A stretch of DNA of 64,000 bases. Origin: Octopus sinensis. Taxonomy: Eukaryota. Below the pieces are notes generated by a model. The model saw only the letters and a program-made list of their open reading frames with translations. It searched no databases and was not told the DNA's origin. The stretch spans positions 42,172,464 through 42,236,463 of the forward strand of contig NC_043011.1 of NCBI RefSeq assembly GCF_006345805.1, given 5' to 3'. A program made the position numbers and the translations under genes. Shown piece by piece: positions 1 to 64,000 of the stretch (position 1 is the stretch's first letter; each line of letters begins with the position of its first letter).

Positions 1-190
1 CTTCTTTGGTGCTAATTCGGTGATTGTCCCAGTTTTCGCTAGAATGATGTTTCTGTATTTCTGGTGTGGTCTTTCTATGAGAGTTGTAATACATTTCACA
101 ATAGAGCGAGGGTTGTTTGGTCCACGGTGGGGTTTCTTGTAGGCAGAGGATATCACAATGATAATCTGTACAGTGCAAACAACTCTTCAG
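1..190 (-). pseudogene. Non-LTR retrotransposon APE endonuclease N-terminal remnant (frameshifted; runs off the window start)
   Basis: Minus strand reads HCDILCLQET, then after a 1-nt frameshift HRGPNNPRSIVKCITTLIERPHQKY. This matches the DI.CLQET(H) motif of LINE endonucleases. Clade not assigned. Confidence 0.7.
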
Positions 191-606
191 TCGGTGTTTA
201 AATAAATTTGTAAATGTTTATTCTTTATCTAACATTTCCTGTAAGACACAGTTGGTCTCTCCTTTCTCTCTTGATTTCCAAATCTGTTTTGAAAGTAGTG
301 TTCTTTTTCTTTTTCCTTTTTTCTTCTTTTCAAGAAGCGATGACGACGGAAGGAGTTGATGTATTGCTGTGAAGGCGCCCCACGTGGAGACAATTTGATA
401 GATTTGTTTTTCTCCGAGTATTTGGGTTCTTAGTAAATTTTCAAGTATTTTAATATCAGGATGTCCAGCCTTAAAATGACGGATGTTGAGCAAACAGCGA
501 TAACTTGTTTCTGCTCTTTCTTGCTGCTCTTGGGTTACTGTGACAAGCGAGGTGACTGCAGCAATGATATTAATGGAAACGTTACAATGTATTCTCTATT
601 CATTGC

Positions 607-638
<32 letters not shown>

Positions 639-1124
639 CATACATAGAAGTGTGTATGTGTCAATGCACACACACATACATATATTTATATATATATATA
701 TGTATATGTTGGGGTGTGTCTATTTTAGTATCGACAGTCATTGCTAGTTGTCTTCTGTACTCCAAGCATTTTGCTATTTGGTAGTTTTATATTATTGTTT
801 TGTTAGATCGTGCGTTTGTGAAATAATATTTTATTTCCGATTAATGTTGCATAATTGACCTACTGCAAAGTGCGCTGCTAGCATGACCTATGTAACAAAT
901 ATTTCCAACAACTTCACGTCTTCCATATTTATACTGATGGCCGTATACCACATAGGTGGCTGGTTTCAGCTATGTTTCTAGCTGGGTTTATTCGCTAGAG
1001 GTTGTTTGTTTTTTATTGTAATGATATTGTTATCATACTATATAATATGAAGAGATTTTATTTTCATTACAAAACCTTGCTTTTTAAGTGTGACGTAGAA
1101 TTTTGCCTTTCATAATGTCTTTTT

Positions 1125-1163
1125 GTCATCTATATGTATACAACTGAGAATGTGTGTTTGTGT

Positions 1164-1210
<47 letters not shown>

Positions 1211-1500
1211 TATCTGTCTGTCTGCATTCATCACTAAAACGAAAGAACTACTCAACAGATTTCATTCAAATTTTACACATGCCTTAATTAGGGTCCATGC
1301 AGTGTCATGGGCCAAAAGAATTTTCAGATCCTTGCCTAATGCAAGCCTGGAGCAATATCTTATCTCTCACTCTAGTTCAGTAATACGTGTCAAAAGTGAA
1401 ACAAAGACCTATATTGTAATGTGAGATAATACTTTCAGTTTTAATTGTGAAAATATTAATACTTTCACTATGTATATATATATATTTCATTTCTATTACT
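1125..1500 (+). mobile_element. Non-autonomous Helitron/Helentron-like element with internal (GT)n and TCTG repeats (second copy about 2640-2960)
   Basis: Layout is atac-aactgagaatgtgtg, microsatellite, gaactactcaac.gatttcattcaaattttacac, resembling DINE-1/HINE-type elements. Family assignment is from pattern recall only. Confidence 0.4.
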
Positions 1501-1571
1501 TTCACTATGATATATTTATGTATGTATATGTATGCATACATATATATGTAATGTATATGTATGTATATACA

Positions 1572-1622
<51 letters not shown>

Positions 1623-3019
1623 TATATATATGTATGTATGTATGTATATATATATCTTCATGTGTGTACTGGAATTGATTGTGGCAACATTTGAAATTTT
1701 GTCTAGGTAAATGCAGCTGATGAAGACTTGCTTCACCCGAGTGTAGACGGCATTTTCTGTGGCTCCTTTGCCGTTCTCAAAAATAGCGTTCGTATATTTT
1801 TCTCGTTTGGCTTAACAACCCTTCTTTTCTGTGTTACTGTTATTCTCCTTGTCCTGTCTTTTACTGTTTATATTTTGTACTGTCGTTACTGTCCTGTTTT
1901 TGTTATCATTTTTACCCCTCCGCAAAAAAATCTCAAATTTTATTTAATTTGCTTTTCGCGGGAAGGAATGTTTCAGCTGAAGTTGCGTCTCGCCTTCACC
2001 TTCGAAACGCGGAGTAGATGAAACCATGGTGACTGAAGAAGGGGAATTTTCCTTGTGTTATTTGTCCTGTACTCTATTTTTTCGTTGTTTAAGAAAAATG
2101 TCCAGTTCCTTGGTTTTGTGTTTATGTTTTCGTTTCTCATTGTGTTCGACGTATTTTTGGTGTCTTGTACCCATATATGCATGTATATATACATGTAGAT
2201 GTAGGTACGTACATATATGTATGTATATATGCATATATATATATGTATATATATATATAACGGGAAGCTTTATGAAAATAAACAAAAGACGAAGGCAGGT
2301 GGAAAAAAACGAACAATTGTATTAGTATGGCGCTCAGGAAATATAATAAAACAAGTCTTTAACGTTTCGAGCCTACGCTCTTCAACAGAAAGATACACAG
2401 AGAGAGAAGAAAAACACAGAAAGAAGGAGAGAAAAAATGCGTGCAGTAGCTAACGAATCAACATGGCGATCTGATTTCGGCCAGAGGTCAAAGATCAAAC
2501 ATGAGACGCGAGAGCGAAATAAGGGGAGATAATAGGGTTGATAAATGGGTTGAGGGAGGGACCAGCTAAAAGTGCGTGGGAGGGGTCTGGATGTGTGTAT
2601 GTATAGGGTTGGTGTATGTATTAGTATGTATAAGAGTGTGTGTGTGTGTGTGGTGTGTGTGTGTCATCTGTCTGTCTGCATTCATCACTTAAACGAAAGA
2701 CTACTACTCAACCGATTTCATTCAAATTTTACACATGCCTTAACTTAGGGGTCCATGCAGTGTCATGGGCCAAAAGATTTTCAGATCCTTGCCTAATGCA
2801 AGCCTGGAGCAATATCTTATCTCTCACTCTAGTCAGTAATACGTGTGTCAAAAGTGAAACAAAGACCTCTATTGTAATGTGAGATAATACTTTCAGTTTT
2901 AATTGTGAAAATATTATACTTTCACTATGTATATATATATTTCATTTCTATTACTTTCACTACTAGATATATTTATGTATGTATATGTATGCATACATAT
3001 TATGTAATGTATATGTATG

Positions 3020-3077
<58 letters not shown>

Positions 3078-3683
3078 GTATGTATGTATGTAGGATAGTA
3101 TATATATATCTTCATGTGTGTACTGGAATTGATGTGGCAACATTTGAAATTTTGTCTAGGTAAATGCAGCTGATGAAGACTTGCTTCACCCGAGTGTAGA
3201 CGGCATTTTCTGTGGCTCCTTTGCCGTTCTCAAAAATAGCGTTCGTAATATTTTATCTCGTTTGGCTTAACAACCCTTCTTTTCTGTGTTACTGTTATTC
3301 TCCTTGTCCTGTCTTTTACTGTTTATATTTTGTACTGTCGTTACTGTCCTGTTTTTGTTATCATTTTTACCCCTCCGCAAAAAAATCTCAATTTTATTTA
3401 ATTTGCTTTTCGCGGGAAGGAATGTTTCAGCTGAAGTTGCGTCTCGCCTTCACCTTCGAAACGCGGAGAGATGAAACCATGGTGACTGAAGAAGGAATTT
3501 TCCCTGTGTTATTTGTCCTGTACTCTATTTTTTCGTTGTTTAAGAAAAATGTCCAGTTCCTTGGTTTTGTGTTTATGTTTTCGTTTCTCATTGTGTTCGA
3601 CGTAATTTTTGGTGTCTTGTACCCATATATGCATGTATATATACATGTAGATGTAGGTACGTACTATATGTATGTATCTATGC

Positions 3684-3720
<37 letters not shown>
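1208..3720. repeat. Direct duplication of about 1.05 kb (about 1208-2258 and 2663-3720)
   Basis: The two copies align end to end (e.g. gggtccatgcagtgtcatgggccaaaag; gcagctgatgaagacttgcttcacccgag) and differ mainly by 1-2 nt indels. Confidence 0.9.
2258..2452 (-). mobile_element. Short Penelope-like pLTR-type element with minimal hammerhead-like motif (family also at 12228-12415 minus and 17128-17312 plus)
   Basis: Minus strand 2357-2392 reads CTTT-CTGTTGA-A-GAGC-GTAG-GCTC-GAAAC-GTT-AAAG. The same element body recurs at the other two loci. Confidence 0.6.
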
Positions 3721-3737
<17 letters not shown>

Positions 3738-3866
3738 TATAATATCTATATATATATTTATGTACATATAGATGTATATATATATTACATACATATATAT
3801 ATATCTATATATCTATATATATATATGTTATATATATATAATATATACATAAACATCTATACATAG

Positions 3867-3901
<35 letters not shown>

Positions 3902-3903
3902 AC

Positions 3904-3935
<32 letters not shown>

Positions 3936-4132
3936 TACTAATATATATACATATATATATCTATATATATATATATATATATACATATTATATATATAAT
4001 ATATAACAATATATATATATATATATATATACAATATCTATAACATATATTATACATATCTATATATACAGATATATATATATATGCATATACATATACA
4101 TAATATATATATAAGTATATATAGAGATATTA

Positions 4133-4164
<32 letters not shown>

Positions 4165-4516
4165 ATATTATATATTATTACATATATATATATTATATAT
4201 TATATATATATAATATATCTATATATATATATATATATACATATATATATCTAAATATACATATATACATATATACATATAAATATATATAATATATAAT
4301 ATATATATATTATATATATATAATATATATTATATACAATATATACATATAAATATATATATATATCTATATAATATATATAAAATATACTTATATATCT
4401 ATATATACATATAAATATTATATATCTATATAATATATGATAATATATCTAATACATATATACATCTAATATATATATATATATATATATAGATAACTAT
4501 CTAATATACTATATAC

Positions 4517-4547
<31 letters not shown>

Positions 4548-4642
4548 ATATAATATATATATACATATATACATATAAATATCTATATATATATATATAT
4601 ATAAGTATATAAATATATATATATACATATATCCAATATAAC

Positions 4643-4673
<31 letters not shown>

Positions 4674-5345
4674 ATATATATATATACATATATCCTATAA
4701 AGATATATATATATAATATATATATAATATATATAAATATAATATATCCATATATACATATAAATATATATATCCTATATATAATATAATATATATATAT
4801 ACATATAACCATATAAATATATATAGATTCTATCTATATATCTACATATACATATATACATATATACATATACATATCTAACTATCTATATCTATATCGA
4901 TATATCTAATATAACCATATATAAATAGCTAGATCTACATATCCTATATAATCATATATGTCTCATATCTCAATAAGACCTATATATACATCTATCACAT
5001 ATACATAGATCTATATAATTAATATCTATATATATCACTATACTATCGATACATCTACTACCATCTATAAAAATATATATATATATATACATATATCTAT
5101 ATACATACGATACATCTAAATATATTTCCTCATATATATCTCTATATCGAATATCTCATAAATATCCCTATATTCCATATTATATATATACAAATCTATA
5201 TAATACTATTGTATACAATATACTATGTACCTATATACTATATATATTATATATCTCTATATATATAAATATATATATATACATATATACATAATATATA
5301 TATATATATATATATAGATATATATATATATATATGTGCAAACAT
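3680..5345. repeat. Long noisy (TA)n low-complexity tract
   Basis: About 1.65 kb of TA repeat with irregular single-base insertions, with the look of unpolished long-read consensus. Confidence 0.9.
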
Positions 5346-5719
5346 ATGTATGTATGTATGTATGTATATATATATATATGTGTGTGTGTATGTAAAAATT
5401 TAGATTCAGATGAATATGGTACTTAATTTGAGGCACCAGAATTTAGTACGGTATTATCCATACAATTTCAAAATAAGGTGATTAAAATCAAAATAAGCAA
5501 CAAGGATATCCAGAGGTAATGCAGCACGATCGTTGCAAGCAACTACATTTAATTGAACAATGCAATCATTACATCAATTTAAATGCAGAGCAATCCTCAG
5601 CTGCATAAAGACATAGAATTTAATTAATTTAAAACAGATGGACACATTAGTATAATTTTACCTAAAATCTCCAAGAAGGTAACGAGATAGACAAAGAACA
5701 TGCTGCCTCGACTTAGCTT

Positions 5720-5895
5720 AGTGGTATTTCACCTGCCGCTACGTTTTGAGTTCAAATTTCCGCCGAGGTCAACTTTGCATTTCATCCTTTCAAGGTCGAT
5801 AAATCAAATACCAGTGAATCACTGGGGTCGATGTAATCGACTATTACCCTCCCCCAAAATTTCAGGCCCTGTGCCTTTAGTAGAAAGGATTATTA
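5720..5895 (+). mobile_element. tRNA-derived SINE family 1, 5'-truncated (further degraded copies about 6025-6200, 9404-9575, 18600-18766 minus, 24790-24900 minus)
   Basis: Homologous to the full copies at 9874-10106 and 21224-21456 (gagttcaaatt.cgccgaggtc.actttgc.tttcatccttt). Confidence 0.75.
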
Positions 5896-6334
5896 CTGGG
5901 AACAGAGGTAAAATAAATCCCTAGTCTAAGTACTAGGGTCGATGGTATTGGCTTAACCATCTCAAAAATCTGCTGGTCTTGTGTCTAAATCAAAAACCAT
6001 TGTCAATGAGAACAGGGTACGGTGCGTTAGCAGAATCGTATTTCTTCCATTTCTTTACGCTCTGAATTCTATTGTTACGGAGGCCATCCCTCTAGGGTTG
6101 ATAAAATAAAGTACCAGTTAAATACTGGGGTTGATTTTATCAACTAATGCCGCCTTTAAGATTTCTGGTTTTCTCCTTGTAATTTGAAACGAATATTACT
6201 CAGAATAATGGTTTTCTTCTGTTTTCATTAAGAGAACGAAGGGCAAAACTGAAGACGCTCTCAGGTTTTCGAGACTGCTGCAAGATGTCATTCTCAGACA
6301 AGTCCATAAACGTGACCCGAGAGCTTGCAACAAA

Positions 6335-6381
6335 ATGGACGCTTCGCGAAAGGCTCCTAAGGACCACAATGGTGGGTGGAG
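6335..6381 (+). other. Candidate first exon in a CpG-rich patch (AAAATG start, GAG|GTGAGG donor)
   Basis: caaaATGgac...ggtggag|gtgagg reads MDASRKAPKDHNGGW. No recognisable homology; motif-level evidence only. Confidence 0.15.
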
Positions 6382-7227
6382 GTGAGGATTTAAACCGGAT
6401 TACGGATTGGGTCCAACACATTCGCGCGTGCGGTGTAAACTAAAAGAAAATACAAAAAAAGAAAAAAGAAGATACGGATAAGTTCACAATCAAAATATTA
6501 GTTTACCGTTCAGAGAAATGGAAAGAGGTAATTGCTTTGACGTTTCGGACATAGACTCTCCTCACGACATCCTATTTCGAAGAACAAAGGGTAACTGAAG
6601 AAGTTTCATGTGCATCTTTCTAAATATAACTCTTGATATGTATATGTCTAAGAAATGATATGTATATATTCTAAGAAATGGAATAGGGCACATTGGGAAA
6701 ATATCACACACATACGCACGTGTGTGTCATGCATTCAAACACAACCTTACAAACACTCATAGACTCATAAATACATACATACACATATCTATGTGTATAT
6801 ATTTTATACCCACAATATATTTAAGTTGAGCTGTTTACCAGCAGTAGATAATATTGATCTGAGCCCTAAAATAAATATACCTCTTTTAATGAGAGATAGA
6901 AAGGGATTATCTGGTTTAAATGTTTAAATACCAGGAGCGGGGTGCAGCAGGGGAGGATAAGAGTTTGGTTTTCATTTGATCATTTACTGTCGCGGATCGA
7001 GTTAAGTCTTCGCCGTTAGAAAACTTGGTCGTTGGCGGCGGGCGGTCAGTTGGGCATTAATATAAGTATCTCTAATTAATCTGCAAGGATAAAAGCGAAT
7101 TAATTGGTTGACAGGATGTTAATAAATAAATGAATAAATAGACGTTCATTCAATTCTATAGCAACAAAGGAAAATGATAACGGTTTCGTGATGGAATTGT
7201 TTATTATTTTGACGATCACGATGGCAA

Positions 7228-7259
<32 letters not shown>

Positions 7260-7287
7260 TGTGTATGTGTGTGTGTGTGTGTGTGTT

Positions 7288-7344
<57 letters not shown>

Positions 7345-8027
7345 ACGTGGCAGTGTGGTAAGAAGTTTGCATCTTAACCACATGGTTCCGGGTTCAGTCT
7401 CACAGCATGGCAACTTGGGCAAGTGGATTCTGTTCACATCAGACTAGAAATGACGAACGTTCTTTTAGCGAATGATATAGAGACACCATCTGCATAAAAA
7501 CGTAACAGTTAAGTTATTGCTAATCTTAAGAAAAGTGCTTTTAGTCAGGAAGAAAAGCAGTACTCATAACCCTTTAGAAGGCTCTTAAAACTGGTGGGAA
7601 GGAAAGAAAAGGCTATCCACTAGCCAGTCCCTTCGCTGGTCCCAGTGTCCGGCATTCGGGCCAGTTTGTGCTGTTAAAGTAGATGTTGTATTAAGTCTGT
7701 CATCCATGTAGGCCACGGTGGGATTCAACTCAGAACGCAATGTGCCGGAACAAATCGACGCAAGGCATCCAGTCCGACGTTTGACACTCCTGAAAAGCTG
7801 GATGGCAGTGGGATTTAAAGAATTTACAAGAAATAATTTCTTTAAAATAACGAGTCTTACCAGTGTACAGTGTCGTATATTTATTTAGGGATTATTTCGC
7901 CACTAGTTCGCTAACTTCGGAAAATCACCGTTTCGTGGAGGAGGTCTTATAAGATGGAAACATGCCAAGAGTTGTCTTCTTTACTTGGCGGGAAAATGAA
8001 ATTCTCCACAAATTTATTTTCTACCTG

Positions 8028-8304
8028 GTGAAGGCGCGTGGCTCAGTGGTTTAGGTATTCTGTTCACAATTGTTGTCCTTGAGCAAGATACTTTATTTCA
8101 AGTTGCTCCAATCCACTCAGCTAGTACCTGTAATTCAAAAGGCCAACCTTGTCACATTCTGTGTGACGCTGAATCTCCCTGAGAACTATGTAAAGAGTAC
8201 GCGTGTTTGTGGAGTGCTCAGCCATTTGCATATTAATTTCTCAAGTAGGCTGTTCCGTTGATCGGATCAACTGAAACACTCATCGTAGTAACCGACGGAG
8301 GACC
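8028..8304 (+). mobile_element. tRNA-derived SINE family 3 (CORE-like ttgagcaag central motif); tail-only copy at 62135-62282
   Basis: Head gtgaaggcgcgtggctcagtgg is shared with 45687. The 3' part (gttgatcggatcaactg...accgacggag) is shared with 62135-62282. Confidence 0.7.
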
Positions 8305-8799
8305 AGTTTTTATTTTCTTTTTTTATCCTCCATATTGGGTGATAAACTTCCACTGTTTATATAGTTTGGTTAATGATTCGGGCTGAACGAGAATGTATTA
8401 TGAGAAGCACTTTTGAGAAAAAAAATGACAATGTGGAACAAACTGCTTTGGGGACTCTAGATGGTGTGGGGTAGGTGGGGCTTCTTTCAAAATTCAAAAG
8501 GGCGAGGGTTCCAACAGATAGCCACAGGCTCCTCCTTCTCTTTGGCTGTTCAGGGGGTTCTTCTAGACCGAGGAATCAGCCGAACCCCTTCCCCTATTCT
8601 CCACCTTTGTAGGCTCTGGTTATGAGGAGCCACAACTCTGGGTTCTGTATCAGTTTTCTGTTGTCCTCCTTGTCCAAAACTTTAAGAAATGGCATTCATA
8701 GATTTACCGAGTCTTTGACTTCTCTTGTAACAATATACGATCTATGTTTCTTTGTTCCGGATAACAATATCGGACATGTTGTGCTTGGGTCAATAATTC

Positions 8800-9330
8800 T
8801 CCTGGAATGTCGCACTAATAATGAATAATAACAAAAATAGTAATGATTTATTTTTCTAGTCCATAAGGTGTGGATACATTCCACATCTATAACACTTTTG
8901 GTATTTCTTTCCGCCTGGACAATCCTTCTTATATTGTTTCTCTAACAATTTATTAGTTTGTAGAAGGAGGAAACACAAGAAGTAGAATAACATCTTAGTT
9001 TTTCCAGCCGTTAATGAACAGAATATTTCATACAATGGTTTATGTTTAAAGATGGTGGCTGGGTGACGCGGTTTCCCTTCCACCTTTCGTTTATTATCTG
9101 TATCTGAACACTTCTCTCTCTTTCAGTTCAGACTTTATTGAGCAGATCTATGATCAAACATGTTCTAGTTACACCTATTTCATCTTTTATCCGGTCAGCT
9201 TGTCTATGACTACATTATCCAATGTGTCCTTTCTCCTTCTAAACCTTACTTGAGGAAGGTTTGTCTGTTATTTCTAGTGATCGTCTAAATGCTCCTTCAA
9301 TGGTCCGCCTCTCCTGGTTGGGGTGTAATA
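8800..9330 (-). pseudogene. Degenerate retroelement ORF1/gag-like fragment with zinc-knuckle remnants
   Basis: Minus ORF 8856-9083 contains YKKDCP...KCYRCGMYPH, a CX2CX4H spacing, followed by a stop. Confidence 0.35.
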
Positions 9331-9873
9331 TATCTACCAATAGCTCCAAAACCATACCGTTATTCATCTTTCGGTGGCAGTTATTTTATCTAACCTAAAG
9401 TGGCAAGCTGGCAAAATCGTTAGCACGCCGGACAAAATACTTAGCGACATTTCTACCGGCTTTTCACGTTCTGATCTTTAAAAATCGTTGAACTCAACTT
9501 TCGGTGTTGATAAAACAAAGTAGCAGTCAAGTCCTGGCGTCGATGTAATCGACTGACCAAAATTTCAGGCCTTGTGTAACATCCCTGCACGTTCGCCGCA
9601 TGTAAGGCATTCCAGTTCCTGGTACAATTGTTTCATGATCTGAAATCGACGGGAAGCGAATTTTTTTTTTACCACGAGAGTTCCGGACTCCAGTAATGAA
9701 CTCACTTGCATAAAGCCAATCTGAGCTCACATTGACCGTGTCAAGTTAACAATGGTTGGCATTCAAAATGGCGACCTCCGATTGCCATGCGAATCTTGTT
9801 TTGTGCTCTCATTCAGATGCCAATATTATCGATACTGAACACATACGCTGGTTAGCTGTAAGTTTGAATTACC

Positions 9874-10106
9874 TATTTCTTTACTACCCACAAGGGGCTG
9901 AACACAGAGAGGACAAACAAGGACAGACAAACGGATTAAGTCGATTACATCAACCCCAGTGCGTAACTGGTACTTATTTAATCGACCCCGAAAGGATGAA
10001 AGGCAAAGTCGACCTCGGCGGAATTTGAACTCAGAACGTAGCGGCAGACGAAATACGGCTACGCATTTCGCCCGGCGTGCTAACGTGTCTGCCAGCTCGC
10101 CGCCTT
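9874..10106 (-). mobile_element. Full-length tRNA-SINE family 1 with 15-bp TSD
   Basis: TSD taagtttgaattacc at 9859-9873 and 10107-10121. tRNA-like head ggcggcgagctggcaga..cgttagc and B-box-like gagttcaaatt. The central gcctttcatcctttcggggtcgat resembles the MetaSINE-type domain (from memory). Confidence 0.9.
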
Positions 10107-11234
10107 TAAGTTTGAATTACCGAAAATCTCTAGTCAGTCTGAAGACAATTGGTGTGCAACCAACAGCAGCATCCAGGAGAAAGATGGTTGGTGGTGGCAG
10201 AAACTGCATTGATGCTGGCAGATCGTTGAAGGATTGTTTGAAAAGTGTGAAAGGAAAGGTGCCGTTCAGCTCTCAGATTATGCTTAGACGCAAAGCCCAA
10301 CATAACATTCGTAAATGTGTTAAAAACAACCAATCTCTTGGTAAAACACACTCTAGCAAGTAAAGTCAAGACGAAGATCGGTGTTGTAAGTCGACCGATC
10401 GCCAAGTTATGCCTGATTTTAGAAGCAGACAAGTAATTAGATAGATTTGCATCTATACCTATTATCGGATTTTGTTAGGGTCCCATATGGTAAAGATATG
10501 GATGGGAAAAGTGTGGGTAGAGGGTGATGTGCTAGCAACCCTCTCCCCTTACTATTTTACTGGCAGTCATGGTTGAAACACGAACAAGAACTACAAGAAT
10601 TGTTAAAAGAGAAAAGAAGCATTGTCATTCCTTACCCAAGTGACCTTATCTTATCGCCCATCACTTATGCGCTCATAAATTAGTCTGATAGTTGGCTGTA
10701 TGCAAATGCGTTCATATCTGGGGTCCGGAACTCACGTGAGAATAGAATTTCGCCGGCGCGAACGGTCGTTATTTGAAGTGTTATTTAACCTTCAGGACAT
10801 CTTTCAGGTGTCTCAATTCCAAATACGTATGTAACTAATATTTCCTCCTTTGCTGTTTAGAAAACTTTGTCTGGGGAGAGACACCACAGCACTGAAAGAT
10901 AACCAAGATTAACCTTATTTCTCAAATAGACGAGTGAGACTTCTAAGTGATTGTCAACCTTCTAGAAATAGCGACCAAATCTCCAGTAGATCACAGTATA
11001 TTGTTTGTCGATAGTAAATACTTAACCTATAGCTATAATATATTGCTGGCGTATAGTAAATCCTAAGTATAGGCCAGCAATATAGTGATGTATTATAGTA
11101 AATTTCTCAACTATAGCTCTGGTGTATTGTAAGCCTATAGTTTATACGTAGCCTATAATATGATGCCGGGCTATAGTAGACATCAAACCTTGTGTCCGGA
11201 AAAATCGATGTAAGACAATGACAAAGCGTATTTT

Positions 11235-11445
11235 TAACTCTCTTTTTAACTCTTTTACTTGTTTCAGTCATTTGACTGCGGCCATGCTGGAGCACTACCT
11301 TTAGTCGAGCAAATCGACCCCGGGACTTATTCTTTGTAAGCCCAGTACTTATTCTATCGGTCTCTTTTTGCCGAACCGCTAAGTGACGGGGACGTAAACA
11401 CACCAGCATCGGTTGTCAAGCAATGCTAGGGGAACAAACACAGAC

Positions 11446-11478
<33 letters not shown>

Positions 11479-11600
11479 CGACAGGCTTCTTTCAGTTTCC
11501 GTCTACCAAATCCACTCACAAGGCATTGGTCGGCCCGGGGCTATAGCAGAAGACACTTGCCCAAGATGCCACGCAGTGGGACTGAACCCGGAACCATGTG
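11235..11600 (-). mobile_element. tRNA/CORE-type SINE family 2 (OR2-like), 5'-truncated
   Basis: Shares cttgggcaagtgtctt, an internal CA/TA microsatellite and the gtaaaagag tail with the full copies at 28506 and 35065. Confidence 0.85.
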
Positions 11601-12188
11601 ACTGCTGATTACATCAGCATTTTTTAAAAATAAAGTTTTTAAAATGCTAAAAGGTTTTATTAAAGTATTAAAAATGCAACTCTTTATTCAACGTCAAACA
11701 TGAAACAAAAAACGTGATGAGGTTATTTAAAACGAAATTTCTTATGGTGAGTTTTCCTATAGCCATCAAACTTGCACCACCTCCATCCACCTCCATGAAC
11801 ACAGATATTCAGTAGAACTGTATCAGTCCGGTCTCCTTCAGTAGTACAAAGACACAATCTCTATACATGCCTAGAAAACAATTTGTAGATTTCCATTTTG
11901 CAATAAGCATGAATTCACACAAAACCAAAACTCGCAATGTTGCTACAAATGTTAAAGCTTCAACATTACTCCTGGCGATTTCACATTCCCAGCATACCAA
12001 GCACTGACCATCCTCTTCAGAAACCGAAAATGCTTGGCTTTCCTACAGCAGTTACCAACCTCGTACAAAACTCTATTGAGGCCCACAATAGACAATTGTT
12101 CCCACATACAAACCACATCGTAGCGTACATTGTATGTATGTATGTATGTATGTATGTATGTATGTATGTATGTATGTATGTATGTATG

Positions 12189-12227
<39 letters not shown>

Positions 12228-12231
<4 letters not shown>

Positions 12232-12415
12232 GGAGAATTTACAAAAAAAAACAAACAAAAGACGAAGACGTGGTGTAGACAACAAACAGATGTATTAGTA
12301 TAACGCTCGGGAAGTGAAAAAGTCTTTAACGTTTCGAGCCTACGCTCTTCCACAGAAAGGAACGCAGAAAGAAACAAGGAGAGAAAATAAGAATGTGTAG
12401 TGGCTATACACGCAC
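12228..12415 (-). mobile_element. Penelope-like pLTR-type short element with hammerhead-like motif
   Basis: Minus strand 12324-12359 reads CTTT-CTGTGGA-A-GAGC-GTAG-GCTC-GAAAC-GTT-AAAG. Flanked by (TA)n and (CA)n. Confidence 0.6.
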
Positions 12416-12423
12416 AATACACA

Positions 12424-12483
<60 letters not shown>

Positions 12484-12599
12484 GGGTGTTCAAAAAGTCT
12501 CTCCCCAGTGAATTCCTTTCATCCAGCGCATGCGCAACCTGGCTATCACTGTATAGATAAACAAGACACATGACCCGACCGATTGGCATTAATTCTGTC

Positions 12600-12830
12600 G
12601 CCCCAATATCCGAAATCTTTGGCTGACAGACAGTGATTCCTTAACTCGGTTGCTTCAACCGCTTCTACAACAGCATCTGTTCCTCGGATGTGTTTGCTCT
12701 CATATAAACTCCTGTCTGACCCATTCAGTTCATTTGTTTCTTCTCTTCCTCTCTTCATCCACGTTGTCCATATCCCCAGACCCTTACTAAGCACTGCCCC
12801 GCGTCTTTCCTCTCCAGAAGAGAGGGGGCT
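12600..12830 (-). pseudogene. Possible C-terminal fragment of an RLE-type non-LTR retrotransposon
   Basis: Minus strand reads RGAVLSKGLGIWTTWMKRG...DRSLYES, loosely like the region following RLE endonucleases. Weak match. Confidence 0.25.
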
Positions 12831-14281
12831 TGCAAAGGCTGGGAGTGCAACCCTCTCCCCCCCCCCTCTCTCTCTTTCTACTAAATCATTTCCTGGCCTC
12901 TTCTGATATTCCTGACCTTAGAGCTGTCTGCAAAACACATTTACTAAACACTACAATTTTAAATCTATAGTATTTGAAAATGTTTATGCATATTTGTATG
13001 TCTGCATACGTGTGTGTGTATGTGTTTGTGTGTTTGTGTGTGTGTGTGTGTTTGTGTGTGAATGTATGTTGAAGGTTTGTGTTGTGCGCGTGTGTGTAAA
13101 GGGTTTGTGTTGGTGTGTTGTGGTGATTATAGATGTCAAGTGAGGGTGAAACAGGATGAAGAGGACACTATCGCCTTCCTGCATGTTTTTAGAACAACGA
13201 ATCTGTTAAATTCTACTTAGTCTCTGTGTGTGTGTGTGCGTGAATGTGTGCGTGCGCGCGCGCATGTATGTGTGTGCGTGTGCGCGCGCGCATGTATGTG
13301 TGTGCGTGTGCGCGCGCGCATGTATGTGTGTGCGTGTGGAATGGTGGTGGCGTTCCTGTTGTTTATTTCTGATCATACAAATCTAAGATCAAAACATTCC
13401 AGTCGTAACCATCCCGTCAGAGTTTGCGGCGGGGTGGGTGATGTCAGTTTGTCTTGGACCACATTATTCCACCGTTTCCTTTTGTAGGATGCTTTTTTGA
13501 GAAAAATTTAGCTGCTATTTTCAGCACACTGAGCGATAATGACGAGGCCTTCCCTGTTTTTTTTTTTTTTTTGATGTTGTTGTTTAGCCCCAGAGCAGCC
13601 TTGATTGAACAGATTTTATAATCAAAGGCATTCCAGCCCTCACCCCCTACTCTCCCGTCTTTGTAATGCTGGAAAGAGGCGACGGTGTGGAGTGGGAGAA
13701 AGACTCGAAGAGAGAGGGTAAGTATGAGGTAGATGAAAACGTGGGGAAAAAGACAAAGAGCGAGGAGGGGAGGGGCGATCGTTAATGAGAAATAAAGGCT
13801 GAGGTAGGGGAGACCGAGTGTTTTAGATGAGAAAGCATTAAGGGGGTGGGGTGGGGATTCTCTGTGTGTGTGTACATGTTTATATATGAGAGTAAATGAG
13901 TGAACATTTATGTGAGAGAAAAGAGAGAGAGTTAATGTAAGAGGGAGTGTGAGCATTTATGTGTAAAGACTGTGAATGTGTGTGTGTGTGTGTGTGTGTG
14001 TGTTTGTGAGTGAGTGAGTGTGAGAAAGAGAAAGTGGAGTGGTTAAACACAGATTTACAAGCCTTCGACATTGTAAACACTTCACTGATATCTAAAGATG
14101 GGGTACAGGAGAAGGGGGTATCGGCGAGAAGCTGGGAACGGGACGGTAATGTGAAATGTTTTACACACACACACACGTTTTATATACACACTCTCACATA
14201 TAAACGTTTTCTACATACACACGCACACACACATCGACGTGCCTTTGTGTTAAATCTCCTAATATAATAATGAGCCTAGTG

Positions 14282-14317
<36 letters not shown>

Positions 14318-14840
14318 CCAGAATCACTTCGGACGCGGAGGAGGAGAGAAAATAGTAATTCAGTGAAGGAGAAGTAGTGAGAGTAATAGCCCTGACTGAG
14401 AGGGAATGAGAGAAAGTAATTGCAATGAGAGAACGGAAGGGGTGAAAAAAAAATCAGCGTTTCAACCCTGTGTGAGTATATGTGTGTGTATATGTGTGTG
14501 TGTACAAGGGAAGTATGTGAATGTTTGTATGTATGGTTATTTTGTACTTTATTTATATATAAAATACTACAATTAGCCGTCATTATTGACGGCTAATTGT
14601 AGTATGCTAGTTTGTAATAATGGCTTCCATATCCCTTCATTCAGATTTATTGGTTTCAGTCATAGGGCTGCGGCCATGCTGGAGTAGCACTTCGAACGGT
14701 TTTAATCAAGAGTATTATTGATTCCAGTCTAATACTTTATCCATCTCTATTTCTCAGTGATCGGTGCAAACACACACACACACACACACACACGCATACA
14801 CCCCCACACACACACACGCATACACAGACACACACACACG

Positions 14841-14888
<48 letters not shown>

Positions 14889-15142
14889 TCCCTTAAGAAT
14901 CTAGGACCACATCTCAAAGACTTGCCCTTCTCTTCAGAGTCAGAAAACGTTTCCTTCCCTGCCCACCATATGATTAACGCCTCTACAGATCTCAGGTGAT
15001 ACCCGCCGACCCACAGAAAAAAACTTAGAGAATCCAACGTAGACCAATCTACAGTTGTTTGTCATTTGTGTTACGTTGGGAAGTCAAGGAAGGTCGACAA
15101 ATACGCGCGGCAAGAAATGCACAAAAATATTTTTTTAAAGTA

Positions 15143-15953
15143 CAGTAGAACCTCGTAGTACGAGTGCACCATTGTACGAATAATTTGCTGTACGAGCCGA
15201 GGCTCATGCGAATTTTGTCTTGTAGTACGAGTGGAAATATGCTGCAGGAGCGAGTTTCATACAAGCGACCGCTACTCGGCACTGAGTTCGCATTCACCCT
15301 CCAAACAAGCGCATCTTCCGTTCGCTCAGTCACGGGTTTATCTCGTGGCAGCATCCCTGTTGCATTTTCCCCAGTGTTTTTGTTTAGTTTTGTGCATTTT
15401 TTGCTATTGCTTTATAATAATTAGTTGTGATAGCAATGGGTCCTAAGAAGGTTAGTGTAAAGGACAGTGCTGAGAAGAATAAGCTGATTACGATAGAATT
15501 GAAAAAGGAAACATGAGAGATGAGTACGTGTTGTGTACATAGCACGTCAATACGACCGAAGCACGTCGACGATCTGCACCATCTTGAAGAAAAAGGGACG
15601 AGATCAAGGCCGTTACAGCAACAAGAGGTGTCTCCAGGCTCTTCAAGCAACGCCCATCTGTCCACGAAGAGATGGAAAAACTGCTTCTGTGGATCAACGA
15701 GAAGCAACTCGCAGGGGATACGATTACGGAGACCATCATCTGTTAGAAAGCACGAGCGCTGTATTGGGATCTCCTGAAGCAGAACCCTGGAGCATCGTTA
15801 GAGGAGACATCAGCAGACGCATTTAAGGCCATTCGCGGCTGGTTTGGTCATTTCAAGAAGAGGCCTGGTGTTCATAGTGTCATCATGCATGGAGAAGCAG
15901 CGAGTTCTGACACGAAGACAAGTGAGGATTTCGTGCGTGAATTCCGTCAGTTT
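15143..15953 (+). pseudogene. Tigger/pogo-family DNA transposon: left TIR plus frameshifted N-terminal transposase (CENP-B-type HTH region)
   Basis: TA|CAGTAGAACCTCGTAGTACGAG at 15141; ATG at 15436 (MGPKKVS). Across frames: IARQYDRSTSTICTILKKK, HEEMEKLLLWINEKQLAGDTITETII, FKAIRGWF, HGEAASSD. Confidence 0.9.
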
Positions 15954-15984
15954 ATCGGAACTCGATCTCGCTCAACTTTCTCCC

Positions 15985-16175
15985 AAGACATCATCATTCC
16001 AATTGATTACTACATTTTCGTCGATAACTTCCTGCAAATGCATTTTGACGATCAAGTAGCAGTTCAAAACGCTTTCGAAGAATTTGTTGGTTCCAAGTTT
16101 CCAGAAGTCTTATCTACCAGAATAAACAGACTTGTTTATATCTTTGGCAAAAATGTGTACATTCTAATGGTTACT
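15985..16175 (+). pseudogene. Mariner transposase C-terminal fragment
   Basis: PIDYYIFVDNFLQMHFDDQVAVQNAFEEFVGS...RINRLV resembles the mariner C-terminus (P.DYH.F..LDNFL...F...AF.EFV.S....GIN.L). Confidence 0.7.
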
Positions 16176-16637
16176 ATTTCGATTACTAAAACTTAACTTT
16201 AGTCATACTGTTTTAATGTTGATAGCGAAAAACTGCAATTATTTTCACACCAACCTTATATACATATCCTTGTCAACGTTGGCAGTTCGTCTCACAGAAG
16301 TGTCAGGCGATGCACGTGAGGGTGCTTGGCTTAACCTCCTCATCGCTCGTGGTAATGCTGTGAGCATGGTGGCTTGCTTCACTAGGTTCTATTAATCCTT
16401 GTAGTATGCGACCAGTTCCTGTAATAAAAAAAAATCCCCACAAATGGTTTCAAAACAGTTTTAACAGAAAGCTTTGGAAGAATTAGAAGAAAATTCTCCA
16501 TTAATTTTCTTTCATGTAATTAAATGTTTTTGTTAATTTAAGAATTTGCCAGCAAAATCTTATAAAATGATAACGCTCTAAAAGAAAAAAATATATATAT
16601 GTATGTATATATATATACTCTTTATATATATATATAT

Positions 16638-17057
16638 ACTCTTTACTCTTTTCTCTTTTACTTGTTTCAGTCATTTGACTGCGGCCATGCTGGAGCACCG
16701 CCTTTAATCGAGCAACTCGACCCCGGGACTTATTCTTTGTAAGCCCAGTACTTATTCTATCGGTCTCTTTTGCCGAACCGCGAAGTGACGAGGACATAAA
16801 CACACCAGCATCGGTTGTCAAGCAATGCTAGGGGGACAAACACAGACACACAAACATACACGCACACACACATATATAGATATATACATATATACGACGG
16901 GCTTCTTTCGGTTTCCGTCTACCAAATCCACTCACAAGGCTTTCGTCGGCCCGAGGCTATAGTAGAAGACACTTGCCCAAGGTGCCACGCAGTGGGAATG
17001 AACCCGGAACAATGTGGTTGGTAAGCAAGCTACTTACCACACAGCCACTCCTGCGCC
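16638..17057 (-). mobile_element. Full-length SINE family 2
   Basis: Complete head (ggcgcaggagtggctgtgtggtaag on the minus strand) through to the tail. Confidence 0.9.
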
Positions 17058-17102
<45 letters not shown>

Positions 17103-17127
17103 TGTGTGTGTGTGTGTGCGTGCGTGC

Positions 17128-17311
17128 GTGTATAGCCACTACATATTCTTATTTTCTCTCCTTGTTTCTTTCTGTGTTCCTTTTTGTGGAAAAGCGTAGG
17201 CTCGAAACGTTAAAGACTTTTTCACTTCCCGAGCGTTATACTAATACATCTGTTTGTTGTCTACACCACGTCTTCGTCTTTTGTTTGTTTGTTTTTTGTA
17301 AATTCTCCCTG

Positions 17312-17312
<1 letters not shown>
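17128..17312 (+). mobile_element. Penelope-like pLTR-type short element with decayed hammerhead-like motif
   Basis: 17180-17215 reads CTTT-TTGTGGA-A-AAGC-GTAG-GCTC-GAAAC-GTT-AAAG. The body matches 12228-12415. Confidence 0.55.
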
Positions 17313-17358
<46 letters not shown>

Positions 17359-17574
17359 ATATATTAATAAATGAAATAAAACATGCATATATATAAACAT
17401 ATATGTACGTACCTACCTCTACATGTACATATACACGCATATATGAGTACAGGACACCAAAAAGGACGTCGAACACAATGAGAAACGAAAACATAGACAC
17501 AAACCAAAGGAACTGGACATTTTTTTAAAAAACAACAAAAAATGGAGTACAGGACAATTAACACAACGAAAAAT

Positions 17575-17790
17575 GTATATATACATACATACATACAATA
17601 CATACATACATACATACATGCATACATACATACATACATACATACATACATACATACATGCATACATACATACATACATACATACATACAATACATACAT
17701 ACATACAACATACATACATACATACATACATACATACCTACATACATACATACATACATGCATACATACATACATACATATGTGCATAAC
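17575..17790. repeat. (TACA)n microsatellite (a similar (TATG)n tract is at 44510-44760)
   Basis: Direct inspection. Confidence 0.95.
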
Positions 17791-17812
17791 GTTGTGTGTG
17801 TGTGTGTGAGTT

Positions 17813-17843
<31 letters not shown>

Positions 17844-18474
17844 CTCTCTCTGTGTTTGTTTGTTTGTTTGTTTGTAAGCATTAGCAGACATCTTCATCTC
17901 GTCGAGTATCTTTTTCCGCTGGAATAAGTTAATCCTTTTATCTGTTTATCCCTTTAACTTTGTCGCACAAAAATCTACTTTTCAAATACATTGGATCTCA
18001 CCCAAGCCTTTGTTTAAGAAAGATACCAGCTTCCGGTTTAATCTGATTTTGTATGAAAGATGGCGCCACATTTGTAGATAGGCCGTCGCTGTCAGTGACA
18101 TGTAGGACAGTCACTTTATGTGTGATTGTATGTATGAGAATGCGTTTTTGTTTGTGTCTTAGCCTGTCTTCGTTTATAAGTGCTTATGTATGTGTGTCTC
18201 TGTTTAATCTCAGTGATTGTCACAATCGGTTTGTACGTTGGGATGTTGGTTCTTGCTTTCATAGGTTCGTCATTTTGTCTTTTCGCCAGCGTTATGCAAT
18301 ATATCCAGATGTAGCGCTATGCTATGTCGCCAGCCATTGACACTCACCCAGCTCTTGGCTCAGTCTGTGGAGCTGTAAATACACCCCAAGCAGTTGTGAC
18401 TGGGTAGTGAAGGAATGTTCTTTAGTAGAGCACCAGGCAAAATTATCTTACTGCATTCGTTCTGGATTTGTTAT

Positions 18475-18515
<41 letters not shown>

Positions 18516-19734
18516 GCTACTGCTGCTCTGATACAATCAAGTGGAATCAATTGTGAACTCTTTTAATACTGGCTTCAAATTTTGGCACAAGGCTAGCAAT
18601 TTTAGGGAAGGGATTAAGTCGATTGCTCAACTGGTACTTATTTTACTGACCCCGAAAGGACGAAAGACAAAGTTGACCTCGGCGGAATTTGAACTCCGAA
18701 CGTTAAAAGCCGAAAGTAATGCCGCTAAGCATTTTGTTCGGTAACGATTCTGCCAGCTCACCGCCGTATGGAATCTCTTAATACTACAACAATTTCGGAG
18801 TTACTTTGTATTCTTGGTTCAAATGGGCTTCTCAGGTGACAGCAATTCATATCTTCTTGTTCTAGCTATTGGTTGTTTCCAAATAGTAGTGGAAGCAGTA
18901 ATAAACCTACCTTTGGGGATCGATAGAAATATATTAGTTCCGAGTATCTGATCTAGCTCGTTGCATTCTGATTGCAATGTCTGCGACAACACTGGTGCCA
19001 AGCTGTACCATTCCAAAATCAGTGTCTTTTATCTTGGATAAACACCAGTGACATGGAGAAGGGAGACTTGCATGTGGGCAAGTGTCAGTCTTCCCCACCC
19101 CAACCCATACCTGCGCAAACATGTACAGAGAATGGTTATTCTTGACCCAACAGTTACCCTGGTGTATATAAAATTAGAAATTGTTGCATGCAGGGATGGT
19201 CGGTGTAGTGATATCATACAGAGAAGGTTTCTCTATTCTAGATCTATAGGCGTGGGCTTATGTGTGTCGCTAAGAAATTCGCTTTACAGATTTCTGGCTT
19301 CAGACACCTTGAGCCAACATCTTCTACTATAACTTCGAGTGGACCATGGTTTTGTGAGTGAAATTTGGCAGAAGAGGATTGTCTAGAAACCTCTCGGAGG
19401 GAGTCATTCCTGGTAGATGTAATCAAGTACCGATTTTGATAAAAATCGAACATAGACTGTTCCCCAACTCCAACAAATAAGTGACCTGAAATCTGGGTCT
19501 TAAAGACAACCATCCTAATTGTTGAATTTCGAATTAATTAATGTTAAATTGTCATGAACAACAACGAATGAATGAACACTGTTTTAGTCGCTCGACTTGC
19601 TAGAAAAAAGTGTCAAATCTCATTAAAATCATATTTGACCATCTTAAAGAGAAGGTTGATTGGCAAACGATGGCTAATATATAGTCTCATGTACATTATG
19701 GCTAAGTACACCCAGGGGTGGGACGTCCTTCATC

Positions 19735-20040
19735 ATACCCCTGCTACTTCCACCAACAGCACTACACCACCACCACTACCATCACCACTACTACTGCTGT
19801 TGCTGCTACGCTACTACTACTACTACCACCACCACCAACTCCACTACTATCACCACCACCACACCACTACTACTACTACCACTACTACTATCACCCCTAC
19901 CACCCCTACTACTGCTGTTGCTAGTACTTATACTACTATTACCGCTACCACCATTACCACCACCTGCACCATCACTAATACTACTACTATCACCACCACC
20001 ACCACTACTGCTATCACCACACCATACCACCACCACTACT
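19735..20040. repeat. Imperfect (CAC/TAC)n trinucleotide tract
   Basis: Direct inspection. It explains the poly-Thr/His/Tyr ORFs. Confidence 0.9.
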
Positions 20041-20986
20041 ACTTGAAAACAACCAAATAACTTGAACAAAAGTATCTGAATTTCCCGTTCTCACCCAAAT
20101 TACTCCGGGATCATTTGTATTATTAAAGAGTCCGCACTCAATGCCACCTGACGGTTTTTTTTCCCAGCAATAATAGAAATGCTTGTAGTAAGTGGTTGGG
20201 AAGGCGGAGGGTTTTCAAGAGGATATACATTGCTAATTGTAGATAACGTGAAAGTTTAATTAATTTAAACCAAGCTCTGGGAGTAAGATTGTTAAGTATT
20301 TGAAGTATTTCAAAATATTCGCCATCTTTTTATTACAGTTTCTACCCTGCTGTAATTATAGGTGCTGATGATGAAATCCTTTTCATTTTGTTTTGTTTTC
20401 TTTTTTTTGTTTCTTGAAATTAATATTGAAAAAAAGTTACTAGCATTTAAAATTGTGTAATTTTAGCCAATCAGAAGCTTTAGTTGCCATGATTTAATAC
20501 AAATAAGTTAGGGAGTGACGAAGTGTATTTTAACGTCAGCAAAGGTCTTTCGTTCAATAGTCCCCTTTTAAGCGGAGAAAGGAAAAACAAAACCTAGCGG
20601 AAATTTTTTTGGCGACTCTCAATGAAGTGGGAAGATAATTTCAACCAGAAATTACCTGAGAGGAAGCTATTTCTGAAAGATCAAATGTTGATGTAGGTTG
20701 CCTACATTACCTCCGTAGCATATTACTGTATGGCTGTTGTGCCTTGCTTCATATCAAATCTGACCATCTTGCGAAAGAGACAGGTTTCACCGATCAGAAG
20801 TTCCATTTGCTGCTGACATCCTGTTTCAAGAGTTAGGGATGTCATGGCTAAATGATGTACATGCATGGGATGGAGGATGTTTCCAAGTTAGTGACAGGTG
20901 TAAACACTTTTTATGTGCGGCCCATCTTTCGCTGCCGTCTCTTTGACAGAGTCGCAGGTTTGTGTCAAACGTCGACCAAGCTTGGC

Positions 20987-21065
20987 TCTCTGGTTGACTC
21001 TCTGGTTGACTCTCTGGTTGACTCTCTGGTTGACTCTCTGGTTGACTCTCTGGTTGACTCTCTGG
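20987..21065. repeat. Perfect 12-bp minisatellite (TCTCTGGTTGAC) x6 plus a partial unit
   Basis: Units end at 20998, 21010, 21022, 21034, 21046 and 21058. Confidence 0.95.
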
Positions 21066-21223
21066 CACATGGAATCTTGTCAGTATTTATCGTCCTCTAC
21101 TAACTAGGCATTTTGATTGTTGAAATATCAATCCTTGCATTATGTAGAAGACTAATGACTGACACGAATGGCGATAATTTAAGGATCGATGGTGACCAAC
21201 CGAGCAGTATCTTTCAGAGATTT

Positions 21224-21456
21224 AAGGCGGCGAGCTGGCAGAATCGTTAGCATACCGGGCGAAATGCGTAGCCGTATTTCGTCTGCCGTTACGTTCTGAG
21301 TTCAAATTCCGCCGGGGTCGACTTTGCTTTTCATCCTTTCGGGGTCGATTAAATAAGTACCAGTTACGCACTGGGATCGATGTAATCGACTTAATCCGTT
21401 TGTCTGTCCTTGTTTGTCCCCTCTGTGTTTAGCCCCTTGTGGGTAGTAAAGAAATG
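21224..21456 (+). mobile_element. Full-length tRNA-SINE family 1 with 18-bp TSD
   Basis: TSD agtatctttcagagattt at 21206-21223 and 21457-21474. Confidence 0.92.
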
Positions 21457-23560
21457 AGTATCTTTCAGAGATTTTTCAACTCTGAAGCTTTGAACAACTT
21501 TCAAACAAATTTGGTCAAACATTTTTAGCGGAGGTTTTGCTAGTTCGGAACAAGTTCTACATGCACAGTAATTCCAAGAGTTGGATCTGTCGAAAGCGTG
21601 AAGTACGAGAAAACCATCCTCCATGCCTTCGTTCAATGTTTAACGATTAGGAACTAGTGGAGTTATGTTGAGCAATTGTTGTTTGTGTGTGAGCAGAATG
21701 GATCTGGTTGTCAGATGAGTCAATTGAGAACATAACATTTCCGACTTCCTTTTGGCAAAGAGGACGAGCAATTTCTTTGTTTGGTGGTCATTGTGTAAGC
21801 GGTAAAGTATTAGATAAGATTGGATGCACTCAGCAGCGGCTGTACGTCATGTCCTCGCTAACTTTTACAAATACCATTTGAAGATGAAATGGAAAGTGCT
21901 GCCATCTAGTAAATTTATTGATAGGTGGGTGGGTGAGATTGGTGAACATGACCTGAGTTAACAGATCGGTTGTGGGCATAATTTGGGAGCCGGGTCAATC
22001 CAGGATTTTGTGGGGGCGTCTCTGATTAGTATTAAAACACACTCATCCTTTTGAAAAACACAAACCTATTTAGTTATTAAAATAACGACTCTTTTAAGAC
22101 TAGTTTTGTTTTCATCATGTTTGAATTTTCGACGTAAACAAATAAACGGAGGTGGAAGTTCTCGAGATATGAGAGAGATAAAAAATACAACTAATCTATT
22201 TATCGAGTCTTTAAATTACGTTATGCAGATTATGTTGACCACAACGAATCCACACAAGAAATTCGAAAAGACTGCACATTGTACATAACATCCGAGAGTC
22301 ATAAGATAAATGAATTCTTATAGGAAAATTATTGTTACTGAGTCATGTGGTACAATAAGCATCAGTGATTGGATGAAATCTGTGCCAGAGTTGTGACAGG
22401 GAAGTTGTTAATCCAGATTGAAGATGATGGTATAATGATGTTACTGGTGAAAGAAAGAAGCGTTGTTGCTACGATATCTCTTTACGTTGGTCAGTATTCA
22501 GTATCGTACGTGGACTTTCAAGATGCCAAAATATGCAGCCAACAGCCGATAAAGGGAATGTCCAACAGTTCAAGTTGTCTATAAGACACATGCCTGTGTG
22601 TGTGTGTGTGTGTGGAGGAAGACTTGCAACGACAGGGTTTCGCGACACCTTGGACAAATTGTCTTCTATTCAACAGCTGGACCGACTAAAGCTTTCTGAG
22701 TGATTTGGTAAACGGAAAGACTGTGTGGAACTTCGTCATATGTGTGCGTGTGTATCCACCACTTAACAACCGGTGTTGGTTTGTTTACGTCCCTGTAACT
22801 TAGTTGTTCAGCAAAATCGACCAATAAAACAAGTACCAAACTTAATCCTTCAAGGCTATGCCCCAACATGACCATAGTCCATAGTAAAACAGGGGTGTCT
22901 GCGTGTGTGTGTGTGTGCATGTGCGTGTGTGTGTATGAGTTCGCAGTGTCCACCTTTTGTGGTTTCATTTATTGGTAACGCTAATTATAATAAGTTGGAT
23001 AATAGTGAAGCTACATGGAACCAGCCTATAAAACTTGGCCCATAACTTCTCTAATGTCGTATGTAACCGGTAAAGCTGACTGATTGACGGTTTAACAACG
23101 GAGGCATCCAGTGTTCACATCCCACAAGCGACACTGTTCTGATTCGCCGGTATAAATATTTAAGAATGCGTTTCGTGACGATGAAATAACTGCAGTTATT
23201 GTGAGCGCATGAGCAAAGCAAATGTATGCTGGCTCTGAATAAAACGGCTCTGGATATGATCTGATGTTTCTCATATGTGATGTACGAGTTCCAAAAATGT
23301 GTTCTCATAGTTTATTTTTTAGGTGGAATAACATTTAAAAATGTCATTCTTCAAAATCGATATTTTAGGTGAACGTAAAATAAAAATCTACTTGTAAACA
23401 GACACAAAAATGCTCAAGCGCACAACATTATACAATTCCCTAGTGATTCGATTGACATTACTTTTGCAAGTACGGCGAACTCTATGCTTTACTGTAGGGG
23501 TCTAATAAGACCCAAACTTGTAGTGCTTTCTCCTGTCCTTTGTCAACTATTCAAGGAATA

Positions 23561-24444
23561 CAGTAATCCCTAACCATATCGTGGTTCACCTATCGCGGCC
23601 TCAGTACATTGCGGAATTTTCTGGCTAATATATGTAAATTTATATCGCGGACTCCTCAGTCCACCGCGGGTTTCTGCGGCCGATAGTTATTTATATGTTT
23701 TTAGATTTTAATTATTTATGTGGTAAAATAAGCATTTTCACACCTAAAAGTTAAAAAATTAATAAAAATAGAGTACAGCACTGTGCTGTATAACACATTA
23801 ATTAAAATATATTAATTAAAATATATTAAAAGAAAATATGTAGAGTTCCATAGATGAGTAAACAAAGAATTGCACATACTGTATGGAAAACGAAACTCGG
23901 GAGGCGAGTGTGTGGTGTTGTTTTGCATTTATAATAAAACTAGCAGTATCGCCCGGCGTTGCTCAGGTTTGTAAGGGAAATAACTATAAAGCATTTTTAG
24001 AGAGTTATAGCCAAAAAATAGCAAAAAAATGGAAAAAAATGATGGTAAATTTTTTTTTTAGTTAAAAAAGGTGGAGTGGCGTCCCCTAGATAGTTTGCGG
24101 TTTGTGTTTCTGATTCTCGACCCCATGTCGAATTTATCGATTTTTTTCAGAACTGGGGGAACTTTTCAAAATTTTCGCTGCGTTAGTTTTGAATTATGAC
24201 ATTGGGCTATGTGTGTGTCAAGTTTCATCAGAATCGGTTGAAAGCCGTGGTCAGGGTGAGGGTACAAGCAAACAGACACACAGAAACACGCACAGACAAA
24301 CTGCCGTTTATATAGAGAGAGATAACTATATACAAATTATAAAAATAATTTTTAAAAATATACAGTGTTGTTTCTACTTAACGGATTATCACCTATTGCG
24401 GAGGGTTTTGGAACATAACACCCGCGATAGTCGATGGATTACTG
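23561..24444 (+). mobile_element. Tigger-like MITE carrying a nested Helitron-like insert
   Basis: Left end TA|cagtaatccctaaccatatcgtgg. Right end ccgcgatagtcgatggattactg is an approximate reverse complement. Confidence 0.5.
23939..24323 (+). mobile_element. Non-autonomous Lep1-like Helitron element
   Basis: Starts actagcagtatcgcccggcgttgc and ends with an acagac/cac microsatellite plus gtttatatagagagagat. A related start, actagcagctaagcccgg, is at 39404. Confidence 0.45.
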
Positions 24445-25564
24445 ATTCGATTATTGACCTGTTGTCTTTTCCCCAACATATAATTATCTGTTATTAAATT
24501 TTATGTATATTTTTTAAACATTAACTGTATTTCTATTAATATTACTACCATTGGTGTATGCTTATCAAAGCTACCACTCTTTTATGTTTTATATTTTTTG
24601 ACACCACATTAATTTCGGTGTGTGTAGTTTCTCTTGTTTGACACAGGGCTTAATGTTAACGCATTTGGAAGACATAGGCCGCTGTGTTTTAAAATACATG
24701 GAACAAATATGTTAACACAAATAACGCATTTGTTAGGATTATAGAGTCGTGGGAAATTCGAACTGAGAACGCAAAGAGCCGGAACAGTCCCTGTAAAGCA
24801 TCACATCTGACTCTAAGAATCCCAGCAATCCACTGCCCTGGATTATTACCATATTTATCGAACCTCGAAAGGATGAAAGTCAAATTTGACGTGAATAGGA
24901 TTCGATCTCTTACGAGTAGTCAGTGCGGTATTTATTATATGTATAATAGTTAAAGTCTGCATCATTTGATGCAAGGTCCTGGAATAAATACCGTAAGGCA
25001 CCCTGTCCACCGCTTTAACGACTCTGCTAATTCACACTCCATATGTGTGTGTCTGGTGGGTATATGAATATACTTGGGGCTAGTGATGGGTGTGTGCGTG
25101 CACGCGTGTATATGAATCAGTCCTATGAATGCAAATATGTTGAGGTCAGTTCTTTCAGGATTCAGTCTGCGACTTATATTATTGTTCTTTATTTGTCGAA
25201 TAGCTAAGTTGCGGAGTGTAAAGAGACACAATATAAACAGCAGCGTTTTCTTTCTTTTTTTACCAACATAAACATACAGACGGACACTGGAATATTCGCA
25301 CACAATTGTTATTATAAATATTTGACTGCCTTCGAAGTCAAATATATTCATAATAATTATTTATATAAAATGTATGTATATATGTGTGTATATGCAGTGT
25401 CCTTCACATGCAGTCGCTGTATGCGTGACTGCCACTCCCGGGTGGGCCTCACCAGACGCTGCACCATCATCCGCAACTGATACAATTTCTCGGGGCGCAA
25501 ATCCATGGTCACTTGAGACCGACGGATGCTTACAATACAATTATAGATATTTATTCAAATGGGC

Positions 25565-25599
<35 letters not shown>

Positions 25600-25675
25600 A
25601 ATAAATACACACATACATGCACACATACATTAATATATGTATGTGTATATATCCAAATTGGCGTGTGTGTATATA

Positions 25676-26025
25676 TTCTTTTAATTTTTACTTGTTTCAG
25701 TCATTTGACTGCACCGCCCTTAATCGAACAAATCGACTCCACGACTTATTCTTTGTAAACCTAGTCCTTATTTGGTCGGTCTCTTTTGCCGAACCGCTAA
25801 GTTACGGGGTCGTAGACATACCAACATTGGTTGTCAAGCGATGGAAGTGGGGGGGACAAACACAGACACACACATGTATACACGACAGGCTTCATTCAGT
25901 TTCCGTCTACCATATCCACTCACAAGTCTTCGGTCGGCACGAGGCTATAGTAGAAGACACTTGCCCCAAGTGAGACTGAACCTGGAACCATGTGGTTGGA
26001 AAGCAAGCTTCTTACCACACAGCCA
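25676..26025 (-). mobile_element. SINE family 2
   Basis: Aligns to the 28506-28894 copy. Confidence 0.85.
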
Positions 26026-26127
26026 GTAAATATATGTAATCAAATAGATATGTGTGTGTATACGTGCATAGATAATATACATATATTATCTATCCATACA
26101 TACATAGCTACATTTATATGTATGTAA

Positions 26128-26162
<35 letters not shown>

Positions 26163-26175
26163 GGTGTGTGTGTGT

Positions 26176-26241
<66 letters not shown>

Positions 26242-26269
26242 GGTTGTGTGTGTGTGTGTGTGTAAAGTG

Positions 26270-26300
<31 letters not shown>

Positions 26301-27207
26301 TGTGTGTGTAAAGGTGTGTGTGTTTACTTTGAATGTTTGAAATCAATTGCCTTGAAATGCAAAGACCTCCAATATACATTCCTATGTTTTTCTGGCACAG
26401 TTTCCCGCCGTTTTCGTTCCCCATTCATTCTACTTCAACGCCCAAATCTTCTGCTTAATGTTCTTACCAGCTTTACAGCAGAGTTCCATCTATTGGCGCT
26501 CATTATTATTTTTGAGAATAAATAGCTTTTCAGGCAATGTTTCTGTGTGGCGGAGTGGGTGTGAGTTGGTGTGTAGGAGGGTTTGGATTAATACGTGTGT
26601 GTGTGTGTGATGGAATATGAGAATATATAGAGAAAGCATTTAATTTCTCATTCCCAGACATTGGTTTATCTGTATATCTCAAGATCTGCAATTCAAACAA
26701 GCTAAACACTTGAGTCGCTGCCTTGTGTGTTGAAACAGTTCTGTTTATATACCCAGTTCCAGGTGATGCACGCAATATCGTTGACTATCGTAAAAATTAA
26801 TGGTGTGAATTCTGCTTTGTAGAAGCAGACACGTGCACCTGTCGGTCGCTCGTGACAGCCTCTGCTGGCCATGAACTATCGATAGTTTAGAAATTCACTT
26901 TGCAACCACGTCGTTTTGAGTTCAGCCCCACTGCGCAGCACCTTGGACATCTCTGGGCTGACCAATGCCTTGTGAGCGAATTTGCTCGCCAGAGACGGAG
27001 TGGAAGCCTATCATGCGTATCCATCTATCCGCCTGTCCATCTGTCCGCCTGTCCATCTATCCACCCGTCCATCTGTCTGTCAATCTGTCTTATCGATTAA
27101 CAAACGGTGGAAAGGAGGGAGAAATCCTCAAACCAGGGACCTGTCCCAATTGCTTGCATCACAGTGAACCCTACCAAAGGCACCCAAGGTGCTAGGTGGT
27201 GATGTTT

Positions 27208-27377
27208 GTAAAACGAGTAAATCGTAAAACGAGTAAATCGTAAAACGAGTAAATCGTAAAACGAGTAAATCGTAAAACGAGTAAATCGTAAAACGAGTAA
27301 ATCGTAAAACGAGTAAATCGTAAAACGAGTAAATCGTAAAACGAGTAAATCGTAAAACGAGTAAATCGTAAAACGAG
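27208..27377. repeat. Perfect 16-bp minisatellite (GTAAAACGAGTAAATC) x10.6, next to a Tigger-type TIR at 27399-27423
   Basis: Ten identical units at 27208-27367. The reverse complement of 27399-27423 matches the 15141 Tigger TIR at 21 of 25 positions. Confidence 0.9.
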
Positions 27378-27671
27378 CTCGGTTATGGAACGAATGAAAC
27401 TCGTACTGCGAGGTATTTCTGTATTTGATACATTATAGAGAATGAATGTGGCATAGCTGATAGGATCCCGGATAACCAACTGAATTGTCGATGATTCATA
27501 ATCTGTAGCCAGAGCCGGATTAAGAACCATAGAGGTCCAGACACTAAGCATTTAAAAGATTTTGTCAAGTGGTGAAAGGAGACAAGCACAAAGATGCACA
27601 CATAGATATGAAACATACACACACATGCATGCACACACACACACACACACACACACCACACACACACACAT

Positions 27672-27729
<58 letters not shown>

Positions 27730-27855
27730 ACATCACAATCAAGGAACGGCCATAATAGGCCATTCACCCACTAGAAATAACAGCCAAAGCTTCAACCGCA
27801 AAATAACATTAATTCCGCAAACCAGGAGAAAATTAAAAAAACATTTACCCTGTAA

Positions 27856-27960
27856 TTTCTTATACGATGCACCGTTTCATCTATTGTTTAATGGTAAACC
27901 AACCTGATTAAATTAAATCAAGCCAATCTTCCATAGGCCGATAGATTCGTCAGTAAGAAA
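27856..27960 (-). ncRNA. Mirror copy of the type I hammerhead ribozyme on the minus strand
   Basis: Exact reverse complement of 28016-28120 within the palindrome. Confidence 0.85.
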
Positions 27961-28015
27961 ACAGCCAGATCGGAACAGATATTTTCACGAGGCACTTCTG
28001 TTCCGATCTGGCTGT

Positions 28016-28120
28016 TTTCTTACTGACGAATCTATCGGCCTATGGAAGATTGGCTTGATTTAATTTAATCAGGTTGGTTTACCATTAAACAATAGATGAA
28101 ACGGTGCATCGTATAAGAAA
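28016..28120 (+). ncRNA. Type I hammerhead ribozyme with intact core; predicted cleavage after GUA at 28113
   Basis: Stem I TTTCTTA (28016-22)/TAAGAAA (28114-20); CTGACGA at 28023-29; stem II ATCTAT/ATAGAT with a long G-U-rich extension; GAAA at 28098-28101; stem III ACGG-TGCA-TCGT; H17 = A. Confidence 0.85.
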
Positions 28121-28505
28121 TTACAGGGTAAATGTTTTTTTAATTTTCTCCTGGTTTGCGGAATTAATGTTATTTTGCGGTTGAAGCTTTGGCTGTTATT
28201 TCTAGTGGGTGAATGGCCTATTATGGCCGTTCCTTGATTGTGATGTTGAACTTATAAATGGTCTATGACTATTAATTTTTCCCACTAGGCCGCTGGTGGC
28301 AAAAAAATTCTACAAAATTTTTTGCCACCCTATATTGATTAATTATATATATATAATATATATATATAATATATATATATATGACACGCTTGTCTTAGAT
28401 TCTGTTTAGCAAATCCACTCTCAAGTTTTTGGTCGGGGATGAATTCGAAATATAAACAATAATAAATCATAAAATAGATTTTTATTTTTCAAAATGAAAC
28501 AAAAC

Positions 28506-28894
28506 GGCGCAGGAGTGGCTGTGTGGTAAGTAGCTTGCTTCCGAACCATATGGTTCCGGGTTCAGTCCCACTGCGTGACACCTTCGGCAAGTGTCTTCTA
28601 CTATAGCCTTGGGCTAACCAAAGCCTCGTGAGTGGATTTGGTAGATGGAAACTGAAAGAAGCCCATCGTATATATGTGTGTGTGTGTGTGAGTATATGTT
28701 TGTGTGTCTGTGTTCCCCTACCATTGCTTGACAACCGATGCTGGTGTGTTTACGTCTCCGTAACTTAGCGGTTCGGCTAAAGAAACCGATAGAATAAGTA
28801 CTAGGCTTACAAAGAATAAGTCTTAGGGTCGATTTGCTCGGCTAAAGGCGATGCTCCAGCATGGCCGCAGTCAAATGACTGAAAAAATAAAAGA
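28506..28894 (+). mobile_element. Full-length SINE family 2 (CORE-type, OR2-like)
   Basis: tRNA-like head gtggctgtgtggtaag...ggttcagtccc, CORE-like ccttcggcaagtgtctt, internal (GT)n, and 3' tail. Confidence 0.9.
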
Positions 28895-29769
28895 ATATAT
28901 ACACGACGGGCTTCTTTCAGTTTCCGTCTACCAAATCCACTCACAATGCTTTGGTCATATTATAAGACACTAACAGAAAGATGGAAAGTAATGTTCATTT
29001 TTACTTTATATTTGAAAACTTAGCCCCTACTTTTTCTTAATTGCAAAGTTTTTGATCAAATCTCCATAATTAACCTTACATGACACACCTGCTTCTCTAC
29101 TTAGTAGAGATGAAACATACTGAATATTATTTTAACAAGTTTAAAGCGATTTTTTTTTGTGCCGTAAACTATTTACCATTTCTGTTGTTCGCGCCCTCCA
29201 CCATTCCTTTGATGCCCTAAGCACGTGCTTATTGTGCTTAATGGTTAATCCAGTACTGTCGCCAATGTATGTTTTGAGTCCATAGTCAAGACATTTCCCA
29301 GCATCTCAATGTACCTGGCTCTAAGACGGTAGAAACATTGTGATTGACAGGTTATTGCTTGCGTTGTGATGCTGGGTCCATTTCCTAGCCCTGTCTACAT
29401 CCCTCTCACCTCTCCCCCCCACTCTCTCTCTCTCCCAGTTAACTCTACAGAGAAGAGTTAACACTGACAACTATTCGTGATTATATTAATGCCATTGCAT
29501 CGAGTTCGAGTCGCCGGGTTTGACGATGAGGCGTCAGGTAAACAAACAACCCAATTCATTAAAATAAACACATTCTTGGCCCGGCGTAGCCAATAAAAAA
29601 CGAAGGGGACTCTTGTAAGCAATAAAAAATATATTTATAACAAAGTATTTATAACAACCCAAGTGTGATGTATGTTCATGGAGAGTTTCAAACACTATTT
29701 TTATATGTAAGATGCATAATTGCAAAGAACAAAATAAATTAGGTATATAAAAGTTTATATATATATATA

Positions 29770-29817
<48 letters not shown>

Positions 29818-30596
29818 AATGGGGATCCCCAAAAATCTCATTGATCCTTTCTCCGTCTTTTCTCTGTCTCCTATCTGTCTATGTCTCTCACACTTCTTCA
29901 CTATTCCCCCCTCCCTCCCTCCCACTAATCTCTCTGTTTGTTTAGTATTTTTCCAATTTCTCCCCCCCCCCTCTCTCACTCACTCACTCACTCTCCCACT
30001 TTTTCTCTTTTTCTCTTCTCACTCAGATCACCCATTCGCATTATTCCCCCGTTCTCTTATCAAGTATCTTTCCGTCTCTCATAACTGTTTCTGCTCTGCC
30101 CCCCCTCCCCCCTCTTTCTCTCACATTCACTTTCTCTTCATTCACTCATCTGAATGTCGTTAAGTTTTGACAACTATTTACCAGATGGAAAATGACACCT
30201 ACTAACAAGGAATCCCAGCTCTTATCTCGAAGAACCTGGCTTTACATTTTGACTCCCATACCATCATCTTGACGACAGCAACACTCAACGTACGTACATT
30301 ATATATGTATATATATATATATATATATAAACTTAGTCGGTTAGCTTTTTTTTTTTTTAAAATACTGTTCACAGCAAACTGGTTAGTTTGAAATTCTAGA
30401 CAAATGAACGAATGAAGACAAAATAAATAATAAAAGAATAAATACATTGATGATTCTTCAAGTGGAACAACAGTTGGGTCGCGCTGGTCTGAGACAGGTC
30501 AACTGGCAGACTTTCTTAGCGATAATGTGAATCTATGTTTTCTGATTCGTTTGTTCCTTAAAATAACTGATTGGAGAAAAAGTCGCGTGCCCCAAC

Positions 30597-30666
<70 letters not shown>

Positions 30667-30771
30667 TGTTTGAGTAAGCATGATGTGTGTGAGTTATGTA
30701 TGCACATATTGTATATAGACATATATATACAAGCACACATACACGTACAACTCAAAATCTTGAGTTTGCAT

Positions 30772-31137
30772 CAGGAGTTCTCAACCATTTTTTAAATCTA
30801 TGAACCCCTTTGTGTATGAACCCTTTTCATTGCTGTTTTTATTCTGGTAGACCCCCGTAGCCATTCGATATTTAAAAACTAGTTTTATTTAAATTTCTAT
30901 CAAAATTCCTGTTTCATTTTTCACGTATCAACTTGTGTTGGTTGAACTGTAAAATGTTAGAGAAGGAATCCTAGCCGTTTCTTGCAATACATGCCAATAC
31001 ATACATCAAAAGTAAAATTTGTTGAGAGGTCCCTTAAAATAACTATTGCGGATACCCAATTTACTATTCTGTTGCATAGACACCCAAAACAGTATATGGA
31101 CCTTTAAGGGCCATATGAACTCCGATTCAGATCACTG
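30772..31137 (+). mobile_element. hAT-type MITE
   Basis: TIR caggagttctcaa...ttcagatcactg. 8-bp TSD gtttgcat/gtttacat. Body homologous to 35523-36113. Confidence 0.7.
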
Positions 31138-31765
31138 GTTTACATTATAGCTAATCAGTGTGTATGCTGTGTGTGCGAGCGCTCCCCGTAGCTGTTGTGG
31201 TTAAATAGCTGCTCGAACCATTCTACAGGCTATAACCTTAATTATAGGCACAGACATGGCTGTGTGTTCAAGAAGTTCGCTTTGTAATCACATGGTTTCA
31301 AATGCAGTCCCACTGCGCAGCACTTTGAACAACTGTCTTCTACTCTAGCCCTGGGTCAACCAATGTTGTGTGAGTTAATTTTGTTGACAGAAAATGTGTA
31401 GAAGACATTTGAATACACAAGAATTAGAAAAGAGAGAAATACGAATGGGTCGGGAGTGTTTGAGTGGAAGAGGTGCAAGACCAGTTTGTTCTGAGGATCA
31501 GGGGCCATTATTATTACAGTCCAAAAGATAGAAAGGGGGAAACAGCACGCCAGATTGTTGGAGCTTGTTTGTTAATGGATGCAATACAAGATATGTGTGT
31601 GTGTGTGGTGTCTTTTAAATTCATTTACGGAAACGTTTTGAATCTGCAAATAACGCTCCTATTTCATTATGCCGGCCACAATCTAATGGTGTTGACTGTT
31701 GAACCAGTTTTGGTGGGTTGCACCGAGCTGTACCGATATAATAGGATGGATATAATAATAATAAC

Positions 31766-32046
31766 AATAACCCTTGGATGGAATTCATAAATATTTTCAT
31801 GCATCGCTACACGCGTTTCCATTAGTCACATGTCTCTTAAGGTCACAGTCCGTATTCCGCGGGCATCGGGTAGATCATCTTCATGTATTCATTTCTTTAG
31901 GCGACGTAGCATTAATGCCTACGGATACCACGGACTACACTGTAATCATCCCAGGAATACGGACTGTGATCTTAAGAAACATGTGATTTGTGGAAACGCG
32001 CGTAGCAATGTATTAAAATATTTATAAATTCCATGCAAGGATTATT
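31766..32046. mobile_element. Foldback MITE with long (about 90-100 bp) imperfect TIRs
   Basis: aataacccttggatggaattcataaatattt...cacagtccgtattcc pairs with ggaatacggactgtg...aaatatttataaattccatgcaaggattatt. Confidence 0.75.
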
Positions 32047-32497
32047 GCTGTTATTACTATGTATATATATTTAAAGAGAGAGATAGATAGATACACACAC
32101 ACACACACATACACACATACATACAAACACACAGTATTATTCATAGCTACATTAAATCATATAACCGGATTTGCATAAATAATGCATTCTTGATTCTTGA
32201 CAGCTAGTTCAATTAACAAATTACTTGCAATGTACAACAAAATATATCTATGACTATTAGCCAGAAACTGCAAGCGTAAATTAAATACACAGCCGTCCGT
32301 TTTGCAGCACAGCTGCATGCGGCTCTTTGGGCCTTCGGTATATATAGTGTTTAATTTTGGTGATTTCCATTGTACTTTATGTAATCTTTATCCTGTACCC
32401 TCGTTGCTCTGTTTTCTGTAAGTCGATGATATATTTGAGTCCTGAGATTTTGGTTATATAATTTCTTTGAAAGCTAGAGTTACTGGGCCTCTCTATT

Positions 32498-32715
32498 CGA
32501 GGGGGGTAATGAAAAGTCCCTGGTTTTTGGTAAAAGAAAATACAGGAGGATCGGTTAATTATGATTTTATCCAACATATTCCCCTCTCAGATACACACAC
32601 TTATTGCAGCGATCCTTCAGTTTTTCTAAGCCCTGTAAAAGAACTCGAATGATTGAGCTCCCAATCAGACCTTTCGTGACCCCCTTAAAGCCAGGAACTT
32701 TTCAGCACCCCCTTG
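32498..32715 (+). mobile_element. Mariner-derived MITE (opposite-orientation copy at about 36177-36390)
   Basis: TIRs cgaggggg.taatgaaaagtccctgg and ccaggaacttttcagcacccccttg|TA. The interior resembles a mariner 3' coding end (EKLKDR.NK.V.L.GEYV). Confidence 0.7.
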
Positions 32716-32719
32716 TATA

Positions 32720-33338
32720 TGCGTTCTATCTAGGTCGACGCTGGTAAATCACTAACTTGTGGTCTGTGTAGCTGACCAACTGAAACTGTAAACACCTTTC
32801 ACTATCCCAATCTGCTAGCTTAAGAATCTTTCGATCTATATTCGGAATGGACAATCCAGTGAGGTTTATCCAAGTCCACATTTGTATATCAGAAAATCTT
32901 GTCGGTATCTGTCAGACATTTGCAGGTGTCTGATCAAGTTCGAGGTTTTTGCACGTCGGCCTCATATGAGATACACACAACCCCAGCGTGTGTCTATGAT
33001 ATCATTTCAGTCTCCTACTAACCTGGAGAAATCCGATTTTCCTGTTCAAGTTGAGGCGTAAATAACCATTGTCCTGAAGGCACCACTTTCGCTACTGTTC
33101 ACCTCCAGAACACAGATTTACCATTTATAACCTTTCGAAATAACTCTGTTACTCCTTTTGATCTAGAACAACTGATAGGTATGAACACCTTATAATCCTA
33201 ACCCTAACGTCGGAACGGAGCACGAATGAGAGAGTTCAGGGAAATGATGGCTTTGCTGATGACCAATACGTTCAAATTGAATGATACGCGGTCGCTAATC
33301 AAATTCAAGCCGCATGAATTTATAGAACCAACTCTTAG
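32720..33338 (-). pseudogene. L1/Tx1-type LINE APE endonuclease domain, degenerate (ORF1-like low-complexity sequence probably continues to about 34600)
   Basis: Minus strand gives LRVGSINSCG, LNVLVISK, FRTMVIYA, LVGD*N, MWTW and SYTDHKLV, the ordered endonuclease motifs with stops. Confidence 0.8.
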
Positions 33339-35064
33339 CACGGCCGTGTTGGGCGGAGAAAAGTGTACAAAGTCACTTACCTTGGCCTCGAAGAACAGGT
33401 CATGCACTTCATGGCGATCGGGGAACATCTTTGATTAGTGTCTCCAATAGTTGTTACCGTTTTACGGAAAATTCCCACGCCATGTGAGAATTTTTCTTTG
33501 TGCTTTGAAGACTTCTGGTAATCTTTCTACCAGACCCTGTTTACTAGTGTTTTAGATTGTACTCCTCAAAGCCCTCCCTTCATATGTTTTGTCAGGTTAT
33601 GTTATGTACTTCATCATCTCACTGCTAATTTTTTATCTTCCATACAAGCAATGAAATTCAAGAGGACAAGTTAGACATTTGGCTGTTTGCGTTCTTTTAT
33701 TTAATTGCTTTTGCTTTCGTTATTGTGTTTTGCTGTTCTTTCTTTCGCTGTTGGTGTAGTTGCGGGTTTAACTGTTTACGTTGGGGTTGTTATTTTACTT
33801 GCCTTCGCTGTGGCTGTGTAGTAACAACTATATTTCTGGGTTTTCCTGTTGATGGCTTGCTTTTGTGGTGACAGGTTTAGCTATTGTTGTTATTATTGAT
33901 TTTGTGGTGATGGGTGGCCATTTAGTTGTTTCTTCGATGTTTTGTTAAACCTTCATGTCTTCAGTGTTGTCCGATTATCGCTAGTTTTCTCCCTCTTCTT
34001 CTTCGCCTCATCTATAGCTTTTCGCCATCTTCCACATCGTTTGACGAAGATTCCTGATAGAGAATTTGGAGATCGAGAAGAGAAGCGACATATCTATACA
34101 TATGTGTCTGTACTATTTGCATCTTTTATTATTTTTTTGTTACTTATTTTTTTATTATTATTTTGTGAGATATCTGTTCAGTCGGTGATGGAGAGTAACT
34201 GCCACACCTGTTCCCTCACAATGTTTCTGCTGTAGTTTGGCCGTTGCCGCTGAAGCTGGTTGGGGTGATGCAGCCCCTATTATTGCAGTTGTTTCTATTG
34301 CTATTTTTTGTGTGTGTGTGTGATAGGAGGCACATATTGTTCTCCTCCGCCACAGGACAGGAAACCCTTCGAGGGTTAGTGTCTCTGCATTTCTACCTTT
34401 GAGCCTCTTGCTAGTAGTAGTAGTAGTAGTGTCGTCTGCCGAAGACGCTGGGATTCTACCTCCATTTTTCCCACCGAGTTACTTTCGCTATACTTCTTCA
34501 ACTCCACTGGCGTTGCTAGCGATAATGATGATGATGATGAATTGGGGATGGGGCGGAGCAGCAACGTCCGCGACACAGACTGTTGGAACGAGAGTGATAA
34601 GTTACACGGTTTCCCTCCTCTCTCTTATTACTGAAGAGGATATACTCCGCCTTTCTAATGATTTGTTTCTTTCGTCTCTCTTTCTCTCCATGCTCTTTAT
34701 TAATGAAAATAAATGACGCCATGTTAAAATAAACATTTTTAATGGGTATTTTTGAAAACTGAAAGCGTGTGTCCTAATAGGGTACAAATATATTAGGAGA
34801 CTCGAAGCCATTCAAGCGAGGAGAATAATTTCCCTCTCCCTCTCACTTATGTCATTGTCGTCGTCGTTGTCGCCGCCATCATCATCATCATCAACAACAA
34901 CAACAACACTCTTTGATATTTCCAAGGCTTACAATTGACCGAGATCTCAACATTCCCTCTGAACGGGATGCTAAGTCGTCGCAGGAGACCCTGAAAAGAG
35001 CCACGGATGCTGGTCTTTTTCCTTTGACCAATCCTTTAAAAAAAGTACTAAAATATGAACCAGT

Positions 35065-35460
35065 GGCGCAAGAGTGGCTGTGTGGTAAGTAGCTTGCTAA
35101 CCAACCACATGGTTCCGGGTTCAGTCCCACTGCGTGGCATCTTGGGCAAGTGTCTTCTGCTATAGCCCCGGGCCGACCAATGCCTTGTGAGTGGATTTGG
35201 TAGACGGAAACTGAAAGAAGCCTGTCGTATATATGTATATATATATACGTGTGTGTGTGTGTGTTTGTGCCCCTAGCATTGCTTGACAACCGATGCTGGT
35301 ATATTTACGTCCCCGTCACCTAGCGGTTCGGCAAAAGAGACCGATATAATAAGTACTGGGCTTACAAAGAATAAGTCCCGGGGTCGAGTTGCTCGACTAA
35401 AGGCGGTGCTCCAGCATGGCCGCAGTCGAATGACTAAAACAAGTAAAAGAGTAAAAAGAG
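35065..35460 (+). mobile_element. Full-length SINE family 2
   Basis: Complete head to (gtaaaaga)n tail. Confidence 0.9.
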
Positions 35461-35522
35461 AGTGGCTCCCTCTCTCGTGTGTATATAGATATTTTGGGAG
35501 GATTACTTTTGTACGATTAATG

Positions 35523-36113
35523 CAAGGGTTCTCAACCATTTTTTAATTATCGACGCCTTTGATTACTCTTTCACTCCGGTGGACCCTATAACCTCACGAT
35601 ACTTAAAAGCTAGTTTTATAGACACTTCTTTCCCATTTTGCTTGTCACTTGTGTCGTTTTGAAATTGCATTCACCGACAGAACATGTTTCAGGGAACGAA
35701 AACATGCTGAATTCTGTAAAGCGTTAGAGCAGGGGTTCCTAACCGGTGGTTCCCGACCCTCTGGGGAGTCGCGAAGCCTTAGCATGGGGGTTGCGTAGCT
35801 TTGCTAGAAGTGGCTTGGGATAATATTAATTTCAACCCATCAATTACATTTTTTATGCTCTGCCGATGGTCGGGGGTCACGTGGGTTTCAAGCTTTTGGG
35901 TAAGGGGTCGCGAGTGCAAAAACGTTGGGAACCGCTGCGTCAGAGAAACAAATCTAGCACTTACAATAAATATACCAAAACCAAAATGTTTTTCATGGAC
36001 ACTTAAAATATTACAGTGGATTCCCAATTTATTTTGCTTGCGTAGACCCCCTCTCCCAAATGTTATATTGACCCCATCCCTGGGGTCATGTGGACCCAGA
36101 TTGAGAACCGCTA
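35523..36113 (+). mobile_element. hAT-type MITE interrupted by a second hAT MITE
   Basis: TIR caagggttctcaa...ttgagaaccgcta. 8-bp TSD gattaatg/gatttatg. Confidence 0.7.
35730..35937 (+). mobile_element. hAT (Charlie-like) MITE nested in the above
   Basis: TIR caggggttcc...gggaaccgctg. 8-bp TSD cgttagag/cgtcagag. Confidence 0.8.
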
Positions 36114-38414
36114 GATTTATGTAACAGCAGTTCAGGAATTGACAACTTGGATGATGTTAAGATGGTGAAGCTTCTACTAGGAGTTGCTAAAAAGTTCTTG
36201 GCTTTAAGGGTGTCACGAAAGGCTCGGTTGGAGGCCCAACTTTCTAAGTTCTTTCACAGGGCCTAGAAAAACTGAAGGACCGCGGCAATAAGTGTGAATC
36301 TGAAAGGGAAATACGTTAAATAAAATTATAATTAACTGATCCTCCTGTTTTTTCTTTTACCCAAAGCCAGGAACTTTTCAGAACCCCCTACATTATTAAC
36401 ACTCAAAGAACCGACAAGCATTGGCAGTTAAGGAAGGCGTTATGCTGCATTCATTATAAAGTCCTCGGTTTTAATGTTTGTGTAACATAAATAATTATCT
36501 CTCTACTTTGTGGTTGCATTTAATTGGAAGTTTTATTTTTGGTTTTATGCATGTATATGTATGCATGCGCGCTTATTGGCGAATCCCTGGGGAATTCCAG
36601 TTTTGTGTATTTAGACAAGGCAATAAGACATAATCAGACGAAAATTCTCCAGCAGCTCTTAGAAAGTTTCAATTTCTGTTTCCTGCCAGCATTAACACAG
36701 AAAACGAAAATGTCACTTGGGACCTATTATCGCTCCCTATGAGCACCTAACATACCACCCGATTACAGAATTAGATAGGCTAATCAAACTGTATATTCCC
36801 TCTAATTACGAGATTAGAAGTTCCCAAGTATTTCTAGAAATTCTTTGAAATATCATGTCAGGTGGTATTCTGAAGCCATTCCAGACTCACTGTTTATTTA
36901 CGAGGGTCCCAGGTCAAGGCCATAAAACATTAACACAGAAAATTAGGATGTTAGCCGATATATAAACACGTGCACCGCAGAAGACGGGCCACTTTGCAAC
37001 CTCTTGGTTTCAGGTTCAGTCTCACCACGTGGCACCCTGGTTAAGTGCCTTATATTGTAGCCCCGGTTCGACCAATACCTTATGAGTGAATTTGATGGAC
37101 GGAAAGTGTATGGAAACTTGTCGTGTGTGTGTGTGTGTCTGCCGAACAACTGGTGTTGGTTTGTTTACGTTCCCGTCAGTGTAACTAAGTATCAGTCTTA
37201 GCAAAAACCATAAATGCTGGGGTCGATTTGTTTGACTAAAACCTTTCAGTGCGATGCCCCAGCATGGCCGCAGTTCAATAAAAAAAAAAAAAACAAAGGC
37301 TACACATACGCACACAAAACAATTTTAGAATATTTCATCAAACGTTTAATATATTTTCATTAATAAAACAGTTCCCTTTTTTTTCTGTAAAGTATCCTTG
37401 TACATTAGTAAATCGAGGGATGCGTCTTATACGCCGGCAGATACGTTTTATATCTGCTGCACATCCGACATTCCGTTTAGATCGCCTTCAGAATAAAATA
37501 TATTTCTTATTCATCTCTGCTTCTTCCTTGTCATTTATTACGCGAATATTCTGGACAATTTGTCTTATTGGCTTAAACGACAACGTCACTGTTGCCCTCT
37601 TCTATTGACTCCCAGACGAACAGCAAGACCCGAAACGTTAGATTCTATAGTGTCCACGGCAGCTTAACGAGTTTTCCATTGGAGAATAATACACTTAGTT
37701 TATAAGACAAATTTGTTGACGAATCATTTTCGGTACAAGTTGAGTAATGGTTATGACGTAGAAGAGGTGAGTTTAAGTAATAAATAAAAACATAACCTGT
37801 TCATTCACCATCAGCGATAAATTACAGAGCTCAGTACGTAAGAGCAGGGTAGTCTTTACTACATCATAAATGAAAGGTTCTTCATTTCTCGTCCTCCGGG
37901 TTACACGTTTCCGATCATTCAGCTGGTAATCCGAGCCAGCTTTTCCCTTAAAATACCTGTCGTTTGGCTATATTTTTGTTATATAAAGGTTTCGTATGCG
38001 TTATGGAAGCCTTGCATTCTTAAAAAAGTATTGTTGTAACACTGACTTCTGTAACGTGAAACATATTTACATTGGTTTTCATGAAATATGGAAGCCAACA
38101 AGAAAAAATACATTTCCCATTACGGCATTCCACATCACGATAAAATTTCGGGAAACGCAAATCTTTCGCAACGTGGATGACACGCGCACTATCATCTTCC
38201 ATACACTCCTCCTCCTCCTCTCTCCCTCCCCCCTCTCTCGACTATCCATTCACACATGTGTGAATATACATGAAGTGTACCTATGGCAAATTGTATAACA
38301 GGACCTCCTTGGAGATTTTACACCAAATTGATGACAGAAACACTAACTGCAACAACTTTAATCTTTCTTCAAGAAAAAAGCAAAAAAATAACGGAAAATT
38401 TCTCTCAACAGGAC

Positions 38415-38466
<52 letters not shown>

Positions 38467-38811
38467 ACGGGGGGAGGGTGTATTTTTTTAAAAGTGTATT
38501 TCTTAATGTGTCTACTTGTATAAGTATGTATTTATGCGTATATGAATGTGACGAGTGCGTGTATGTGTCTGACTATGTGTGTGTATATGTGTATGTGGCG
38601 TGTATGAATATGTGCTTAAGCGTGCACGTCGGTACGTGTGTATGTGTACGTTTATGGATATAACGTAGGTGGCCGTTATAGTAGTGGTGATGTAATAAGA
38701 TGAGATGATTGAACATACACGCGTATATGTATGTGTGTGTATATATATATAATGTGTGTATATGTACGTGTGTGTGTGTATGTATAATATATATGTAATA
38801 TAATGTAATAT

Positions 38812-39247
38812 ATTCTTTTGTTCTTTCACGTTTCAATTGACTGTGGCCATGCTGGAGCACCGCCTTAAAGGATTTTAGTTGAAGAAATCAGTCCCAGAAC
38901 TTATTCTTTGAAAGTCTAGTACTTATTCTATGGTCCGTTTTTTTTTTTGCCAATCCGCTAAGTTACTGGGTACATAAACACACCACCACCGGTTGTAAAG
39001 CGATGGTGCTGGTGGGGGGTCAAACACAGACAGAAAGACGCACACACATAAATATATACACACACACACACACATATATATATATACGACGGGATTCTTT
39101 CAGTTTCCGTCTACCAAATCCACTCACAAGACTTTGGTCGACCCGAGGCTATAGTAGAGGACACTTGCCTATGATGATATGCAGTGGGACTTGAACCCGG
39201 GTCTATGTGGTTGGGAAGCAGGCTTCTTACCACACAGCCACGCCTGC
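38812..39247 (-). mobile_element. Full-length SINE family 2
   Basis: Aligns to the other family 2 copies. Confidence 0.85.
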
Positions 39248-39296
39248 ATCTGTATATATAATATATATATATATATATACATATACATACATACAA

Positions 39297-40580
<1,284 letters not shown>

Positions 40581-41134
40581 AGGTCATGGTAGAAAATTTT
40601 CACGATAGCTGATTTATGGAAAAGATTATGTTAAATTTTTGAAATGCAAATATGTGAATGAAAATTAAGTTCAGACCTCTACATGGTAGGTAGACCTGGT
40701 AGAAATAGCAGCCAAATCTCCCTCCAAATACCCTACTGTATTAATCCGACAATTCTGCTTATTTTGTAGTTTTAATGAGAAACTGTAACTAATGATGAAG
40801 ATAATTAACCCCACAAAGAGGTGAAAGAAGAGAGACAGCATAGCGAAAGTTTTGGCTGACTGTCATCCTGTAGTCCCCTTGTTGCTAGCGAAATGGTATA
40901 TACCGGCTGTGTGAGCAACTGGTTGTTTTAATGGAAGAACAAAGATGGGAATTGCATTAGGAAAAGTTTTAATCGATTTTCTCGATAATTATAGGGAGCT
41001 AGGGGAAAAAATACAAAGCGCATTCCAATCTATGCACCCGTCTCCACATGTGTGCCATTTTTCACGCGAATGCACCCAGCCGTTTCGCTATGAACCTCAA
41101 GAACGAATGCAACGCTCTCCCATGTCCAATTTAT

Positions 41135-41202
<68 letters not shown>

Positions 41203-41219
41203 CATACATATATATATAT

Positions 41220-41262
<43 letters not shown>

Positions 41263-41281
41263 CATATATATATATACATAC

Positions 41282-41336
<55 letters not shown>

Positions 41337-41349
41337 ATATATATATATA

Positions 41350-41408
<59 letters not shown>

Positions 41409-41444
41409 TATATATATGTATGTATGTATGCATGTATATATGTG

Positions 41445-41645
41445 ACCGCGTGTGTATCGTTGGCGATTTTCTTTCTCCATCTTCCCTTCTTTGAGCTTTT
41501 TCTATATTTCTGATGAAGAGCTCCGCTCGAAAAGTGAAATCCTCATTCTTTTCTTTCCTTTACTGAGCCTCCAATGACACTACTTATTCCACGTCCTCGC
41601 GTTGTTGTTGTTTTTTCTTGCTTGTTCATGTTTGGATTGACTATA
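41445..41645 (+). mobile_element. Penelope-like pLTR-type fragment with a decayed minimal hammerhead (41506-41540)
   Basis: ATTT-CTGATGA-A-GAGC-TCC-GCTC-GAAAA-GTG-AAAT. Stems I and II pair, but positions 15.2 and 17 are non-canonical. Confidence 0.5.
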
Positions 41646-41997
41646 TGTATATGAACCTTTGATAGGTTTCAGTCAGTATAGGCCCAGACCATGTCTAACT
41701 TAATAGCACCGCCTGGTGAAGTCTTTTAGTCATGTATGGGGCACCGTGGCCCACTTTAGCTAAGGGTTATTATTGTTGCAGACATATCCGGGTGTAGAAG
41801 GTTGGTCCAGGACTTTTTAAAGTAATTTGACCAATGAACGTTTGAATTTTATGGGATCCGTTTCCGTTTTGACGTATTTTGGTATGGTATTAAAGAGAGT
41901 CGGGCCGGGTTACGTAATGTTATGTGTCAGATATATATAAAATTTCTTATCGCACAGCCACTACTTATATATAGCACAACTACTTATGCTTTTTAGA

Positions 41998-42360
41998 CGT
42001 GGCTGTGTGGTAAGAAACTTGATTCCTAACCACATGGTTCCGGGTTCAGTCCCACTGCGTGGAACCTTGGGCAAGTGTCTTCTACTGAAGCCATGTGAGT
42101 GGATTTGGTAGACAGAAACTGAAATAAGCCCATCGTATATATATTCTTTATTCTTTTATTTTTTCAGTTATTTGACTGCGGCCATGCTGGAGCACCGCCT
42201 TTAGTCAAACAAATCGACCCCAAGACTTATTCTTTGTAAGTCTAGTACTTATTCTATCGGTGTCTTTTGCAGCACCGCTAAGTTACGGGGACGTAAGCAC
42301 ACGAACATCAGTTGTCAAGTGATGTTGGGGGGGGGACCAACAGGCACACAAACACACACA
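41998..42360. mobile_element. Two half copies of SINE family 2: 5' half on plus (41998-42135), 3' half on minus (42145-42360)
   Basis: Alignment by eye to the 28506-28894 copy. Confidence 0.75.
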
Positions 42361-42994
42361 AATGTCTATATATATATATGCATACACACATACGTACATA
42401 CATACATGCATACATACCCCCCCACACACACACACACGTTCGTGAGTGTGCGTGTATATCAGTAGCATGTCGGCCATGTTATAGTGGTTATTTTCACACC
42501 TCCCAGCTAAGGTGTCCATACCAAGCTGTCAATATATATCTCTCTTTATTTAACATTTAGCAATGGAGAAGTCACACCTCTCGTCCCCCGTCCCCGACCT
42601 TGCCATCACTCACCTCCGCCAATTCCAACTCATTCTTGTCACAACGCCAAATTCTTCTATGGTATACGTATTGGGTTTTTATTCTTAAACTAACAAGGTG
42701 GCTGTCGCAGCTCCTTCCCCCTTCTCTCTCTCTCTCTCACACACACATAGAAAGAGAGGGAGGGGGAGGGGGAGAGAAATCTCGGCGCCTGAGGAACGTG
42801 CTCGTCATGATACTCAGAGTGACGACGTGATGAAGTTTTCCCTTTTCCCTGGATGTATTTTTTAAAAAAATCTTTGTTTTGAGTAGGGGTTCCCTCGTGT
42901 TTATATAGTGGAATATACATTTGTAAGGAGTGGAAGGTATGGACAGGCAGAGCAGTCAAACTGTTAATACACACGCGCATATATAATATATATA

Positions 42995-43051
<57 letters not shown>

Positions 43052-43123
43052 TCTTGTATGTATGCATATGTGTATATATAATGATGGTGTACATAAACTT
43101 GCTTGTGGGTGTTCAGTTCAGCA

Positions 43124-43162
<39 letters not shown>

Positions 43163-43211
43163 ATATAAGGTATACATACACACACGCAGACACACATTTA
43201 TATATATTTAC

Positions 43212-43260
<49 letters not shown>

Positions 43261-45019
43261 TATGTATATGCTTATACGTACATACATGCATATACATAGA
43301 CACACATGCATGTAAAAACACATACACACAAATACAGACATTAAACCCCTTAATATGGGGCGCGTGCGCGTGTATCTGTGTATGTATGTGTGTGTGGTAT
43401 GTGTGTGGTGTGCGTGCGCGCGTGTGTGCACGTGTGTGGTGCGTGTGCATGTGTGGGGGTAGGGTGTGTAACTCTGTAGGTAAAGCAATCCAGTTGTATT
43501 GCTTTAATTCTGAGTCTTGTCGATAATGAATGTTTTGACAACATCTTGGAAGGTTTTTAAGCTGAATATAAACACTCCGAAAGTGTGTATAAATAGGACT
43601 GACTGGGCGGCGACAGCGTGTATGATGTGCAGAGATGATCAATGGTAAAGCAATATGGCACTCGTGCCTTCTCCACTTCATACACCTTCGATTTATCCAT
43701 CCACCCCATTTCTCTCCTCCTTCCCTCTTTCCCCTCTCTCTCTCTCCCCCCTCTCCGTCTCCCTCCCCTTCTCTCCATCTTCCCTCTCCCTGTCTCTCTC
43801 CCTCTGTTTCTCTTTATCTTTCATCTTCCATTTTTTTTTTGGCTATTTCGTCTTCATTCGTTTCTCTTAGTATGTTTGTGGCTTTTAAGCGTTTGTGTCT
43901 CTGCGGATGTTTTTAGTGTACGTGTGTGTGTGTGTGTGTGTATGTGTGTGTATGCGCATGCACGCGTACAGTGGTCTGTGAGTGTCGGTTAAACTTCGTT
44001 CTTTTTTGCTGCTGTATTGTGTCTACGGCCTGGTTTCAATCCACAGCTATTCCGCTTCATTCTATGGATCTTTTGTGTTTGGCTGTCACTTTCCAATTTC
44101 TTCAATTTTTCTTCCAGTTGATTTCATATTTGGCGTATTGGTGTAGTTTTTAAAGTAATCATTGACGTGAAATTCATTTTCGCCATAAATCAATAAGTAA
44201 AGAGTCAATTGCTTTTAAAGTTTGCAAGTTTTGGGTAATTTTAGCCAATCGAAAGCCACAGACATGTATATGCCTATTTCTATAGTAACAAGCCAAGCTG
44301 TCCCATTCTATTAACTTACCATCTGAAGCTAGATCAACTTCTGCTTTTCTGCTGACCTTCCACCGTTAGACATGCTACATCAACACAGACTTCAGTGATG
44401 CTCCATCGATCATACTGGCCCATAGAACAACATGAACATCCATCTGGATCGATGGATGGACCCTTCATTCGAATTTGAACATCAACAAAGTAGTTGTTTT
44501 TTTTTCAGGCGTGTATGTATGTATGTATGTATGTATGTATGTATGTATGTATGTATGTATGTATATATGTATGTATGTATGTATGTATATATGTATGTAT
44601 GTATGCATTTATGTATGTATTTATGTATGTATGTATGTATGTATGTATGTATGTATGTATGTACGTATTTATGTATGTATGTATGTATGTATGTATGCAT
44701 GCATGTATGTATGTATGTAATTATGTATGTATGTATGTATGCATGCATTATGTATGTATGTGTCTGTGTGTGTGTGTCTTTGTATCTGTGTTTGTCCTCC
44801 ACCACCACTTGACAAGCGTAGCTAGATTGGCCTTCATACTGGCAAGACTGGATAAAAGTCCTTCTGTGATTCATCCAATAATGCAGTATCGCCTGATGAA
44901 ATGACTCAATGATGATGACCAATGAGGATGCTCATGGATAATACGGATTATACTGTATTAATTCCAAGGATACCGACTCTGATGTTAAAATCATGCGAAT
45001 TGTGGAAACGCGCGTAGCA

Positions 45020-45101
45020 TATGGCGTAGTGGTTAAGAGCGCGGGCTACTAACTAACCCCAAGATTCCGAGTTCGATTCCAGTTCGATAATAATAATAAT
45101 A

Positions 45102-45137
<36 letters not shown>

Positions 45138-45316
45138 CAACAACATAGAAAAATACTTTTAGAATGAGAACCCAGGTTCGAAATTTCCTCCAAGACAGCT
45201 GATGAAGGCTGGAGGTTATATCAGCCGAAACATTGTGTTAAGAACAAACAAGATGAGGACAAATATCCATCAAATGTAAATAATGTACATAATTCCTCAT
45301 CTCTTAAATATAGAAG
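45020..45316 (+). mobile_element. tRNA-headed SINE with internal (AAT)n and a hammerhead-like motif in its 3' part
   Basis: A-box TGGCGTAGTGG (45022-32) and B-box GTTCGATTC (45071-79). Motif at 45194-45239: GACAG-CTGATGA-A-GGCTG-loop-CAGCC-GAAAC-ATT-GTGTT. Flanked by a gcgtagc duplication. Confidence 0.75.
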
Positions 45317-45372
45317 TGCGTAGCGATGTATTAAATATTTATAAATTCCATCCTAGAATTATTATTACATAC

Positions 45373-45469
<97 letters not shown>

Positions 45470-45686
45470 TACGGCAAATAAGAAAAGAGGATATAAAATC
45501 GACAGACATCAGCCAGTAAACATTCAAGTATGTCTATTTATTCAATTGTAAAGGATGAATACACACACATGTATGAGTTATACAGATTAGCGAGTGGAAA
45601 AAAGCTGGTAACTGCATAGACAAGGGTGTGAATACATTTACATTTATATTTTTGCTCATTTGTTTCTATATACTTATATGTATTCA

Positions 45687-46020
45687 GTGAAGGCGCGTGG
45701 CTCAGTGATTAGAACGTCGAGCTTACGATCGTGAGGTTGTGAGCTCGAATCCCGGACCGTGCTGCGTGTTGTGTTCTTGAGCAAGACGCTTTATTTCACG
45801 TTGCTCCAGTTAACTCAGCTGTAGAAATGAGTTGCGATGTCACAGGTGCCAAGCTGTATCGGCCTTTGCCTTTCCCTTGGATAACACTGGTGACTGGAGA
45901 GAGGAGGCCGGTATGCATGGGCGACTGCTGGTCTTCCATAAACCACCTTGCCCAGACTTGTGCCTCAGAGGGTAATTCTCTAGGTGCAAGCCCATGGTCA
46001 GTGTCTGACCGAAGGGGGTT
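45687..46020 (+). mobile_element. tRNA-SINE family 3, full length, with an alternative 3' tail
   Basis: Head ggcgcgtggctcagtg...gctcgaatccc and CORE-like ttgagcaagac. The tail is related to about 18990-19090. Confidence 0.8.
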
Positions 46021-46370
46021 ACAAACAATCACACAATATGTATTCACAACCTTGTCTATGCAGTTACCAACTTTTTCTACTCGCTAATCTGTGTAACTCA
46101 TACATGTGTGTGTGTGTATTCATCTAATACAATTGAATGAATAAATAGACACACTTGAATGTTTACTGGCTGATGTCTGTCGATTGTATATCCTCTCTGT
46201 TTTCTCATTTGCCGCATAAATCAAGAGTAAATCACTCTTTTCCCCCCGCCCAGATATAACACTCAATTGCGAGATTGCCATGCACTTGACTGTGAATAAT
46301 TGGGTACACTACCAGCACTATTTTGGATAGGCACTATCCCTTAGTTGGTTTCTCAACCTCTAACTCACAC

Positions 46371-46418
<48 letters not shown>

Positions 46419-46519
46419 TATATATTATATATATATATATATATGTAGGTCCCGGGTTGATTCGGGGTTAACCACAGTAAATAAGGTACTCAATACATAG
46501 CAGAGTAAAATTAATTTAT

Positions 46520-46630
46520 TATATAGAAGGAGCTTCTACAGGACTAGAACTGTTTCATTCAAGAGAAATCTTCAGGAAGCTTCCTGAAGATTTCTCTTGA
46601 ATGAAACAGTTCTAGTCCTGTAGAAGCTCC

Positions 46631-46639
<9 letters not shown>
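46520..46639. repeat. Perfect 120-bp palindrome with no spacer, containing a hammerhead-like core
   Basis: Centred on aagctt at 46577-46582. The right arm reads CTGAAGA (46584-90), GAAAC (46603-07), GTC (46615-17). Confidence 0.9.
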
Positions 46640-46672
<33 letters not shown>

Positions 46673-46947
46673 GCATGTACAGAGAGAGAGAGAGGGAGGG
46701 AGAGGAAAAGACAGTCTTCTTTCAGTTTCCATCTATTACACTTGTTTACAAAATTTTTTTTAGCTCACATCTCCCATTTTAATTATACTGCATATCAATT
46801 CAAAATATAATGTGTTTATTTCATCTGTTACAAATGCATATTACAGAAAAGAAAAAGAAACCACAGAAAGCAGCATAGATACAGAACATTCACGGAACTA
46901 AATTACTTGGATAATACAATACACACATATCATAATACAGCAGACAG

Positions 46948-47320
46948 TCAGAAATGAGTTTTTTTCGACGATCTTATGTACTTTGCCTCCGGGATGTTAC
47001 GCAAGAGCATCCAGCAAAAGTCCTCCTTCATATTGGAGGTTCTACTTGCCTTCGTAGTTTCTCTCCATCTTAGTAATATCTTGGTGGAGCCTTTCTCCAT
47101 GCTCATCACTCACTGCTCCGAGCTTCGGAGAGAAGTTGAGGTGTGAGTGGAAAAAGTGAATTTTAGTGATATTCAGCATCCCATATCCTCATAAGACTGT
47201 AACAGCTTCTCGGTACACTCTTGGTAATCTAGTACCCGTGTGTTACCAAGAAGTTGAGATAGGAGTGGAGAAAGTGAATTTTGAGTGATATTCAGTATTC
47301 CATATCCTCATAAGACTGTA
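46948..47320 (-). pseudogene. C-terminal part of a Chapaev-type (CMC superfamily) transposase
   Basis: Minus strand: FLGN...LLQSYEDMGC*ISLKIHFFHSHLNF...LGAVSDEHGERLHQDITKME...AKYIRSSKKTHF*, with the stop at 46948-50. Confidence 0.85.
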
Positions 47321-50300
47321 GAAAATTTTCCCCAAAAATTTTTCGAAAATTTTCACCGAAAATATTACCCGAAAATTTTTCGAAAATTGGCACCGCTGGC
47401 TTTCCATACTTTGTGATTTGGGCACCGCTGGCTTTTCATACTTTGTGATTTGGGCACCACTGGCCTTCCATACTTTGTGATTTTGGCACCGCTGGCCTTC
47501 CATACTTTGTGATTTTGGCACCGCAAATGTTATCCGACAATGTTTCAAAAATTTTACCCAAAAAGTTTTCGAAAATTTTCACCAAAAATTTTACCCAAAA
47601 AGTTTTCGAAAATTTTCACCAACAATTTTCCCCAAAAATTTTCCGAATATTTTCACCGAAAATTTTACCCGAAAATTTTACCGAAAATTTTGCGAAAATT
47701 ACCGAAAATTTTACCCAAATATTTTCCGAAAATTTTAACCAGAAAGTTTTCGAAAATTTTCATTAAAAACTTTACCCAAAAATTTACCGAACATTTCACC
47801 CAAAAAGTTTTCGAAAATTTACTCCAAAAACTTTTCGAAAATTTTCAACGAAAATTTTACCCAAAAATTTTTACCGAAATTTTTCAAAAATTTTTCGAAA
47901 ATTTTACCCAAAAATTTTCCGAATAATTTCACCCAAAAATTTTGCGAAAATTTTCACAGAAAATTTTACACAAAAATTTACCGAAAATTTTAATTTTCCC
48001 TAAAAAATTTTGCGAAAATTTTCACAGAAAATTTTACACAAAAATTTACCGAAAATTTTAATTTTCCCTAAAAAATTTTGCGAAAATTTTTGGAAAATTG
48101 GCACCGCTGGCTTTCCATACTTTGTGATTTGGGCACCGCTGGCTTTTCATGCTTTGTGATTTGGGCACCACTGGCCTTCCATACTTTGTGATTTGGGAAC
48201 CGCTGGCCTTCCATACTTTGTGATTTTGGCACCGCAAATGTTATCCGACAATTTTCCGAAAATTTTATCCAAAAAGTTTTCGAAAATTTTACCCAAAAAT
48301 TTTCCAAATATTTTCACCGAAAATTTTCCCCAAAAATATTGCGAAAATTACCGAGAATTTTAAGCAGAAAGTTTTCGAAAATTTTCACCGAAGACTTTAC
48401 CCAAAAATTTACCGAAAATTTCACCTAAAAAGTTTTCGAAAATTTTCACAGAAAATTTTATCCAAAAATTTTCCGAAAAATTTCACCGAAAATTTTAACC
48501 AAAAAGTTTTCGAAAATTTTCACCGAAAACTTTACCCAAAAATTTACCGAAAATTTTAACCTAAAAAGTTTTCGAATATTTTCACCGAAAATTTTACCCA
48601 AAAATTTTGCGAAAATTTTCACCGAATATTTTCTGAAAATTTTCACCGAAAATTTTACCCAAAAATTTTCCGAAAATTTCACCTAAAAAGTTTTCGAAAA
48701 TCTTCCCCAAAAATTTTTCGAAAATTTCACTGAAAATTTTCTCCAAAAGAGGGTGCCGAAAGAGATCAAAGAGGGTACCGACAGAGATCAAAGAGGTTAC
48801 CGAAAGAGATGAAAGAGGACTACCGAAAGAGATCAAAGAGGGTGTCGAAAGAGATCAAAGAGGTTGCCGACATAGATCAAAGAGGATTACCGAAAAAGAT
48901 CAAAGATGGTGCCGACAGAGATCAAAGAGGGTGCCGACATAGATCAAAGAGGAGTACCGAAAAAGATCAAAGAGGTTACCGACAAATCAAAGAGGGTGCC
49001 GACAGAGATCAAAGAGGAGTACCGAAAAAGATCAAAGAAGGTGTCGACAGAGATCAAAGAGGGTGCCGAAAGAGATGAAAGAGGACTACCAAAAGAGATC
49101 AAAGAGGGTGTCGAAAGAGATCAAAGAGGGTGCCGACAGAGATCAAAGAGGTTGCCGATATAGGCCAAAGAGGAGTACCGAAAAAGATCAAAGAGGGTGC
49201 CGACAGAGACCAAAGAGGGTGCCGACAGAGATCAAAGAGAATACCGAAAAGATCAAAGACAAATACCGAAAGAGATCAAAGAGGGTACCGACAGAGATGA
49301 AAGAGGGTGTCGACAGAGATCAAAGAGAGTGCCGAAAGAGATCAAAGAGGAGTGCCGAAAGAGAGGAAAAAGGAGTACCGAAAAAGATCAAAGAGGTTGC
49401 CGACAGAGACCAAAGAGGAGTACCGAAAAAGATCAAAGAGGAGTGCCGAAAGAGATGAAAAAGGAATACCGAAAGAGATAAAAGGGGGGCCGACAGAGAT
49501 CAAAGAGGAGTACCGAAAGAGATGAAAAAAAGGTGCCGACAGAGATCAAAGTTGCCAAAAGAGATCAAAGAGTACCGAAAAAATCAAAGAGGAGTACCAA
49601 AAACGATCTAAGAGGATGCCGACAGAGATCAAAGAGGGTACCGAATGTGATCAAAGAGTGTGCCGGCATAGATCAAAGAGGAGTACCGAAAAAGATCAAA
49701 GAGGGTGCCGACAGAGATCAAAGAGGAGTACCGAAAATATCAAATAGGGTGCCGAAAGACATCAAAGAGGAGTACCGAAAAAGATCAAAGAGGATGCCGA
49801 ATGTGAACAAAGAGGAGTACCGTAAAAGATCAAAGAGGGTGCCGACAGAGATCAAATAGGGTGCCGAAAGACATCAAAGAGGAGTGCCGAAAGAGATGAA
49901 AAAGGAGTACCGAAAGAGATAAAAGAGGGGCCGACATAGATCAAAGAGGAGTACCGAAAGAGATGAAAAAGCAGTACCGGAAAGATCAAAGAAGATGCCA
50001 ACAGATATCAAAGAGGATGCCGAAAGAGATCAAAGGAGGGCCGACAGAGATCAAAGGGGAGTACCGAAAGAGATCAAAGAGGGTACCGACAGAGATCAAA
50101 GAGGTTGCCGACAGACCAAAAAGGAGTACCGAAAAAGATCAAAGAGGGTGCCGACATAGACCAAAGAGGAGTACCGAAAAAGATCAAAGATGGTGCCGAC
50201 AGAGATCAAAGAGGGTGCCGAAATAGATCAAAGAAGGGCCGACAGAGATCAAAGAGGAGTACCGAAAGAGATCAAAGAGGGTACCGACAGATCAAAGAGG

Positions 50301-53300
50301 GTACAGACAGAGATCAAAGAGGGGTGTCGAAAGAGATGAAAGAGGACTACCGAAAGAGATCAAAGAGGGTGTCGAAAGAGATCAAAGAGGTTGCCGACAT
50401 AGATCAAAGAGGAGTACCGAAAAAGATCAAAGAGGTTGCCGACAGAGACAAAGAGGGTGCCGACAGAGATCAAAGAGGAGTACCGAAAGAGATGAAAGAG
50501 GACTACCAAAAGAGATCAAAGAGGGTGTCGAAAGAGATCAAAGAGAGTGCCTACAGAGATCAAAGAGGTTGCCGATATAGGCCAAAGAGGAGTACCGAAA
50601 AAGATCAAAGAGGTTGCCGACAGAGACCAAAGAGGGTGCCGACAGAGATCAAAGAGGTTGCAGACATAGGCCAAAGAGGAGTACCGAAAAAGATCAAAGA
50701 GGGTGCCGACAGAGATGAAAGAGGGTGCCGAAAGAGATCAAAGAGGAGTGCCGAATGAGATGAAAAAGGAGTACCGAAAAAGATCAAAGAGTTTGCCGAC
50801 AGAGATCAAAGAAGGTGCCGACAGAGACCAAAGAGGAGTACCGAAAAAGATCAAAGAGGGTGCCGACAGAGATCAAAGAGGAGTACCGACAAAGATAAAA
50901 AAAGGTGCCGACAGAGATCAAAGAGAGTGCCAAAAGAGATCAAAGAGGAGTACCGAAAAAATCAAAATGGAGTACCAAAAAGATCAAAGAGGATGCCGAT
51001 AGATCAAAGAGGGTGCCGAAAGACATCAAAGAGTGTGTCGGCATAGATCAAAGAGGAGTACCGAAAAAGATCAAAGAGGGTGCCGACAGAGATCAAAGAG
51101 GAGTACCGAAAATATCAAATAGGGTGCCGAAAGACATCAAAGAGGAGTACCGTAAAAGATCAAAGAGGGTGCCGACAGAGATAAAATAGGGTGCCGAAAG
51201 ACATCAAAGAGGAGTGCCGAAAGAGATGAAAAAGCAGTACCGAAAGAGATCAAAGAAGATGCCGACAGATATCAAAGAGGATGCCGAAAGAGATCAAAGG
51301 GGAGTACCGAAAGAGATCAAAGAGGGTACCGACAGAGATCAAAGAGGTTGCCGACATAGACCAAAAAGGAGTACCGAAAAAGATCAAAGAAGGTGCCGAC
51401 ATAGACCAAAGAGGAATACCGAAAAAGATCAAAGATGGTGCCGACAGAGATCAAAGAGGGTGCCGAAATAGATCAAAGAAGGGCCGACAGAGATCAAAGA
51501 GGAGTACCGAAAAAGATAAACGAGGAGTACCGAAAGCGATCAAAGAGGGTACCGACAGAGATCAAAGAGGGTACAGACAGAGATCAAAGGGGGGTGCCGA
51601 AAGAGATGAAAAAGGAGTACCGAAAGAGATCAAAGAGGGTGCCGAATGTGAACAAAGAGGGTGCCGACATAGATCAAAGAGGAGTACCGTAAAAGATCAA
51701 AGAGGGTGCCGACAGAGATCAAATAGGGTGCCGAAAGACATCAAAGAGGAGTGCCGAAAGAGATGAAAAAGGAGTACCGAAAGAGATCAAAGAGGGTGCC
51801 GAATGTGAACAAAGAGGGTGCCGACATAGATCAAAGAGGAGTACCGTAAAAGATCAAAGAGGGTGCCGACAGAGATCAAATAGGGTGCCGAAAGACATCA
51901 AAGAGGAGTGCCGAAAGAGATGAAAAAGGAGTACCGAAAGAGATGAATAAGCAGTACCGAAAGAGATCAAAGAGGTTGTCGAAAGAGATCAAAGAGGGTA
52001 CCGACATAGACCAAAGAGGTGTACCGAAAGAGATGAAAGAAGAGTACCGAAAAGATCAAAGATGCCGACAGATATCAAAGAGGATGCCGAAAGAGATCAA
52101 AGGAGGGCCGACAGAGATCAAAAGGGAGTACCGAAAAAGATCAAAGAGGGTGCCGACAGAGATCAAAGAGGGTGCTGAAATAGATCAAAGAAGGGCCGAC
52201 AGAGATCAAAGAGTACCGAAAAAGATCAACGAGGTGTACCGAAAGAGATCAAAGAGGGTACCGACAGAGATCAAAGAGGGTACAGACAGAGATCAAAGAA
52301 GGTACAGACAGACATCAAAGATGGGTGCCGAAAGATGAAAAAGGAGTACCGAAAGAGATCAAAGAGGTTGTCGAAAGAGATCAAAGAGATGTACCGAAAA
52401 AGATCAAAGGGTACCGACAGAGATCAAAGAGGGTGCCGACAGAGATCAAAGAGGGTGCCGACAGAGATCAAAGAGGGTGCCGACAGAGATCAACTAGTGT
52501 GCCGAAAGAGATGAAAAAGGAGTACCGAAAGAGATCAAAGAGGTTGTCGAAAGAGATCAAAGAGGGTCCGACAGAGATCAAAGAGGGTACCGACAGAGAT
52601 CAAAGAGGAGTACCGAAAAAGATCAAAGAGGGTGCCGAAAGAGATCAAAGAGGTTGCCGACATATACCAAAGAGGAGTACCGAAAAAGATCAAAGAGGGT
52701 GCCGGCAGAGATCAAAGAGGGTTCCGACAGAGATCAAAGAGGGTGCCGAAAGAGATGAAAGAGGAGTACCGAAAAAGATCAAAGAAGGTGCCGACAGAGA
52801 TCAAAGAGGGTACCGACAGAGATCAAAGAGGGGTGCCGAATGAGATGAGAAAGGAGTACCATAAGAGATCAAAGATGTTGTCGATAGAGATCAAAGAGGG
52901 TGCCGACAGAGATCAAAGAGGTTGCCGACAGAGACCAAAGAGGAGTACCGAAAAAGATCAAAGAGGAGTACCGAAAAAGATCTATGAGGGTGCCGAAAGA
53001 GATCAAAGAGGAGTGCTGAAAGAGATGAAAAAGGAGTATCGAACGAGATCAAAGAGGTTGTCGAAAGAGATCAAAGTGGGTGCCGACAGAGATCAAAGAG
53101 GTTGCCGACAGAGATCAACGAGGAGTGCCGAAAAAGATCAAAGAGGGTACCGACAGAGATCAAAGAGGGTGCCGACAGAGATCAAATAGGTGCCGAAAGA
53201 GATCAAATAGGAGTGCCGAAAGAGATGAAAAAGGTACCGAAAGATATCAAAGAGGGGCCGGCACAGATCAAAGAGGGTACCGGAAGAGATGAAAGAGGAG

Positions 53301-55625
53301 TACCGAAAAAGATCAAAGAAGGTGCCGACAGAGATCAAAGAGGGTACCGACAGAGATCAAAAGGGAGTACCGAAAAAGATCAAAGAGGAGTACCGAAAGA
53401 GATCAAAGAGGTTGTCGAAAGAGATCAAAGAGGGTGCCGACAGAGATCAAAGAGGTTGCCGACAGAGACCAAAGAGGAGTACCGAAAAAGATCAAAGAGG
53501 AGTACCGAAAAAGATCTATGAGGGTGCCGAAAGAGATCAAAGAGGAGTGCTGAAAGAGATGAAAAAGGAGTATCGAACGAGATCAAAGAGGTTGTCGAAA
53601 GAGATCAAAGTGGGTGCCGACAGAGATCAAAGAGGTTGCCGACAGAGATCAAAGAGGAGTGCCGAAAAAGATCAAAGAGGGTACCGACAGAGATCAAAGA
53701 GGGTGCCGACAGAGATCAAATAGGTGCCGAAAGAGATCAAATAGGAGTGCCGAAAGAGATGAAAAAGGTACCGAAAGATATCAAAGAGGTTGTCGAAAGA
53801 GATCAAAGAGGGGCCGGCACAGATCAAAGAGGGTACCGACAGAGATCAAAGAGGAGTACCGAAAAAGATCAAAGAGGGTGCCGAAAGAGATCAAAGAGCG
53901 GCCGACAGAGATCAAAGAGGGTGCCGACAGAGATCAAAGAGGGTACCCAAAAATTTACCAAGAATTTCACCTAAAAAGTTTTAGCCAAAATTTTACCCAA
54001 AAATTTTTAAGAAAATTTTCCCCCAAAATTTGTCGAAAATTTTCACCGAAATCTTTACCCAAAAATTTACCGAAAATTTTAACCCAAAAAGTTTTCGAAA
54101 ATTTTCACCGAAAATTTTACCCAAAACTTTTCAGAAAATTTGTCGAAAATTTTACCCAAAAATTTTCACCGAAATTTTTCAAAAATTTTTCGAAAATTTT
54201 CACCGAGAATTTTCCCTAAACTTTTTGGGTGAAATTTTCGAAAAATTTATGGGAAAAATTTTTTGGTAAAATTTCACCTAAAAAGTGTTCGAAAATTTTC
54301 ACTGAAAATTTTACCCAAAAATTTTCACCGAAATTTTTCAAAAATTTTTCGAAAATTTTACCCAAAAAGTTTTCGAATATTTTCACCGAAAATTTTACCA
54401 AAAAATCTTGCGAAAATTACCCAAAATTTTAACCAGAAAGTTTTCGAAAATTTTCACCGAAAACTTTACCCAAAAATTTACCAAAAATTTCACATAAAAA
54501 GTTTTCGAAAATTTTCACAGAATATTACCCCAAAAATATTACGAAAATTTTCCCCAAAAATTTGTCGAAAACTACACCAGAAAATTTACCGAAAATTTTA
54601 ACCTAAAAGTTTTTTGAAAATTTTACCCAAAAATTTTCCGAAAATTTTACCCAAAAATTTGTCGAAAATTTTATCCCAAAATTTTCCAAACATTTTTACC
54701 GAAATTTTTCAAAAATTTTTCGAAAATTTTCACTGAAAATTTTACTTCAAAATTTTCCGAAAATCTTCACTGAGAATTTTCCCCAAAAATTTTCCGAATA
54801 TTTTCACCGAAAATTTTACCCAAAAATTTTGCGAAAATTTTCACCGAAAATTTTAACCAAAAAGTTTTCGAAATTTTCACCGAAAACTTTACCCAAAAAT
54901 TTTCAGAAAATTTTCCCCTAAAATTTCACCCAAAAATTTTCACCGAAATTTTTCAAAAATTTTTCGAAAATTTTCACCGAAATTTTCCCTAAAAAATTTT
55001 CGACAAATTTTTGGGGAAAATTTTCGAAAACTTTCTGGGTGAAATTTTCGAAAAATTTATGGGAAAAATTTTTTGGTAAAATTTCACCTAAAAAGTGTTC
55101 GAAAATTTTCACTGAAAATTTTCTCCAAAAATTTTTCGAGAATTTTCATCGAAAATTTTACCCAAAAATTTTCCGAAAATTTTCCCCTAAAATTTCACCC
55201 AAAAATTTTCACCGAAATTTTTCAAAAATTTTTCGAAAATTGGCACCGCTGGCTTTCCATACTTAGTGATTTGGGCACCGCTGGCTTTTCATACTTTGTG
55301 ATTTTGGCACCGCAAATGTTTTCCGACAATTTTCCGAATATTTTACCCAAAAAATTTTTCGAAAATTTTCACCGAAAATTTTCTCCAAAAATTTTTCGAT
55401 GTTCACCGAAAATTTTACCCAAAAATTTTTCGGAAATTTTCACCGAAAATTTTACCCAAAAAGTTTTCGACTATTTTACGCAAAATTTTTCCGAAAATTT
55501 CACCAAAAAATTTTCGAATATTTTCACCGAAAATTTTACCCAAAAATTTTGCGAAAATTTTCACCGAAAATTTTAACCAAAAAGTTTTCGAAAATTTTCA
55601 CCGAAAACTTTACCCAAAAATTTTT
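47321..55625. repeat. 8.3-kb composite satellite: AT-rich A blocks (gaaaattttcaccgaaaattttaccc), 32-bp B cassettes (about 47389-47540, 48100-48250, 55242-55330) and a purine-rich 22-23-bp C array (48746-53946)
   Basis: B period of 32 bp verified (ggcacc at 47389, 47421, 47453, 47485, 47517). C consensus is agagatcaaagagggtgccgac with variant units. Confidence 0.95.
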
Positions 55626-56777
55626 GGAAGGCAGCGCCTTTTTTGTTCATGGTCTTCACGAAATTCTTCATTAAACCAAGCTTGATATGAATAGAAAGAA
55701 GCACCTTGTTCATGTCCACCAGAGGATTTTCTTGGACACTGTGTTCACCATGCACGAAAGTGTTCCTAGATCCCCTGTCTTGTAGTGCTTGGACACAGCC
55801 CGACTGTCCCAGAGAGAGAGAGGAAGCAACAGTATTTTGTGAAACCCGCTTGCATACCCATAAGAAGCTCAGTGACCTTGAGGTCCCCACAGAAACACCA
55901 CTGGTACTGGTTGTACCTGACAACTTCCTAAAGGAACTCGATATTGCCATACGACTCCTTCAGATGGACTGAGTAGGCAACGGGAATGCTGAGGTGTTTA
56001 TTCCCATTGTACAGAAGCACAGCCTTCACTTGGAAGAGTCTATGAAAAGACGCCAGTCTGAGGGATTGTGTGGGAAACCAAGAAAGCTAAACAAGCCAGA
56101 GACATTTGTGCAGTAGCACAACTTGTTTTCTATGTCAAAGAATGAAGCAAAGTCATGGTTCTGTGTCCTGAAACTGGTGACCCTCACGTCTGCTTTGACC
56201 AGGTTCTACTGCTTAAGCTGGGATGCCAGGAGCTCTGACTACTGCTTAGATAGATGCAAATCACGGACTAGGTCATTCAAGTCTTCTTGCGTTATTCAGT
56301 GGGGTTCATTGCCACTTGCTCCTGATGATGAAAGAAGGAGATCCTTATTTGTTGGGAGTGAAGGGACAGGGAGATCATCTGAGTGGGGGGCAGGTTGGGA
56401 TAGCTGAGGGAAGGTTGGGATATTTGATATTTTTTTCTAGAAGAAGCATTGAAACCTTTTATATTTGTTAGACAAAAATAACAATCATCTGCATGGCTTC
56501 GTGGCTCTCTCCAGACCATCGGGACAGCAAAGTGGAAGGCTGCTTTCTTGCCGTTAAACCATGCAGTTAGTCCATTGTAGCAAGGCTTACAACAGATGTG
56601 TGGGGCCCAGGATTTTTACTCATCTCCAATTTTATAGTCAAAATAATGAAAGTAAGCAATTCTCAGGAGAGAAATAAATGTTCGGCGCTGTGCAACTGTC
56701 GTGAAATCCCCACACACGTAGCAGAATGAATTTGTCTTGTTGATGCATCCTCGGTGTTTTGACGTGCCTGAAGCCAT
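55626..56777 (-). pseudogene. N-terminal and catalytic part of the same Chapaev-type transposase (frameshifts and stops)
   Basis: ATG at 56777. Motifs in order: NSFCYVCGDF, KSWAPHICC, MVWREPRSHADDCYFC, SDWRLFIDSSK, CGDLKV, GFTKYCCF, HIKLGLMKNFVK, GAAF. The Chapaev3 assignment is from recall of these motifs. Confidence 0.85.
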
Positions 56778-58302
56778 TGTAGAGATATTTAACATATGTA
56801 TTACAAAAATCTGGAAAACAAAATAAAAACTGATCATATATATGGCTACGTGAATGGTCGCAAAATCATAATAATGTACATCTCAAAAACTAGAGGTGAC
56901 GAGTGAAAACTAGTTTTGTATCTGAAATCAGCATCCCAAAATTAAGCTAGAACTGAACTATTTTTCTGTTTGCCTCAATTTCTCTGTAAATCAAATAATT
57001 ATTCTATTTCAGTCAAATGACATATTGTTTATGTGATGTGTGATTCTTTTCCGGTCATCGACGAAAGCATGACTATTATGCAACTTTGATAGTTTCTCAG
57101 TTGTTCTGGCAAGATGTCTTTATTTGGTAATTCTGTTATTAATACAGAAATGTAAAGACTGAATTGTTTGTGCTTGGGATAGAATGACAAATAGTGTTTG
57201 TTATTACACTAGATACTCTAAGTCCAACCTCCTATCAAGGTCAGCTTCGCATTTCCGAGTTGATAAAATAAAATAGAAAAACACTGTACCAGTTCATTGC
57301 AGCGGATTGGCAGAACTGTAAGGACGTCGGACCGGATGCCTTATAGTACTTGTTCCGGCTCTTAGCGTTTTGTGTTCAAATCCCACCATATTAGATTTAA
57401 TCCGTCACCACAGTTTAACTTCATGGTACCTTGGATAGGTCCTGGGTACTTTGGATACCTTTAACAGAGATTACCCTGCTGCAAGCAGTCCTCTCGCACC
57501 TTCCAACTCATCTCAGAGTCTCTGGTGAAGAGTTGTTGGCATTGTGTTTCTTTTTGATTAAAAATAAACATCCACTTTGAATCGACATTTTGTGCAAGAA
57601 ATAAGCTGACAATTTTAAGATAATTTCCGGCAGTCGCTGGCAACTAGGAGGCGGTGCTGATTGTTATGAGTCAACCTTACTGCTACGTCTGTGTCCTTGA
57701 ATGAGTGAAAGTAAGGAAGGAACCCGTATACGTCTTCGCTGGGGAGTGGCGGACTGTGAAACGGTCCGTCAAGAAACTCCTGCCTTTTCTACACTGTGAA
57801 GTAAGATTGTATTTACATGTTTGTTCCCCACCACCATTTGTCAACTGGATTGAACCCAGAACCATGTGATTTGGAAACGAACGCGTGAAAGGAATATTGA
57901 GCCCATTGAAGAGCACACAAAAACTCTTATATCGTAAGAGAGAGAGAGAGAGAGAGGAGTTTGATATGTTGTAATATCTTTCTCAATTATTTTGTTTATT
58001 TATCATAACGTTTAAATACATCTGCATTGCAAGAATCTAATCTACATAGCATCTTATTATAAGCAGATTGTGTGTGTGTGTGTGTGTGTATGAACGATAA
58101 TGAAATATATTGTCTTTAATAGAAAAGAAGAGAGAGCAAACTGCCAAAAGACGAAACTTGAAACTATAAAATAAATAAACGAAGAGGGAATATAACAATT
58201 TGTGTTTTTAAATAGTTAAAATTACTCTTTTTCACACACACATCTAATGCGCGCGCGTGTCTCTGTGTGTGTCCATATGCGTACAGAGGCGGTTCAAATA
58301 TC

Positions 58303-58922
58303 CTTTCCTACTCTAGGCACAAGGCCCGAATTTTTTGGGTGTGTATGTGGGGGTGGGTGGGTAGGGTGCAGTCGATTAAATCGACTCCAATACGCAACTG
58401 GTACTTAATTTATCGACCCCAAAAGGATGAAAGGCAAAGTCGACCTCGGCCGTATTTGAACTCAGAACGTAAAGACAGACGAAATACCGCTAAACATTTC
58501 GTCCGGAGTGCTAACGTTTCTTATTTCTTTATTGCTCACAAGGGGCTAAACAGAGGGGACAAACAAGGACAGACAAACGGATTAAGTCGATTACATCGAC
58601 CCTAGTGCGTAACTGGTATTTAATTTATCGACCCCGAAAGGATGAAAGGCAAAGTCGACCTCGGCGGAATTTGAACTCAGAACGTAAAGACAAATGAAAT
58701 ACCTATTTCTTTACTACCCACAAGGGACTAAATACAAAGAGGACAAACGGATTAAGTCGATTATATCGACTCCAGTGCGTAACTGGTACTTATTTAATCC
58801 ACCCTGAAAGGATGAAAGGCAAAGTCGACCTCGGCGGAATTTGAACTCAGAACGTAGCGGCAGACGAAAGACCACTAAGCATTTCGCCCAGTGTGCTAAC
58901 GTTTCTGCCAGCTCGCCGCCTT
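58303..58922 (-). mobile_element. Trimeric SINE family 1 insertion with a single 16-bp TSD
   Basis: aggcggttcaaatatc at 58287-58302 and 58923-58938. Three head-to-tail SINE bodies lie between the two copies. Confidence 0.9.
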
Positions 58923-59101
58923 AGGCGGTTCAAATATCAGTGTCACTTTTAAATCTTGTTTTTATTGTCTATTACATATTTTGTAGTCGTTTTTATCTTT
59001 GTTTTAACTTTTCAAACGGAGTTATAATGTAGTAAAACTTTCAGAATGCGCTCTCCTCACCTCCTCTCTCTCCTTCTCTCTCTCTCCCTCGTGTGCGTGT
59101 A

Positions 59102-59133
<32 letters not shown>

Positions 59134-60015
59134 CTAATGTGTTTATACACACAACTACATACACGTATACGTAAGCTATAATTTTCATATATGTGGTTTG
59201 CATTGCGAAAACACAGACATTTAAAAAGCCAACACATGTAAATAGAGATGTCACAGTCGCTATTGCACAGACACTAAGTGTTTTAATGTGTCAGGTAAGG
59301 GTTTTATATGTCGAACTTGACAATATTTTGTATATTTTATTTTCGCTTCATTCTCCTCGTTTTCGTTTCACATTAAATTTACACAACATATGGGAAATAT
59401 TTTGAAGAGGGTTTCTTTCTCCTCGATGCCTGAAAATCTGCTGCTCTTAAGATTATTGCTGAAACACCCAATAAAACATGATTTACAGCCACAACCTATT
59501 ATCACGGGAGACCAACTTCTATGTAGGGAAGCTGTTGTTCATTATATGTCTTCCCCTCCCCCACTCACTGATTTGGGGTTTTTTTATCTTTTTTTCACTT
59601 CTTTTGTACTACTTTTTTTTTTTTAATCCCATTTAACATAGCGGGTGGACTCAGTTGTTGTTTATCGCCAGGTCAGCATCTGTCTACCAGACAGATCTTT
59701 GATCAATGGTTTACAACTACAACCTTCCAGTCTTTCTTTTATTTTTAATGTTGTGTATTTAAGGCTACAATAGTGTCCTTTTTTGTAAAACTAAAGTGTA
59801 GTTTGAGGGAGAGTTGGCTGCTAGCTCTTGCAAGTCTTGCGAATATGAAAATGCACTCTCATTGATTTGTGGTTTCTGTTGTGAAAATTGTTTATTCAGG
59901 GGTCAACGCTGATTGAACAGGCGTATGGTCTGAGGCATTCCAGCCAAATATAATAATATAAGAAATACTAAATTTCTAAATCTCTCGTAGAGACATGTAC
60001 GGTGGTGGGGCGATA

Positions 60016-60280
60016 GAATGGTTGTATACTGTCAATCTAACACGAACGTGACAGTAGGCGGGGTACACCACCGCTGTATAGCCCTAGGAAGCATCGACGC
60101 CTCCTGATGGCTTTGACACATTTTCCCTGTGTCCTTATATACATTTACGAAGGGGAGACAAACAAATGTATATAAGGACACAGGGGAAAATGTGTCAAAG
60201 CCATCAGGAGGCGTCGATGCTTCCTAGGGCTATACAGCGGTGGTGTACGTTCGTGTTAGATTGACAGTATACAACCATTC
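60016..60280. repeat. Near-perfect inverted repeat (arms about 117-131 bp) with a 17-nt spacer
   Basis: Spacer at 60147-60163. The left arm has a 15-nt extra segment (60050-60064), and there is a 1-nt indel in a C-run. Confidence 0.9.
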
Positions 60281-62479
60281 ATAATAATATAAATATTAGA
60301 TTTAAACATTTCGGCACGAAACTGCTTTTGGTTCTACGATACAAACTTTTCGCTTTACAGTGATCTAAGTCAAAACCAGCCATTCAAACTTTCATGTCAA
60401 CTTACATTTCTCTCACCGGATAAAAATCTTTACCTTGTCCAAAGCATTTTTACAAGTTTATCCCTTAACATTCATGCTTGTTTACAGGCTTTTCGTTTGC
60501 TTCGGTTTCGTAAGTTGTAATTTAAAGCTTTTCTTTTATAAGTCTCGTATTACTCTCAAGTGGTTGTATGGGCGCCAGGAAAATATTTCCAGTGAATCAT
60601 AGGCGACACACAGGACAGGCAAAGGATTGATAACAACAAAATTAAATGAAACAAAGATGGTGTATTTCAACAAAAATATGGTAACAAAAGGGTTGAAGTC
60701 GGGCGCGGTACCAGGAATTTTTCGAAAGGAGGGCACAAGGTCAGAAGGAAATACAATTCCCGGAGAAAAGGGCGTAATAACATTATTTAAAAGGGTGCAC
60801 TTTTCCTGAGTAGGGAGCGTGCCCCTCAGGCTCCCCTGGAAGTCATCTTAATTAAAGCCGTCCATCAAAATTTCATGTTAATTAATATAATTTATGTCCC
60901 CAACAACAGATTAACCTTTTAATTGTCCGAAGCAGTTTCTGAAGTTTGTCCTAAACGCCCACGCTTGTTTTCAGACTTTTAGTTAGGCCTTGCTTCGTGC
61001 GTTCCGAGTTATGTAAAGTTACTCTGGTGGTTGGAAAAAATTGTGAATGTTCGTCATATATGATGCATGGACGCCAGGGAAATATGTCCTGAGTATCACA
61101 AATGATACACGGGACATGCAAAGGGTCAAACATCTGGTATTTAGGCATTTTGCAGGGTGTAAAACGAACGAATTGGCAGTCGGTAGGGCGTTAATTAGGA
61201 TAGTTTTGTAGCTGTGATATTTATCTCGGCTGTCTAAACACCAAGTTCAAATCCTACTGAGCCCTACTTCCTATTCCTTCAGGGGTCGATAAATATCAGC
61301 CAAATATAGGCTGGATTCCTTTTTCCCTCCTTCTTTCTGGATCAGTCAGGTGAAAGCTGCAACAAGGAGCGTTCATGTTGTGTTCCCATCAATCATTTTA
61401 TCATCACCCTGGGCCACGACAAGAACGGAGTAAGATGTCAGAATTTTCTATCAACCATTACTGACACTTTGCCTCTCACTGCGTGGTGCTGCCTTCATTC
61501 ATTCAAGATGTTTGAAGACCGAAGAAAGCAAGAAGAAATAAAAGCTATATATTACAGAGATCTTGTTTTTACACTGTTAAATGTAAGGGAAACGATAAGG
61601 TTCTGTCTGTTGGGTTTTTAAGACGGTGTACAGGGAAGGTTGTAATGATCAGGGGTATTAGATATCAGCTATACGAGAACATAAAAGCATCGGGTTTGTT
61701 CTGTCGCTTGTAGAAAACCATCTGTGCATGTGAGGTGGTATCTCTTTTACCTTCAGATTTCCATGGGGCATTGAGAATGCCGGAGAGATAAGCTTTGTAC
61801 TCTAGAGTCAACGACTCCAACATGACGACGATCATCATCATCATCATCATCTTCTTCTTCTTCTTCTTCTTCTTCTTCTTCTCTTCTTCTTCTTTATTTG
61901 TCTTATTAGTAGTAGTGCACTGCACCACACAACAATAACTGAAAATGGTAATTTACATGAAACTGGTTAAGTTCTTGGGGGTGGAGTGGGGAGAGAGTGC
62001 TGTCCACCGGGTGTTGTGAGTGTTTATTGAGCGAAAACACCTAAAGCTCCACGAGGCTCCGGCACGGGGTGGTGGCGAACCCTGCTTTCTCTCACTCTTT
62101 CTTCTTGTTTCTGTTGTACCTGTATTTAAAAGGACCAACCTTGTCCCACTCTATGTCACGCTGAATCTACCCAAGAACTACGTTTGTGGAGTGCTCAGCC
62201 ACCTGCACGTTAATTTCACGAGCAGGCTCTTCCGTTGATCGGATCAACTGGAACCCTCGTCGTCGCAACCGACGGAGTGCCAATATGTTCCTACAAACAA
62301 TGTCAACTGGAAAAATATGTAAATTGTATACTAGAAAAATCCAAAATAAAACAGAAATATAGTGAGGGCACCATTAAGGTAAATAGTCCGATGGTATGGA
62401 ACATCTACGATAGGTCGTTCTTGGTTACATAGGTTTCGTTATATTAACTTTCCCCTGGTGAAACCAGCAGGAAATCAAC

Positions 62480-62730
62480 ATAACTCACCTTGATGAAAAA
62501 CTCTCACCCTCTCCTCATAAATAAATCGTCGCACCAATTTATGGGAAAAGATAGGCTCCAGAGCACATAGCGATTAGTTGTCTGAGAATGTATTATGCAC
62601 AACGTGATTGACCTTCGATCCAATACTCAACCAATCACAACACAGGACTCAGCCAATATTTAAAACTCAAGTGATAGGTAAATCGGCCATTACCGATTAC
62701 TGATTAACGTTCTGAGCCTATAAAAACCTG
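62480..62730. promoter_or_regulatory. Candidate promoter-like cluster (CCAAT x4, TATAAAA, and a strong minus-strand splice donor)
   Basis: CCAAT at 62534, 62620, 62631 and 62653. TATAAAA at 62719. AAG|GTGAGT on the minus strand at 62489/62488. Motif evidence only. Confidence 0.2.
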
Positions 62731-63159
62731 ATTCTTTTCAATATGCCATAATAGAAATTGGTCTCGTTACAGAACCACCAACCATAAAATATAACTAAAA
62801 TAACTCGTTTTTAACAGTGGGACTCGAAGTAGATAAAGCTTTAAATAATAAGGTGTTGAGTACTGGGTTCGAGTCCCACGGGCAGCCTTCGACTTGTTTT
62901 TCATCCAAAGTATTTTTGAACTGAATATCTTATCTGTTTTTATTTCTAGCTCTAAATACTTCGAGTTCCACCGTTAAAATGATTTATTTCATCTCTGGAA
63001 TTTAATAGAATAAATAGTTTTTGCCAATTTCCCATTAAAGTATCCGTTAATATACAAGCGATGTTTATAAAAATCCTTTGCTGATATTCTTCACAAACCC
63101 CCCTCTTTTTGTTTTCACTTTTATAATTCATCATCATCATCATCATCATCATTAACAAC

Positions 63160-63640
63160 AGTGGCGTCTCTTAGTATTAAAGATTTGTTTCCATTGAATT
63201 GATCTGTGTTCTAAGATGGCTGTATAAGTGTGTCTTTGATCCAAAAGAACCGTGACAACGAGAGCATAAGAATTGATTCCCAGCAGGGTCCAAGAGTTCC
63301 CTTTGAGGGTCTTGCTTCTCACCGTCGATATCAACTTCTGTCAGCCCCCCTCCTCTTTCAGGTTACTTTGAAAGAAATCACATCCAACGTGGCATTTTCT
63401 CCTACCGAGCAAGCGCTCAAATGCGCCAGCCGATGTACCTGATCGCTCGCTTTTCGGAGGGGTGTTCGGTTTAGTTGATCCCTGTATCGCCGTCTCTGAG
63501 TTCCCAGTGGATGTTTTCTTTCCGACACTGTACATGAGAAAATTCAACAGCCGGATAATACAGTATTGTTTGAACGTGACGGATCCATCATAGCCAGAGT
63601 AGCTGGTCACGTGACATGTCAGCTTGTTCTTTTCTTCTTT
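63160..63640 (-). pseudogene. RTE-clade LINE 3' end (post-RT region and terminal zinc finger), degenerate
   Basis: Minus strand: HPLGTQRRRYRDQL and FLCSRCHGSFGSKTHLYSHLRTQ*, followed by an (ATG)n tail. Confidence 0.7.
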
Positions 63641-63664
63641 GTTTTGTAATATATGCGAAGATGC

Positions 63665-64000
63665 AAGGCGTGGGGAGCTGGCAGAAACGTTAGCACGCCG
63701 GGCGAAATGCGTAGCCGTATTTCGTCCGCCGTTACGTACTGAGTTCAAATTCCGCCGAGGTCAACTTTGCCTTTCATCCTTTCGGGTTCGATAAATTAAG
63801 TACCAGTTACGCACTGGGGTCGATATAATTGACTTAATCCGTTTGTCTGTCCTTGTTTGGCCTCTCTGTGTTTAGTCCCTTGTGGGTAGTAAAGAATTAG
63901 GTATTTCGTCTGCCGCTACGTTCTGAGTTCAAATTCCGCCGCGGTCAACTTTGCCTTTCATCCTTTGGGGGTCGATTAAATAAGTACCAGTTACGCACCG
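63665..64000 (+). mobile_element. Dimeric or multimeric SINE family 1, truncated by the window end
   Basis: The head at 63665 and a second body restarting at gtatttcgtc 63901 give a period of 184 bp. Confidence 0.85.

What the first reader, a model, noticed from the sequence alone, without database searches (positions are those of the whole stretch)
47321..55625. 8.3-kb three-component satellite sitting exactly in the gap of a transposase gene
Seen in sequence: the Chapaev-type transposase reads continuously on the minus strand to ...NFVKTMNKKGAAF (about 55626) and resumes at FLGN...SDEHGER (47250 downward). The intervening segment is absent and is replaced by an ordered array A-B-A-B-A-C-A-B-A. 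All three B cassettes share the same entry (gaaaattggcacc) and exit (ggcaccgcaaatgtt.tccgacaat) junctions, so they were amplified as modules with their A flanks. Inference: this looks like a complex satellite arising inside a DNA transposon rather than the insertion of a single known element.
Basis: partly seen in the sequence, partly recalled or inferred. Interest (0 to 1): 0.7.

Follow-up and report, generated by a model that had tools for sequence, protein, structure and literature searches.

The report
Composite satellite inside a dead transposon
An 8.3-kb block built from three kinds of short tandem repeats sits inside a decayed Chapaev-type DNA transposon of an octopus-like genome. The same repeat families also occur elsewhere in Octopus vulgaris without the transposon, so this is ordinary satellite DNA that landed and grew there, not something the transposon produced.

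Summary
Window 47321-55625 is an ordered array A-B-A-B-A-C-A-B-A:
- A: degenerate 12-13-mer, GAAAATTTTCACC.
- B: 32-mer, in three cassettes.
- C: 22-mer, about 235 copies.

None of these repeats occurs elsewhere in the window. The flanks are the two halves of one decayed Chapaev3-type transposon on the minus strand. About 163 bp (56 aa) of its transposase gene is missing at the array site.

The B cassettes were indeed amplified locally with their A flanks. But the repeats did not arise from the transposon:
- A C-like 22-mer array (9 kb) lies on one O. vulgaris chromosome.
- An A-B composite array (8 kb) lies on another.
- Neither has the transposon nearby.
- Four other copies of the transposon carry no array.
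- No monomer resembles the transposon above chance.

Most likely, pre-existing satellite sequence was captured during break repair inside the transposon and then grew by unequal exchange. This is an ordinary kind of feature and of low interest.

The parts
46822..47248 (-). 3' part of the decayed Chapaev3-type transposon. It holds the transposase C-terminal remnant (FLGN...SDEHGERLHQDI...) and the probable 3' end.
   Evidence: Translation. Protein alignment A1. blastn to intact relatives over 46867-47253 at about 80%. The 3' terminus near 46822 is only weakly aligned.
47249..47320 (-). Partial tandem duplicate of transposon sequence 47131-47201 (LQSYEDM..ISLKIHFLHS.LNF), lying directly against the array.
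   Evidence: 65/72 identical to 47131-47201. Both copies are about 83% identical to L001 7170-7252. Junction read.
47321..47388 (+). A1: 12-13-bp A repeat (GAAAATTTTCACC type).
   Evidence: TRF; sequence.
47389..47541 (+). B1: four 32-bp units (GGCACCGCTGGCCTTCCATACTTTGTGATTTG) plus the tail GGCACCGCAAATGTTATCCGACAAT.
47542..48099 (+). A2: A repeat with 37-bp higher-order periodicity. Contains a 68-bp unit repeated 2.3 times at 100% identity (47935-48090).
48100..48252 (+). B2: four 32-bp units plus the same tail. Together with its flanks it duplicates B1 at an offset of 711 bp.
   Evidence: 47370-47592 vs 48081-48303, 95.5%.
48253..48745 (+). A3: A repeat (periods 24, 37 and 61 bp).
   Evidence: 48270-48453 matches 54339-54522 in A4 at 93%.
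48746..53951 (+). C: 22-bp unit AAAGAGGGTGCCGAAAGAGATC, about 235 copies, with 45- and 67-bp higher-order periods and internal segmental duplications (for example 52833-53266 = 53367-53800 at 95%). Purine-rich on the + strand. Open in all three + frames only because of its base composition.
53952..55241 (+). A4: A repeat with an internal duplication of about 810 bp and two short patches of A in inverted orientation (54218-54275, 55005-55085).
55242..55330 (+). B3: two 32-bp units plus the tail GGCACCGCAAATGTTTTCCGACAAT.
   Evidence: B3+A5 (55242-55623) aligns with B2+A3 (48164-48545) at 84.6%.
55331..55625 (+). A5: A repeat, ending against the transposon with 0-2 bp of ambiguous overlap.
55626..56997 (-). 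5' part of the same transposon. It holds the decayed 5' terminal inverted repeat (about 56997) and the transposase N-terminal two thirds, with stops and frameshifts, ending ...NFVKTMNKKGAAF.

Best explanation
The interval is a non-coding composite satellite (minisatellite-type) array. It is built from two repeat families that already existed in the octopus genome: an A-B composite family and a C 22-mer family.

Proposed history:
1. A Chapaev3-type cut-and-paste transposon inserted here and decayed.
2. A double-strand break inside it was repaired with template switching. The break came either from abortive gap repair while the element was still being excised, or from a random break in the dead copy.
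3. That repair deleted about 163 bp. It copied 72 bp of nearby transposon sequence as filler. It also copied in a seed of satellite sequence, joined at 1-3 bp microhomologies.
4. The seed then grew in place by unequal exchange or replication slippage. This first multiplied a B+A module of about 700 bp, giving three cassettes with identical junctions. It also expanded the C block inside one A stretch to 5.2 kb.
5. Segmental duplications continue to turn the array over.

The array most likely has no function for the transposon or the host.

Shown: the anatomy, the deletion and duplication at the junction, the module duplications, and the independent occurrence of both families elsewhere. Inferred: the order of events, the repair mechanism, and in-place growth as opposed to arrival as a large block.
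For: - One transposon split once. Both flanks are colinear, in the same orientation, and equally diverged (about 80-83%) from intact relatives. Only 56 aa (163 bp) is missing. A recognisable 5' end lies at about 56997.
- The junctions carry repair signatures rather than transposition signatures: a target deletion, a 72-bp duplicate of adjacent transposon sequence (90% identical), and junction overlaps of 3 bp or less.
- Both families exist independently. Window C aligns only to L003 (O. vulgaris OX597818.1; 22-mer differing at 2 of 22 positions; 76-77% over 2.3-2.5 kb). Window A-B-A aligns only to L004 (OX597819.1; about 72% over about 870 bp spanning a B cassette). Neither locus has the transposase.
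- Four other transposon copies (L001, L002, L005, L006) are contiguous, about 2.45 kb, and free of arrays.
- No monomer is similar to the transposon above shuffles.
- Amplification was local. B1 and B2 with their flanks are 95.5% identical. B junctions are 3/3 identical here and 5/5 identical but of a different type in L004. C holds a 434-bp duplicate at 95%. A2 holds a 68-bp unit repeated 2.3 times at 100%.
- Relative ages fit. The junction duplicate has diverged 10%, the module duplicates about 4.5%.
Against: - Only one extra locus per family could be reached, and only through gene models that happen to translate the arrays. Genome-wide abundance is therefore unknown. So is the direction of spread, whether from this locus outward or into it.
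- The source species of the window is not known. The comparison loci may come from another species.
- The repair mechanism is inferred from junction anatomy alone. The junction sequences are old and partly ambiguous.
- Array length and order rest on a single assembly.
Confidence: 0.65

Rival explanations
1. One reading: the three repeats originated de novo inside this transposon copy, from its own or filler sequence. Any other loci are later offshoots.
For: - The array sits exactly where transposase sequence is missing.
- All cassettes in the window share locus-specific junctions.
- The direction of spread between loci cannot be determined from my data.
Against: - No monomer resembles the transposon above shuffled controls.
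- Four other copies of the transposon lack any array.
- A-B and C occur separately at two other loci, with different partners and different junction types. A shared pre-existing repeat library explains that more easily than export from this one locus.
Confidence: 0.08
2. The array is the cargo of another mobile element that inserted into the transposon, for example a Helitron/Helentron-type or MITE-type element with internal tandem repeats, as described in bivalves.
For: - In oysters, satDNA-like arrays are dispersed by non-autonomous Helentrons (PMC7492417; review PMC10048060).
- The A-B association recurs at a second locus.
Against: - The array begins and ends directly in A monomers. There is no conserved non-repeat terminus, hairpin or inverted repeat.
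- The target lost 163 bp and gained a 72-bp duplicate, instead of showing a clean insertion or a target-site duplication.
- The flanks of L004 and L003 share no common terminal sequence with the window array.
- Helentron arrays are usually short, up to about 10 repeats.
Confidence: 0.08
3. The whole 10-kb unit is a non-autonomous Chapaev derivative that captured satellite DNA and was itself mobilised. It would then be a vehicle that spreads the satellite.
For: Both transposon ends appear to be retained. Internal-deletion derivatives with filler DNA are the usual origin of non-autonomous cut-and-paste elements (established knowledge of Ac/Ds and P elements, from memory).
Against: - The ends are decayed in the window. 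The 3' end is barely recognisable, and the target duplication cannot be confirmed.
- No second copy is present in the 64-kb window.
- The junction-spanning ORFs are not on record in any other assembly.
- The two other satellite loci lack transposon sequence.
Confidence: 0.04
4. Assembly artefact: the array's length, order, or its join to the transposon halves results from mis-assembly of repetitive reads.
For: The array consists of long, low-complexity, internally duplicated repeats. There is a 100% identical 68-bp duplication. No read data were available.
Against: - A chimeric join would not place the two halves of one transposon copy, colinear and in the same orientation, on either side.
- The blocks are diverged enough (65-95% identity) to be assembled from long reads.
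- Comparable 8-9-kb arrays occur in the chromosome-level O. vulgaris assembly.
Confidence: 0.07

Closest known systems
Dispersed satellite DNA / 'satDNA library' arrays in mollusc genomes (reviewed in PMC10048060; oyster examples in PMC7492417 and PMC8268682)
   Same: - Short-unit tandem repeats form arrays of a few kilobases scattered in euchromatin.
- The same monomer families recur at unrelated loci.
- Each array is homogenised locally.
- The arrays are closely associated with DNA transposons.
   Different: - The units here are very short (12-13, 22 and 32 bp), and three families are interleaved in one array.
- The array is not carried between the conserved ends of a Helentron or MITE. It interrupts a Chapaev transposon, with a deletion and a filler duplication.
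- I found no published description of these octopus monomers.
Internal-deletion derivatives of cut-and-paste transposons with filler DNA, formed by abortive gap repair or template switching (Ac/Ds, P, Mutator; from memory, not checked in a paper here)
   Same: - Both element ends are kept.
- An internal segment is lost.
- A short copy of nearby element sequence and some foreign sequence fill the gap.
- The junctions sit at microhomologies.
   Different: - The filler here is, or has become, an 8.3-kb satellite array rather than tens of base pairs.
- The timing, during excision repair or after the element died, cannot be told.
Chapaev3 transposons (Garfield, Merrow, Conan; PMC4079192)
   Same: The flanking element's relatives match these hallmarks:
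- about 2.45 kb long, with a single gene of about 555-565 aa;
- CAC...GTG termini;
- TAA/TTA 3-bp target duplications;
- C(2)C, LH and H(4)H motifs.
   Different: - The window copy is a pseudogene with stops, frameshifts and the internal gap.
- No phylogeny against Repbase Chapaev3 sequences was possible.
- Pfam has no model for the family.
TE-derived satellites (tandemised transposon fragments; McGurk and Barbash 2018, cited in PMC10048060)
   Same: A satellite array and a transposon are physically joined.
   Different: The monomers show no similarity to the transposon. This is not tandemised transposon sequence, apart from the 1.6-copy 118-bp duplication at the left edge.

Membership tests
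Chapaev3 group, CMC superfamily (flanking transposon) | Terminal inverted repeats with invariable 5'-CAC ... GTG-3' termini (PMC4079192) | tested here: met
   Most relatives begin CACTGGTTTACAAAG and end TTTGTAAACCAGTG, with point changes at individual ends. The window's 5' end aligns to this but is mutated (TTGATTTACAGAG). The window's 3' end is only weakly recognisable.
Chapaev3 group, CMC superfamily (flanking transposon) | 3-bp target-site duplication of consensus TWA | tested here: met
   - L005: TAA/TAA.
- L001: TTA/TTA.
- L002: TTA/TAA.
- L006: TAT/TAT.
- Window copy: inconclusive; TTA on the 5' side, with the 3' side decayed.
Chapaev3 group, CMC superfamily (flanking transposon) | Transposase motifs C(2)C, LH and H(4)H; length about 556 aa | tested here: met
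   Alignment A1 shows CFLC(LWD), (PP)LHIKLG and HFLHSH conserved in the homologues that cover these regions. Intact proteins are 547-595 aa. The window copy keeps IHIKLG and HFFHSH. Its C(2)C region is destroyed by a frameshift.
Chapaev3 group, CMC superfamily (flanking transposon) | DDE catalytic triad / demonstrated relationship to curated Chapaev transposases | tested here: inconclusive
   No Pfam family matches the window fragments or intact homologues. No solved structure is related. Repbase was not available for a phylogeny.
Satellite / minisatellite DNA family | Head-to-tail tandem arrays of a defined monomer | tested here: met
   TRF results:
- A: 12-13 bp with a 37-bp higher-order period, 63-72% matches.
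- B: 32 bp, 2.2-4.2 copies, 90-94% matches.
- C: 22 bp, 234.7 copies, 79% matches.
Satellite / minisatellite DNA family | The same monomers at several unlinked genomic loci | tested here: met
   A C-like array lies at O. vulgaris OX597818.1:51.12 Mb (L003). An A-B array lies at OX597819.1:69.38 Mb (L004). Only one extra locus per family was reachable.
Satellite / minisatellite DNA family | High genomic abundance / heterochromatic or centromeric location | not testable with these tools
   No octopus genome could be searched at the DNA level. The metagenome scan for B gave 0 hits.
Transposon-derived satellite | Monomer sequence homologous to part of the transposon | tested here: not met
   The best local alignments of A, B, C and the B-tail to four transposon copies fall within the distribution for 200 shuffled monomers.
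Helitron/Helentron- or MITE-borne tandem repeats | Array enclosed by conserved element termini, and a precise insertion without loss of target sequence | tested here: not met
   - The array ends in A monomers on both sides.
- The target lost about 163 bp and gained a 72-bp duplicate.
- The array edges of L003 and L004 are unrelated to those of the window.

The most novel reading that the evidence does not exclude
A-B and C arrays may be actively dispersing satellites that seed new loci by being copied into double-strand breaks, for example from extrachromosomal circles or by template switching. Excision-repair gaps of cut-and-paste transposons would be a preferred entry point. The bent, palindromic A core (GAAAATTTTC) might promote the breakage or recombination that interleaves A with B and C. 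This locus would then be a datable snapshot of satellite seeding in a cephalopod genome, whose satellites have not been described.
Probability: 0.1. Interest if true: 0.45.

Novelty: new member of a known kind. Interest (0 to 1): 0.2.

Why it matters
The finding mostly matters as annotation.
- It gives consensus monomers and junctions for three octopus tandem-repeat families. As far as the searchable literature shows, these families have not been described.
- It shows that at least two O. vulgaris "hypothetical protein" gene models are translations of such arrays.
- It offers one clean example, with a transposon as a built-in ruler, of how satellite sequence enters a unique site (deletion, filler duplication, microhomology) and then grows by module duplication.

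It does not change how satellites or Chapaev transposons are understood.

Tried and rejected
- Pfam on the window's transposase fragments and on four intact homologues: no family.
- PDB sequence search with the family profile: nothing.
- Rfam on 46500-57300: nothing.
- Representative-protein search with the A-B3-A ORF: 0 hits. The query is highly repetitive, so this says little.
- Exact-pattern scan of JGI metagenome contigs for the B unit: 0 hits.
- Exact look-up of the two junction-spanning ORFs in public assemblies, to find independent support for the junctions or the source species: not on record.
- I suspected that truncated relatives P0002 and P0003, which end near the same point of the protein, might carry arrays. 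Their loci (L005, L006) hold contiguous copies with a frameshift or stop only.
- By eye, the transposon sequence at the right breakpoint (GCGCTGCCTTCCA) resembles part of the B unit (CCGCTGGCCTTCCA). The shuffle test shows this is within chance. I rejected it as evidence of origin or of homology-guided capture.
- Two independent truncated transposon copies flanking an older array: rejected. The halves are colinear, in the same orientation and equally diverged, and miss only 163 bp.
- Literature searches for described octopus or cephalopod satellites found nothing relevant.
Full report
**What is there.** Tandem Repeats Finder on 45000-58000 and on the whole window shows that 47321-55625 consists entirely of three tandem-repeat types.
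- A is a degenerate 12-13-bp unit (GAAAATTTTCACC, GAAAATTTTACCC and similar). It has 24-, 37- and 61-bp higher-order periods and 63-72% matches.
- B is a 32-bp unit, GGCACCGCTGGCCTTCCATACTTTGTGATTTG, with 90-94% matches.
- C is a 22-bp unit, AAAGAGGGTGCCGAAAGAGATC, in 234.7 copies with 79% matches and 45- and 67-bp higher-order periods.

The order is:

| Block | Coordinates |
|---|---|
| A1 | 47321-47388 |
| B1 | 47389-47541 |
| A2 | 47542-48099 |
| B2 | 48100-48252 |
| A3 | 48253-48745 |
| C | 48746-53951 |
| A4 | 53952-55241 |
| B3 | 55242-55330 |
| A5 | 55331-55625 |

The ten B units, the three exact entry junctions (GAAAATTGGCACC) and the three exit tails (GGCACCGCAAATGTTNTCCGACAAT) are all far beyond chance, with 0 expected in shuffles. 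All are confined to this interval. All 107 C units within 3 mismatches of the consensus lie in 48746-53951. Composition changes sharply between blocks: A has 25-30% GC, and C has 45% GC with strong purine skew.

**The flanks.** On the minus strand the flanks translate to a decayed transposase-like gene. The upstream part runs from about 56740 down to 55626 and ends ...LGLMKNFVKTMNKKGAAF. The downstream part starts at 47250 (FLGNTRVLDYQECTEKLLQSYEDMGC*ISLK...SDEHGERLHQDI...). Both parts contain stops and frameshifts, so the gene does not read continuously.
- A protein search found 1120 homologues at E<=1e-10. Intact ones are about 550-595 aa, occur in insects, a frog, a leech and elsewhere, and are all unnamed.
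- In the alignment (A1) the window copy lacks exactly the 56 residues between ...GAAF and FLGN.
- At the DNA level, against an intact relative (L001), the right flank stops at L001 6961 and the left flank resumes at 7125, so about 163 bp is missing.

**Is it Chapaev?** Four relatives were fetched from one ENA assembly (L001, L002, L005, L006). They are about 94% identical to each other over about 2.45 kb. They begin CACTGGTTTACAAAG, end TTTGTAAACCAGTG, and are flanked by 3-bp duplications: TAA, TTA, TTA/TAA and TAT. The proteins carry CFLC, LHIKLG and HFLHSH. These are the hallmarks given for Chapaev3 elements: CAC...GTG termini, a TWA target duplication, the C(2)C, LH and H(4)H motifs, about 556 aa and about 2.3 kb (PMC4079192). 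Pfam has no model for the family and no solved structure is related. In the window the 5' end aligns at about 56997. The 3' end is probably near 46822 (weak).

Window 47249-47320, directly left of the array, is a second copy of 47131-47201. The two are 65/72 identical, and both are about 83% identical to the same stretch of L001. In the transposon's sense orientation the sequence reads:

...GGCGCTGCCTTCCAA | reverse-complemented array | ACAGTCTTATGAGG...CTCAACTTCTT | GGTAACACAC...ACAGTCTTATGAGG...CTCAACTTCTC...

So the left edge is a truncated upstream copy of a 118-bp tandem duplication. Overlaps at the junctions are 1-3 bp. A deletion, a filler duplication and foreign sequence together are the signature of break repair with template switching. 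They are not the signature of transposition.

**Did the repeats arise from the transposon?** I tested this in four ways.
1. None of the four other transposon copies contains A, B or C.
2. Local alignment of the A, B, C and B-tail consensus sequences to four transposon copies scores no better than 200 shuffled monomers. That includes a similarity at the right breakpoint that had caught my eye.
3. A protein search with a 217-aa ORF read from the C block found one hit, an O. vulgaris "hypothetical predicted protein".
   - Its locus is L003, at OX597818.1:51.12 Mb. It holds a 9-kb array of the 22-mer GATCAAAGACGGTGCCGACAGA, the same unit with 2 differences.
   - That array is interleaved with a 10-mer, CAAACCGGAT.
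   - It has no A, no B and no transposase.
4. A search with B translated on both strands found one hit, another O. vulgaris gene model.
   - Its locus is L004, at OX597819.1:69.38 Mb. It holds an 8-kb A-B composite array with five B cassettes, the same 37-bp A higher-order unit and a roughly 4-kb higher-order duplication.
   - It has no C and no transposase.

In blastn, window C matches only L003 (76-77% over 2.3-2.5 kb). Window A-B-A matches only L004 (about 72% over about 870 bp across a B cassette). Both families therefore exist independently of this transposon. The caveat is that I could reach only loci that happen to be annotated as proteins, one per family.

**Local amplification.**
- 47370-47592 and 48081-48303 are 95.5% identical, against a 70-85% A background.
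- B3+A5 aligns with B2+A3 at 84.6% over 396 bp.
- The A/B junctions are identical in all three window cassettes. In L004 all five cassettes share a different pair of junctions: entry ACCCAATAATGGCTTTCCATAC and exit CCATACTTTTTGGGGAAAATTTT. Each array was therefore homogenised or amplified locally.
- Further segmental duplications exist:
  - 52833-53266 = 53367-53800 in C, at 95%.
  - 48270-48453 (A3) = 54339-54522 (A4), on either side of C, at 93%.
  - An internal duplication of about 810 bp in A4.
  - A 68-bp unit repeated 2.3 times at 100% identity in A2.
- The junction duplicate (10% diverged) is older than the module duplicates (about 4.5% diverged). This fits seeding first and growth later.

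**Most likely mechanism (confidence about 0.65).** A Chapaev3 copy inserted and decayed. A break inside it was repaired with template switching, either during abortive gap repair after excision or as a random break. The repair deleted 163 bp, duplicated 72 bp of nearby element sequence and copied in satellite sequence from a pre-existing A-B (and C) family. Unequal exchange and slippage then expanded it to 8.3 kb. The anatomy and the independent loci are shown. The mechanism and the order of events are inferred. I see no evidence of function. The long ORFs in C exist because the purine-rich unit has no stop codons in the + frames. Rfam finds nothing.

**Rivals.**
- De novo origin in the transposon (0.08).
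- Cargo of a Helitron/Helentron- or MITE-like element, as in oysters (PMC7492417). The missing termini and the target deletion argue against it (0.08).
- A mobilised non-autonomous Chapaev derivative carrying the array (0.04).
- Assembly artefact (0.07).

Two independent transposon fragments flanking an older array is rejected on colinearity.

**Source and limits.** The window shares dispersed repeats of about 400 bp with the O. vulgaris loci at 78-93%, so it comes from an octopod-like genome. The species is not established. No octopus genome could be searched at the DNA level. The metagenome scan, the representative-protein search and look-ups of junction-spanning ORFs were all empty. Literature searches found no description of octopus satellites. 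A recent O. vulgaris repeat annotation lists, among recently active elements, one CACTA-Mirage-Chapaev family with a single insertion (PMC13282606).

**Verdict.** The feature is an ordinary composite satellite array that entered a dead Chapaev3 transposon by a repair event and grew there. It is a new member of a known kind and of low interest.

Noticed in passing
L003 10001-10753 (P0121); L004 10001-13271 (P0122); L003 1-7468: O. vulgaris gene models annotated as 'Hypothetical predicted protein' are translations of C-like and B/A tandem arrays, so they are probably spurious. A third model of 840 aa also runs through the C-like array in L003.
   Followed up: partly
window 47935-48090: A 68-bp unit inside A2 is repeated 2.3 times at 100% identity. 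This is either a very recent duplication or an assembly effect.
   Followed up: no
window 54218-54275 and 55005-55085: Two short patches of A repeat lie in inverted orientation inside A4. They belong to an internal duplication of about 810 bp and create imperfect inverted repeats within the array.
   Followed up: partly
window 47321-48745 and 53952-55625: The core of the A monomer, GAAAATTTTC, is a perfect 10-bp palindrome of the A4T4 type, which is known for intrinsic DNA bending. 35 of the 36 exact copies in the 64-kb window lie in the A blocks (0.19 expected).
   Followed up: partly
window 27208-27377: A perfect tandem array of the 16-mer GTAAAACGAGTAAATC, 10.6 copies at 100% identity.
   Followed up: no
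window 3665-5379: A 1.7-kb degenerate (TA)n tract. Several other long dinucleotide and tetranucleotide microsatellites occur, for example 41132-41441 (TA)n and 44512-44761 (TGTA)n.
   Followed up: no
window 11241-11600, 16642-17065, 28506-28894, 35065-35461, 38874-39256: Five copies of a dispersed repeat of about 400 bp (possibly a SINE) match O. vulgaris L003 12080-12501 at 78-88%. This is the main evidence that the window comes from an octopod-like genome.
   Followed up: no
L004 9100-10260 and 17100-17700: The O. vulgaris A-B array has incorporated about 210 bp of unique flanking sequence into its higher-order repeat. This parallels the duplicated transposon fragment at the edge of the window array.
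   Followed up: partly
L001, L002, L005, L006 (ENA ERZ21867824): An assembly filed under a metagenome-style accession holds several Chapaev3 copies, about 94% identical to each other, on contigs of 70-500 kb. These are evidently host (probably cephalopod or other animal) DNA from a recently active family.
   Followed up: no
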